NCBI GenBank assembly: GCA_965235115.1
Contig: OZ249436.1
Coordinates: forward strand, 32,366,001 to 32,430,000
Length of the DNA: 64,000 bases
Source: Laetmonice hystrix
Lineage: Eukaryota
Direction: 5' to 3'
Below the pieces are notes generated by a model. The model did no database searches. It had not been told where the DNA came from and saw nothing but the letters and a program-made list of their open reading frames with translations. Position 1 is the first letter of the stretch. Every line of letters starts with the position of its first letter. The position numbers and the translations under genes were made by a program. Positions 1 through 64,000 of this stretch are shown one piece after another.

Positions 1-487
1 GAGTGACACTGGTAGATCTACCTACACCTAGACCCTCCAACAGTCAATATTATCGGGCCTCCAGATGCCGAGATTATCTGCAGGCCTACGGGCAGCAGAG
101 ATTGACAGTCCAATTTCCAAGCAGGTAAATAAATCCAGGGTCCTACATGAGTATACGACTCTTATATTAATAACATGACATTGTATGCATTTGCTGGATG
201 CGCATGCACATTATGTATGATGCATGCACCCGCACGACCCCATCGCATTAAACCCAGGGCCAAGGGTATACCGCTGTCTGTCCTGTCTCTTCCCGGTGGC
301 CGACTAACAGGACTGGTCTATATGAATCAGGCCAACCCCCTCCAGTAGTTGGAAAGGAACCGCTCCGCGTGCATTCGGCGCATTGCGACCTACTTCTCGC
401 AAACTCATTTATTATGAATGAATCTAGGCTACTTGGTAGCTTACTCTCCATAGCGCAGCGGACTACGCAAGCTATCAGACATAACGT

Positions 488-581
488 GGGCGGGGCTTGT
501 TCCTTATAAGGAATATATTCCGGGAATTGTGTATAGTTCCAGCAAAAACCGCGTGTGGTGCGCCTGACAAAGTTCCAAGAA
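488..581 (+). promoter_or_regulatory. Putative SOCS promoter: GC box, CArG box and STAT (GAS) sites
   Basis: GGGCGGGG at 488-495. CCTTATAAGG (perfect CC[A/T]6GG) at 502-511. TTCCGGGAA at 518-526 and TTCCAAGAA at 573-581 (TTCN3GAA). Lies ~650-730 bp upstream of the SOCS ORF; SOCS genes are known STAT targets. Confidence 0.6.
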
Positions 582-1221
582 ACCCAAGCCGGCTGTGTGA
601 GGTTGGCTTCAATTGAAGCGAGCTAAATGGAGGATTTCTCGGTAGCAGATGTGTGTGTATGCCTTTGTATTAAAACATGCTCGTCCGTGGCGGAGTGTCA
701 GGATAGGCCTGAGAGAAAGGCTCGTGGAAACAGCTAGGATATTTTAGTGAGGACCCCGCCATTACTACATGAGACGGTTCTCACGGGGTGTGTGTCTCTT
801 CTCTTTCAAACATAAGGCCAAGCTATGACACGATGGATACCAGTGGGTGCGAATGGAGCATTCTGAGACAGGAGAGGTCGGAGAGGCGTTCAAGTAGGGA
901 CTTCCAACCGTGTGGACACAGAAATAGACGTCTGAACATCGCTGTCAGGCAGCAGCGAGGGACTGTCGGTCCCTCTCTCTGCACGCTCCTGCCTGGCCGT
1001 AGCTGAAGCCGTGGACCGCTCCGTACTACAAGGTTAGAGGGGGCGATAACAACTATCTGAATCATGTGCTGTTGACCGCCGTGTAGGACAGTACATATAG
1101 TATAAACTAGGCTAGGCATATACTACAGGTGTGCCGTAATCACCGAGAGCTCAAACCCTGTGACGTTGGCTGGGTCCGACGGGTTCAACAGTAGGTTACT
1201 CAACGCACTCGGCGATCTGGT

Positions 1222-2793
1222 ATGCGGATGTGCCTGCTCAATATGAACGATGGTCGGCCGAGCGTAGGTGGATGTTGTGCCGACTGCCAGCCTCAGGCGT
1301 CTTGCCCGGCCGTAAACGCAGCAGTACTGCCGCCTGCAGCATTGGACCCTTCCCCAGCCGAAGGACCGCCGCTGTTGGACGGCCGCCCGTTTACGCTCAT
1401 GCCGGTGTTAGAGCTCACTGATGCCGTCTGCCAGCAGGTTTGGGCCGACACTCTGGCCTGTTCGGGTGGACTGCTGACCGTACTGGGTAGCCGCAGCGGC
1501 ATGGTCCCTATGCCAGGCGCCACCAGGAGATGGTCACTGTGTAGGATCAACTCCAACGACAGCGGGTTGCTGCCGGAGTCTCTGTCAATCTGCGACCAGC
1601 GCGATGTCACAAATGCATGGGCCACTCAGTCCACGAGAAGCCGCAATCCCCATAATAGAAATTCAATGTGCATGAGGAGGCTAGGCCAACCGAGGCGGGC
1701 CCATCACACCCAGTCATGGCATCCGCAAGATTGCGAAGAGGAAAGTCTAAGTTTGCAATTAACTTCTATGGGCAATGCCAGGTGCAATTCCAATAATAGA
1801 CTGCAGTGGAGTAGAAATAATGGTACCGGCATGACTCTACAGTCTGGGGACATGACCCCGTCAACCCCGGGGTCGAATTTTCTTGTGGTCGGGGAGCCCC
1901 AGAAAACACGGAACCAGTGTCAATGTTGTGAGTCTACCCAGAACGTGTATGAAAATGTCCGGAATTCGAATTGTCCAAGCAGTTGGCGCACGTGTCCGGT
2001 GCCGTCACTTCCAGACAATGCCCCCGAGCAGCACTTCGAGGAGATGCAAATATCCTTGACGCCGCCCGCCGCATGCGAGGAACCGTCCCAGAAAGACACG
2101 TCTGCACGGAACACGAACAATGCCCCGAGGCGGGATGGTATTTGTCCAAGCATAAGTCGTCCTATGGATGACCTGCCGCCGTCCCCCTCCTCGAGTTCCG
2201 ACCCTGACTCTGGGTCATCGTCTTCTTGGTCAAGGGGCTTTATAGGCGCAGCACAGAACTCGCGCGATTGGGCAACTCTCAAAGCGACTCAACAAAAGTT
2301 AGATTTATGTGGGTTTTACTATGAAAACATGAGCATGGAACAAGCTAGACACAGGCTGCAGTTCACCCCAGTTGGGACTTTTCTACTACGAGATAGTGCT
2401 CACAACAACTACCTCTTCACGCTGAGTGCCAATACGCCACGAGGTGTCACAAGTGTTCGTATCGAATACAAGAACGCAGCTTTTCGCCTGGACTGTGACA
2501 GGAAAGCGCTGTCGAAATTGCCCAGCTTTGACTGCGTGTTGAAGCTCATACAACACTTTGTCCTTAAAAGCAAAATGCACGACAAAAATGCAAGTTGCGT
2601 GTGGCTGGAAACTACGGGTAGACGTGACACACGCGTCCTGCTCACCAAACCCTTGGTGCAGAACGTTCAAACTCTGACTCACATGTGTAGGAAAGTAATA
2701 CACCGGACTGCCTCTCCAAGAGCGCTGGCTCATCAACTGAAAACGGACAGCCCACTCATGCAACTTCTCCAGGAATACCCATATATTGTATGA
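1222..2793 (+). CDS. SOCS2: Suppressor of cytokine signalling, CISH/SOCS2-type (SH2 + SOCS box) with long N-terminal region
   Basis: 523-aa ORF. SH2 domain from ~2311 (GFYY..MSMEQARHRL...PVGTFLLRDSAHNNYLFTLS..TPRGVTSVRIEY...FRLD...LPSFDCVLKLIQHFV). C-terminal SOCS box (LTKPL...VQTLTHMCRKVI...LQEYPY). The start codon and exact orthology (SOCS2 vs CISH) are uncertain. Confidence 0.88.
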   Translation: MRMCLLNMNDGRPSVGGCCADCQPQASCPAVNAAVLPPAALDPSPAEGPPLLDGRPFTLMPVLELTDAVCQQVWADTLACSGGLLTVLGSRSGMVPMPGATRRWSLCRINSNDSGLLPESLSICDQRDVTNAWATQSTRSRNPHNRNSMCMRRLGQPRRAHHTQSWHPQDCEEESLSLQLTSMGNARCNSNNRLQWSRNNGTGMTLQSGDMTPSTPGSNFLVVGEPQKTRNQCQCCESTQNVYENVRNSNCPSSWRTCPVPSLPDNAPEQHFEEMQISLTPPAACEEPSQKDTSARNTNNAPRRDGICPSISRPMDDLPPSPSSSSDPDSGSSSSWSRGFIGAAQNSRDWATLKATQQKLDLCGFYYENMSMEQARHRLQFTPVGTFLLRDSAHNNYLFTLSANTPRGVTSVRIEYKNAAFRLDCDRKALSKLPSFDCVLKLIQHFVLKSKMHDKNASCVWLETTGRRDTRVLLTKPLVQNVQTLTHMCRKVIHRTASPRALAHQLKTDSPLMQLLQEYPYIV

Positions 2794-5700
2794 GTACAAT
2801 GTGTTAAAGAGATTTTGCTAGAAGACGGTATAAGGATATGACTTGTGTTGTGTTGAGAATACAGTTAATATTGTACTCTGGATCAAGTTGTGCACAGATG
2901 TGTAGAAGTACACACGTATAGGTCACCTAGGAAGGGCGTGTCAGGTTAATGAGTGCACGTAGAGGGACGACCGGATGTAACTCATTATTATAGGGACTAT
3001 CTTATGGTCCGCTGGGTCCATATTTGTATACGTAAAACTTTTACACATAGAGTGATGAACATTCCATGTCGGGTTTATACATTTGTGATTTCTCGGGTCC
3101 ACAGGTAAATATCCGCAAGATATCCCATAGAATGTATTACAGAGTCAGATTTGATCATAAATGGGAATGAATACCTGGAGCTATATCCTGCTATCCTGGT
3201 TCTGACAGAAACAGTAAGTGTGAAAGGAACTAGCCTGAAATCTGCTATAATGGCATAAATGGAGGTTTTCACTGAAACCTAGAGATTTGGAGTTAATGTG
3301 AGATGGTTGAGTCGAAGCCGTGAACCTGTATAGTGGCCCCTAGAGTAGCTTGAAACGATACTTCAGACTTGTAGAATGAAAATCGAAAAGAAGCTCCTGA
3401 AAACGATATAGTAACTTCGCACTTTCCAAAATTGTGTGAAGTTCTCTAGGCTGTAAATTGTGTGCATGTGATCATGGTAATAATTGTGATGGTACGTGTG
3501 TCCATTGTATACAAAGGTAAAGTCTGGAACAACACTCTCATCGCTGACCTTGTAAGGTAGACCTCATTGAAACTGGGCTCTGGGGAATAGCGTCGGTACG
3601 GGTTACCCAGAAACCCCACCCACCGTGTTTGTTCAGAAGGCCAGCCGAGCCAGAAAAGGAGCGGACTGTTGATTTTCAGCCACTTCGTACATACTAGTGA
3701 CACGGCTCGGCCGACGAAAAAAACCATAGCCCTCAATAGAATGGGCGTCAAGGCAAGGAGCAGGGGCCGGGGGGGGGGGGCAAAGGGGGGCACCTATCCA
3801 CAGGAAAATGTGAGAGAATTTTATATGTGTTGGGCGTAACCACGAGTTTTACTATTGACTCATAATAGGTGGGCACCTACCCCCCTTTTTTACAACAAAA
3901 TGTTATGTTCCCGGCGACACGCATTTATATAGGCCTATACTCAGTAGGGTAGTCTTCTTGGTCCTATTAGATCATGGCTCAATACAATATTGAAACGGAT
4001 ACACTTACTGTTCTGGTAGCCGAACGTGAATGTAACCTGCAATGTATAGAAGTAGGCGTAAATATGTCATTTTGACATAACTCTTACCGGAGAAAAAGAT
4101 GCCGAAATGGATGACAAGTGAGTCCTGTTTGTGTAGGTTTCATGTAATTTATTCATATGAACGCGGATATAAAAGTCGTTAGGGTGAAACAGAACATCAT
4201 GGGACAAAGGTCATGTAGGCCTACCTTTGATAGGCCTACTCTAGTTGAACCTATAGTTTAACCGATTTAATCTAAAGGATAATGGCCATATAGAACTGAT
4301 GCTGATCACTCATTTGTTATTAACTTATTGTGTAGACTCATTTGTGCCAAACAGCTAGAGTTAATTTGTTCCCTTGGGGAACTTGTATTTATAGTTGGGA
4401 ATGAAGACAGTCAAACACACGCACATGAGAAGCCAGTTCGCGGGCATATATTTAACTTTTATTAAGCGAACTAATTGTATTGTATTGAGAACATTATTGT
4501 TGTTGTCTACTGTAACATCCCTACGGCTACTTATGATTTATATACGCCTCCAAAAAAATAGCTGACCATTTCTCAGAAGAACACTGATTCTGAGCACCAA
4601 GGAAACCAATCTTTAACGACCTAAAGTATGCGACTTGGTGAGCGAAATGTCACGTTCTGGGGCCCAGCGGCTCTGATTCAGTCATTTTGTGAATTGTGTC
4701 GTAATCGGTGGCGGAGCTCTCTGACTGAGTCTATCCGCAGCGTGACCCACTAACCCCCAGTTCTTTGAACTCGATCGGCCAGCCTTACACGGAATTCTGC
4801 ATGGGAATCAATTACCGAGCCTTACGAGCCCGGGTCACGTGGTTCGAGCCGGGTGATCAGATGATTGACGTGGACTCACGACTGGCCATTATTACTCGAC
4901 TAAATTACCAGAACAGGTCACATATATTTTACCGACCAAACTATTCTTGGTTTCCTTCGAATCTGAGGTCAACTATTTCTGCCAAAGGCTTTTGTGATGG
5001 CGGGTTGATTCTCGCTGAACTGTTCACACACTATAGAAGTAGACTGTAGGGGACTATAGTTTCTTTTTGAAACTTTTATCTGTGTAGCGGAAGTCTTTCA
5101 GTTCCCGGTAGGTAACCTAAGGAAACCGTTTAACCTGACAGTTTTGCTATAACCGGGAAAAGGGAACGTGACACCTGGTCTCAAGGAATCTATCTTCCTG
5201 CCGTATTAATAATGCACTGTGGGCCTACGGTCATGCCAAGCCTCAAATATTAATGTCCACATGAAGAACTTGTTCTTTTTATTTATTGGTTACTTATTTT
5301 CACGGTCAGATGGGTGAAGATTATGTTATGAGGGAATGAAAAATTCTCACATTTATGTCGTGCCAATGAATACATACAGGTTTCTACTAAATGTGCAGAA
5401 TATCAATTCCGCCACGAAGTGGTGCCTAAGGTAAACCATTATTATTTTTCCAGCTTTATTTCTCAAAGGTGTATGTTATTGCATTTGAAAAATGCTAAAG
5501 ATGCACGGATCGTGTTGACATTAGAAACCATATACTGATTCATCTGTAGTCTATTATTTCTCGTTTTTATGTCTGTTGGAAGCACAGCGATGCGACGATG
5601 TCACATCATGTCATTGTATTTATTAAAGTGTCGTAAAAATACTATGAACATTGCTCTGGGTATTTTGTGTTGTCTATTAATGGGCAGACGAAAACTTGAG

Positions 5701-7289
5701 GGGCACTATATACCTCTCTTAGCATGTAGGCCTACACATTCATTTTCTTGTTAGAATATATAGAACCTACTTTTTTATCGGGGCCCTTGTACCCAACGTA
5801 CGGGATAGGAAGATAAATCCTCGATCTTAAATAATATTAAAAGCTAATTGATTGGAATTTAAAAAAAAAAATTATAAGCGAGGGAAAGGCGGTCGAAAGT
5901 ATCCAGGCCCCAGAAACCTTTTGTGTGTACATAGATATATTTTTTTGTAATACCATCCAAAATAATGTTTTTAATCTGTTCGGACAATGTACTGGAAACC
6001 CATGAGAAAACTATTATTGTAACCCTCAAAAATACAACAATTTCCACGTATAACCACTGAAATTCGAAGGTTTTAACGATGCCCTCAGAAATACCACTTC
6101 CCACGAAACCACTTAATTCAACCACAAAAAAACTCCGGCTGATAATGAAGCATTCTGCGGAACACTTGTAGATCCCAAGTTAAGATTATGGCAATTTCAC
6201 AGGAATTACTGCGAAACCGTGTTCGACAACACCACATTTAATATGGATTTACATAGACTGAGGTATCCAGAAGTAGTCATGCCATTAAACATTCACGTAT
6301 ATAACAGAGCAGTTATACCTGATAGTGAATTTTCTAAACGTACAAGAGAATTTCTTTTTCTGTGGAATATATTCTGCAATGAAATATTCATGATATGAAA
6401 GTTGAAACTGTTAACAGCTCCAGATCATTTTAATGGCTTTCACTGTCTTGGTTCTTTATAGTTCACATTTCAAAACGCACGTATGGCTGATCTGAGAAGA
6501 AAAGGCCCCACTATACACCATGTTTGCAAAGTCAGCAGTAAAATTATACTGTTGTATCAAAACCTAAAATATGATAGACCTGCTATATCCTTAATATTAA
6601 AGGGAATAGAAAAGTTCAAACTATCAATATATATAAGGGTGTTCAGCATGAACAAGCTTGTTCTTACCTACAATTCTGTGATTATCTGATCTTTAATAAA
6701 GGAATAATCAACCGAAATGTAGAGACATTCTCCCGCTGGCTTCGTCGGTTTGTTTACCCTATTTGGCCATTATCTCAATCTATTAATAGATATAGCTCCC
6801 GCTGTCTCGCGTGGGAAATAGCGAATGACCCGGGCGGTATTTTTAAAAAGTCGCCGTTGACAGTGTTCCACTTATCGGTGTGACCTTAGACACTTTATAT
6901 GGTGTTACTGGTGTTCAAAGGTACGTTAGTGAGGAACTTTTCTATTCCCTTTAAGGGTCATAACAAAGTAAATAATAGAGGTCGCCGTCCAGATAAAACC
7001 AGCACATCAATTAGAATACTGGTAGTCTCGCTGGAACATACATACCTGCCAACATTGGAAAACCAGAAATCTGAACACTACCGGCGAGGGGTCCAGGGGG
7101 GCGCCAAGGCGGGGGTACAGGGGGCGGAGCCCCCGCGAGCTACTGGGTTTTGGGGCTTTTTTAAAGCTATAAGGAAAGGCTGTTTTGAACCTTAAAAGTT
7201 GACATTATTTAATGTATATATTGCAGTCTGAAAATTTGAAAATAGGAACGTTCCGATTTTTTGCTATCTTGAAAGACAAAATCGGACAA

Positions 7290-7320
<31 letters not shown>

Positions 7321-7587
7321 ACCCAATATAAAAAACAAACAAACCTACATGGCATGCAGTTAAGAGTTTTTTGGGGTTTTTTTTGCTCGGCGAATTCATG
7401 CTGAGACACTGAAAGATTGAAGGTCTAAGCCAAGGTAATAATCGCCTATCGCCTACGACCTTCTAGTTAGTTTGGTTCCCACTCGATGGCTCTGATGGGA
7501 ACCAGACTACTTTCCAGTCCGCCCACCCAAAAATGTTTGTTAACCGAACGGTCAATGTATACTTGGCCTAAATATTAGGTAGTAGTA

Positions 7588-7946
7588 CTGTGGCCGAAAA
7601 CTACAAACATTCTCGACTGGAGGATTTCAATCCTCGGATCACAAATGTCGCTACTCGGGTCACTCGGGTCACAGATTTCGCCACTCAGGTTAGATTTTGC
7701 TACTCGGCTGGCCGATATTGATCCTCGGCTTGCCAATTTCGCTACTCCAATCAAATGTTGCTACTCTGGTCGATTTCGATCCTCGGCTCGCAGATTTCGG
7801 TAGGTCTACTTGGGTCCAATGTTGTACAATGCGCAGCCGATCGACGTTTGACTCGAGCAGCGAAATCTGCATGCGAGACGAATAGCAACATTGGACCCGA
7901 GTACCGAAATCCTCCAGCCGAGAATGTTTGTACTTTTCGGCCACAG
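7588..7946. mobile_element. MITE with ~40-bp terminal inverted repeats
   Basis: CTGTGGCCGAAAACTACAAACATTCTCGACTGGAGGATTTC ... GAAATCCTCCAGCCGAGAATGTTTGTACTTTTCGGCCACAG, flanked by TA. Confidence 0.75.
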
Positions 7947-8477
7947 TAGTACTGTAGAGGATGCGACTCGCAGGGGGAAGCGTCAGTACCGGGAAGATGG
8001 CTGGGTCCCAGAAGTTCGCGCCACATGCAGGGCGGGCCGGTCGTTTTTCGGCATGGTTTCTCGGAAATGATAGAGCTGACATGGGGTCAGACCGATAGGT
8101 CTACCTGCATGCTATAGTTAAGACAGTCGAGAATGGAGAGCTATATCAGACCGAGGGACGCACTCCCCCGGCGACATTCCCTCGCCCATCAATCGCAACG
8201 TCTCAGTCCATAGGGCGGTGCGGGTGCTTCTAATTCTATCAAAATCTGTCCATCCGCGTTCTTACGTCATGCAGGAGATTTCTCAGAAATGTTTATTGTT
8301 TATTGAAATGTTTGAAATGCTGAAAAAAATGCATATAGGTATAGCGATCGGGCCCATCAACTCAAAGTTCCCGATGTGTCCCCTTAGATCTACATTTCGT
8401 CCAATTTGTGTCCTGCCGCTTTTGAAGACATTGGTGTAGGCCTACCTCGGCAGTGCCGTATCCAGGGGGTTTCCAAG

Positions 8478-8682
8478 GGCCCGTTCCACTAACGGTGACA
8501 TCCCTGCGCAACATCGCGGGCCGATTTGCGGACATCCCCACTCAAAGTGTTCCACTAAAATGTCCCTCCCAGCGACATCCCCAATTCAGGCAATGTTAAT
8601 TTCAAGGACATTTTAGTGAAACAGGATGTCTCTGAATCGATTCGTGGATGTTGTCCTCGCTTAGTGAAACGTACGGGCCCCT
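8478..8682. mobile_element. PIF/Harbinger-like MITE
   Basis: GGGCCCGTTCCACTAA ... TTAGTGAAACGTACGGGCCC; termini related to the element at 32186-32357. Confidence 0.55.
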
Positions 8683-9398
8683 AGTATCCCCACCCCCTTG
8701 AAAAAACTATACTAGCCTATAGGCCTATTAAGGACATGTAAAACAGGAGTGTAAAAAGTGCATTATTTTAACCAAAGGAAATATTTCCAAACAAGACATT
8801 CTGAGATTGCATTATTTGATGTCTTTTTTTTTAATTTCCCAGAGGAGCATGACCTATAAGGCCATCTCTAGGAACCCCCCCCCCCCCCCCCCCTTAACCA
8901 ATTTATACATAGGCCTAGGCCTACGTCTCTGCTCGGCGTATAAAATTTGAATCTAGAGATGGGCATTTTTAAAAGTAGCCTAAAATGTACCTATAGCCTA
9001 GCCTTGAGAAGTCTAATCACCAGCACCACGCGTAGCCCAGCCTCAGCTAGCGTTCCAGCTTAATGGACTGCTTGAGCTGCCATCTGACGTAAAGAGAGTG
9101 CACTTAGGCTACCACGCAGTGGAGGTCGCATAGTTTGAGTCCTGGCAAAAAGATGATCTATTCTTTTCATGAAGCATAGGGAGCCTGCTCCCCTTAATTA
9201 ACATTTTACCCCCCCCCCCCCATACACACACACACCCCAAGACGAGTAAAGCGGCTGTAAGAGCAATGGAGCAATGGCCGACTGCATAAGAGCGTCTGAC
9301 TGCATCCGTATCGGCCCTCTAGCGGTAGCACTTTGCACTTCCTTAGGTCACTCTCAAGCCGCTAGATGGCACCCAAAAAGTTCGACGATCCTGTTTTA

Positions 9399-10731
9399 GG
9401 CCCGTATGCACCGCCTTCACTTTAGCCCTACTTTCCCCAAAGTATAGCTTTAGTTCCACTTTTCTTATGCACCAGCTCAACTTTTCGTCCACTTTGGTGA
9501 AAGCGACACTTTCAGAGGCCCACACGAAAGGAACGGCTAAGTGAGGGCAGGAGGTCCCTTTAGCTACACTTTCGGTCGGCCTCAGCACATCGAGGGTGCA
9601 TGAAATCTTTGAAAAAGGGTATCATGGACGATTTGCTAGATAATATCGAGCAAATTTATCACCTTTGAGCAAGTAGGAGGGGTCGGCCATATATACAACA
9701 TCATGCCAAGCCATTTGAGGAGTACAGTGATGAGCAGTTCCTGTATCCGTTTACCTGAAGCATTCTGTACTGGGGAGGGGAGGGGACCGTCACCGGGAGG
9801 GTGGTCATCGGGAGGCGGCCGGTGCAGAGGGTTGGCAGTGTGGACGGGACGCCTCCTTACACACACTCATTTTGAACTCGCAATTTTATCTCAAATAAAG
9901 ACAAATACATGTACACATATAAATTTTGCTACTTATAAGATGTTAAATACAAGTACATTTATTACACATCACGCTGCCTGACAGTGCCATTCAGACGCAT
10001 GACTTTGATGAACAAAAAGTAACATAATTCATGAATGCATTGACCAATCTTTCCTTTTTGTAAAAAGATTCCCTATAACATATGTGAAACTTGCAAATGT
10101 GACAGGTGTGCAAATAATTGATTGTGCATTTTTTGGGACACTCTGTATACTGGGGAAATAGTGAAACGGAAAAAAAAACGGAATTCTTAAAATTCAAGCG
10201 GAAAAAAACCCCGGATTTTCTCATATTCAAAACGGAATTTCGTGGCAAGAAAGACGGAATTTGACTGGCTCTACTGTGCGATTCTATGCAACTGGGACCT
10301 TTCAGACGTTTATAGGTGATGTTGCTGGGGTTCATCAGTCGTCAGTGTGTCAAATAATCAGCCGAATATGTCGAGCTAAAGTCAGTCAACATGACCAGTT
10401 CATCCAGTTTACAACAGTTATACATTGTAATAAAATAACTTAAAGAAATTATTTCAGGTTCCAGGTGGGCAAGACCAATGTTGGACTGCTTCCGACGCGT
10501 CTGTGCAGTTGGACACTCCCCTGAAATAGTATAGGCCTACTATTGTGCAATGCAACTTACAAAAAAGCACTGGGGGGTCACACTTTGCAAAGTACGGTTT
10601 TAGTACGCCCGGTGCATTCCAAGCTGCACTTTCTGAAAGTGACACCAAAGTTTCCCTTTGGTGTCACTTTGCAAAGTTATACTTTGATCGAAAGTGACAC
10701 TTTGGGAAAGTATAGGCTGTGCATACGGGCC
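9399..10731 (+). mobile_element. Deleted PIF/Harbinger DNA transposon with transposase remnant
   Basis: TIRs GGCCCGTATGCAC ... GTGCATACGGGCC with TTA on both sides. ~10270-10470 encodes RFYATGTFQTFIGDVAGVHQSSVCQII, resembling HARBI1/Harbinger transposase. Confidence 0.8.
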
Positions 10732-10774
10732 TTAGGCTTTTCACGTCTGTAAATTTGTCAAGAGCTGTTGATTG

Positions 10775-11504
10775 CAGACCTCCCAAAACTCCCGCTTAGG
10801 CGTGAGCACTCCCGAATTTGGGGGTTTCTGCCCTTTTCTGCCGATCTGCTGACTGACCTGTGAAATCTCCCGCCTGACCATTCATTTGCAGAAAAAGATG
10901 CGGGTTAAAGGGAAATGTGAGTGTTCAAAGCGCCACCTAGTGAGTTGCGTTGGTACCACTGGGGAAATGTCAGTATTCAAAGCGCCGCGTAGTGAGCTTT
11001 AACAGAAAAATGTTTGGCTTATTTATGCAGTCAACTAGTTTGATGTGGAAATCAGTAGGTTTTTTTTTGGTTCGGCGACCCCCATTTTTTTTTTGTTTTA
11101 AACTATATTAGGCTAGTCCTCATCCACTTTATCTTGTCGCCGAGTTCCAGGAAAAAATTGATGGTCATTTTTGAGAGGGCGCTTCCTTTTTCAGATGGCT
11201 GAGGCGCCGCAACGCCAGGCTCGGCAGCGCCATCTAGTTGATGGTACTCACATGAGGCCTCTCTGCCGTTCTTTGGCCTATCTTTGCATGCGCCGTAAGT
11301 AGGTCTGAAAAAACTTTTGCTTAGGCCTATCAAAGACCTTTGTGTTTCTGCATTTCATCTCCGCCAAGATAAGAACATCAATACTTGTATTAACAAGATG
11401 TTTGATCACTGGTACCGTTTCGCCGCGAATTATCTCCCGCTTGGGATTACCTCAGACCGTGGGAGATTCTCCCACTTGGTAGGCAAAAAGATTTGGCAGG
11501 TCTG
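10775..11504. mobile_element. Non-autonomous TIR element with 6-bp TSD
   Basis: CAGACCTCCCA ... TGGCAGGTCTG flanked by TGATTG on both sides. Confidence 0.65.
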
Positions 11505-11824
11505 TGATTGCTCTTGTTGATTTTTATGATGGCAGTGGCGTATAGGCCTACTATCTAGGATTGGTCTGCTCAAGGGGGGTGGGTTTCTAAAAGATTGCTC
11601 GGGGTGGGGGGGGGGGTCAAATGTTCAAATTTTCATGTTATCATTATGATTGCTAGGGGTGTGTGTGTGGGGGGGGGGGCGGGATACTTGGAAACCCCCT
11701 GGATGCCCTAGAATAGATCTAGGGCCTATAGTTATACCTATAGATGCATGGGAGCTATTTTCACTCTCCGTCACTCTACCCCTAAACCACAATCATTTTC
11801 ACGGAGCGCAGTCAGTCGCACAGG

Positions 11825-13657
11825 TGTGCTATGAAATAGTGCAGTCATGAAATATTGCAGTAATGCGTAAAAATGCTGCAATATTTCATGACTGCAATTT
11901 TTCATAGCCATTGGCTATGAAATATTGCAGTCATGAAATATTGCCGCATTGCGCTTTCTTACTGCAATATTTCATGACTGCAATATTTCATAGGCGGCAT
12001 TATTTCATAGCTATAGGCTATGAAATATTGCAGTCCGTGGAATATTGCAGCATTTCATGACTGCAATATTTCATAGGCGGCATTATTCCATAGCTATAGC
12101 TATGAAATATTGCAGTCCGTACAATATTGCAGCATCTCATGACTGCAATATTTCATAGCTATAGCTATGGAATAATGCCGCCTATGAAATATTACAGTCT
12201 TGAAAAAGCCTAGTAGGCTACTGCAATATTCCACGGACTGCAATATTTCATAGCTATAGCTATGGAATAATGCTGCAATATTTCATAGGCGGCATTATTT
12301 CATAGCTATAGGCTAGGAAATATTGCAGTCCGTGGAATATTGCAGCATTTCATGACTGCAATATTTCATAGGCGGCATTATTCCATAGCTATAGCTATGA
12401 AATATTGCAGTCCGTACAATATTGCAGCATCTCATGACTGCAATATTTCATAGCTATAGCTATGGAATAATGCCGCTTATGAAATATTACAGTCTTGAAA
12501 AAGCCTAGTAGGCTACTGCAATATTCCACGGACTGCAATATTTCATAGCTATAGCTATGGAATAATGGCGCCTATGAAATATTGCAGTCTTGAAAAAGCC
12601 TAGTAGGCTACTGCAATATTCCACGGACTGCAATATTTCATAGCTATAGCTATGGAATAATGCTGCAATATTTCATAGGCGGCATTATTTCATAGCTATA
12701 GGCTAGGAAATATTGCAGTCCGTGGAATATTGCAGCATTTCATGACTGCAATATTTCATAGGCGGCATTATTCCATAGCTATAGCTATGAAATATTGCAG
12801 TCCGTACAATATTGCAGCATCTCATGACTGCAATATTTCATAGCTATAGCTATGGAATAATGCCGCTTATGAAATATTACAGTCTTGAAAAAGCCTAGTA
12901 GGCTACTGCAATATTCCACGGACTGCAATATTTCATAGCTATAGCTATGGAATAATGCCGCCTATGAAATATTGCAGTCTTGAAAAAGCCTAGTAGGCTA
13001 CTGCAATATTCCACGGACTGCAATATTTCATAGCTATAGCTATGGAATAATACCGCCTATGAAATATTGCATTCTTGAAAAAGCCTAGTAGGCTACTGCA
13101 ATATTCCACGGACTGCAATATTTCATAGCTATAGCTATGGAATAATGCCGCCTATGAAATATTGCAGTCTTGAAAAAGCCTAGTAGGCTACTGCAATATT
13201 CCACGGACTGCAATATTTCATAGCTACAGGCTATGACATATTGCTGCCTATGAAGTTATTGCAGTCTTGAAAAAGCCTAGTAGGCTACCGCAATATTCCA
13301 CGGACTGCAATATTTCATAGCTATAGCTATGGAATAATGCCGCAGGAGCCTATGAAATATTGCAGTCTTGAAAAAGCCTAGTAGGCTACTGCAATATTCC
13401 ACGGACTGCAATTTTTCATAGCTACAGGCTATGACATATTGCTGCCTATGAAATGATGCAGTGATGCAATACTGCAATATTTCATAGGCAGTAATATTTC
13501 ATAGCCTGTACCTATGAAATATTGCAGGCTATGAAATTTTGCAGTATTGCGTCACTGCAATATTTCATAGGCAGCAATATTTCATTACTACAGGCTATGA
13601 AATATTGCAGTGACGCAATGCTGCAATATTTCATAGGCAACAATATTTCATAGTACA
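11825..13657. repeat. Palindromic satellite array built on ATGAAATATTGCAG in both orientations
   Basis: 95-bp subunits (12981, 13076, 13171) and a 390-bp higher-order repeat (12271 vs 12661). Ends are inverted: TGTGCTATGAAATA ... TATTTCATAGTACA. Confidence 0.9.
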
Positions 13658-14247
13658 AAAAAACAGAGATCGTTCACTTCATTATATCTCTGCCACAGGC
13701 TGGGTACTGCCGTTTGAGTGACCCCTGACCTGACCTAGAAACCCCCGACCGGGCCAGCCGAGCTGGAATCGTGGCTGCTCGATTTTGCTAGGGCACTCTT
13801 GTCGTTTAGCCTACATTTAGGCTACGGCGCAGACTGTGATGCCACATCTTCGGATTAATCGCGCCTCAGGCCGTGCTGTAATCCGATTGGTCTACGGGGT
13901 ACCGTAAAAGGTGGAAAACAGATGGCCCGAGAGGGTGAATCACTGGCAGCGGTTCAACCCCGAGCGGGGGAGGATGTACTAGGCCTACTAGTACTGCCTA
14001 GGCCTACTACCACAGAGTACCTATTCTGTGCTACTACCTACTACTAGGCCTAGGCCAGGCCCAGGAAGGATGAGGCACAACATTACAACAAGCAGGATAG
14101 GCGCCGGGCCTAGTAGAAATCTTATAGGCCTAGGCCTACTCTATAGTCTACTTTTACCTCATCAGATTCTAGGTACAGAATGTATAGTTATAGGTGACAG
14201 AGGAATAAAAGTTGCTTACAGTTTTTCTTCTTGATTAGGCCACAGAC

Positions 14248-14626
14248 CAGGGGCGTAGGAAAAGGGGGGGCCAGGGGGGCCATGGCCCCCCACTTTGAAA
14301 TGAGGGGGGCCAGAGTATCTTTTGGCCCCCCCCCCCACTTTTTCCCTCCCCTTGACTTTTGCCATTGGAAGTGTATGGAAGTCTATGGGGGAGGGTATTT
14401 TCTCATATTTCAGACCTTATTTTGTGCTCTAAGATGCACCAAATGTCACCAAATTACACTATAAATTTCAAAATTTTTCGGGGGGGGGGCATGCCCCGGA
14501 CACCCTAGCATGGCTTCGCGCCTTCGGCGCTCGCCCAGTCCCCCCGCCAAACTGTAATCCCCCTCGAAAAGTCCTGCGCATGGCCCTGTTGGCCCCCCCA
14601 CTTTTAAAGTGCTTCCTACGCCCCTG
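14248..14626. mobile_element. GC-rich MITE with 5-bp TSD
   Basis: CAGGGGCGTAGGAA ... TTCCTACGCCCCTG flanked by CAGAC/CAGAC. Confidence 0.8.
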
Positions 14627-17139
14627 CAGACTGACTCTTTGACTGTATAGCAAACACTTTTAGTTTACCTTCTTGACACCAGGGGTCAGTGCACGTCGCC
14701 CTGGCGGCAAATTATAAAACGGGCAGAGGGTCTGGATAATCGAGACTGGGGACCCTTTGGCTGGCTCAAGGTACCCCACGGCTCAAGGTGCCCCACTACC
14801 AATCAGAAAAAAGGGCAAAATTTTGTTGTTTGCAACTGTAAAAGCAAACATTTTGCTTTCTCAGAATGCAGGAAATTTCAGGAAATGCCATTTCAGAGAC
14901 TCTAGATGTTCAAAATTGTCCAGGGGGCATGCCCCCGGACCCCTACTATAGGGCTTGCCCCTCCTTTAATTCCAACCGCCCCCCCCCCCCCTTTCCAAAA
15001 TCCTGGATCCGCCCCTGCCTACAGTAGACTACGCGCTATCACAAAGACGTCACTGCCTGTATTCATGTTAATTTGGGCCTATGTCCACGGTTTCATTAAG
15101 CCAACTCTCACACACAATAGGCCTACATCATGTAGGCCTATAGGTACTATGACGTAGGCCCCTACACAATATGCCACTTAGGCCTAGACAAAGAAAGGGG
15201 CACTGGGGTGAGAGTGACATGATCACTGTGCTGCGGTTATAGCCATAGACATAGATCTATGGCTTATCTATAGGCACATTGGACTGGTTGTTAATCGCAA
15301 CTAATAGGCCTATGATTGGTTACCCAATTACCAATGTAGCCTATTGGTTGTGACTTTAAAACCAAATTCGGTGTTCGTTAAAACAACCAATTTAGGCTCA
15401 ACCAATGAGATTGGTAGTTTTTTTCAACCAATCAGTTTTTAGAGTGTAGATCGAGAGTCTCGCGTGATGGATTTTAAAAAGATATTTTTATGATATTTTT
15501 TAAACTAGCATATTATAGGCCTAGGCCTAGGCCTAATTTGAGGCATTGATCAAGAGCCTGCCTATATTTAAAAGCCCTACTTGAACCCTAAACATAGGCC
15601 TAGCCTAGGCCTAATGCATCAGCCTATAGGCCTATTTAGCCCCAGGACTATCATTTTGTTAATTTTCATTAATAATTGTGTAAGTAGTCTAAGGAACCAA
15701 GATCCATTCAGCTAACAGACAGGCCTAGGGCTAGGCCTACTAGTCGAGTAGCCGCCCTTACCATTTCTATTAGGGACCTGGAAATCCCATTAAGTACAAG
15801 GTTTGACGATTGAAATGTGTTCCCATGGGCCCTAGGAATATTTTAAACTTTGTTGGCAATGAAACAACTTTGGGGAAAATTTTTAATTAGCTAATTAGCA
15901 TAATTAGCCTGAATTAGCTTAATGAAAAATAACTTTTGAACCAGGAGGCATAGAATCATGAACGAAGACACTTTTCCATACAAGTTCAAACCGAGGAATC
16001 CATTTCCGGCAATATTTCTCAATTCAGAGGTCAAGGTCAAGGTCAAAGGTCAAGTTCAAAGTCATTCTTGTGGAAAATTAACACATTTTGCTTTTTCTCT
16101 GTTATTTCATCTTATTTGGCATAGACTCATGCGTAATGGTATATTGTAGATACAACTTTGATATAGATAAGCTTTTTTTAGACTAAAACTTTTCATCCAA
16201 GGTCAAGGACAAGGTCAAATATGATTTAACATTAAGACATTTAGGGAGGTTGTCATCACACTCGTGCATAATTAGGTCTAGATAAGGCATGATGGCACTT
16301 TTTGACGAAAATTCCACGTGGGCTACAAGCAGAGATGTCAAGCAGCATCCTTAGGAGAGTTTTTAAAAGTCAAGGTGGATCCCTAGAGCCAGAATCCAAT
16401 ATGGCTGCCGTCCACCATCTTGGAAAACAAGGCAGACTCATAGACTGGGAACCGTTTGTCTTAGAAATTAACATGACACATGTTTTTCGACTAAATTGAG
16501 GTCGCTGAACTCATTTCTTACGTCAATTTTTAGAAAGGGACCGTGTTTTATGAAATTTAAGATGGCTGCCGTCCGCCATCTTGGAAAACAAGGCCGACTC
16601 GTAGTTAGGAACGGCGTGCCCATCCTCTCATGACTGCAAAATTAGGAAGGTTCACTGCATTTGGATGCCTGTTGAAAAGGCGTTGTGCTTTTTTCTGGTC
16701 TTTAAATGTCTGCATATATATTCGTCATTAAATCATGGATGTGTTTAGGAATTGTGGAAGATTTAGAAATTGTCCTGTCTGCAATGGAGATTAAAAATAG
16801 GTGAAATGGTCCATTGCATCAGGATCATTTATGTTGTTTGCTGTGAATTGCTCCTGACAAAGGGTGGAAGCCATGCCAGTTGCCTTTTTTAAGTTGCCAA
16901 GTGCTTTGGTTGTTTTCCCCCTATGTTGGGTCCTTCATATTGAATTATTAGGGAGAAGTGGTCACTCCCACAAAGGCTCTGCTCTATTAAGCAGAGATGT
17001 CAAGCGGCATCGTGAGGAACTTAAGTTTCCTAAAAGTCAAGGTGGGTCCCTACATGGCCATGGGAACATCTTGTGTAGAAATTTACAGAAATGTTCCAAA
17101 TGCTCCGAAAAACAGGCCGTGACCATACCAGCTGTGAAA

Positions 17140-17950
17140 CCCTCTCCAAATGTGCCAAGTCTGGGGATTTGGAAGGTCATTCTGAAAGCGAATAATCTTC
17201 ATTCTGAAAGCGAATAATCTTCGAGGTTTTAGAGCCAATTTTTGCCTTTTACCTACATTTCTTACTGCCCAAGACAAGGTCTCGTTCAAGAGAAATCAGG
17301 CTCACTTTGGTTTTACAACAGATGGCGGCCATGCTGCTGACGGTACTGCCATTCTGGTTCGACAAGATATCATCCATAGCCCTGTTACAATAGACACCCC
17401 TTTACAGTCAAGAGCCATTCGCCTAGCTCTGCATAAAGCCATAACTATCTGCTCCATACATTACCCCAAACAGTGTCTTAACCCACCAGGATCTTGATGA
17501 TCTAGTTGGTCAACTGCCATTCCCATATCTTCTTCCAGGAGACTTTAACGGCCACAAAGTGGGGTGGCACCACAACTGATGCCGGTGATGGCAAAGACAA
17601 GTGGATTGAAGAGTTCATTGACAACCACTGGTTCCAACATATATACTTGCATCCCGGTCATGGCACCTATACAGTCATTGACCTGGCAATAGCTGAACCA
17701 GATCTGCTGCTGGAATTTTCCTGGGGGATATGGTATGACCTTTGTGGGAGTGAACACTTCTCCCTAATAATTCAATATGAAGGACCCAACATATAGAGGA
17801 AAAACAACAAAGGTGGCAACTTAAAAAAGGCGGCACGGCTTCCAGACCCTGTGTCGGGAGCAATTCATTTAATGCCCCTTGCAGACAGGACAGTTTCTAA
17901 ATCCTCGACAATTCCTAAACACGTCTTAAATCCATGATTTAATGAATTTT
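17140..17950 (+). pseudogene. Decayed non-LTR retrotransposon (LINE) apurinic endonuclease fragment
   Basis: Frameshifted reading frames give LALHKAITICSI..., QLPFPYLLPGDFNGH, YLHPGHGTYTVIDL and DLCGSEHF. These are APE-domain motifs (GDFN, IDL, SDH-like). Confidence 0.7.
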
Positions 17951-18043
17951 GTGAATATGAAATTCCTTGAGTTTTCCCTGAGAATTCTCTGAGAAATTTC
18001 CAAAATTCCATGAGAAATAGCATAACTGATTATAATGACCTTT

Positions 18044-18292
18044 AAGGCCTGTACCCACTAGCGCGTTTTACCGCTGCGGGCCACGCTGAGCGACAAAACG
18101 CGCTGGTGGGTTCAGGCCTTTAGCTGTTATTGTTGTATTCATCGTGATAAAATTCGGACTCCCACGTAATTCGGAAATGTCCACATATCTCCTGAAGGCG
18201 GTGGTGCTTGCAGTAAGGCCTGAACCTACTAGCGCGTTTTGTCGCTCAGCGTGGACCGCAGCGGTAAAACGCGCTAGTGGGTACAGGCCTTA
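18044..18292. mobile_element. Pair of ~78-bp self-palindromic Harbinger-like minis in inverted orientation
   Basis: AAGGCCTGTACCCACTAGCGCGTTTT...GGTTCAGGCCTT (18044-18120) and its reverse complement (~18215-18292). Confidence 0.7.
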
Positions 18293-19860
18293 AGAGGTAT
18301 ATGCTGCGCACTCTATGAACACTAAAAAGCCACGATACCAATTAATCAATAGACACAACTTCGGACACACTAAAGATGCCCCCGCAAAATTGAATTAACT
18401 GATGAATACATTTCCCATCTGGGTCATTGTCAAATTCCCTGCGTTTTCTCTGATTTTATATGTTTTCACCCAATTCCCTGAGTTTTCCATGACTGGAAAA
18501 TGGAAAATGGAACACCAATTTCAAGTATTTCCCTGATTTCCAGAGTGGCTGGGAAGCCTGGTGGACCTTCCTAATTTTGCAATCATGAGGGGACGGGCAC
18601 GCCGTTCCCAACTATGAGTCGGCCTTGTTTTCCAAGAGGGCGGACGGCAGCCATCTTGAATTTCATAAAACACAGTCCCCCTCGAAAAATTGACGTCAAA
18701 AAGGAGTTTAGCGACCTCAATTTAGTCGAAAAACATGTGTCATATTAATTTCTAAGACAAACGGTTCCCAGGCTTTGAGTCTGCCTTGTTTTCTAAGATG
18801 GTGGACGGCAGCCATCTTGGATTTTGGCTCTAGGGATCCACCTTGACTTTTACAAAACTGTTCTTAGGATGCTGCTTTACATCTCTGCTTAATAGCTCAG
18901 GAGAAATTTTCATCAAAAAGTGCCACCATGCCTATCTAGACCTAATTAAGATCTAATATGAGAAATCCCCTAAATATCTTAGTTCTACATAATTTGACCT
19001 TGTTCTTGACCTCGGATGAAAAGTGTTAGTCTGAAATAGATTACCTATATCAAAGTTGTATCTACAATATACCATTACGGATGAGTCTAGATCTATGCCA
19101 AATAAGATGAAATAACAAAAAAAGTCAAAGTGTGTTAATTTTCCATGAGAATTACTTTGACCTTGACCTTTGACCTTGACCTCTGAATTGAGAAATATTG
19201 TCGGAAATGGATTCCTCGGTTTGAACTTGTATGGAAAAGTGTCTTCGTTTATGATTCTATGCCTCCTGGTTCAAAAGTTATTTTTCATTAAACTAATTCA
19301 GGCTAATTATGCTAATTAGCTAATTAAAAATTTTCCCCAAAGTTGTTTCATTGCCAACAAAGTTCAAAATATTCCTAGGGCCCATGGGAACACATTTCAA
19401 TCATAAAACCTTGTACTAACAGGATTTCCAGGTCCAGTTGGGCGGCAACTCGACTTGCTGAGCCTGAGGGCGGAATTTGGAAAGGGGCCTGCATGAGGTC
19501 CATGACCATCCATGGGAGGATTCTGGCAAAGGGGAGGGGGTTCAACACGGTAATAGGCCTAGCGCCTATAATGAGAAAAAGAACCAGAAAAAATTGACGC
19601 CAAAGTCGCAAGGGGGGGGGGGGGGGGGCGCTGACTCCCATCCTGCTGTCGATATAATCCATCCAGCGCCACGACGCTAGGTGGCGCTGTGACCGGTGTC
19701 TGAGTCTGTTGTGCAGAAGACATTTCACAAACCTTTGAATATCTTATATAAAATACATATACCTGTCCATTGACACATCATGGTCGTCTTCTTCTTAAAT
19801 CCTAACTATTTTAAGGCTATTTCTGGGTAACATAACGCATTCTAAGGAGGAATTCAAGTA

Positions 19861-19961
19861 GTAAACAACCAGTTTCCCCCACAGTACAAGTACGAAACAG
19901 CAGGTGCGCTTGCTAGCTCTATGAACCCGTTTGCAACCAATCAGCTCTTGAGGTTGTTTAT
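19861..19961 (+). promoter_or_regulatory. Putative InR promoter elements (FoxO sites, CCAAT)
   Basis: GTAAACAA at 19861-19868, ACCAATCA at ~19937 and TTGTTTAT at 19954-19961, just upstream of the GC-rich exon 1 region. Confidence 0.35.
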
Positions 19962-20480
19962 GTCTTGTTTTTACGCTCGAGCATCGACAATCGAGTGCAG
20001 GTAACTACCGTTTGTCCCTTCCAGACAAGAGGAGTTTGTATTTGTGCAGTTAACAAATGGAGGAACCTAACAGCCATAACAGTTTCAGTAACAAACGAGG
20101 AATTACCTCGTGCTGAATTTATTTGTGTTATATGGAATTACACGACAGGGCCTGAGAAGGAACAAGCACCGACCAGGGTTCAAAGTGAGAGTGCCCGCGC
20201 CACGCACGAATTTCAACCCAGGCGTGTTCGTTCTGGGAGATCCCCATCAAATTGTTCCGTACACCTGGCAAGTTGTTGGCTTGTTTGTCGCGTGTTTTTA
20301 GAGTTTCACAAGGATTTTACAAGTTGTTTTAAGCCCCGTCTCATGTGCGGTGACGACGGCGATGATGTGCGCGTGTACCATGGAGGTGTTAGATCGTGGC
20401 TCGCACGGCAGGCCGCGGCATGGTGAGCGGCGGCACCGCTCGTCGTGTAACTGACGTGCCACGGCACACGGACGGCCGCC

Positions 20481-20727
20481 ATGGCTGCTCGGCGCCATCG
20501 CACGGGGCCCGAAGCCCTGCTCCGGGCGCGGGCCGCCGGGGCCACCGCCACGGTGGGCCGCCGGGTTGGTCACAGCGGAGTACGGACCAACGCCCCACGT
20601 TGGCGTAATCGGTCAAATAGAAAACAGATTTGGACGATGCGTCTGGTAATTCTGTGGACCTTTCTGATATCTTCCTGCACGGCGTCGGCCTCCACGACGA
20701 TGGAACCGCCTCGTCGAGAAGAGCACG
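20481..20727 (+). CDS. InR: InR exon 1 (signal peptide; ATG at 20481 or 20637)
   Basis: [18 protein letters not shown] hydrophobic signal from 20637. Donor G|GTGAG at 20728; phase 1 matches exon 2. Confidence 0.8.
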
Positions 20728-23700
20728 GTGAGTTTAGCAGGCCTAACGTTACATGTTGTGATTATCGAAGGGTAGGTAATAAGGTGAATAGTAGTACTAG
20801 TACTACTGCTTGTGCATCGTTTGTTGTGTGACATAAAGTCAACAGCTATGTCTATGAATGACCTGCGAAGTGCAGGTATTTTCAGTCGGTGGTGTGAGCA
20901 TTCACATCAGTTTGACACATATTATGTAACAATTGTTACATCATCAGAAAGCGTGGGCCATAGTTTGAGTGTTTTTCTTAGGCTTTTATCAGGGGGGGGG
21001 GGCAAATCCATTTTGGAAATGGGAGGGGGTCCCAGGGATAAAAGAGGGTCGAACTTGCAACTTGGTGAATTCAGAAAGCTCCGGCCGCTGCGAAAACAGC
21101 AATCTTTAATATACCAGTATTACATTACAATGTAAAAGTAAAGAATCGAAAGAAAAGATAGAGGAATTGGTTTAGAGAAAAGGAGGGAGGGGTCTACAAC
21201 TTTCTTTGGGATATATTTGAATATATTGAAGGTCTTACCCTATAATTTTCTTTTGTGTGTTGTACCCTCAAATACAATTCTTATACCCATCTGCATGTTT
21301 TTATTGGTAGGAAACTCCTCTTACACATGACCCTTTGGTGACCTTTCAGATTCACTGCAAGGTCAAACATTCTTCAATGTGCTATTTCTAAAATCATACC
21401 ATATCACCTGACACAACCTTGCCTGATCCCTTTCCCATTCCCATCACACAACAACCTTGCCTGATCCCTTTCCCATTCCCATCACACGACAACCTTGCCT
21501 GATCCCTTTCCCATTCCCATCACACAACAACCTTGCCTGATCCCTTTCCCATTCCCATCACACAACAACCTTGCCTGATCCCTTTCCCATTCCCATCACA
21601 CAACAACCTTGCCTGATCCCTTTCCCATTCCCATCACACAACAACCTTGCCTGATCCCTTTCCTATTCCCATCACACAACAACCTATCCCTTTCCCATTC
21701 CCATCACACAACAACTTTGCCTGATCCCTTTCCCATTCCCATCACACAACAACCTTGCCTGATCCCTTGATCCCATTCCCATCACACGACAACCTTGCCT
21801 GATCCCTTTCCCATTCCCATCACACAACAACCTATCCCTTTCCCATTCCCATCACACAACAACCTGTCTCTCCTACAATCGCATCACATCGCAGGGTGCA
21901 ACCTTTCCTGACTCATTCTCGCTACTGTCACATCATATTCAAGCATCAAAATTAGCGAGAGCCCGGGGCTCCCAAATTCATTCCTGGGCTCTCAAAACTC
22001 TCCCAGACAGGAGCCCGGTGCGCCCCTGGATTTTTGGGGTTATCTTTAAAAGAAAACCCTGATAACTAGAATTATTTTAAAAACACCACAGTCTCCAAGC
22101 AGCAAAATAACCTGTTTCGCATTGCAAATTGCTATACAACTGATGCATTTTGCTAATCATTTTCCAAAATGTTCAGTATAATTTAGTACTATCTGCGAAT
22201 CAAACTTTTATTTTGCTAGTCAAATTTTCTGGATTGTTTTGCACCTTGGTCTCAGACATGAGAATCTTCCACCAAATGGGCAGTCTCTGACATTTTGGTC
22301 ATTCTTTCGATTGATGCAAATTTGTTGAGAATAGCAGCTAAGTAAGTATATGGGGGGGGGGAGGGGGTGGATGTATATCGTCCAGGCAGTGTGGGTTTAC
22401 ATACTGTTCCGAAATTTCACATTTTCACGTTTGTTTAAATATTCTAGTCATTGGCACAGCCTTACCTGGTCTGCTGCATGCCCCCCCCCCCCCCAAAGAA
22501 TCGCATCGCATCATATCACACCTTACAACCTTCCTTGATCTACTACATGTAGCACACACGACAACCTGACAACCTCCCCCCCAGCCCCCCACCCCCACGC
22601 CCCATGATCACTCTCACACCATATCACACCTTCAGGGTTTCCGCCAGAAATTAATTAATGGCGGGGACGGGCGAGCCCGGAACTGGGGGGGGGGGTCTGG
22701 GTCAGAATTTTTTTTTTCATGAACTCCGGGGATGCGTTTTCCTGGCCTCTCAGAGCGAGAATAGCTTTAAAAAAAACACTGCTCTGCAGATTTATGGGGG
22801 GGATATCCCCCCCATGTCCCAATCATGGGGGGGATAAATCCCCCCCGTCCCCCCCTCTGGCGGATGCCCTGACCTTGTGGGGTTTCCTTTCAAGCCTGTT
22901 TTGGGGAGACCAAAAAACCAGTCCCCCCCCCCCCCTTGAAAGAAATGTTTCTGGCTGAGGAATCCCCTCTCACACCATGACACAAAATAGTTTTAAGATG
23001 ATTGGTATTGTTTGCTTAGCAACTCGAGAAATGAGTGCAATTTAATAACAGGCATAGTTGTACCATAGTAAGGAGCATGATTTTTGTTTCGCAAAAATTG
23101 TGACTCCTTTATCATATGAGTCACCAAATCAATGCTCCAATTCTTTAGTAACTTTCAATGTAAACAAGTTATTTTCCACCTTAGGTCACAAAATACAACC
23201 TTCCATGATTTCTCTCCCCACCCCCACCATATCACGAAGCCCAGGTCTTAAATTCCAAATATTTGCATTATGTAGCTAGTAATTTAGGATAAGACATCTA
23301 GCTGCCATGCTAGTGGTGACTTTATTTTCCAAGATGAGTCTTGCTGGTACAAGTCATGCATGTGTGACCACTCCCAGTCACATTGTAACTACCACATGTT
23401 GCATGCATGCATCATGCTATGTTCAAATCAATATTAGTAGCTCAGGCTCACTGCACAAATGGCATGAAAGGTGGTCAGGTGCACATTCCCAACCGACATG
23501 TCTGACCTATTTAGCCAGTTGGTACATCATGTGGTTATAAACAGTACATGCAATTCTTTCCAAAGTTTGAAGTGAAGGAAACGCTCAGTGAATGGATTTT
23601 AGGACCTTTGTACTTAGGCTTTTGACCTAGTGTCTATGCAGGGTCAGCTTGACCCAGTTAGGAACCAAATGGGTGCTGGCAGCAGATCATAATTAATGAG

Positions 23701-26700
23701 TTCACATTTTAAAAATATGTTTTATAGTGGCAGTCTGTCTCAGAAACGTGCGAGGTCCTACATTGTTCAAAGGAAGCATTAACAAAGATTAGAAACCTTT
23801 TTCTCATATTTACAGCCCGCATATGGCCGTTCCCAGTTGATGCATGAAGTTGGCCCTAGAAATTAATGATTGCAAATTTGGAGCTAAAATGGCCATGTCT
23901 CAAATATTAAAGGAATCTGGTCTCGAAATTCAGGCTCTTGCACTCGATTCACAAATAAATCCAATTGAAGGGATGTCCTTAATGTTTTTTCTCTTGGGCA
24001 CCTTACACTCTCAATATCAACAAGTGTTTTTGGTTAAATATACAATAATAAAAGTAGCAAGGCCGCCACTAGCCATACCATATGGAACTTGACCTGAACT
24101 CGGAGATTTTCGACTTTGGGGGGGGGGGGATGGTGCGAGTTTTTTTTTTTGGGGGGGGGGAGTAATTTAATGCAAAATATTTCCCTCTGGAAATTTTTTT
24201 GGGGGGGGAGTAGCTGAATAATGGGGGGGGGAGTCCCCCCCCCACAAAAAAAGGGCCTGCAGGAAACCCTGGGTTAGGTATTTTAATTACAGTCAACACG
24301 CATGCACACTGCTCAAAAAAAGTCTTGTCATAAGAAAATAAAATATTGGAAATCTGAAGAGTTTCTGTTGGAACTACCTAACATAAGCCCGCGGCCGGTG
24401 CCGGCTTGTTGACATGGTATGTCTTATCTCACTGACTGCATCGCATCTGACCTAGTTCAGAAACGGGTGTAATGGCCATTCACTGGGCCCTTTTCTCAGA
24501 CTCAAGGCAAAAAGGATGGAATATGAGCATTTTATCTCATGTTATTGATTAAGATACTATAATCAATGTAGAATGTATGACTGAAAGGGTAAAGGTAAGC
24601 ATGACATCTGCGGATAAGGAGTTGGGGGGGGGGGGGGGGTGGATGATGCTAGGTGAGGCTTGGGATGTGTTCCTTAAAGTTAAACATGCCTCAAGGGAAG
24701 ATTTGGTGCAAGTTTAAAAAAATTGTAGACGAAGTGCGTGGGGCCTCTATTGAATTGGTATGGAATAAGCCACTATCCCTGTTGGTTTTGTACCATTGAC
24801 GATGATGTAGCAGGACATATTCTTCCACCTTTACTGGCCTTAAATAAAATGTCAGTTGGGGTCTTGCATCTTTTCAGTGGCTTGTACCTTCAAAGCTATT
24901 ACCCCAAAATTACTCTTTTGTGATAGAAAGACGAAACGGATTTGGAACCCGATCTGTTGATAAAAATTTCCATTGTGACGTCATAATATCTCCACATGCT
25001 TTTTTCAACAATATCACCGCACTGTGGTCGTCTAAGACAACAATATTTAGATAACAATAGGCGTTGCTAAGTGACAGGCAACTCCCGACGCTCACGTTTT
25101 CTCTGATAATTATTCTTGGCATGTCACCAAAAATCATTTGTTAGGCCCCAAAGTACCTACGAATACCCACTGGGTCTGTGCACAATTTCTGATTACAGTC
25201 TTGTCAAGAATGAGGTCATCTTGTAAAACCTGTACACACCCAATGTTAGGTCAAGCAAAACTTGCACTGAATCTTAGACAGAAGTTGAACATTGATTTGT
25301 ACTTCAAGGTCATGCCCTATGAATTCCAAATGACCTTAAATGAAAACAAATATCCAAGTATCTATAGTACGTGTCGCATAGACTAGGTTCCATTTATTTT
25401 ACGGGTGTATTGGAATTGGCAACAATAAAACATGAAACCTTGAATAGCTGAGATATCTGCCACAATACCTAGTTTTTATGTAGAATCAGGGATTTAGCTA
25501 GAGCGCGCCCACGCGCCATTGGCGCAAAATATTAACCAAATGTCCCCTTATTATAGCTTAGCTGCGTCATAATGTCCCACCTTGGAGGGCCGACCGAGAG
25601 GGAGGCATGCCAATGCTGCCACCAGGGCCCGATTTCTCGAACATACTTAATTATAGGCCCACTAGTTTCACTCAAATCTACTCAAAAGAATGTTTTTAGC
25701 CAATGTGAATCCTCCATTTTCTGAGTTGAGTAAAGTTGATTGAAACTCAGACTTAAGTATTTTCCAGAAACCGGGCCCTAGTGTGATATAAAGAAGCGCC
25801 ATCTAATGACTTAGTTCTCTATTACGTTATGGCCCAATCTCCCATAATGCAGAACGATCTCTGTCTGGAGAGTGGTTATGGCCTTCCCCTTCCCGCCCTA
25901 AAGACAGTGTTGACTGTTGTATGGGTTGACTCATTTGTGAACACCAGTAGGGGCCTACTGTAGTATTATATGAGGAACATGATAACAAGAACAACACATT
26001 ATACAGTATTAGGCAAAACAGCAGTTGCCAGTGCTCCTCGTCAAGTGACTCAGTTGTCCCCCAAATATTGAAAATGTCCCCTAGGTTTCTGGGCAGTGGG
26101 ACATGGTGTCCCTCTTTTTCAAAATCCTGGCTTAATCCCTGTAGAATCCCACTACTTCATGGATGCCGCCATGCCCCCACCATTCAACCAATCTGGTGGC
26201 TTTCCTTAATCGGAACAGGAAAGTCTGCGACGTCACCAGGGTCAGAAAGTGGTTATAACATGAAGAAGTGGCTCGGCCTCACTCTTTGACCATACCAGTC
26301 ATTATTAGGCACACTAAAATTAATTAAAACACAAAACGAGATGCAGGGGCAACTTGTTAGCATGTTTCCGTGTGGTAAACTTGAAGTTATCCAGAGGTGA
26401 GTGTCTACTAGAGTGCACTTGAGACCAAAGAAAGGGTACCAGGGAAAGACTTGGCTGAATGTGTAAAAATAAAAACCCTGATTAATCTGAGTTGTATAGT
26501 CTTCTCAATTCTTATTGTGTGTCTCTCTCTCCCATTGCAGTGTGTAGAGAAGACATTGACATCCGAAATTCCGTCAACTTCAGCAAACTCGAGAACTGCA
26601 CAGTAATAGAAGGAAGCCTTGAAATTCTTCTCATCGACTATGCAGACTCCAGCGAGTACAACAACCTGCACTATCCCAAACTGCTCGAAATAACGGACTA

Positions 26701-29700
26701 CCTCCTCCTTTACCGCGTATATGGTCTGAAAACCCTAGCTCACATCTTTCCAAACCTGTCTGTTATCCGTGGTCACCGGTTATTCTTTAACTATGCAGTG
26801 GTCGCCTTTGAGATGCCAGTTCTTGAGGAGCTGGGCCTTCATTCTCTGACCCACATTGAACGAGGAGCTGTGCGACTTGAGAAAAATCCATCTTTGTGCT
26901 ATATCAATACGATTGACTGGTCTAAGATTGCCCGTGGAGTAGGCCTAACCGATGAAGACCACTTCATCTCACAGAATAAGGATATCGATGAGTGTGCCAA
27001 CGTGTGTCCAAGTGATGGAAAGGGGAATTCTCGGTGCCAGTCCAAGCGTACTGTCAGTCCTTACGGAGAGGTGCGCGTCCAGTCCCTGTGTTGGTCATCT
27101 AAGCACTGCCAAATAGGTAAGGCCTTTTAAAATCATCTTCTTGTTTTTCAGCTATGGATGATTAGAAGAAGTGTCATTAGATGAAAGACAAACCCAAAGT
27201 CGTCGCCAGCCCAGTTTAGTGAATATTATGCTTTGTGGCTAGGTGTAGTTTGGTGTTTCTGGTGGTTCTATCTCATGGCAGCCTGTTTAAAACGTTCTCT
27301 TCCAGTGTTTGTAAAAAGAGAGTGCCTTCTTTTCCCAGTTTCTAGGTTCCATGAAATATTTATTCCAATTTGCGAATTGATAATGATAAAATAAATGCAA
27401 ATTTATAACTGAAGGACCTGGATTTACTGAGACTCACATGTATACAAATTCAGCGACATTGGGAAACTGTGATATTGGTAGAAATTCTCGCAATCGGTGG
27501 TAGTGTAATCAGTTGTTGGTTTGAAAAGAGGTGTCAGATCTGTGTGACTACAGAGTAGGTAGGTTGAAAACCCTGGCAGTGTGTGCTTAGAAATCATGTC
27601 TGATATGGGGGGGGGGGGGGGGGGCAGCTGCAGCCTGTTCGCATTCAACATCTTATTTTACAGTTTCACGTTTGGAGGACTCTCAGAGGCATGTCCCTAT
27701 CACAAAATCCTGCAGATCAGGTGCAGGTTTTAAAACCATCGTTAACCTTTAATGTGCTAAATTCTCCTTTGAAAATACATTGGCGTTAATGATACAACAA
27801 GCGAATGCATCCTGAGTTGACTGCAGCCTAGGCTAATGAGTGCTGTATTAAATAAAAGGGAAATATTTCATTGTGTAGCATGGCAGAGGTGAAGTATAAA
27901 GGTGGGGGGAGGGCTGTATTTATTTATTTGGACTCAGTCCTTAAACGGTGTCCTATAGTGCCGGCTGTATGTACGACATAGCGTTCGGTGCCAGAAAATT
28001 GGTGGAATCCAATATTTGAGTGTTAATTGCATGTAAAAGTGGAGGCATATCCTGCACAACTGACAGCACTATTGGCATCAGCAGCACACCGCCCTGGCTC
28101 CGTCATCAACCTCTGAAACCGCCTCCAATCCATAGAGACTGGCGGTGGGTCAGCCGAGTAAACAACTTGTTGGCGCTGTGCCAAGTCTGCCAGCAGCGCG
28201 GCAAACACAGACAGAGGTGGACGGGCTCCTAGACATGGCATATGGGAGCTGCCGCTTCCAGCTGTCCCACCCTCAGCCTGCAACTCATTGGCTTGTTGGG
28301 AAGCATTGGTGGCAGTGGGGCTGGATTGGGGTGGGGGTAGCAGGGTGCTCAGGACCAGGTGGATACATATAAATGGTTGCAAATGTAACTAACATGTTAC
28401 ATAGAGGCCAAATATAATTAGCAGGCATTTGCAAAATCATGTGTTTGTCAGGTGGAGCATCTTCTAATTTTAAAACCTGCTACACAGTTGGGATATGGTT
28501 TCAGCTGGATAGTCATGCTGGAGTTTTTTTAAAACTGAAATTGGACCGTGAGCATGTTGTCATTGTCTGGTACAATTTTGAAGTTCGTTAGAGGGTGAAA
28601 TTGGGTGAAAGAACTAGGTCAACTAGCACATTGTTAATTAAGGTTCTCTCCAGAAGGTAGGTGGCTGAGTGAACCGCCAACTGTAGGCTCGTTCCTTTGG
28701 TTCATAAACTCCAAACTAAAGGTCCCAGCTTACTAATTAATAAATGGCTAACCGTCAAGGCGTGTCACATTCTAGTCTACAAGCGTGATATATAACTTTG
28801 AAACGGTGTGGACACCACTGACTGAACGGCAGTGTGCCCCAGGTGAACATGTTTTGACTCAAGATTCTTGCTTCTATGTATATGTCGCTATGTCAGAGCT
28901 CTACCAGCACATAGCCTATAAACTTAAAGTTGACACCTTGTACTGCTACTCAGAATAGGATACGCTAACTGCTTGGTTTGTTTTTATTGCCAGACATTTG
29001 CTTTGCAATAGAGACTGTAATGCTTTTCAGCAAGACCTGGTCAATGATGCTGGGCAGTTGGACATGAGTCCATCTGTTTTGCTAAAACAATTAGATTTTA
29101 CTTTAAATGCATACAGGAGAAAACATCAACGAATGAAGTCGCTTCTAAAGAGAAGATAGGCCTACCGTATATGTCCCTATAGCCACGCACTACCTATTTG
29201 CCGCGCACCCCCGCATTTTTTCAAACAAGCTGTGCCGGAAACCCGCCACCTCGTGTAAAATTTTGTTAGCTCCCGGCGCAACCTCCCTATTGCCGCGCAC
29301 TGATTTTCTGCACACGCACATGCGCGGCTAAAGGGACATATGCGGTACTTCAAATGCCCAAGATTTACTGGAAATACACGTAAATATTCCAAAAAGTTGT
29401 TGCTGAACAACATGTTTGTTTTTAGGAAGCGTAACCTGGACTCCCTGCCCTGGTGACCTTGCCCATGGCATTTAACTTTTGACCAACTCCAGCACAGCTG
29501 TTTTTTCTTAACTTCCAATATTCTGGTGGGCATATCTGTCCAGTTTACCTGCCCATGGGCTTTATGGTTGTTATCTGGAAGATGGTATCATATGGTTGCA
29601 GGTCCAAAAAATTGCAACAGCCTTTGGCAGCTCTTTTTTTCAGACCAGAGTCAGACTTCCTGAATGTGTTTTTGACAACCTGCAATGCATTTTAATGTTT

Positions 29701-32700
29701 TACGCCTTTAGAAGAACAGAGTCTGGTTGATTATATTGCCGTAAACGTATAATTAAATCTAATTCTGAGTAATGCTCTGTGCATTCATTGACTTACATAA
29801 AGTTTAACTCTAGAGTGTCATATTGTGGGTAGTTCATGGAGTGCACTCTCTGTTTATATTAAGTACAGAAAGGTTAGCCAGCTGTACTATATCTTGGTAC
29901 ATATGGAGGGTTTCCCATTCACTTAATGGGGCCCAATTGGATAAGTATGAGTGAAAGAGACTTGAACAATGGCTACATCCCTAAACATTCATACAAGGTT
30001 TCTCCTTTAGCAGGTTTACTATCCAAATATTAGAATGGAACAAGGAAAGGTTTTCGCGTCCAGTTCTGAAGGAAGGAGGCTTATTGAACCTGGCTGGCCT
30101 GGATGACCGGATCAATCAGTTGTCGTGGTGAAAATAAAGACATTGAAACATCCCCCAGGACCCAGTTCATAAAAAATTAAGATCTTTCTTAAGCTTAACG
30201 CTTCTGATTGGCTGGTCTGCTTACACCAGCCAATCAGGGCCTGGTTTGTGATACTAAGACATCTTGCTTAAACTTAAGCTTAAAGTTCCACCGTAAGTAT
30301 CTTCGAGAATAAAACACTTACCTGTCCCCTATAGCCACCTATTGACATTAATATGAAGACACACTGTTGCTGCAATACTGCAGTATGATGATTTCTGTTA
30401 ACTAAAATTCGGACAAAGAAACCCAGAGACCTTGATGTGTTGTGAAAAGGTCATTAGAAAATGACATAATAAGGTATCTATAACATCTCATAGTCTCATA
30501 ACACTGGCTGAGGCATTGCCACCATCGTAGGCGTTACTATCGCCAACCCAAGCACCTTCTCAAATATAATAAATCCCATTATTGCATAATGTCTTATTTT
30601 TGACATCATAGTAGATTCTGAGGTTTTGTTACGTCCTAACAGTCGTAACTCTTCAATTTGGAGTTGGGGAAATACAGTAGAACCTCACAAATACGACCAC
30701 CTCAGGGACTGGCCGAAAGTGGTCGTAATTCTGAGATGGTCGTAATTCTGAAATTTGACCTGGATTAGGAAGGGTTTGGGGTATAGGGGGGCCTATCATT
30801 TAACCTGGATTAGGGATGCTCATAGGTATATCAGCATGATATCAGTAAAGGATGCCATAGACAAAGATTCATGGGCCTACATTTACATACATGTATAGTC
30901 CTCCTCTATCCTTTTCCAGTGTTTATTTGCATGAAGAGAAAGACCAACTTGAAACACTCTAAAACTTGGGAATAACTGAAAACTATGACAAGACTGAGTT
31001 GGATGAACAGGAACAAGTGTGTGGGATACAAAAATCAGTCTCGGTTTATAGTGACTCAAGTAGGGTCTAGGTGGACTGAAACACCTCGGCCCATTAATCC
31101 AAGTCGCACCTCCCATTGTGTTCATAAAGTCTCTACAAACACTGCTGTTATTTAGGGTCAAGGTGGGCAGAAGCCGGGTCTGTTAATCCAAGTCGCACCT
31201 CCCATTGTCTTACAACTACATAAACACTGCCAGCCACTCCATCTGGTCACTGACTGGTCGTTATTGTGAGGTTGAATCCAATTTGGGACTGAAATAAGTG
31301 GTCGTAAAAGTGAATTCCGAGGTGGTCGTATTTCTGAAACTTAAATGCATTGGAAATATAGGGATAATTTTGGGACTGCTCAAAAGTGGTCGTATTTTTG
31401 AGGTGGTCTTATTTCTGAGGTGGTCGTTAGGTGAGGTTCTACTGTACTCAGGTTTGAGTAACTGTCAGCAGACAACTTTGAGTTTAGCAGGTCTCGATGA
31501 CGTGAATGAATTCTGGCCACCTGCGCTACGTACAGCACGCGCCAGAACGTCGAGCCTCGAGGCCTAGTGTCCAAGCTCTGGTCGGGAACTTTGTTTGTAT
31601 AGGAAAGGATACATCAGTGACATTTAAAACTCATCAAGCTAGACTGCCAGACACCTCTGCCAAAGTACTAGTCTTGACGGCGTCAAGAATAGTTAACGAA
31701 ATTAGTAAAAGCACACTTGCTCGCCACTAAATGCAATACTCCTGACCCGCACATCACCTGTTGCAACCCGATGGCATCCCCAGTGCTCAGTCATTCCTAG
31801 CTAAAAGAGAGTTTTGTACCTGTAAATGGCTGAGGTTAGTAATGTATGACTGGCCGCTGGTTTTGGAGCTTTAGGGGGTGTGTGTTATGTGTGTTTGGGG
31901 GGGGGGGGGGTGCTGCGTGCTGGCCATTGGCATTGGCCATTGCCGGCGGTCCCGACCTCCCCCCCCTTCATCCCATCCCGTCATGTTCGCACGCCGTATC
32001 TATATTCTCCATCCCGGCTGCCACAGTCGGCAAAAACAACCCTTCCAGCCGATATCCTTCCCTCCTTTTCGGTCCTGAGGTCTGTGATGTGGCGTCAGTA
32101 GTACCAGAGCTGTGCCACTGGTCAGATTTACAGAAGATTCACTAGTGCTTTGGACTTTGGTTTAGATAATTTTGCCGAAATGCTAGGGTCCGTTCCACTA
32201 ACGAAAGACGTCTTTGGCAAAGACGTCTTTGGAAAGACGTCTTTGCGGCGTCAATGTTAAAGAATAGGATCTTAGTGGAACAGCCGTCGCAGCAAAGACC
32301 TCTTTGGGCTCAGCGACCATTTCAAAGACGTCTTTCGGGCTTAGTGGAACGGACCCCTGGGTTCATCACAATGGGTTGGACTGAATTAGTTGCCCAGTTT
32401 TTATGAAAGATCGTACATCGCGGTTATTGTTACTGAGGTTTCACTAAAGCCTGGGATACACGGGGCAATTCGTCGCAAGCGACGCGTTGCATGCAACCAG
32501 TCGCCCCGTGTATCTGCCTGCGTCGCGTCGCCTGAGGGAAGGGCAACGCGTCGCCCCAAAATCCAACATGTTGGATTTTGGGGCGACTCGTCACCTCCCC
32601 CTGAGGCAACGCGGTTGCATGCAACGAGTTGCCCCGTGTATCCCGGGCTTTAGTACTTACTATAAAGGCCCGGCCACACAGAGCCGACTACCCCTAAAGG

Positions 32701-35700
32701 CCCGGCCACACAGAGCCGACTCCCCCCAACCCGATGGTCGGAGGCCCGGGGGGTCCAAATCGGCCGACTACTCAGTCAGTCTGATATATGCCCAACCATG
32801 CCACACTGAATGCGATCCGAAAGTCGGGAGTGGGATGCCACACTAGCGACACCACTCGTGACCAGTACAGTATATACTATTGTAACTATTCATTCCCCTA
32901 GCGGTAGTTCCCACTCCGCCATATTGTTTGTGTTGTCCCGCTCGCAGGGTATCTTGGGAGTAGCGTTTGTATGGTGCGCGCTGTGATTGGCTGGTAAGCA
33001 GCCCGACTGATGAGTCTGGTCGGTAGGTATGCCACACAGGCCCGACTAGGCCCGACCAGACCAAACCGTTTGGTCGCTCATCTTGTGCAGGACAAGATGA
33101 ACGACCGGACTGGTCAGTCGGTGAAAAACACCCGACTACGGCCGACTGACCATGCCAGACAGGGCCGACTACCCCCGACTCGACTCCCCCAGACCATCGG
33201 GTCGGGGGTAGTCGGCGCTGTGTGGCCGGGCCTTAACCCGATGGTCGGAGGCCCGGGGAGTCCAGATCAGCCAACTACTCAGTCAGTCTGATATATGCCC
33301 AACCATGCCACACTGAATGCGATCCGAAAGTCGGGAGTGGGATGCCACACTAGCGACACCACTCGTGACCAGTATATATACTATTGTAACTATTCATTCC
33401 CCTAGCTCTAGTTCCCACTCCGCCATGTTGTTTGTGTTGTCCCGCTCGCAGGGTATCTTGGGAGTAGCGTTTGTATGGTGCGCGCTGTGATTGGCTGGTA
33501 AGCAGCCCTACTATTGAGTCTGGTCGGTAGATATGCCACACAGGCCCGACTAGGCCCGACCAGACCAAACGGTTGGTCGCTCATCTTGTGCAGGACAAGA
33601 TGAACGACCGGACTGGTCAGTCGGTGAAAAACACCCGACTACGGCCGACTGACCATGCCAGACAGGGCCGACTCGACTCCCCCAGACAATCGGGTCGGGG
33701 GTAGTCGGCTCTGTGTGGCCGGGCCTTTAGGTAATGTAGGTCGACCGTAGTTTTCATCAATGGTTTTATAAGACCTGGCTCTATGGGTCAGTTCATAATT
33801 TAGGATAAGTAATCCATTCTGGCCGGATACTCACTGACTGGTCAATCAGTAGATTTATTCTGACCAGGCTGGCCAGTGTACTCACTCAGTCACTGATCTG
33901 TAGCTGGGCCTATGGTCACACTCAATGACTGTTAACTTGGTAAATACTTGGGGAAGAGATGAAGAGGGGGCCTGCTTTAGGTGGGAGCAGCAAACAAAAT
34001 TGAAAATCAATTTGACCATCAAAAAAGTGTCATCCCTATGATGACAGTGTCATAACAAGTTGTTGGGACGTAAAATCCTCCCTAACCCCTGTTACTGGAT
34101 TTCACATTTTGACACTAACTGTCCAAGTACAAACGCAAGAACGCATTCGACATCGTATCAACACATTCGAGGATTCTAAAAGAAGTATCATAAACTTGAC
34201 TTACCGTAAACTACCTGCCAACATTATTCGGACACTTGCTATGAGAGTGGGATATTGGCAATGACCCCCAGCAAACTCGTCCGGTAGAGTTTTTTTGGGC
34301 TGATAGTAACAGCGCAGTGTGATCGGTTAGTTTTGCACTATTGCATGCCAGGAAGCAGGAAGCAGGACTAAAGGCTCAGGACTGAAACTTTGAAAGTATT
34401 CCTCTCGAAGGTGTTTGCTTAGAATTTATTTTTATACTGTATCTTAAAGGAAATATGTCATGGGGGGGGGGTATCGACCAAAATCTTCAGTTTTCTGCTT
34501 ACCTGCTCACCACTGACGTACTTTATGGCACTGATTGTTTTTCATATTGATTCTGTTAACACATACTACGAGTAGACAGCTGTGAAATTCTCCCTAATGT
34601 AGAAAAATGAATAAAACTAGCTGCAGTATCCGCAAAGTGCGATAAATCTGCCGTCTAAGTAAATAACAAATAAATAAATAAACAAATAAATAAATAAATG
34701 AGTAAGTAACAAATCTATAAGATGATAGTGGGACTATAATGGCCCATCCGCCGATCGTGTGAAAAGGGTGCAAAACACAGCCGGCTGCGAATCCCGGGGT
34801 CTCGGAATCTAAGTGTGTCATTTTCAGTGACCGCATTAAGAATTGGCCTTTTTTTTACAAAATACCAACCAAAGCTACATAAACAGGTAGGGGACCTTTG
34901 GGGCAATATCGGAGAACCGCAATGCAGACATATTTTTGCTGAAACACGATGTATTATTTGAAATTCGTGACATATTACCTTTAATCATTGTGTCGAGGCG
35001 CACGATTCAATTTTATATAACTTAATGGCCTCAGGTTAGATAACTTGATCTTTATTTTAAAATGCAGGTGTTTACTGGCAAAGGTAATTTCTTATCTAAT
35101 TGCTTTTAACACTCTTAGTCATTGTCGAGACTTGCACTGATGTATTATTTGTTGATATTTAAATATATACTGAAAGTTAAAAATAAAAGAACCTTTCTTT
35201 TCATTTCAGTCTCATATACTGTATACCACAATATACTGCAGCAACACAAACCTCCCACTAAGTTCCTTACTTTAAATTTGGATGTGGGTGAAGTTCTAAT
35301 TTTTGCGGGACTTGTCTGAAATATGCAGCTTCCATTCATATTTTCCGGGCCGACTATATCGAGGAAGGACATAACATAATAACCTAGATCTTTGGTAATC
35401 GAAGCAAAAAGGCAGGCAGCTACCAAATGAGGGAGTCCTTTTTTACATTTGTCGTAAAAGTTTTTCACATATGTAGGCCTATTATAGTAAAAAAAAAATT
35501 CACATTTAGCGTATTTCGTATCAACAGGGGGCTTAATGTATGTATAAAACCTCTTAGGAACGCCGTAGACACACTGAAAAATGATTACCCTGGAGTCAGC
35601 TGGGGGTCTTAAGCCACTGGAAGCAAAGTTTTAGACAGAGAGTCGGATTTTCACATTTGACGTAAAAGTTTTTCACATATGTACAGGGTTTCCGCCAGAA

Positions 35701-38700
35701 AATAATTAATGGGGGGGACGGGCGAGCCCGGAACGGGGGGGGGGGTCTGGGGGCCCTCCCCCAGAAATTTGTTTTTCATGAACTCCGGAGATGCGTTTTT
35801 CTGGCCTCTCAGAGCGAGAATAGCTTAAAAAAAAACACTGCTCTGCAGATTTATGGGGGGGATATCCCCCTCATGTCCCAATCATGGGGGGGATAAATCC
35901 CCCCCGTCCCCCCCTCTGGCGGAGGCCCTGATGTAGTAAAATATTTTTTCACATTTAGCGCAATTTATTTTTACATTTGACGGAAGGTAGTTTTTACATA
36001 TGCGGTAGATTTTTTCACATTTGATGGACGTTTTCACATTTGTCGTAAATATTTGTTACATATGACGGCGTTTTTACATTTAGCGGAATTTTTACATTTG
36101 AGGGTGCAACAGATGTACCCTGATAGCAGTACAAGTACGAGTCTGCGGAGTCAACTTTGGGCTGAACTGAATGGCTTTTATTCATGGTGAAATGAACAGT
36201 GTAAAAATATGTACCCCGCAGTCTGTTGAAACCCGATGTATGTAACCATCAACCTGGTGGGCGGTTGGGAGGTGGGGGGGGGGGGGGGGGGGTACAGGCG
36301 GCATGTAACTGTAAGTGGTGAAATAAGAGTGTTATTGCCAGGCTAATATATAATATATCTGATGGTATAATGGCAGTGTGCGAGAGATAACATTAGATGT
36401 CACTGAATGATGACTGCAAAACAGAGATTGACATAGATTCAAAAAAAGCATCTGGCAGATAAAAATAACCATCTACTTCCCGAGCTGTTTGTTGGATGCG
36501 TCAAATATCGACATTTTTTTTATAAAAAGTTTAAAGTGAAGGTAAATTGGCCAAAAAATCGGCATTCTTAAAACACATTTGTATGATACATTGTATTTGG
36601 AGTCCATACATATAGAATGCTACCACAAATTACTTCATTTTGGGTATATTTCCTTGCGAAATTTGCATGCAAAATCAGATCCTTTACATTGAATTTGAAA
36701 AGGTGATCGCCTTTGACCCGGTTCGTTTTGATTTTGTTGGTCATTGGTCATTTTTTTGGTCAAATAGATCTGTGATATGTTGGCCAACTACCTGAATGAA
36801 ACTCCCAGCCGGGCCCGACGGCAAACGCCATTCCATAGAAGCACAGACTTGAACACGTAAACAGGTCTTACAGTTCACGGGGCTGCGAGTGTTTCAGATG
36901 GTAGGCTTGGCTATCATGGCCAAGTTGTTTACATCTTGTGTCGAACCATTATGCGGCAATATTGATCCAGAGTGAAGTTGTCCCAGCTTAGTATCAGTAC
37001 CCAGTGTTTGTTATCCGCCATATAATGCTAATGACCTAGAGCACACACAAATCCTTAATTAGGCCTTTGGATTTGACCAAGGCATAAAGACTTAAATTGT
37101 CGCCAATTTTATTGTCATCTTGGTCTCTGCAGATAACCCCATCAGGTCTTGATATAAAAATTGAAATCAATGCTATAAATGAAGATATTTTTAGAAGGAA
37201 CATGCACGTACAATTACGCAAATCGTCTACTGGTACTACTTGTTTTGAGGAGAGAGAGAAAAAAATAAAGGGATTCTCAGATTTGGCCTAAAATTTGGAG
37301 TTCATAGTTTGCTGGCTTGATCCTATCAGAATCTGCAATATGGTGTACAAGGATACTTCACCTCTGCCAAGATTGGCTAATTTTTCAACTTAGCTTCATT
37401 AGAGACTCAAAAGGTTAAGAGGCAATTTTTTTAAGATTCAGGCAGTGGGTGATATATGACCCCCTCAGATTTGCCTGAAATTTTTTTTGGTGGAAGGCCT
37501 ATTGGTAGAGAGAAAAATCCTCAATTTCTAGGTCCCTAAACCCAACGGTTTTTTTTCTAGGGCCTCTAGAAGGGTCAGTTTTTTGAGGGCGAAAATTTGA
37601 CTTCTTACATCGCTGTCAATGGACATAGGTATGGCGTGACGTACGTGTACGTATAGACCGTACAGACAGACGGACGGAGGTGAAATTATAAGCCCCCGTT
37701 GGGGGCTAAAAAGAGATGACTGTGCACAGTGTCACACACTATGTCCATTGACAGCGATTACTCAGAAGTGTATGGGTCGATTTCTTTGAAACTTCACACA
37801 ATGATCTGAGGATGGTGCACGTCAAACAGATTTTTGATATTCTTCAAAATGGCCACTTGGCGGCCATCTTGGATGTTAACACAAATTCGTGTTTGTAAAC
37901 TTAACCACATTGCGATGGTCAGAAAAGGGTTAATACAGCTGAACCCCACTATAATCTTTATATGACAGTTAGTAGACATACTGAGGGCTGCCTGATAAAA
38001 AATATTTCATTCAAATCTGATGAGGGCGCATTGAGAAATGTGACCCCCCCCCCCCCCCAAAAACACTGAATTTTGCGTTTTGACTGACTTGAGCATCACC
38101 TATACTCTCTTGCCTTTATTATCCCACATTAATTTCAAGTGGCATAGTATGGCCTAATAAAAAAACCGTTGGGTTTAGGGATCTAGAAATTGAGGATTTT
38201 TCTATCTACCAATATGCCTTCCACCAAAAATAGTTTCAGGCAAATCTGAGGGGGTCATATATCACCCTCCAATGGTAATCTGCCTGAATCTTAAAAAAAT
38301 CGACTCTTAAGTATACAGCAGATGAGCAGCTCATTTGTTATTGAAATGTATCAAATTCAATTGAATCTGCAGTTCCAAGTTTCAAGACTGACTTTTGTTA
38401 TTTTCAGATTTTTTCAAAGTTCCTAGGTTTGTTTTTGAATAAAGATGATGTACTGATGTTACAGTAGAAGTTGCCGTAAAGATAAAACTCCAGAAAATAA
38501 GGAATACAGGAAAGAAAACACATGTGTCGAAGATGCACAAACACAAAGAAACCCTTGCACAGCAGGTTATTCATATTACATCATTGAAAGAGTCTGACCC
38601 TTGAATTTTGGGTACTGTTTTGTTGAAACTAGATTTTCGCATCACTTAGAATTACCAGTATATTTGCTACATAACATGGATTATTCTAGGTGAACAGGTT

Positions 38701-41700
38701 TTACCCCAGGGTATATGTAGTTGGTGGTTTACAAACTAAAGAAACGTGTAACGACTACATTATTAGAGGACTGCGTGTTTGAGTTAAGCCGCTAGCAAGT
38801 GGAGTTTTCATGACTTGATTTTAAAAGCCTCCGGTTATGTGTTAGAGTGAAAGAAAGGGATAACCAGATCTTAAATATTGTGTCATGTTGTTATTGCAGT
38901 ATGTGAGGCTGGATGCAATGGATCATGCTACATGGCGGAAAACGGCCTGCGTAAATGTTGTAACGAGCAGTGTATTGGAGGATGTTTTGGACCGACTGCC
39001 AAGGACTGCTTCGCTTGCAAACACGTGCTTGGCATTGAAGGCAGGTGCCAGTCAAGATGTATTGCTACATTCAAAGTAAGTTTACATGGTTCAAGTACTT
39101 ATTTTACGTGGTTCTTTGCATCTATTAACTGTTGATGTACATTGTGGTTTTTTCAAGGCTCAGGAAGCCAGAAAAAAGGAATGTTTCGGTAACATGGATG
39201 GTCAGTGATGGTATTAAGAATTCCCATGACCAGGAGATTGAGACACCCATGACCAGGAGATGGTCAGTGGTGGTATTAAGACACCCATGACCATGAGATT
39301 CAGACACCTATGACCATGAGATTAAGACACCCATGACTAGGAGATTAAGACACCTATGACCAGGAGATTAAGACACCTATGACCAGGAGATTAAGACACC
39401 TATGACCAGGAGATCAAGACACCTATGACCAGGAGATTAAGACACCTAGGACCAGGAGATTAAGACACCTAGGACCAGGAGATTAAGACCATGACCAGGA
39501 GATTAAGACACCTAGGACCAGGAGATTAAGACACCTATGACCAGGAGATTAAGACACCTAGGACCAGGAGATTAAGACACCTAGGACCAGGAGATTAAGA
39601 CACCTAGGACCAGGAGACCATGACCAGGAGATTAAGACACCTATGACCAGGAGATTAAGACACCTAGGACCAGGAGATTAAGACCATGACCAGGAGATTA
39701 AGACACCTATGACCAGGAGATTAAGACCATGACCAGGAGATTAAGACCATGACCAGGAGATTAAGACACCTATGACCAGGAGATTAAGACCATGACCAGG
39801 AGATTAAGACACCCATGACCAGGAGATTAAGACACCCATGACCAGGAGATTAAGACACCCATGACCAGGAGATTAAGACCATGACCAGGAGATGGTCTGT
39901 GGTAACATTAAGACACCCATGACGTCATTGGTGACATTAAGACACCCATGACCAGGAGATGGTCAGTGGTGACATTAAGACACCCATGACCAGGAGATAG
40001 TCAATGGTGGCATTAAGATTTTCCATGACCTGGAGACCAGGATAAATAGTCTTAGTAACAAATAGTGTTGTTACATTGTCCTGCAGGGCATGATTGGTAA
40101 CCTTTGTAAATTCTGAAGGTGTCTGTCACGTTTATTTGACTGGGCCAATGTCTCTACAAAAACTTGGTAACACTGTTATTGCACCTGATGAGAATGGAAT
40201 CTCTGAAATAAGGTGTATTTAAAAAACAAGAACAAGAAACAAGAATCAATACAAAATTACGTTGGACCGGTGTGGCAGTGCAGACCTCTCCAGCGTGATC
40301 AGAAGGTCCGTTGTATTGGAGGCGACCAATTATTTGCCTTTTTGGCCACACACCTAAAGGCCTGGCCACACACACCGACCCAATCGTTTACGATGGGTCG
40401 GGTCGGCATCTATCGGTCTGTGTGGCCGGGGCAGCCGATGGATTCATCGCGTCGCAGTTTTGGTCCACAATACCTGGGTGTCCACAACTTCTTTGTGAGT
40501 AGAAATATTAGCAAACAGAACCGGACAATAGGTCATGGATGGTAAAGTTATAAGCCTATAGGCTGACCTTCAAGAGATGACAAGGGTATTTATGTACCTC
40601 CGAATTGCCTGGGGATTCGGACAGCGCCAAGAGAGCAATCGAAGATCGTGTGAAGATTCAGACACCTATTGAGTGTTGAGGTGGGATCACACCGGGCGGC
40701 CCGAGTCATGATGCTATGACACAGCGTCGGTTAGCTGTGGGTGGCTGGTTGGCTGGGCCGGCGGGAAGGCAGACAAGCGGGCGGGCGAACCTTTGGTACC
40801 TGAATCGGGCCCTCTTCTTGTGCTAACGGGCAGGACTTGTTTACGACCTGGTTTCCAGACGAAGAACACTTGACTCTTGGCTCTGCCGCCACAGAATCAT
40901 GTATGAGACCCGGCCAGATGATTGGGCATCCTCACCTCAAAGACAATCAGCACGCGGGCAGGTTTTATGGCTCTGTTTACTCGATTCAAACCAATCTGCC
41001 TTCGTCGGGGGAGAAAGAAAGAGCACCTTAAAGCTAGTGCCAAGGTGAAATATGGGTTAATGATCTTCTGACTCATCCAGTGGCTGATACACAAACAACT
41101 GCAATCGGGACACTTTCAAAGCAGAGTTAGCTACAACGAAAAGAACTTTTTTTTTTCAGTGCAAAACATATTGTATTAATATTGATAGTAGTCGGAGTTT
41201 TTAATATGATGTTGCAAAGTACCGACTCATGATGCAATATATTTTGGAAGCGATGTAATATATTATCAGTTTTTCACTTTTCTTTCGTGCATTGAAGAAA
41301 AGAGTCTGAGGAAACGGAACTCATAAACATAGCAAAAAAGTTGTTATCGCGTTAGGGAGCCCAGATAAATTACATGAAAAAGGTCGTCCAATAGTCCTCA
41401 GCAACGAAATTGTTTCGTTGCCAGTTAAAGCTTGGGATCGATCCTTAGTGCAGCTCTACTTGGTGAGGAGAAATGTTCAACTGACCGTTCGGGGTCAATG
41501 GTCACTGGAGTGTGAAGTCAATGGGTGTGCTTGACTTTTGACTTCTATGTAGATTTTCTGTTCGTCATGGCTTGAAGGGAATGAATGACATACATGTACA
41601 TGTATAATATATAAGACGAAGCTACGACGTAGTTCACATGGCTGGCTCCATTCATTGTAATTGGAAAGTCAGTGAAAGTGAAAGTTTTATGTAAGTGAAA

Positions 41701-44700
41701 TGGACCGTTTTCCCCCCTGCAGATGACAGTTACCTTTGGTTGTGAGTTAGTGTTCTTCATAATAGTTGGTGTTGTTGACTGGTCTTGGTCTTGCCTGACA
41801 CACAGTGAGTGTACATACAACCGGTATCACCCCATCTTCCGGTGATTATGTCAAAAAGTTATTAGGTGGGACCCAACCCGAAGAAGCGGCGCCTTTAATT
41901 TACCCGCCGTCCCTATGTCTATCCGTCTGTAGACAGTGATTTCTCAGACGTGTCTGGGTCAAACTGTATGATACTTAAAGGGAGGGAAAACCCACACGGC
42001 AAATAACGTTTCGTAGACCAAATGAAACACCAGCATTTACCTTAGGGCAATAAATGCCACAATTACGTTGTCCTATTGAAGTAATTTTACGTGTAAACGC
42101 CCGATGTGTGATGCCGCTGGTTCCTACCTTGCCCTGCTTGTGTGTTCATCACCTCGGACGTTTACAAAGACTGGGACTCCAAACATCGTGTAAACACGTC
42201 TGTGAGCAGAGTAACCCGTAATATTATGCAATACGCCGTGGTGTGCAGCATTCGGCTGTGATGAACACACAAGCAAGGCAAGGTAGGAACCAGCGGCATC
42301 ACACATGGGGGGGGGGGGGGTTACACGTTAATTACTTCATTCAGACAACGTAATTGTGGCATTTATTGCCCTGAGGTAAATGCTGGTGTTTCATCTGGTC
42401 TACAAAACCTTATTTGCCGTGGGTGTTGTCCCTCCCTTTAATACCGAGCCGAATCGGATGATTTCGGTGTCATTTTTCATCAAAAAAGATTTCCTTTCCT
42501 ACCATACCAGTCTTACGTACCAGCATAACGGAAATATACTATTCCGTTTTTTTCTGGGCCACCCTGTATATGACGTTTCAATGAGATGCATAACTGCATA
42601 TCTCAAGATAACGGTATATAGTTGATATAAATGTAGGAAGTCGTATTTCCATTTCAAATTTCATTTGTCACGATTTCCCTTTACATTAAGTGACCTTGTG
42701 AGGTCAGTCAGGGTCATATCTTTCTAGAAAACGGTTCAAGATAACCACTTACCATGAATAATGGATGAATACATACCTGAGATTTCTTTGTGAATCATGC
42801 ATCAAAGATGTTCTCACATAGACTCTATCTCAAGAATACAAAGTACGCCTAGTTACTTTACTCACAGATAATTAGTGCTTTTTACAGTTTGAGGCTCCTG
42901 CTCCGACCGGCTCATGTATTCTCTTGGATTTCTTCTTTAAAATAGGTAGATTGCCGAAGGTGAAAAGCATCCAGTCACTATCACATTTTCATGAGGTGCT
43001 CGCAAAAGCAACTCATTCACCAATCCTGATATTTTTGGGACAGGCTCTACGTGCATTATAATTCATCAAAATTCCAAGGAACTAAGATTTTCTTCTTCCG
43101 GTGTAACAAAAACACCTCTGCTTACGTGTTGATATAATTTAATAACAAAACACCACTTTGTATTGAATTTCCAGTTCATGAATCGGAGGTGTATCTTAGC
43201 AAAGGACTGTCGGAATATGAAAGATAAAAACCGACAGCCCTGGAAGTTGCATAATAACGAGTGCATCCGTGATTGCCCAAGTGGATACATAGAAGACGAG
43301 CAAGACAGGAACAGTTGTAAGAAATGCGACGGGCCATGTCCAAGAGGTAGTTATGTTTTATACATTAAAATGCATACAGTTCGTCGTAGTTCACTTTTTT
43401 AGCAGAACGTTTTTCCGATATTACTCAGGTGTACGAATTACCAAGTTGTTTGTTCTCCAAGGCTTTGTATAAAATAGAGTCGTAGTATGTATTTCTATGT
43501 TACAAACCGGTACTAAGTAATGAGGCGAGTAAAGGACAGTGTTATACCAGGGCTTGTGTTTGACATGTATTGTAGATTCATCCTGGCTGATACAACAAAA
43601 TGCTTGTTATATAATGGCACTATAATGTGGTTTTCAAGGCTGTAAGAGGCAAATTAATAAATTCAGAAGAAGAAAAAATTACAAAAGTTGTTTTCTGTAT
43701 GACAGTGTGCCTAGCGAAGGTGGTGGACAGCGTAGCGACGGCCCAGAAACTGAAGGGATGCACGGTCATCAACGGCATCCTGGAGATCCAGATCCGAGGA
43801 GGAAGTGAGTACACCTCCCTTATGCACCCCACCGCACCCCCCAGCCCTGCTCACCCCAAACACTCTCTGTGCGTCTGGAGGGAACCGTCTCGGGTCGTCA
43901 CTCGGCCGTGTCGCCGCCTGCCGCCTCTGGCAGCAGCCACGGTCCAGTGAGCATGACACGAACTGGGGTGACCTCCGTCCTCCGTTTGTAAACATTTCTA
44001 ATATTCTAATATTGCCTTCCTAGTAAAAGATTGACAGTCATGTTATTCCATTGACAATTACCATGCAGTTCCAGCTTCCTACAGAACCCCCCCCCACCCC
44101 CACCCCACCCAGGCAGTTTTACACAACAGGGTGACTGCCATATTGATCTTGGCCAAATTTCTTGATGGCAGTGCATTCAGACTCAATAGAACATGGTGAT
44201 TTTGGAAATGAGATTGAGAAGCATGTGAAAAGACCTGAAAAAGACCAAAAGAAGACATTTAATTAAGGCAAGAGATTCGTTAAGATTTAAGGCAAAAATA
44301 CGAACAATTAGAAAAGATCACAACGGTTTAGGAAACTCAGGAGAACATGTTTTTAGAGTACTGCAGGTCGAAGTAACAAAAAAATTGGTTTTCCAATAAT
44401 GAGTGAAGATGAACTAAATTGCAAATGTACTGGTAAAACGTTGCAATTCCTAGGTGCCACGAATACCTGGAAAAAATTGAAAAAGTACCATGGTGTGGAT
44501 CATTAATTAGAACTCCTCTCCTTCTTGAGTATAAGTCGTAATAAATTAAATCCACCTTAGTCAAGTAAGTCACGGGTCGTACTATAGACATTGTGAATTT
44601 GTCTGAACCACGCTTAGATAGGTCCATTTTGTGCTTTATCTGATTCTCCATAACTCTTAGTAAAAGAGTTGGTCTGAAATTCTCAATAATTCTATAATTC

Positions 44701-47700
44701 GCAATAAGCTGTACATGGAGTTTGAGTTTTGTCACACCTTGTTCTAAGAAGATGTGTTTTTTCTGCTAATTTCTTTTGAGGGCCAGGTCCACCAAGGTTT
44801 GCGCCAGCGTGTCTTATTGTGACTCAGCCTGAAGTCCTGACGGCCGCAGACATTAGCCAATTTGTATTCACAAATCATTCCACATTGTTTCCAATTCCAC
44901 TTTTGAATTTTTAGACCGCCGATTTCAAGCAAACCAGACATTTGATCTCCTTGGTATTTATCTTTTTCTGTCTATCCTTGTTTCTTCATAAATATGTATA
45001 TACAGTATTAGAGAGAGCGCCGCCAGTACAATAGACGAATAGTATCAGAATATTTGCAATTGAATTGAAAAGTCTGAAAATCGGTGCCGTTTCTAAAGTT
45101 CCGTTGCCGTTCAGTGTATTAAAGCCCGATACGATGTCTCAATAAGCTAGCTGGCTGGTGGACGAGGTCCTTTATTCCAACCATGTGTGTTTAGCTGGTA
45201 TACGATTTTGACCTATATTGAAGTAAAGTTAATACTTGTAGGTTTTGTAGTAACCTCATTCACATTACCCCAGTTTTCTTGTTGTTTGGATATGTTATTG
45301 CTGTGTGTAATCTGTGTCGTTTCCTTCTGACGTCATTTTTCTTCAATTGTCCTGATTTTGCTTGTTTAGTCTTTTTTTATTTCAGTCCCAGCCGAATATA
45401 TCATTACAGGCTAAAGATAACTGTTACTTTATCCAGCGTGAGTGATATCTCATCGTGGTGACATCTGAACCCCATGATCTAGATGCTATTTTAAGTCTTG
45501 TCCATCACATCTTTTTCTGACCTTTTGAGACAACAGAATGCTATAATTATCATCAATCATGTAAAGTCCGGTTCAAGGTCCCTTTTGTAACAAAATAAAT
45601 GAGTCCAACGTTGAAAATGCTGATTAAATTCGGGAATGCTATTCCTGCTTCAGACATGTTTGAGCAGTTATAAAAGAGTGAGTGCCCCAAGCAAATTCCA
45701 AGTATGTACCACCAGCGGTACATGGTAGATCATGTGTGTACCAGGTTTCACCTGAAATCTTAAACCTCGTATAGAACCAAGCGCTAATTCATTAAAATAA
45801 GCTATAACAGTGTTGCATGCCAATGCGTACACGGAGAGGTCAAAACCTGAAATCTAGATTTATTTCATATTATTGCAGAAAGTTTACCTTTCAAATGTAG
45901 TTTAGGTTGACAGTATCAGACCTCCAAGACTTTTGTGAGTCTGAGCAATGTAGAAGGGCGTCAGAGTTATCAAATGTACACAGTGTATACATATTTATAT
46001 TGTTGGGAGATCGTGAACTTCTAACTTTAGGCCGGATGTTTCTGGATTAATGTCCTTTTCTACGAATTGATGCCAAAGGTCATTGGGTACATTCTCATTC
46101 CGACCTCCTTCTGTCAGGCAATTAATGTACCACGGAAATCCTCATATCGGCCTAGATTACTGCTAAATTACTTTTTGAACTACTCTTGAATCTGTCGTCG
46201 GGGGAAGAAAAATATGTTTTGAATTCGGAAATCGCTTGCTAAGGGTCAAAATATTAATTTGTCTGTGTCCCTCACGGAATTCTAATTGATCCGATCACCG
46301 TGACGGTGCGTGGGGTCCGACGTGGCCGTAACGTGACTGAGGGGCGTGCTGCTCGTAGTGCTGGCCTCGTAACGTCCTGCGCCATCTTACCTCGACCACA
46401 CGTGGTGATAGGAGGAAGGAAGGGGGCCAGCTGTGTATCAAAGTCCGCCGGCCCGCGGCCCAGCCCGTGCTCGTAGATACTACACAGTTTAAAACATGTT
46501 TACCACGCTCCGCACCTTGTCTACCGAGCTCAAGTCCACATTTATTATCATACATACAGGAATGTCCAAGTCGATCTTGACTAGCCCCCCCGGAGGTAAA
46601 GTTCGCATGTTTGTGGGTAGGGAGGGTGAGGTGAAGTGGAGGGGGGGGGGGGGGTACTAAGGCAGACGTCAACGGGCAGCCGTCAGGTCAGACAGTGCAT
46701 TAGACTTGATGTTTGTCCCCTAGTTTGGGAACGGTGATAGAGCTAGTCATTGATTAGGAAATACACCGCACTTGGCCGCCGCGGGAACACATCTCTGGAA
46801 TCTGATATTATGTTCCAGATTTGAAGACATTCAGGCCTAACAATGATCACGTCGGGGCTAGTCAACATGCGGTTGATATTCCTCGTATCAAGGTGAAATA
46901 TGTCTCGAGATGTGTCCGCAGTATTGAGAAAAATTAGGGTGCAAATTTTATTTCGAAATTATTTTTTAATTAGAATCTTGGATCTAAACCTAGATACATG
47001 TAATTATATTCTGGTCCCAGTCAAACTAGGAACGATGGCATTAATAATTTTAGACCCCCCCCCCCGCTCCCTTTACTCAAATATAACAGATATGTAAAAT
47101 TGTTTTTCTAACAGATAGTTTTGAATTACACTTGAGCATTTGATCCTGTACGGTAACCTCTACTATTTATGATAGCACGTTTTGTGTTTTTCGTATTTCT
47201 ATTTTATAATTGCTTACGTTAATCCATATTCTTGTTTTAAAATGTTTGTGTACTACTGTATGTTTTTTTGTTATACTTCACATTAAATCTTTTACTAGCA
47301 AAAATACTCAACTATGATATCCGTCTCAGAAACCTAATGAGCTATTTTAGTGAACATTGATGTCTTGTCATGATTAGGTGAGCTCATGGTTAGGTGAATT
47401 CATATACTTGGAAGTTCAAGTTTAGGAACTTGAAACCAATTGGTGACTCGAGTTCTTGTAAGGAAGATGGTGAAGGGCCTGAATATATTTGTCTGTTGAT
47501 TTTAAGTCTTGTTGCTTAAACGTTACGCGATCAAAGTTTCTCCTGTTTGTATCACCACATGTATAATAACATTATTTGTATTTTTTTCTAGGGGTATAAA
47601 AAATATCAGCTGCGTTATCTCAACAGAGGGGTGTTAAAAATGTCTTTTGCTTAAACTCATGCCTTTGCAGGTAACATTGGCCGAGAGCTTGAAGACAGCC

Positions 47701-50700
47701 TGGGCCTGATCGAAAAGGTGACAGCATATGTCAAGGTTGTCCGCTCGTTCGCACTAGTCTCTTTACAGTTTCTCAAGAGTCTGAAAGTGATCCAGGGAGA
47801 CCGCATGTTCAATAATAGGTAGGTGAAAGCGATGTGCGGTCAGTCAGCAGATGGGAGGAGGATATGGCGGCCAGCCAGCCGTTTCCCAGTAGGGGGCAGC
47901 AGGTCGGGTTGTTGTCGGTCGGCCGGTCGGTCGTTAGGCCGGTCGGTCGGTAGGCCGACAAGTGGGCGATCCGTGTGTGAGCGGTCGGGTTGGCTGTACT
48001 TGTGTCCGTCCTGTGATGTCCTCCACGGGCCAGCAGGTGTCGCCACCGTCCAGTCCTGTGTTACACCACCGTGGTCGTCGTATGATTGAGATATGTGTCC
48101 GTCTGCCTGTCTGTCTGTCTTTACAGTTTTTTCAATGTGTTTGCACCTTTCTTCTCACACAGACCGAGTGATGCAGGAGCTAGAGGAGAGTTTGGGAGAC
48201 ATTGAGAGTGTCTCAGCCATAAAGATAATCCGATCAGTGGCCATAGATTCCCTCCGCTTCCTTGCCAAGTTGAGACTTATCACTGGATCGGTCCTGCATA
48301 ATAGGAGGTGGGCCACATCTTGTAACTACAGCTTTTGACGGCCAGTGTCCCCCTTATATCGAAACCAGTCTTCAGAATGCGCTGAACGTCTGCCCCTTGG
48401 AAAACAATCTTCGATCATCTATGTGTTTTGTGTGTCATGTCAGATTGTGTGAATTTGTTTTACTACACTGACACATAAACTAGAGCACATTTTAGTGGCC
48501 TCGGTTCCGTATATAAGTGTGTCCACCTTCCAAAAGATTTTAACCGAAGAAGATTGATTACCAACGGGTCAGGTGATGGAATGTGCTTTGCTGAATGGCG
48601 AATAGTTCGCACTCAGATGTAAAAGCTTTTAACTGCATGCTTTTTATTACATAGATGCTTGTAGCTGCTAAACTGGTCAAATCCCAAGGTGCATCCAGGG
48701 CAGGTGTATAAGGGCAGGTACCATTGTAGTGTTAGACTGAGTTGAAATGAAGGGAATACCTTACGATCTGTAGAAGGACATACAGATGCGGTTTTGTTCC
48801 TCGCTACAATTAGAACCCACCAGCAGTCAAAAGTTTTGGCAAAGATGAACCAACAACCCATGGGAAGTTTGTGGCATTAATTGTTAGGAAATCTCATTAA
48901 TATTGTGAATTGGAATAGCATTTCAGATTTTTAATTCTAGTTAGTGTGAACCCATAAAACCTCCACAAAGCTCAAACGATTGGAACCCACCAGCAGTCAA
49001 AAGTTTTGGCAAAGATGAACCAATCACCCATGGGAAGTTTGTGGCATGAATGGTTAGGAAATCTCATTAATATCGTTAATTGGAATAGCATTTCAGATTT
49101 TTAATTCTAGTTAGTGTGAACCCATAAAACCTCCACAAAGCTCAAACGATTAGAACCCACCAGCAGTCAAAAGTTTTGGCAAAGATGAACCAACAACCCA
49201 TGGGAAGTTTGTGGCATGAATGGTTAGAAAATCTCATTAATATCGTTAATTGGATAAGCATTTCAGATTTTTAATTCTAGTTAGTATGAACCCATAAAAC
49301 CTCCACAAATGTCAAACGATGTATTCCTTGTCCCGAACCTGGATTGGACCTGGTCAGCTCTCTGTCATGCCAGCACTATTACGCCTTCGTGTATGTTCTT
49401 TTTTTGGCACTTGGAGCTTGGTTTATGCGAGAATTATAATCAGTGCCCCAGCCAGTATGTCCGCTTGCAAAAGGAAATGATAAGAAAAACCCAGTATAGG
49501 AGACAAAGTGCTTGGCGTGATTTCTATAAATCTGGTCATATTTTATGAACGGCTAAAACACGCAAACTTGCACTACGCATGAGCCATCATAATTAGTTGG
49601 CATGTTGGTGATATGTTTAAAACAAACACTAGTTCCGCTTTCGCTGATAGATTTTTTTCTCTCTATCTCTCTCGAAATTTGGCATGTCTCCGAATACTCA
49701 ATAAACACGACTAATGTAATGTCCTCGCAAGTCCCCCCTCTCCTCCCCACCCCACCCCACCCCACCCGCCACCGTCTGGGTGGAAGGCTGTAATCTACAG
49801 GTGTAATTTAGAGAGCCACTCAGGAGGATGTGGCGGGCAGACCAGGGCTGGTGTCCGCCGCCGCTACCCGCAGACATCGTGATAAACCCAACCAGGTACT
49901 GTCAAAACAAGCTCATCCATCAAAACCGGAGACCACACACAAACACACACACAAGACAATGGAAACAAGACGGATCTCCACTCCCAGTCGTCGCCCACAG
50001 CCAGTCTAGTGGTGGCATCATTTCCCCTCTCCCACCCCTTTTTGTTTTTCTTAAATTTCTTTACATATCACATTGGAACTGATGGGAAAAAATGCATATA
50101 TATTACGTTTTGGGAGAGTAGTTTCGTTTCTCTTAAGTCTGCTGGTATTTTGGTGCAAGGGGAAAAAGACGCTTGTTATTTGTAAAATGTTTTGTTTGAG
50201 ATCATCTGCTTATAGTGCCATGTAGTCAATTAGCTATTTTGCATTCCATATTAGATTTGATTTGCACGTTTATATGTGTAATTTTAACAATATTACAAGA
50301 TTTATAGTTTCTATTTAGAAGTAACTTGTTCTCATGATTTAAAAAAATTATTTGACGTATTTGTGCTATGTGCTTTCTAAAGATAATTTAGAGTTGCGTC
50401 ATGTGCTTGATTATCAAGTTTGTGAAGTTTCTTAGTTTAATTTACAAACTATGAAATACGTGCTCCTACTCGTGATACTGTGTGCCACTGAACGCATGAT
50501 ATGGTAGGTACCGAGGACATTCAGTGCCGGTATCACCGGCTGCTGTGAACACTAACGAGTTGCCCATCAGACGACAGTTACAGAGCTCTGTGTTAACTAT
50601 GCCATGTTTGTTAAGTTTATGTTGAAGGTTGTTTTGATATTCGTTGAGCAGTGTTAGTAATAGACCTGAACTAGGGACAAAACCATGCCATGACCTCCTT

Positions 50701-53700
50701 ACTCATTACTTGCTTTTATGCCAAAGTTTTTGCTTTGCCGACTATCCAAGCAACATTCCATACTGGTCCCGGAGGTTAATGTAAATTACAAGGTGGTTTG
50801 ATGTGACAAGAAATATTTTCTTCTCGAGATTTGCTTATGTATTTTCTTCAAGCTAATAGAAATATGCAGCCAACGCCTTTGGAGTATTTGAGATTTTTTT
50901 AGAACTGTCTGGGAGCTAGGACAGCTGATTTGGTGGTATATGCGTCCATGTGTAGAGTTTCTGCAGATAGAGTAAAGGAATGTTAATGGGGTTGATACAA
51001 TTTTCGAATATAACTAATATGACTATACATGTATCCCCAAGGGATCCGATAATGGGCCAAGTTTGGTCAACATAGTAGGTCAGCTGGCCTCTTATTTAGC
51101 CGTCATTCTGATTTTACCAAGGTAGATGCTAAAAATATTCTGAGTATGCTTTTACATTGAAAGTTTATCGAACAAGTTGAACAATGTGCGAATTCAGCGT
51201 AAATAATTGAGTTGGTCAATATTAAACAAATTTGGTTTTGTGTGGATAGGTCAGTTGGCTTGTCATTGAGCTTTGGATTGGGTTTCAGTAGGATATATCG
51301 AATTTTGATAATATGATGGTTGAATAAGACGACTTCCGTCTAAAGTAGAGTACAAAAGTGAGCTACTGTTACTGTTGACCAACATAAGACACACGTACTG
51401 TTAAAGACGTGTCATACTGGGTCAACTTTTGGAAATACCCGGTAGCAAATTTAAAGAGAGTGGGAACAGAGAGGTCGGCCTTTCTGGCTGGGTTGTGTGA
51501 CTCGTATTTCATCATATCTTTGATTGAGGTGGTGTCTTTCTGCGAATTTGCGTAAGTTGTTCTGAGAACGTGTATAGCCCAGCCCCTTCCTTTCTATTCT
51601 TAGTATTTATAGAAAAGGAAAAGGCCTTGGAAAAGGCATCAGATAAAAACCTTTCAGTTTCAGTGATATTGCAGAACTGTCATTTCAAAAGGGGGAAAGG
51701 TAGTGGACCTGTAATTTGTGGAATTTTTTTATAGCTGCCAGTATCTCACGAGCCTTAGCTGCACAAATGATGACCTATTCTTACTAAAGTGTTAATAACA
51801 TGGGTCGATTCAGTAGATTATAACCCCCCCCCCCCCCCCCTTTCATCAATCCTTTCACTGGGCAGTAAGCCCAGGCATGGCGGAGACGTCGGTTTGGGAG
51901 AATCGTTTTTTCTTCTTCTAACAAGGCTGGCCTATTCCTCAATGTATCTTGTGATATTTTTATAGGACATACTGACTTAAATAACGGGGTCATGCTTTTG
52001 AGACTGCACCCCATGTTGAACTACCCGCAACCAACCAGCCCTTCACTGACCTGACCCTAAACAGCCCCAGTAACGTTCTTGACTTTTTCCTCATATCTCA
52101 TGGTAACCTAAGTCTGGATCGACCGATAATTTGGGCCAAACTTATTTTTCTCTGGGAACGGCTGATAACATACTGAACCTTGTAGGGTGGAAGTGATTGT
52201 CGGAGATATATCGTAGACCGCTAACGTGCCGGACTGCAGGGAGACTGGTGCACAATATGAATTGGTTTGTGGTTCATCAGTACTGAGCTGGTGGGTAATA
52301 TGGTTGAAGGGAGGGAGGGGGGGGGGTCGTGCCCCTCCAGCCCCTGCACCACGGCCGGTTGGACTCTATTCAGTCCAGTCTGTGTTCCAAAGGTTGCGTT
52401 CTAGTGCTCACCAAGTTGGTTCTCCCCCCCCCCCCCCCCCAGCAGTGAACTAATGTCTAGTACAATCAGATTGGTAGGTGACCCCAACACATGCTGTCGT
52501 CACCTGCTTGTAAGAAGAAAGAAAAAAATTAAAAAAAGGAAGATCTTGCCAGCAGTAGAGCGTGGCTCCCTGTTCTTCATTGTAAGACAAATGGTTCAAC
52601 AACCATTATCGAGAAAGGTCGTTTGGTGAGTTCATGATCGCAGACTTTGATATCCACCTTATGTATGTGCCCTTTGTCGTGCATGGACTGTGAAGTCAGC
52701 AGTAATGGGAGAGACAGAAAATGACAACATATCTGAAAACCGAGTACCAACGTTCTTCATAGAACCCCGAGTTTCCGAGATGTTGGCAGTGAGGCACGGG
52801 ACTGAGAACGATACTACACAAGTAATTAATAAGGCCTGATGATGCTGATAATTTCTGATAATTGAAATTGTATTTTATTTTTAGTCGCTGTCGTTCACTT
52901 GTGTTTTATCAATCAGGCCTTGTTTACACTGTTTGAACATCTTTGTTTTCGGGGACTAAACATGCAAGGATCGTAAAATCAATTTGTTTTGGCAGAAAAA
53001 GCTATCCGAAATTTGTATGGATTGTGACTTTGTCAGCTGACAGGAAAGGTAAATCATTTGTAGCTCGGCCAGATTGCAGATTACCCATGTTGCCCAGGAC
53101 GATTGTTGTGTGTGCGTGTGGGGGTGTCCATTAGGGTGGGTGCTTGGGTGGGTAGGAGGGAATAGTAGTGACAAGATAGTACAACGATTTCAATCGCTGA
53201 AATATGCGTCTGTTTCAGGAAATGGTTTTGAATATATGTCATTGAAAGGGAACAAAATCCTTACCCGCACAACTTCGTCTTAAAATTTTATCCGAATGAT
53301 ACCGTGTAGCATGTACCGGTATTGAATTATAGTAGACACACTACAGGTATTTCATCATAAATTCCTCATAAATTATCGTTTTGGCACTCTGAGCATATAT
53401 TTAATATGGTATAGGACTAAAGCAGTCGATAGTGAACACTTAATTGTCAGCAGCTTCAGTGACCCGAGGAGGTATAGAGAGAAGGAATTAGATTTGGCCA
53501 TGTTTATAGAGAATGAGGCCAAGCAGCTAGTGCAGAACGTATAGGACATTTCAGTTCACAAGTTGAGTGCTAACGGGTTTCGGCCATAAGTTCATGGTAG
53601 CATTGATAAAGTCCAGTCTTGAATAGGACTTAGTGAACATTTTTTTCACTCCAGTGAGCTTATTTTTGTATATACAAGTACAAATGATAGGTTTAAAAAA

Positions 53701-56700
53701 ATTAATATAGGGGTTTCTCTACCCATTGACTGAAATATGGCCTTCTGTATGTGAACAGTAAACAGAAGACCAATTAAGGGCACTAGTTAAAACTACTAGC
53801 GTTATTAAAATTTCACAATAATGACTGACATTGGTGTTCAATTCCATTGGTCAGGTATTCTCTCTTCGTCCTGGACAACCAGAATCTTCAGGATATCTGG
53901 GACATGAAGACCCATCCAAAGCTGACGCTCGCTCAGGGAGATGTCTTCTTTTATCAAAACAGTAAACTCTGCTACAATAAAATTGTTGAATTTGTGAAAT
54001 CAGTTGGTCGAGAGGTCAATGAGCAGAATGTTTCACCGGTGAATAACGGCGACCAAGTGGCATGTAAGTGGAGGTCAATGTGATTTTACTGTTGAGGTTC
54101 GTAACTCAGAGAGCAGAACTGAATTCAGCTATCATGTATGTAGTTCTGTAGACAACTACATTTTACTTATTTTTTGTCGATCAAATGAAGAGTTTTTCAA
54201 AGCCGCAATTACTCGCCGAAAGTGGCTGTTGTAATAATTGTACCCACTCAGAACGGAATATAATGGAGATGGGACGTGTAAAGATAAATGCACAGCTAGA
54301 GGTAGGGGGGGAATAACGTACCTGTTTCGATTAGGAAGTTTTGAGATTACCGTTACTCTCAGTAATTCTGTAGCATGCATGCGTGCTATATTTATGAAAA
54401 ACTGATGATGTGCGAGTTTCATGGTTTGTAATTTGATGAGTCAACTATTTATAGTGGGGCTACATTTAAGAGAGGTCTGGATGAGTTGTTGTAAGTGATT
54501 TTTCTTGTGTTTGTAGGCAACATCAGTCAGATGACCCTTGAGGTGACAAGTTTGCAGAGTACGTTGGTTGTAGTGAAGTTCAGTGTGTTCAAAATACGTG
54601 ACACGCGGAAGCTTCTTAGTTACGTTATCTACTACAGGGAAGCGTAAGTATCATCGGGTATAACTTACTATTCTGAAGAAAAATATACAACTTCTAGTAA
54701 CATTTCATGTCAGCTCTGCTTTACAAAATAGGTCTTCAAAAATGCAGGACTTTGTAATAAGAAGCCTCTGTCGAATAAACTATAATTCCTACTCCTTTAG
54801 TTTGTAAATTTTGGGATTTATAGTATCTAAAGATGACCAGCATCACAAAGTGTGAGAAGATGTTTGACACGACTTCCATTAATTTCCTATTCCAGGCCAG
54901 TGAGAAACGTGACCATTTTTAACATCAAGGATTCGTGTGGATCTGACGAGTAAGTTGTAACAAGTAACTGCATGCCTTCTGGATGTATCCATAGTGAAGA
55001 GTAGCACAGCTACACTGGCGTCTGTGGTGATGACCAGTATCAGAGCTGATACCTTAATAAGAACAATATGAAATCTAATTTAAGAAATTATGAAAGAAAG
55101 ACTTGGGATCTGCAATGAAGAGTACCCTATTTAGAACTGGCTGAATGTTTGTTTCAGTTGGCAGACTCTAGATGTACGTGCAGGCGATGGAAGCGAGAGG
55201 GATGATTATATAGCCGAGGTTATTTACAACCTGAAGGCTTGGACTCAGTATGCCATGTATGTACAAACGTACACAGTGGCGATGACCAGTCAAGGGGGCA
55301 TCTCGAAAATCATATACTTCACAACACTTCCAACAAGTGAGTTGAATGAACAGTGATATGACAAGAATATTAAGCTTCTTAGTGTCTGACTCCATTTATA
55401 ACAAATCTCTACCAATTGCCAATCAATCTTCCATGTAATTTTTGACCACGAAATATCTTAGTATCTGTTTTCAATGGCAAATTTGTTATTGTGCCTCCAG
55501 CACCGACCCATCCGAGGGACATTAAGGTTGAGGCTGTGTCTCCATACGAACTGAAGGTTCGCTGGCTGCCTCCCAGCAAACCTAATGGGAATGTGACCCA
55601 TTACCAGGTTTACTGGCAACCGCAACCTCCCAACCAGGAAAAACTTGACCAGCGCAACTACTGCAAGGATAGTAAGTGACACTCGTATCACTTAATCTAA
55701 GGACTGTTACAGGAAAAGTATGGGGTAGTTCATCTCATTATTAGAATCTTCATGTTTTCAGTGAAAAATAATTAGCCAGGGGAAACCAATGGTTAAGATA
55801 AGATGCAAGAATCCGTCAGAAATTTGTGATTTTATTAATTTGGACTAAGAAAATTTAAAGTACAATACGGCTAGCTGCCGTGCCAGCATGGTAAAAGGGT
55901 TATAACATTGTGCTGTAGGACTGCACCTGTCTATGAAACGGCGGAAAAATGAGGTAGAACAGGAGACCCATGACAACGAAACATGGGTCGGAGAGTGCTG
56001 TAAGTGTCCCAAGTCTGAGGAGGAAGAGCAGGCTGAGGAGGAGGAACGCCACATGCAGATCACCTTCGAGAATTTCCTCCATGATTCGGTCTACATTAAA
56101 AGGTTTGAATTTATGCTTAACTGCTTCAGAATCCTATCTACATAGTCTAGCAGAAGCTGTGTCTGTAATTGAAATTGGTATGTGGAATGGAATATTATAT
56201 TAAAACAAAATTAGGCCCCCCCAAAAAAATTCCCGATTTCTGGTCCAAAGAAAATTTCAAAAGTGGTGCGGTGACGAGGTTTTTTTTTTTTTTTAATTTT
56301 TTTTTTTTTGGTGATAGCTGGCTAAGATGGTAAGCCTCATAACAATTATCATGTAAAATGAACTCATAGATAAGGAACATGAGCTTTGCTGTCATCGCTT
56401 TGAATACAAACACACTTCCGTTGCAGTCGGTTAATGAAATATCCATTACAACAATGGTTAGTTTTAAGCCTTACCGCTAGGTGGCAGCACAATTCACAGT
56501 CATCCAAGGTGAGGGCAAGAAAAAAAACACTGATGCGCGGCATCTTAAGTGATGCGCGCGCGGACCAGAAACCGGGAATTTTTTTTTTTTTTGCCTTATC
56601 GCTGGAGTATCTTTTTTCTGGGCTGGGGGAAGGGGCAGATTTGAGTTGATGAGTGAGAGATTCAGTTATGTGTCCTGAATTACATTGAGCCATTGAACAA

Positions 56701-59700
56701 AGCTGTTCTGTACAAACATTAGCCCTGACTGACAGGTGTAACATTTCTGTGACAGGCCTGTCATGAAGGCACAGACACCAGATGCAGAGGCGGTCATAAC
56801 CAAACCAAATGGCAGTGAGACAGTTACCGACACGCGCACAAGACGTATCCGTCGTAGTGTGCGTGCTAACTCAATGAACAAGATTATGGAGCTAGGAAAC
56901 AGCTCAACCTGGCATTTCAACTACACGCTGCCAAATGTCACCTTGTCCAACGATACCGATGAGGACAACTCGGAGCATGAAGCCTATCTTGCAGCCGTAG
57001 TCTATGGCAAAACTGAAATGGTGCTTCCTAATTTAAGACACTTCCAGGAGTATAGTATAGAGGTAAGAGCCAATGTATTTTCAGTCCCGACCCAATATGG
57101 CGACCTTGCCATCATAATATTATTTATTTTTTGACCCCCATAATAATACTGTTTGGACTCATTTATTGAAAATGGTGCAGGGTAACTGGGCAGTTGCTAA
57201 TAGTAACAAATAGATTTGATAATTGAGAATATTACAAACTCGCTGTCATGGCTTGGGTTCTGTTTGCTTCCTAGGTGATTGCCTGCCATGAACCAGAAAC
57301 TACGGACTATATGAGTACCGAGAAAAAGTGCAGCAACCGAGCAATCACAACAGGACGAACCCTTCCTGCATGTTGGTGTCTGGTTTGTTATACCAATAAT
57401 AGGGGCAAGCGTAGCTTTTGGAGCCAAGATAGCATGAAAATAAAGTTCCTGGTTTGAAAATAAAAATTAATTTACAGTTGGAAAACAAGACGAAGCATTT
57501 TTATCAGTACATGTATATGTTAATATACTATACATCTATACAGTAAAAAGGTATGCCCAATGTAGACCCCTGTTGGTCTATTTGTAAATTAGGGATATAT
57601 AGAGGTGGCTGTCTTCTTTTGAATGGAAAAATGAAGATATTGTAAAAAGGTACTGCCTTGAAAGGAAACTAAGATTTGTAACAAATTTCATTCTCTGTTT
57701 TAGCAAACGTTGATGTGATCGAACCTCGCCAAATCAATGTGTCAAATGAGACGGATGGCCATGTTCGTCTAAGGTGGCTCGACCCACCCAAGCCAAATGG
57801 TCTCATTGTTATGTATGAAATAGAATACGGACTTGTTAGCCAGCCAGAGGTAATATCATCATCAGTCGTTGCTCTTAAGGGGAGAGAAGTAAAGTTATCA
57901 AAGAAAGTGAGAAATTACCCATCAGGGCAGGCAGACCTCCGCAGGAAATTGTGGATTCACTGTTATTTTTATCATAGACGCTAGCGAATTCTGAGGTCCT
58001 TTATGACATTCAAACAGATTTAAAGAAAAATGTATTTTATGTCAATCAAATAATTCTTACGAACAGCTCATGCTGTTGGTATGTATATTACTGGGTGTTA
58101 GGAATATGTCCTTAGGTGTGTTATGATAGTGCAATGTTCATATCGTGCAGATTTTGCTGATGTAATGAATAAACTACATTATGTGTTAACTATTTGTTGT
58201 GCAGGTTCAAAAGTTGGTCCGCTGTATACCACACATCGAGTACCGGCGGCAAGGAGGGATTGCATTATCTGGACTTCCCTCCGGCAACCATTCATTTCGT
58301 ATCCGAGCAACATCTCTTGCTGGCAATGGATCATGGACTCGGGAATTATTCTTCAATGTTCCAGAACGATGTTAGTTAGTCTTTTAATCCTAGGATGCTC
58401 CTGGTTGTATTTGGAAAACAGTCTTTTAATCCCAGGATACTCCATGTTGTATTTGGAAAGTACAGTAGTCTTTTAACTCCTTGGATGCCCCAGTTGTACT
58501 TTCGACAGGAGTTAAAAAGTAGATTAAATCCTCTATGAACTTTAAAATATTTGGATCATGTTATAGTTGGTGTGTTGCCTACTTCAGATGTGGACAACTC
58601 AATGAACCCAGAACTGATAGCAGGGGTGGCTGTGTCAGCTTTCCTCGTCCTGATCGTTATCGTAGGGGTGATTGTGTGGATGATTGCAAAGAAAAGATTT
58701 CACCTCAACATGGCTCAGGGAATGATCTATGTTTCTGTCAACCCACAGTATTTCAATGCTGAAGAAGGTATGTGAAGGATGAATCCACTAAGATTGTGAA
58801 TCCTGCATGAGAATGCCACTTGCAATGTTGGATGAAAAATTCTGTGACATAGTTGCCGATATTCTTTTCCACCAGATAATATATTTTTGACAGTGACTAG
58901 CCATGAATTTCCCCATCTTCAGTCCTTTATTGTTTCCCAGTAAAAATCACGCACTGTATTTGGCCGCAGAGAAGATGAGACTATATCTTTGCACCTTTTA
59001 CATAATGATAAAGAAGTGTGAAATAATGGTAGATAGCACCTCTCGAGTCAGTATGAGTGATATTGAAATGTTGCATGCAGGATCTGTGTAGTTTGGATTG
59101 ACATTTGAATGCCATTGCCGGCTTCAGCCTATATTCCAGACGAGTGGGAGGTGAGCCGGGACAAGGTGGAGCTCATCAAGGAGCTGGGCAAGGGCTCCTT
59201 CGGTATGGTACACGAGGGCATAGTCACTGACCTCACGCCTGACCAAGCGACTCTCAAGGTGGCCGTTAAAACTGTCAACGAGAACGCATCCATACGGGAT
59301 CGCATCGAGTTCCTCAATGAAGCTTCCGTTATGAAGTGAGTGTTGGAATCAGTTGACTGTATGGGAGTTATATCCGATGGGGTCAGGGGGGTGTTTCAAT
59401 AAGCACGACGGACCGTCCGACCCACGACGGACCTTCCGACTGGCGACAGACAGTCGCCGGTTAGACGGTCCAACGCACTTATTGAAACACCCCCCAGGAT
59501 CCTTGCAATGGAATACATGTATAATAAAAGTTGGAAGGTCTGCCAAAGTTATTAAAATGTATATTTAATAATTACCTTTTTTAAAGGCATGTGTTTTTAG
59601 AGAAAACTCTTCTCACGTAGAGTGTTTCTTGTCACTTTTGGTTCTGAGACGTTTAATTTTAATCACAAAGTGTTTTCAGGTGTTTAACTGTAATCACATG

Positions 59701-62261
59701 GTGTTTTTGGGTGTTTGCAATCACTTGGTGTTTCCAGGTGTTTAACTGTAATGGGGTTTCAGGTGTTTTACTGTAATCATGTCGTGTTTCGGTGTGTTTA
59801 TCTGTACCAGATAATCACATGATGGTTTTACTGTAATCTTGTGGTGTTGTTGAAGATTACATACTTGAACCTTGTGGTGTTTCAGGGCATTCAATTGTAA
59901 CCACGTTGTGAAGCTGCTGGGCGTTGTGTCGCAGGGCCAGCCTACCATGGTCGTTATGGAGATCATGAGTAATGGAGATCTTAAAAACTTCCTCAGGGTC
60001 CACCGACCCGACCAGGACGTAAGTTACTCAGGTCTCCTCATCACACAAAGCCCTGCACTCATTCTGCAATTAGAAAGGTTTTCTTTCAAGCAAACACAGC
60101 TTACTAACTAATTAATTTGGCCATATTAATAAATTATACATAGGACTGAACGATTAAAAGTGACCTTAGAAATACCTTTGAAATCATGAACACGTTGTCT
60201 TGCAGGACAACAATGGCCGAAAACCCCCAACATTAACGGAGGTTCTGCAGATGGCAGCCGAGATTGCAGATGGCATGGCATATTTAGCGGGGAAAAAGTT
60301 TGTTCACCGAGATCTTGCTGCGAGGAACTGCATGGTGTCAGAGGACGTGGTAGTGAAGATTGGCGGCAAGTTTTTACCTGAGTCACATAACATCGATAAT
60401 AAGTCAATGCCTTCCTTTTCCAACCTACCTTTATCTTATGAGGATGCCAACTCTATGTCTGTTATCTTTGCAGATTTTGGTATGACGCGTGATATTTATG
60501 AGACGGATTACTACCGAAAGGGTGGCCGTGGGTTGCTGCCAGTCCGTTGGATGGCTCCAGAATCCCTAAAGGACGGTATCTTCACCAGCCAATCAGATGT
60601 CTGGTAGGTTGAGTGTAGTTAAGGCCGTAATTAGCATATTGACTGAAAACTAATCTTCTCATTTCCCTTTGTAACATCAGAGTAACCAGTGTACAAAACT
60701 GTTAATTTCGACCGGCCGATACATGAAGAAGTGACGTTACAGGATCTTTAAGGTCAGACAGAGTGTTTGCAAGTGAGGTTAAAATCCATTTTATTGCAAG
60801 GTATCTGTTGATGTTGCAGGGGGTTTGGGGTTGTTCTGTGGGAGATAGCCACCCTGGCAGCACAGCCTTACCTTGGCCAGACAAACGAGGAGGTACTCAA
60901 TTACGTCATTGATGGACGGATCATGAAGCAACCCGAGGGCTGCCCAGAATGCCTGTAAGTGTTACGGATATTGGGGTCATTGCACAAGATTGACGATGGC
61001 TGTCACCATCCAATGGCCGCCGCCGTACTCTGGCTAGGCCATCGCCATGTAGAGTTTTTTATGACGGCGATATCACGCAGCGGTGACACTCGTCGACACC
61101 CATCGAAAGAGAGAGGTGTGTGTGTAGGGGGATTTGCCCCTCCCAGAAGAGGCTGACGTGTTTTGGCAATCCTCATCGCCCTTCGGCGATATGTGTCGCC
61201 GTCCCATGATTGATGTCGCCATCCCGCCAGGTTGGCTGATGCTCTCGCGCTACGGCGAGGCATGTACTTGTGCAATGCACACTATTGCGGCCCATCTTCC
61301 CGTTCTGCGACCGTCGCGGAACCGCAGTTTGGCTGCGACAGCCGTCGCCAATCTTGTGCAACAGGCCCAAAGTCATGCTAGGTTGGCTTATGGTTTCAAA
61401 GGGAAGTTCACTTTGAGGTTTTAGCATGTCAGGTGTTTGTGTCTTCTTTGTAAGGCAGTGCTGACTTCAATTTCTAGTGGCAGCGTAATTTAAGTGGCAT
61501 CCAGTGATCTTTATATTCTAATTACCGGTACATAACTGAATGAAATATGCCGTACCACAGACTTCCCTATATCGGAACAGTATACAGCTTTCTGTGAATA
61601 AGTATCCATCAGTTTCAGCCTCTACTTTCCATCTACTTTCAGGTATGATTTGATGAATTTATGCTGGAACCAGAACCCCAAGGATCGGCCAACTTTTATT
61701 AGCATCATCGAGCACCTGGAGCCCAACTTAGACGACAATTTCCGCGAGGTGTCGTACTACCACAGCAAGGACCGGCTGGACCGGGAGAGAGAGATAGAGG
61801 AGAACGCTGCCATGGCGGCGGCTGCAGCCAATGCCATCAGTGTCGAGGAGTACATTGCTGCTGGCGAGCAAATGGAAAAGATTCACACCCCGATCACGGG
61901 CTCTCCATGCTACAGCCTGGAGGACCTGGAGGTTGAGTCGGACTTTGGGGGTGCTATGTCGAGACATTCTGAGGACTCGTTGGCCGCATCGAGCCACTGC
62001 TCTCATCGGCAGTCATGTGACTGCGTCGACATCAAGGAGAAGGAGACCTTTCGGTCACCAAAGCGGTCTCCCCCAGTGAGTGGGGCAGTCGGGGGAGCCC
62101 AGCCACCGGCCGAGGTTTGCCGGGACTATATTGAAACAAACTATATGCCCTCTTCAAACGAAGGCAGTGGTAGTGGTAGTTCACGGTTACACTTGAATGG
62201 TTTGGTCAATGGCCACGTGCCGAATACATACCTCTCACAGCAGCGCTTCGCGGAGTGCTAG
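20481..62261 (+). CDS. InR: Insulin/IGF receptor tyrosine kinase gene (23 coding exons, exon 6 duplicated)
   Basis: Exons join with consistent phases into signal peptide-L1-CR-L2-FnIII-1/2/3-TM-kinase-tail. Contains alphaCT ([11 protein letters not shown]), furin site [29 protein letters not shown] and [13 protein letters not shown] from 20637 with exon 6a totals 4467 nt (divisible by 3). Confidence 0.97.
21413..21865. repeat. 38-bp minisatellite in InR intron 1
   Basis: About 12 copies of ACAACCTTGCCTGATCCCTTTCCCATTCCCATCACACA. Confidence 0.95.
22633..22871. mobile_element. MITE with 5-bp TSD (copy 1)
   Basis: CAGGGTTTCCGCCAGA ... TCTGGCGGATGCCCTG, TSD ACCTT; near-identical to 35684-35930. 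Confidence 0.85.
25487..26141. mobile_element. TIR element with 6-bp TSD and a nested MITE (~25624-25780)
   Basis: CAGGGATTTAGC ... GCTTAATCCCTG flanked by TAGAAT. Internal AGGGCCCGATTTCT ... AGAAACCGGGCCCT. Confidence 0.65.
26541..27116 (+). CDS. InR: InR exon 2 (L1 domain, start of Cys-rich region)
   Basis: [11 protein letters not shown]...[11 protein letters not shown]...[13 protein letters not shown]...FPNLSVIRG...[12 protein letters not shown]; boundaries CAG| and |GTAAG. Confidence 0.97.
30675..31444. mobile_element. Tc1/mariner-pogo-like MITE
   Basis: TA|CAGTAGAACCTCAC..ACGACCACCTC ... GAGGTGGTCGTTAGGTGAGGTTCTACTG|TA. Confidence 0.85.
32186..32357. mobile_element. Harbinger-like MITE
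   Basis: GGGTCCGTTCCACTAA ... TTAGTGGAACGGACCC. Confidence 0.7.
32446..32652. mobile_element. Palindromic Harbinger-like MITE
   Basis: AAAGCCTGGGATACACGGGGCAA ... TTGCCCCGTGTATCCCGGGCTTT. Confidence 0.75.
32663..33729. mobile_element. Tandem dimer of a ~0.5-kb Harbinger-like MITE
   Basis: AAAGGCCCGGCCACACAGAGCCGAC ... GTCGGCTCTGTGTGGCCGGGCCTTT. The interior is duplicated (e.g. 32780-33230 vs 33280-33725). Confidence 0.85.
34448..34980. mobile_element. TTAA-flanked MITE (Kolobok-like)
   Basis: TTAA|AGGAAATATGTCA ... TGACATATTACCT|TTAA. Confidence 0.6.
35684..35930. mobile_element. MITE with 5-bp TSD (copy 2)
   Basis: CAGGGTTTCCGCCAGA ... TCTGGCGGAGGCCCTG, TSD ATGTA; inserted in a degenerate TTTTCACATTT repeat field. 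Confidence 0.85.
37419..38306. mobile_element. TTAA-flanked MITE with ~130-bp TIRs
   Basis: TTAA|GAG..TTTTTTTAAGATTCAGGCAG..GGGTGATATATGACCCCCTCAGATTTGCCTGAAA ... TTTCAGGCAAATCTGAGGGGGTCATATATCACCC..CTGCCTGAATCTTAAAAAAATCGACTC|TTAA. Confidence 0.8.
38900..39075 (+). CDS. InR: InR exon 3 (Cys-rich)
   Basis: [11 protein letters not shown]...[23 protein letters not shown]...C; phases 1/0 fit the neighbouring exons. Confidence 0.95.
39225..40035. repeat. 23/20-bp minisatellite in intron 3
   Basis: Many copies of GACACCTATGACCAGGAGATTAA, with 20-bp variants. Confidence 0.95.
41979..42437. mobile_element. TTAA-flanked MITE with long TIRs
   Basis: TTAA|AGGGAGGGA..CACGGCAAATAA..GAAACACCAGCATTTACC ... 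GGTAAATGCTGGTGTTTC..TTATTTGCCGTG..TCCCTCCCT|TTAA. Confidence 0.85.
43175..43346 (+). CDS. InR: InR exon 4 (Cys-rich)
   Basis: FMNRRCI...CIRDCPSGY...[10 protein letters not shown]. Confidence 0.95.
43706..43804 (+). CDS. InR: InR exon 5 (start of L2)
   Basis: [33 protein letters not shown]; donor A|GTGAGT, phase 1. Confidence 0.95.
47671..47818 (+). CDS. InR: InR exon 6a (L2; alternative)
   Basis: 148 nt, TTTGCAG| ... AG|GTAGGT, phase 1 to 2. Encodes [50 protein letters not shown]. Confidence 0.95.
48163..48307 (+). CDS. InR: InR exon 6b (L2; alternative, tandem duplicate of 6a)
   Basis: 145 nt, CTTTCTTCTCACACAG| ... AG|GTGGGC, phase 1 to 2, no stops. Encodes [49 protein letters not shown]. 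Confidence 0.85.
48811..49320. repeat. 170-bp tandem repeat x3
   Basis: Units beginning T(A/G)GAACCCACCAGCAGTCAAAAG start at 48811, 48981 and 49151. Confidence 0.95.
53855..54063 (+). CDS. InR: InR exon 7 (L2)
   Basis: [16 protein letters not shown]...[10 protein letters not shown]...NNGDQVAC; the phase-2 acceptor fits either 6a or 6b. Confidence 0.96.
54517..54643 (+). CDS. InR: InR exon 8 (FnIII-1)
   Basis: [10 protein letters not shown]...[16 protein letters not shown]; 127 nt. Confidence 0.93.
54896..54949 (+). CDS. InR: InR exon 9 (FnIII-1, dimer Cys)
   Basis: [17 protein letters not shown]; 54 nt; phases fit. Confidence 0.9.
55158..55336 (+). CDS. InR: InR exon 10 (FnIII-1)
   Basis: WQTLDV...[16 protein letters not shown]...[13 protein letters not shown]. 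Confidence 0.94.
55501..55671 (+). CDS. InR: InR exon 11 (FnIII-2a)
   Basis: PTHPRDI...[14 protein letters not shown]...RNYCKD. Confidence 0.95.
55919..56102 (+). CDS. InR: InR exon 12 (insert domain, alphaCT)
   Basis: ECCKCPK...[15 protein letters not shown]. Confidence 0.93.
56756..57062 (+). CDS. InR: InR exon 13 (furin site, FnIII-2b)
   Basis: ...TRRIRRSV...[13 protein letters not shown]. Confidence 0.93.
57275..57371 (+). CDS. InR: InR exon 14
   Basis: VIACHEP...[15 protein letters not shown]; donor T|GTTGGT. Confidence 0.9.
57704..57849 (+). CDS. InR: InR exon 15 (FnIII-3)
   Basis: ...[22 protein letters not shown]. Confidence 0.94.
58205..58370 (+). CDS. InR: InR exon 16 (FnIII-3)
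   Basis: VQKLVRCIP...[22 protein letters not shown] (frame not listed in the ORF track). Confidence 0.93.
58588..58767 (+). CDS. InR: InR exon 17 (transmembrane, juxtamembrane NPQY)
   Basis: [28 protein letters not shown]...SVNPQYF. Confidence 0.94.
59128..59335 (+). CDS. InR: InR exon 18 (kinase N-lobe)
   Basis: YIPDEWEV...LGKGSFGMV...VAVKTVNE...[10 protein letters not shown]. Confidence 0.97.
59386..59495. mobile_element. Small palindromic MITE in intron 18
   Basis: GGGGGGTGTTTCAATAAG ... CTTATTGAAACACCCCCC. Confidence 0.75.
59886..60018 (+). CDS. InR: InR exon 19 (kinase)
   Basis: [19 protein letters not shown]...GDLKNFLR. Confidence 0.96.
60206..60365 (+). CDS. InR: InR exon 20 (catalytic loop; GC donor)
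   Basis: [27 protein letters not shown]...VKIG; donor G|GCAAGT. Confidence 0.93.
60474..60603 (+). CDS. InR: InR exon 21 (activation loop)
   Basis: [44 protein letters not shown]. Confidence 0.97.
60820..60954 (+). CDS. InR: InR exon 22 (kinase C-lobe)
   Basis: [26 protein letters not shown]...PEGCPECL. Confidence 0.95.
60971..61370. mobile_element. MITE in intron 22
   Basis: TTGGGGTCATTGCACAAGATTGACGATGGCTGTC ... GACAGCCGTCGCCAATCTTGTGCAACAGGCCCAA. Confidence 0.75.
61643..62261 (+). CDS. InR: InR exon 23 (kinase end, C-terminal tail)
   Basis: [18 protein letters not shown]...VSYYHS...QRFAEC*. Confidence 0.95.
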
Positions 62262-64000
62262 CAGCGGCTGCCCCCATCCTGTTCAGCCATTTGTGACCCA
62301 TTGATGCCAAAAGTAACATTGTCATGGAATCCTACAAGGCAAGCAGTGAGGCCTGCACGTGCCGGGCAAGGGGGCGCAGAGAGCAACGAAACCTGCACGT
62401 AGCAGGCAAGGGGGCACCGTGAGCAATGAGTTTGCTCTTATTGGGCATGGGGGCGCACTGAGCAATGGAGTCTTTACGTGAGGGGAAGGGAGGATACAAA
62501 AGGGATGAGAGGAACTCCCATGCTTTGAGCTCCAAGCAGCCTCACCTATCATGAACAAGCCAGCAGGATCTCCGTACCATAGTTTAGCCCCACACCTACC
62601 AGGCTGGCACTTCTGTCGTGCTTATTATTACAATCGTCATTATTTATCGTGATGTATATTATTGCTATTATTCAAGTGAAATGATTCCAAGATCATATTT
62701 CGAAGCTGCATTGGAATGTTGTAATAGAAGAATTGAAGGCAGAGAAGACCGTGGGGACTTGTGACCATTCGGGCCGCCACACCTCCAGGGCCACACCATC
62801 TGTAAGGGCTTCTGCTAAGTTGCCTTAATAACCTTACAGGTGTTCCGTCAACTCATCGACTCTGGGGAGGTGTTGTAATTGTTATTAGCACCACGACAAA
62901 AATAATCGAAAATCGTACATTGGAGGCAGCTTTTATTTCTTCGTGTTGATTAAAAAAAGGTTTAAACATGAATTTCTCAAATGAATTTTAACCTCAGTTT
63001 GGGGTGGGGTGGGGTGGGGATGGGCTGGGGGGTAATTGGGAGGGGTTACACGTACTAGTGATTCATGGTATGGGTGTAAGTTTGCTAAGGTTGAGAGGTT
63101 AATATAGAGCCTGGCATGGCGGCCTCCATGGTCCAGGAGGGGATATTACAAAATAAGGATGCACATACAATGCATGTAGGTTGACTTGGCTGGCCGTGAA
63201 GGTGAGGTCAGTGTTATTTATATGAAACCTAAAGGCGCAAAGCCAGGAGGAAAGTGCTAAATTCAAAAGATGCATCTCGGCAGAAGTTTGGCACTACCGC
63301 TACAGTTAGTAGCATTAGCTGTCGTTCCTTGAGATTATGTGCAGTTGTTGTCCAACTTGTAATCTTCTTAACTATTAACGAAGAGGTGATACTTTTTTTT
63401 TGCTATACGAAATCAAAATGGAACAGTTAGAAGGTTTGTAATTGATCGTGTAAGAATGCTTGTGTGACCTGTGGTGTCGTGTCGTTCCCCATGCTGTAGT
63501 CTCAGGCAGTGTTTGTCGTGTCGTGGGGCTCCAGTGGCCGGATTCTTGACGCCAGTCAACATTGACCACACACAAGGTTTTCACACCAAACGTAACAAGT
63601 GCCACTCTGTTCTAATCAAACGGCGGCTGCTGTGTTGTGGGGAGCACAGGTATGTCCTGAAAAGTCGGTACTTTTAGAAGTGTATACACTTACACGGTCG
63701 TTCGTGCGAGTCCTTTCTCCAACGTAGATTTTTAACTTAGTCTGTAGATGACTGTAAAATTGTAGTTTGAATATCAGGGGGGAAAGGACGGGGTCATTTT
63801 GGGGATTTGGATTCTTACGACATATTTTCCTTTCATGATGGATAAGGGACCAGACTTTTAATGCCTCTTTGGCATTGCACAGTCCAATTATATTTTACAT
63901 GGATTTAAGAAAAAGTTTCATGCTGTGTGTGTATTTGGAGATTACTGTGTATTTAAGATTGTACTTATAATGGTAACGATGACGAGGATGATGACTAGAT

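Follow-up and report, generated by a model that had tools for sequence, protein, structure and literature searches.

The isoforms of the insulin receptor known to us are either truncated or variable close to the alpha-chain end; on activation, the receptor hinges around its L2 domain. Many invertebrates have one insulin receptor and several peptides, and how a single receptor yields different outputs is an open question.

Splicing diversifies the ectodomain encoded by one receptor gene in two systems that resemble the locus described here: the daf-2a/c/b isoforms with exon 11.5, which have been described as analogous to IR-A/IR-B (accessible part of PMC7041946), and the X1/X2 forms of Acanthaster (PMC8286064, likewise in part). 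In the available sections of these two reports, however, a cassette is added or dropped near the alpha-chain end, or the receptor is truncated, and no homologous L2 exon is swapped; X1 and X2 do not differ anywhere in the first 400 residues shown, a stretch that includes most of the segment swapped here. Insects also possess more than one ectodomain for many peptides, but these arise by whole-gene duplication and include decoys (PMC7253209, available part), whereas the genome analyzed here gave one receptor gene match.

Outside the family, the locus resembles FGFR1-3 IIIb/IIIc, receptor tyrosine kinases in which two mutually exclusive exons encode part of one ectodomain module. According to the part of PMC3238399 at hand, that module is an Ig-like loop setting the ligand range, as proven by RNA and function; in our case the exons encode a receptor-L segment that is not known to bind ligand directly, we infer the splicing from gene structure, and there are up to three copies.

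Structure of the receptor gene

The window (the whole 64,000-nt stretch of Laetmonice hystrix DNA analyzed) carries a complete receptor gene (Table 1), identified by Pfam matches and by tblastn with five lophotrochozoan receptors. The family order L1-CR-L2-FnIII-TM-tyrosine kinase is present within this one gene, whose candidate ATG is at 20637, and its L1 exon has a single match genome-wide. The mitochondrial gene order identifies the genome as that of an annelid; a search for erythrocruorin linkers gave no match.

Table 1. Features of the receptor gene and of the duplicated L2 exon (positions in the window)
Feature	Position	Strand	Remarks
Insulin/IGF-type receptor gene	20637..62261	+	complete: signal-peptide exon, L1, Cys-rich, L2, FnIII, TM, kinase, tail
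Exon 5	43706..43804	+	start of L2; ends IQIRGG, with equivalents of INSR R345/G346
15-nt intronic word, candidate docking site	43930..43944	+	identical in L006 just 3' of its own exon 5
Best pairing candidate for the element behind 6a	44837..44854	+	-20.8 kcal/mol; 42/150 shuffles as good, not significant
Exon 6a	47671..47818	+	148 nt, AG..GTAGGT; ancestral-like copy with a mollusc-like SNIG.ELE start
Intron between 6a and 6b	47819..48162	+	GT-AG, 344 nt; contains simple repeats
Element behind the 6a donor	47830..47849	+	resembles a motif that L003-L006 conserve after copy 1; likeness by eye, partial
Candidate selector for the 15-nt word, 5' of 6b	48068..48081	+	-16.6 kcal/mol; 133/300 shuffles as good, not significant
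Exon 6b	48163..48307	+	145 nt, AG..GTGGGC; derived copy, one codon deleted
Exon 7	53855..54063	+	remainder of L2

The coordinates, shared phase and open frames of exons 6a and 6b in the preliminary description proved exact on re-checking. Both exons match Pfam Recep_L_domain at positions ~20-62 (E 1.3e-7 for 6a; E 0.0027 for 6b, which falls below the curated cut-off) and human INSR at 349/352-393. The description had spoken of two different L2 domains; L2 exons are indeed duplicated, but the swap comprises only ~50 residues (INSR ~348-397) and not the entire domain. With the 6b protein as query, the whole genome gave matches to 6b and 6a only, and a six-frame profile search revealed no further copy in the window, the next best score (7.6 bits) being that of the L1 exon. 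The intron between the copies has a GC content of 58%, compared with 41% in the flanking introns. Exon 6b has some weak points, namely the donor GTGGGC, the deleted codon and the low Pfam score.

Exons 6a and 6b are adjacent and homologous, have valid splice sites, similar lengths (both 3n+1) and equal phase (1 to 2), as do mutually exclusive exons derived from tandem duplication, and either copy by itself preserves the frame and supplies the same structural segment. The paths 5-6a-7 and 5-6b-7 are both open. Re-translation of the remaining paths returned the same TGA codons as had been reported for the inclusion of both copies or neither: path 5-6a-6b-7 stops at 48203-48205, inside 6b, and path 5-7 at 53905-53907, in exon 7. 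This frame logic is also valid in the related loci L005 and L006, and mutually exclusive splicing of 6a and 6b is predicted on these grounds.

Divergence of the two copies

The 23 identities counted previously between 6a and 6b correspond to 22 of 47 aligned whole codons, or 23 with the junction Arg (47% protein identity), while synonymous sites are saturated (pS 0.81). The hydrophobic core is retained in the copies: 8 positions never vary across 71 distinct family rows, and of these 7 are unchanged in 6b and the eighth is altered from L to I. Second-type copies have Arg at 349 (5/6) and Val at 350 (6/6), and all six have lost the aromatic residue at 367.

Contigs of three DNA runs, which are DNA-like and come from at most one sample, cover both exons. 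These contigs span introns and contain no splice joints, so the runs carry no information on expression. Among the sequence differences listed for them (40 of 68), none lies within 47486-48559 (p about 0.014, a weak value).

Copies in related genomes and selection

Two of seven phmmer matches, both genomic ORFs (89% and 62% identical to 6b), are of the 6b type and agree with it in acceptor context, in the one-residue deletion and in the read-through behind the donor; P0125 and P0126 have the deletion and the donor context in common with 6b. Two related loci extend as far as exon 7, and both have extra copies: L005 has three intact copies, L006 two intact copies and a frameshifted third. The cassettes of relatives hold up to three copies. 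The frameshift in L006 indicates that copies do decay. In L003, the 879 nt that follow copy 1 show no second copy.

The constitutive exons of L006 and the window are identical at just 164/254 positions, yet the two group together (94.9/96). A tree of whole proteins was built by quick search only. Second and third copies across genomes form one clade (87.5/93). A separate duplication in each genome was rejected (AU p 0.0005), while an independent duplication in the lineage of the window was not (AU p 0.10). With orthologous copies present in relatives (the 6b-type ORFs, L005 and L006), whose absence would have spoken for a dead duplicate, 6b is not a private relic.

When L005 and L006 are compared, the exons of the copies align but the introns separating them do not. 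At the DNA level, where second copies were compared with distant loci only, dN/dS was 0.214/1.08 for copy 2 of L005 versus L006 (Fisher p 3e-5) and 0.45/1.55 for 6b versus copy 2 of L005 (p 0.0014). Rather than evolving neutrally, second copies are under purifying selection (dN/dS about 0.2). The proposal of an old duplication under selection is borne out by the saturated synonymous sites, the clade of second copies and this low ratio.

A 6b-type exon was not seen in any transcript, and both transcript-type relatives spanning the region (P0020 and P0138) use a first-copy-like exon. Word-index searches among longer proteins found no 6b-type exon with 6b (33 candidates) and nothing with exon 7 (45 candidates), a metagenome scan with the 6b alignment gave 309 pattern matches and 0 confirmed, and an atlas search returned low-scoring L-domain clusters only. 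Among the 62 of 71 rows that span the segment, no exon swapped within one species was seen, a check of annotated isoforms (of nemertean, mollusc and other receptors) and not of genomes for a hidden copy. The Lineus receptor isoforms differ by a 6-residue extension.

Intronic elements and RNA pairing

Conserved intronic elements flank the cassette: the 15-nt word common to the window and L006 (3/1000 shuffles reach 15 nt) and an 18-mer common to L003 and L005. The 15-nt word has 2 copies genome-wide, equal to its reversed control. Long words common to L003 and L006 were set aside, as they lie in non-homologous places.

A loop-out helix around copy 1 was significant in L005 (0/300 shuffles) and L006 (1/300), and in L006 the 15-mer pairs upstream of copy 2 (7/300). 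Both helices were at chance level in the window (Table 1), as was the inner helix in L003 (66/150), and the outer helix in a 40-nt form was unsupported in the window (295/300) and L006 (38/300). The 6a-6b intron folded alone gave z -1.79 (3/100 shuffles), a value partly due to simple repeats, and is not relied on.

The helices of L005 and L006 are reminiscent of Drosophila serpent exon 4.1/4.2 and Dscam, where, in the part of PMC4691838 available, upstream docking/selector pairing favours the downstream copy. Here, in contrast, no competing downstream helix rose above background (compared without shuffling), and the pairing in the window is not above chance. Steric or U2/U12 exclusion is unlikely: both introns are GT-AG, the intron between the copies measures 344 nt and branch-like words occur no more than 40 nt from the 6b acceptor.

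Discussion

We consider it probable that the middle L2 exon was duplicated in tandem long ago and that the copies have been kept as a mutually exclusive pair. Exon 6a would be the default, with 6b selected in some tissues or stages, and wrong products, containing both copies or neither, would undergo nonsense-mediated decay. Intron 5 may pair with the intron behind copy 1, which would loop out this copy and favour the second one. Full-length receptors of the two types, along with their mixed dimers, would differ in the helix and turns adjoining the L2-alphaCT contact. Most likely, the difference between the isoforms would lie more in the threshold for activation or in autoinhibition than in the peptide bound. 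The different ligand properties suggested earlier seem less likely, because insulin sites 1 and 2 of the mammalian receptor are built from L1, alphaCT and FnIII-1 and exclude L2, which acts via inter-domain contacts (PMC6721835, available part).

The other readings differ in what they make of the same data. Only the simple repeats in the 6a-6b intron would suit an assembly artefact or an allele placed in tandem, but the chance of this is practically nil: since synonymous sites are saturated, the two exons are neither alleles nor assembly duplicates, and the protein divergence, the contigs of three runs covering both exons and the same layout in other genomes all argue against it. It is also improbable that 6b is a regulatory (poison) exon behind 6a, leading to mRNA decay or a short secreted L1-CR fragment and so tuning the receptor level. 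In the window as well as in L005 and L006, double inclusion does introduce a stop, and C. elegans has truncated isoforms of its receptor (daf-2b; PMC7041946, available part); however, selection acts on the L2 reading frame and not on the shifted one (dN/dS about 0.2), and the position of the stop differs among the three genomes.

We give a similarly small chance to a cassette that was functional in an ancestor and of which 6b is now a silent, decaying duplicate in the window species. Such a history would account for the weak donor, the one-codon deletion, the lower profile score and the chance-level RNA pairings in the window, and it has a counterpart in the decayed third copy of L006. Against it, the frame is open and the splice sites and core are intact despite synonymous saturation, and P0125 and P0126 have the same deletion and donor context, which are therefore inherited and not signs of decay. 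Less unlikely, though still not what we expect, is that both copies are used and have equivalent functions, either as redundant copies or with a division by expression alone. This overlaps with the splicing part of our preferred explanation and disputes its functional part only; most of the segment is structural, both copies retain the core residues and L2 lies outside the mammalian insulin sites (PMC6721835, in the same part), but the differences between copy types (349, 350, 367) are consistent across genomes.

No description of an L2-exon swap in an insulin receptor was found in the literature searched. The mechanism, of the FGFR IIIb/IIIc type, is known, and its place, the insulin receptor L2, appears to be new.

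If the mutually exclusive pair is confirmed, a conserved L2 swap would be a new route to receptor diversity, and would supply a natural variant pair for testing the role of L2 in autoinhibition and activation. It predicts isoforms missing from annelid annotations, and the intronic helices are a candidate for a switch by RNA pairing in animals other than arthropods and vertebrates. More tentatively, and as something we hold possible rather than expect, a deep annelid clade may carry an expandable cassette of 2-3 L2 exons in its single receptor, with the choice of exon made by nested long-range RNA helices. The receptors, specific to tissues or stages, and their hybrid dimers would then differ in activation threshold or peptide preference. 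The insulin receptor family would thereby have an isoform switch like that of the FGFRs, and splicing would explain how many insulin-like peptides can be read by one receptor.

Two exons for one receptor segment

The gene that carries exons 6a and 6b encodes a complete insulin/IGF-type receptor. The preliminary description had located these exons correctly, and its claim that exactly one of them must be used agrees with the reading frame: a message with 6a alone or 6b alone is open, double use runs into a stop at 48203 and skipping of both into one at 53905. At protein level 22 of 47 whole codons agree between the two exons, and synonymous sites have reached saturation. Both align to one and the same stretch of the receptor-L profile, and to residues ~349-393 of human INSR. 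In sequence terms the pair fits the class of mutually exclusive exons that arise by duplication. The 6b acceptor has another AG with a pyrimidine tract 36 nt 5' of it (48127-48162), whose use would add 12 in-frame residues; this reading is not preserved in P0126, a 6b-type genomic ORF.

Exons of the duplicated region and third exon-6 copies of two related loci
Feature	Sequence	Position	Description
exon 5	window	43706-43804	upstream of exon pair 6a/6b
exon 6a	window	47671-47818	148 nt, 3n+1, flanked by AG and GT
exon 6b	window	48163-48307	145 nt, 3n+1, flanked by AG and GT
exon 7	window	53855-54063	downstream of exon pair 6a/6b
third exon-6 copy	L005	2263-2416	intact, two codons longer
third exon-6 copy	L006	about 2735-2878	frameshifted: decay or assembly error

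Searched against the 627-Mb genome, the receptor L1 exon finds a single match, and the 6b protein finds 6b and 6a and nothing else. At least one insulin-family match is present (C6, 36708349-36708423), a lower bound because the exons are short. In a quick tree, built from rows without a named annelid, the receptor was placed outside the molluscs, nearest to the nemertean Lineus (59%). The mitochondrial protein genes, named by eye from translations (atp8 fell under the length cut), share a strand and run nad1-nad3-nad2-cox1-cox2-cox3-nad6-cytb-atp6-nad5-nad4L-nad4, the common annelid order. In the control region (contig C35, 1-2050) a unit of ~512 bp is repeated in tandem about four times, visible as repeating open frames.

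Within the receptor gene, a 108-nt kinase-domain intron (60366-60473) with a GC donor splits the KIG/DFG motif and is in frame and stop-free, and an upstream in-frame ATG (20481-20636) would place 52 basic residues ahead of the signal peptide. The upstream neighbour (1195-2793) is an open frame of 532 codons in which an SH2 domain lies close to the end; it is probably SOCS/CIS-like.

Exon copies in related genomes

With 6b as query, a full phmmer scan found seven hits at E up to 0.001. Two of them, P0125 (89% identity with 6b) and P0126 (62%), are gene predictions from long genomic contigs, each with a frame that runs through the 6b-type exon, and share with 6b the TD/RVMQELE start, a one-residue deletion and the RWATS read-through past the donor. 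Four others are exon-6-like but of other types; a plant protein was regarded as a chance match.

When metagenomes were searched with first-copy queries, 4 of 374 pattern matches were confirmed. Both loci extending to exon 7 hold extra copies of exon 6: L005 has three open copies in equal phase (148, 148 and 154 nt), and L006 has two (148 and 148 nt) plus the frameshifted remnant of a third. No second copy was found within 879 nt behind copy 1 in L003 or within 467 nt in L004, where these loci end; since copy-to-copy spacing elsewhere is 344-528 nt, the result for L003 is a mild contrary sign and that for L004 counts neither way. Faint exon-6-like words 5' of copy 1 in L006 (about 1054-1083, 4.8 bits) may be an old remnant or chance.

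No swapped exon within a species was seen in the 62 of 71 nemertean, mollusc and other receptor rows that span the segment, and both transcript-type relatives covering the region (P0020, P0138) have a first-copy-like exon. Among the Lineus isoforms, P0134-P0136 and P0019 differ where this exon ends, by an extension of six residues.

Age and selection

The suggestion of an old duplication under selection is borne out in the relatives. In an exon tree of 24 rows, a single clade (87.5/93) unites 6b with P0125, P0126 and copies 2 and 3 of L005 and L006, and dN lies well under dS for copy 2 of L005 versus L006 (0.214 and 1.08), copy 1 of the same loci (0.152 and 1.22) and 6b versus L005 copy 2 (0.45 and 1.55; Fisher p below 0.002 in each case). 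The exons of L005 and L006 are 76% identical, while the introns separating the copies fail to align. L006 groups with the window against Lineus, molluscs and P0138 (94.9/96), and yet is only 164 of 254 identical to it in six constitutive exons, which indicates that their split is old. An independent origin of the copies in every genome was rejected (AU p 0.0005); an independent origin only in the lineage of the window was not (AU p 0.10).

Possible control of exon choice

The frame consequences of double use and of skipping are alike in three genomes, and decay would therefore be available to remove the frame-broken products of wrong splicing. The choice itself may involve RNA pairing, with elements picked as queries after the sequences had been inspected. 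A non-repeat 15-nt word just past exon 5 is common to the window (43930) and L006 (576), its length being matched by 3 of 1000 shuffles, and an 18-nt word behind copy 1 is common to L003 and L005. Intron 5 contains a partner for the element that follows copy 1, both in L005 (-26.8 kcal/mol, 0/300 shuffles) and in L006 (-26.1 kcal/mol, 1/300), and the L006 15-mer pairs 40 nt ahead of copy 2 (-22.8 kcal/mol, 7/300). Such nested helices would loop out copy 1, an arrangement resembling Drosophila serpent, where upstream pairing favours the second exon (PMC4691838).

Pairing is thus a good lead as the switch in L005 and L006. The best partners in a like arrangement in the window (44837 with 47830, 43930 with 48068) are at chance level (42/150 and 133/300 shuffles as good) and would be a positional analogy only; the L003 pairing is no better than shuffles (66/150).

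What the swap may change

The swapped exon corresponds to INSR ~348-397. Eight positions do not vary in a set of 71 distinct family rows, most of them from vertebrates; seven are unchanged in 6b and the remaining one is replaced conservatively. Second-type copies depart consistently from the others in their first residues (Arg-Val) and have no aromatic residue at 367. In the human receptor, insulin sites 1 and 2 are formed by L1, alphaCT and FnIII-1, while L2 contacts alphaCT through R345/G346, as activation requires, and in the apo state touches FnIII-1 of the partner (PMC6721835). The counterparts of R345/G346 close exon 5 and precede the swapped segment by two residues. We infer that the swap would alter activation or autoinhibition sooner than ligand choice.

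In mode of working the pair would resemble FGFR IIIb/IIIc (PMC3238399). The daf-2 isoforms, unlike an L2 swap, involve exon 11.5 and truncation (PMC7041946), Acanthaster X1/X2, unlike 6a/6b, are identical over the first 400 residues compared (PMC8286064), and the insect receptors arose by gene rather than exon duplication (PMC7253209). In the accessible literature searched, no account of exchangeable L2 exons was found; subscription journals, genome annotations or supplements may contain one. The sequencing runs compared with the window behaved as DNA; conservation suggests that 6b is used in mRNA. The pair is genuine and old, has been conserved and probably has a function: it would be a familiar splicing device in a place where it was not expected and apparently has not been described.

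What the first reader, a model, noticed from the sequence alone, without database searches (positions are those of the whole stretch)
47882..50089. Long-range RNA duplex that would loop out exon 6b
Seen: the intron between 6a and 6b pairs antiparallel and in colinear order with a GC-rich island ~1.5 kb downstream of 6b. Helices (G-U allowed): TTTCCCA 47882/TGGGAAA 50083; GTCGTTAGGC 47930/GTCTAGTGGT 50004; AGTGGG(C)GATCCGT 47961-47974/ACGGATCTCCACT 49970-49982 (13 bp, one bulge); TTGGCTGTACTTG 47990-48002/CAGGTACTGTCAA 49893-49905 (12 of 13); GTGATGTC 48013/GACATCGT 49873; TCGCCAC(C)GTCC(AG)TCCTG 48040-48058/CAGGAGGATGTGGCGG 49821-49836 (16 bp); TTACACC 48061/GGTGTAA 49800; GTA(T)GATTG 48080/TAATCTAC 49791. 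Eight nested helices in order seem hard to attribute to chance. Known: docking/selector pairings control mutually exclusive exons in insect Dscam, 14-3-3zeta and Mhc. Inference: this pairing sequesters 6b and favours 6a.
Basis: partly seen in the sequence, partly recalled or inferred. Interest (0 to 1): 0.85.

Follow-up and report, generated by a model that had tools for sequence, protein, structure and literature searches.

The report
Swappable exons in worm insulin receptor
This insulin-receptor gene, probably from an annelid worm, really does splice in one or the other of two duplicated exons for part of its outer domain, a pattern seen in several related animals and not found in the papers searched, but the long RNA duplex proposed to control the choice is no better than chance.

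Summary
All eight helix strings are at the stated coordinates. Shuffles give 8.6-13 colinear helices and equal energy. The full structure lies 54 kcal/mol above the optimum, with pair probabilities of 0.012 or less. Natural variants weaken three helices without compensation. Two of several tests did favour its core.

The real feature is the exon pair. 6a (47671-47818) and 6b (48163-48307) encode alternative versions of the insulin-receptor L2 segment (human 349-396). One run's contigs join each exon separately to exon 7. Including both, or neither, gives a premature stop. 6b orthologues exist at 91% and 63% identity. Other animals carry two or three tandem copies. Seven literature searches found no report.

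Short helices to upstream intron 5, or from one island motif, remain unproven candidates for tuning the choice.

The parts
43714..43804 (+). Coding part of the upstream constitutive exon ('exon 5'), ending IQIRGG; donor GTGAGT at 43805
   Evidence: 86% identical to annelid insulin receptors
46714..46735 (+). Ud: candidate upstream docking site, 20 bp complementary to M; lies in a GC-rich island 46270-46800
   Evidence: top tile pair of 4,960 but not family-wise significant; about 0 probability in contiguous folds
47671..47818 (+). Exon 6a, 148 nt (3n+1), L2 segment, ancestral-like version
   Evidence: Pfam Recep_L E 1.3e-7; human INSR 349-392; contig 26 of run X4 joins it to exon 7
47856..47878 (+). 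S1: 5' arm of the local hairpin; 20 of 24 identical to S2 in the island
47856..48012 (+). Local rod-like hairpin in the 6a-6b intron; its tip is a self-pairing GGUC repeat (47914-47953)
   Evidence: helix probabilities 0.79-0.96 along the stem, 0.95-0.99 for core and tip in larger contexts; z -4.9 on a hand-picked window, -2.6 on a grid window
47878..47899 (+). M: element complementary to Ud upstream (-31.6 kcal/mol) and, more weakly, to E3 (-22.1) and E2 (-18.5) downstream of 6b
47986..48060 (+).
48163..48307 (+). Exon 6b, 145 nt (3n+1), divergent L2 segment with a one-residue deletion
   Evidence: Recep_L E 0.0027; INSR 352-393; contig 27 of X4 starts exactly at 48163 and joins exon 7; orthologues P0002, P0003
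48308..48321 (+). Weak donor GTGGGC plus conserved flank (read-through peptide RWATS is kept in P0002 and P0003)
48345..48358 (+). E2: 14-mer also found 20 nt after an exon copy in locus L012
   Evidence: 3 of 300 shuffles; 1 of 36 downstream-flank pairs tested
49720..50100 (+).
   Evidence: RNA contig 28 of X4 covers 49869-50083
49822..49845 (+).
   Evidence: the shared 15-mer has 5 exact copies in 627 Mb, 2 of them here; 13 of 300 shuffled introns give such a match
53855..54063 (+). Downstream constitutive exon ('exon 7')
   Evidence: single genomic match

Best explanation
A tandem exon duplication gives this insulin/IGF receptor gene two interchangeable versions of the middle of its L2 domain. 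SHOWN: each exon is spliced on its own to exon 7, and only single inclusion keeps the frame. INFERRED: double inclusion and double skipping are removed by nonsense-mediated decay. Joining of 6a to 6b is further hindered because the 344-nt intron folds on itself; with its outer helices closed, the 6a donor would sit only about 25 nt from the likely 6b branch point. INFERRED: the 6a/6b choice is set mainly by splice-site competition and splicing proteins (by eye, 6a has a good donor and a short pyrimidine tract, 6b a long tract and a weak, conserved donor), perhaps tuned by one or two short long-range helices. At protein level the two L2 versions probably differ in dimer allostery or ligand preference (inference).
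For: Exon use: X4 contigs 26 and 27 join 6a and 6b separately to exon 7, and no 6a-6b join is listed. Frames: 5-6a-7 and 5-6b-7 are open; 5-6a-6b-7 stops at codon 93 of 197 and 5-7 at codon 47 of 100. All 9 exon copies measured are 3n+1. 6b is conserved at 91% and 63%. Arrays of 2-3 copies occur in 4 of 5 metagenome loci and in the Ridgeia gene model. The local hairpin core has probability 0.95-0.99 in all three larger contexts that contain it, and its window is the most stable of 236. The X2 alleles keep it (-134.9 to -140.6) while reader helix 4 falls from -14.3 to -6.7.
Against: One run and one sample, and contigs drop rare forms, so absence of the 6a-6b join is weak. NMD was not tested. 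The hairpin's z is -2.6 on an unbiased grid, rank 13 of 236, and the whole-intron z is -1.8. Its tip is a dispersed GGUC repeat. The X2 insertion stabilises it no more than 124 of 400 random 7-mers, and the SNV+deletion ranks 44 of 468. Inter-exon introns of relatives are mostly unstructured (z +1.3, -1.0, +1.0, -2.1), so the hairpin is not an ancient mechanism. The outer helices needed for the steric block have probability 0.74-0.90 only in the isolated intron. Splice-site strength was judged by eye.
Confidence: 0.5

Rival explanations
1. Bidirectional or competing short pairings, as in Drosophila srp or human ATE1. An element just 3' of 6a pairs upstream (M 47878-47899 with Ud 46714-46735) and loops out 6a. 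Alternatively it pairs with E2/E3 just 3' of 6b and loops out 6b.
For: The best helix between the inter-exon intron and the upstream intron beats shuffles in the window (0 of 40), L013 (1 of 80) and L014 a-b (1 of 80). M/Ud gives the top two of 4,960 tile pairs. L013 and L014 share an 8-mer 3' of exon a whose exact complement lies upstream in both; it is the top pair in each, with a U-A/A-U swap next to the core. E2 and an M-like element flank a copy in L012 and are each other's best partners.
Against: The tile-map null minima reach -4.9 to -6.4, 2 of 11 beyond the observed value. Against the upstream island, 92 of 100 and 42 of 100 shuffles match it in the permissive model. M-Ud probability is about 0 in contiguous folds and 0.27 at best in a linker snapshot; M-E3 is about 0. 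The L013/L014 8-mer is matched by 42 of 1000 shuffles, 1 of 12 tests, and its window homologue (47834) has no upstream complement. The two remaining upstream tests were at chance level.
Confidence: 0.2
2. Reduced form of the reader's model. Island motif S2 (49822-49845), a duplicate of S1, competes with S1 for a docking region at 47986-48120. The S2 pairing loops out 6b and favours 6a.
For: S1 and S2 are 20 of 24 identical; 2 of the 5 genomic copies of the 15-mer are here. S2's best partner in 43805-53855 is 47985-48044, and S1's second-best is the same window. The masked intron-island test gave 0 of 100, and the helix 4-8 block 5 of 150 and 9 of 150. An RNA contig covers part of the island.
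Against: The repeat is matched by 13 of 300 shuffles and was found among 10 comparisons. S1-D1 (-30.3) outcompetes S2-D1 (-22.4), S2-D2 (-23.9) and S2-D3 (-25.4). Helix-6 probability is 6e-10. C49821A breaks its end pair uncompensated in X2. No 11-mer is shared between the island and any relative's intron.
Confidence: 0.13
3. The full eight-helix, 200-300 nt duplex forms and sequesters 6b, as first proposed.
For: All helices exist as strings in nested order; two tests favoured its core.
Against: Searches show chance-level energy or negligible probability. 4 of the 40 listed SNVs fall in its 169 nt, against 0.64 expected, or 1.07 if all 67 are counted.
Confidence: 0.05
4. RNA structure plays no part. 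Exclusion rests only on frame/NMD and on protein factors binding the UGUC-rich tract before 6b and the conserved flank after it.
For: All copies are 3n+1. The conserved non-coding sequence detectable in P0002 and P0003 hugs the 6b splice sites. No structure is shared across all loci.
Against: A hairpin with probability 0.95 or more occupies 157 of the 344 intron bases. The upstream-pairing signal appears in three loci.
Confidence: 0.12

Closest known systems
Drosophila srp exon 4.1/4.2 bidirectional pairing (Yue et al. 2016, PMC4691838; read abstract and results sections 5 and 6)
   Same: Two duplicated mutually exclusive exons; elements between them could pair upstream (including the second exon) or downstream (including the first).
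   Different: srp elements are short, conserved in all species surveyed and proven by compensatory mutants.
Human ATE1 exons 7a/7b, R1/R4 competing for R3 (Kalinina et al. 2021, PMC7797038; read abstract and section 14)
   Same: Two similar elements, one beside each exon, both complementary to a site between the exons; S1, S2 and D1/D2 resemble this.
   Different: ATE1's repeats lie immediately upstream of each exon and are highly conserved. S1 and S2 lie downstream (38 nt and 1.5 kb), and their conservation is untested.
Docking/selector systems of Dscam, 14-3-3zeta, Mhc and MRP1, and their origin by duplication of a stem arm (Ivanov and Pervouchine 2018, PMC6071210; read abstract, introduction and start of methods)
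   Same: Tandem exon duplication leading to mutually exclusive splicing. That paper also lists NMD and steric limits as mechanisms for two-exon clusters.
   Different: No single conserved docking site was found here.
Known insulin-receptor splice variants: mammalian INSR exon 11 (PMC2577065, passages), C. elegans daf-2 exon 11.5 (PMC4876481, passages) and DAF-2B (PMC7041946, passages)
   Same: Alternative splicing diversifies one insulin-receptor gene.
   Different: Those are cassette exons in or near the insert domain, or truncations. Here whole homologous L2 segments are swapped through duplicated exons.
FGFR IIIb/IIIc mutually exclusive exons (recalled, from no call)
   Same: Duplicated exons swap part of a receptor tyrosine kinase ectodomain.
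   Different: Different domain and family. A ligand-specificity switch is established there and only inferred here.

Membership tests
Tandem-duplication mutually exclusive exon cluster | Adjacent homologous exons of similar length | tested here: met
   148 and 145 nt; 50% identical over 44 residues; both map to INSR 349-393
Tandem-duplication mutually exclusive exon cluster | Same phase and canonical splice sites; single inclusion keeps the frame | tested here: met
Tandem-duplication mutually exclusive exon cluster | Each exon found spliced on its own in RNA | tested here: met
   X4 contigs 26 and 27; one run; the upstream join of 6b is inferred from bin depth, that of 6a is not covered
Tandem-duplication mutually exclusive exon cluster | Double inclusion rare or absent | tested here: inconclusive
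   No such contig listed, but contigs drop rare forms and tables were cut
Docking/selector or bidirectional RNA-pairing control (Dscam, srp, ATE1 type) | Complementarity beyond chance | tested here: not met
For M/Ud the result is inconclusive
Docking/selector or bidirectional RNA-pairing control (Dscam, srp, ATE1 type) | Paired elements conserved across species | tested here: inconclusive
Docking/selector or bidirectional RNA-pairing control (Dscam, srp, ATE1 type) | Compensatory substitutions; variants do not break pairs | tested here: not met
   Within-species variants weaken reader helices 1, 4 and 6, uncompensated where the X2 lists are complete; few haplotypes, unphased; 27 SNVs and 12 indels were not shown
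Docking/selector or bidirectional RNA-pairing control (Dscam, srp, ATE1 type) | Disruption changes the exon ratio and compensation restores it | not testable with these tools
   Needs minigenes
Distant-branch-point steric exclusion (OGDH type; PMC7969005 seen as search listing only) | Branch point near the upstream donor with a long AG-free zone | tested here: not met
   The last AG before the 6b acceptor is at 48125-48126, so the AG-free zone is 34 nt (sequence)
U2/U12 spliceosome incompatibility | One intron end of U12 type | tested here: not met
   Donors GTGAGT, GTAGGT and GTGGGC are U2-like; U12 consensus recalled
Insulin/IGF receptor family | Receptor L domains, cysteine-rich region and tyrosine kinase in one gene | tested here: met
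   Recep_L and PK_Tyr hits; INSR/IGF1R best solved-structure hits; Cys-rich exons seen in ORF list

The most novel reading that the evidence does not exclude
Annelids diversify a single insulin/IGF receptor gene through an old array of two or three mutually exclusive L2 exons, a switch in allostery or ligand preference analogous to FGFR IIIb/IIIc. The choice among them is steered by short competing intronic pairings, mainly an upstream dock that loops out the first copy.
Probability: 0.2. Interest if true: 0.8.

Novelty: new member of a known kind. Interest (0 to 1): 0.5.

Why it matters
The insulin-receptor variants in the papers read here are cassette exons or truncations. An array of swappable L2 exons would let one gene make receptors that differ just after the Arg345/Gly346 surface, which grips the alpha-CT helix in the active dimer (PMC6721835, passages). 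That gives a testable way for an animal with apparently one such locus to tune insulin signalling. It also flags gene-model errors: a public Ridgeia model stitches two copies together. The finding is also a clear example that eight nested helices between a G/U-rich and a C/A-rich stretch are what chance gives.

Tried and rejected
Rfam scan of 43000-55000: 0 matches at gathering score. Third exon copy in the window: none; an HMM of 9 copies found only 6a and 6b in 43805-53854. Island as an inverted duplicate of the intron: 57 of 200 shuffles matched. Island as a dispersed repeat: only its C-tract matched elsewhere. Distant branch point and U12 explanations: rejected from sequence.

DNA of close relatives: a metagenome scan with the 6b alignment found no relative among 133 candidate stretches. 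The DNA behind P0002 and P0003 could not be fetched, so covariation of the island, S2, M or Ud across close species is untested. Protein word searches: 6b found 0 of 33 candidates; exon 7 found 1 of 46. Sequencing-run search: no RNA holder on record. X4 is treated as RNA only because its contigs cross introns at the splice sites. Contig depths (4 for 6a, 11.8 for 6b) cannot rank the isoforms and are not used.

Orthology of the second copies across lineages: the tree of 15 short rows has no starred branch, so one old duplication versus repeated ones is undecided. Shared intron 11-mers: 32 seen against 28.6 expected. Four pairs of cluster members (Patella, Pomacea, two Logan pairs) showed no L2 swap. 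ESM Atlas gave only a Receptor L lead below 0.9. Earlier scan notes: nothing near the finding, by sequence or by words. My initial idea of amphioxus was dropped, because the closest named proteins fetched are annelid. No supplementary files were read; supplements of annelid genome or splicing papers could list this event.

Full report
Setting. The window holds a + strand insulin/IGF receptor gene: Receptor L and tyrosine-kinase hits, with human INSR and IGF1R as the best solved relatives. It lies on contig 1 of a 627-Mb genome. An exon-7 search finds one locus only, a lower bound.

The exon pair. Exon 6a is 47671-47818 (148 nt) and 6b is 48163-48307 (145 nt); they are 50% identical over 44 residues and both match INSR residues 349-393. 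Exon 5 ends at 43804 and exon 7 starts at 53855. Either exon alone keeps the frame. Both together stop at codon 93 of 197 and neither stops at codon 47 of 100. Four runs of one sample were laid on 43600-54150. X4 is not labelled RNA but behaves so. Contig 26 joins 47753-47816 to 53853 and contig 27 joins 48163-48305 to 53853; both are the predicted junctions, given a shared AG. The remaining 25 nt of contig 27 are not listed, but 11.8 x 25 / 352 = 0.84 matches the 0.8 depth of the exon-5 bin (inference). No 6a-6b join is listed, which is weak evidence because contigs drop rare forms.

Conservation of the pair. A search of 1.84 billion representatives with 6b gave 7 hits. P0002 (91%) and P0003 (63%) share 6b's one-residue deletion and read through into a conserved donor flank. 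A metagenome scan gave 5 loci. L014 has three copies between its 5' end and exon 7; L013 has two plus a weak third; L012 and L015 have two each on cut contigs; L011 shows one at a contig end. All 9 copies measured are 3n+1. Of 128 proteins hit by the exon HMM, one, the Ridgeia piscesae model KAK2190050.1, has two copies in tandem; I read this as two alternative exons stitched together. The tree does not settle whether the duplication happened once.

All strings are present: 81 pairs, 13 of them G-U. Its weight rested on eight nested helices being unlikely. They are not: shuffled sequences give chains of 8.6-13.3 helices, and 19-45 of 150 shuffles match the real chain energy. The island windows rank 72 and 169 of 318. 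The co-folding gain is matched by 30 of 60 shuffles. Forcing the structure costs 54 kcal/mol, and helix probabilities are 0.012 or less. None of the eight is in the MFE of 47600-50200. The intron is 61% G+U and the island 60% C+A, which makes such helices easy to find.

Natural variation points the same way. Of 40 listed SNVs, 4 lie in the 169 helix bases, against 0.64 expected; they are partly clustered, and 27 SNVs and 12 indels were not shown. Helix 1 drops from -9.4 to -4.2, helix 4 from -14.3 to -6.7 and helix 6 from -23.1 to -20.9 kcal/mol. In X2 the substitutions on the partner contigs for helices 1 and 6 are fully listed and none compensates; the contigs are unphased. Given the number of tests, I count these as weak.

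What the intron does instead. It folds into a rod, 47856-48012, with stem probabilities of 0.79-0.96, and 0.95-0.99 for core and tip in larger contexts. Its significance is moderate: z -4.9 on a chosen window, -2.6 on a grid, though it is the lowest energy of 236 windows. Its tip is a GGUC repeat found elsewhere in the genome. The X2 alleles keep it, but not much better than random changes would (124 of 400; 44 of 468). Relatives' inter-exon introns are mostly unstructured. Outer helices (47836-47855 with 48098-48118, probability 0.74-0.90 in the isolated intron) would bring the 6a donor within about 25 nt of a TTTAC branch-point-like motif near 48123, a possible steric block (inference; motif consensus recalled).

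Candidate long-range helices. (1) S1 (47856-47878) and S2 (49822-49845) are 20 of 24 identical. Their 15-mer has 5 genomic copies, 2 of them here, and 13 of 300 shuffled introns give such a match. (2) M (47878-47899) pairs 20 bp with Ud (46714-46735) and gives the top two of 4,960 tile pairs, but 2 of 11 null replicates reach further and it does not form in contiguous folds. (3) In five intron sets, the upstream side beat shuffles three times (0 of 40, 1 of 80, 1 of 80; the others 40 of 80, 33 of 80), and the downstream side never did (13 of 40, 17 of 80, 49 of 80, 33 of 80, 18 of 80). L013 and L014 share an 8-mer pair around their first copy (42 of 1000 shuffles, 1 of 12 tests). (4) A 14-mer 38 nt after 6b recurs after a copy in L012 (3 of 300; 1 of 36 downstream-flank pairs). 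None of these is established.

Comparison with what is known. The case works like a two-exon cluster of the srp or ATE1 kind (PMC4691838, abstract and sections 5-6; PMC7797038, abstract and section 14). It meets the tests for a duplicated mutually exclusive cluster. It does not meet, or could not be tested for, the defining features of pairing-controlled ones. NMD is a recognised mechanism for non-triplet pairs (PMC6071210, introduction). The insulin-receptor variants in the papers read are exon 11, exon 11.5 and DAF-2B (passages of PMC2577065, PMC4876481, PMC7041946). Seven full-text searches listed no report of duplicated L2 exons; I saw only the top 15-20 listings where many papers matched, and the library lacks most subscription journals. 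The swapped segment begins just after the IRGG motif, which I number as human Arg345/Gly346 by counting back from Asn349. Those residues contact alpha-CT in the active receptor (PMC6721835, passages), and L2 supports dimer formation (PMC2577065, passages). A functional difference between the isoforms is therefore plausible but unshown.

Verdict. The proposed eight-helix duplex is most likely not a real feature (about 5%). The exon cluster it drew attention to is real (about 90%), shared with other animals including a named annelid, and apparently undescribed. It is a new member of a known kind; interest 0.5.

Noticed in passing
window 49869-50083 and 53688-53875: The only two non-repeat intronic stretches covered by X4 contigs: part of the island, and the intron end running unspliced into exon 7. 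They could be pre-mRNA patches, an internal start site or an antisense RNA; strand unknown.
   Followed up: no
window 48125-48126: A second AG 36 nt upstream of the 6b acceptor would add 12 residues in frame; contig 27 uses the downstream AG.
   Followed up: partly
window 46270-46800: GC-rich island upstream of 6a with none of the 40 listed SNVs (2.0 expected). It holds an E-box-like CACGTG (46399) and a FoxO-like TGTTTAC (46497) (motif names recalled), so it may be an enhancer.
   Followed up: partly
window 43930-43944 and L013:576-590: The longest intron word shared between loci, a 15-mer early in intron 5 of both; role unknown.
   Followed up: partly
window 48806-49320: Three tandem copies of a 170-175 nt unit, 94-95% identical, in intron 6.
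   Followed up: no
window 47914-47957: GGTC-type repeat with 89-95% identical 44-nt relatives on contigs C1, C2, C3, C7, C11 and C21.
   Followed up: partly
L013:2730-2870: A third, weak exon copy whose 3' half matches the HMM (E 0.0004) and which looks frameshifted: a decaying copy or an assembly error.
   Followed up: partly
L012:1717-1760: A local hairpin after the first copy contains the same 11-mer as the 6b donor flank of the window.
   Followed up: partly
L011:1420-1570 and L012:1340-1495: Conserved intron block with self-complementary segments just upstream of their first exon copy.
   Followed up: no
P0011 (KAK2190050.1), residues 95-200: Public Ridgeia gene model with two L2 segments joined by a short filler; probably mis-annotated alternative exons.
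   Followed up: partly
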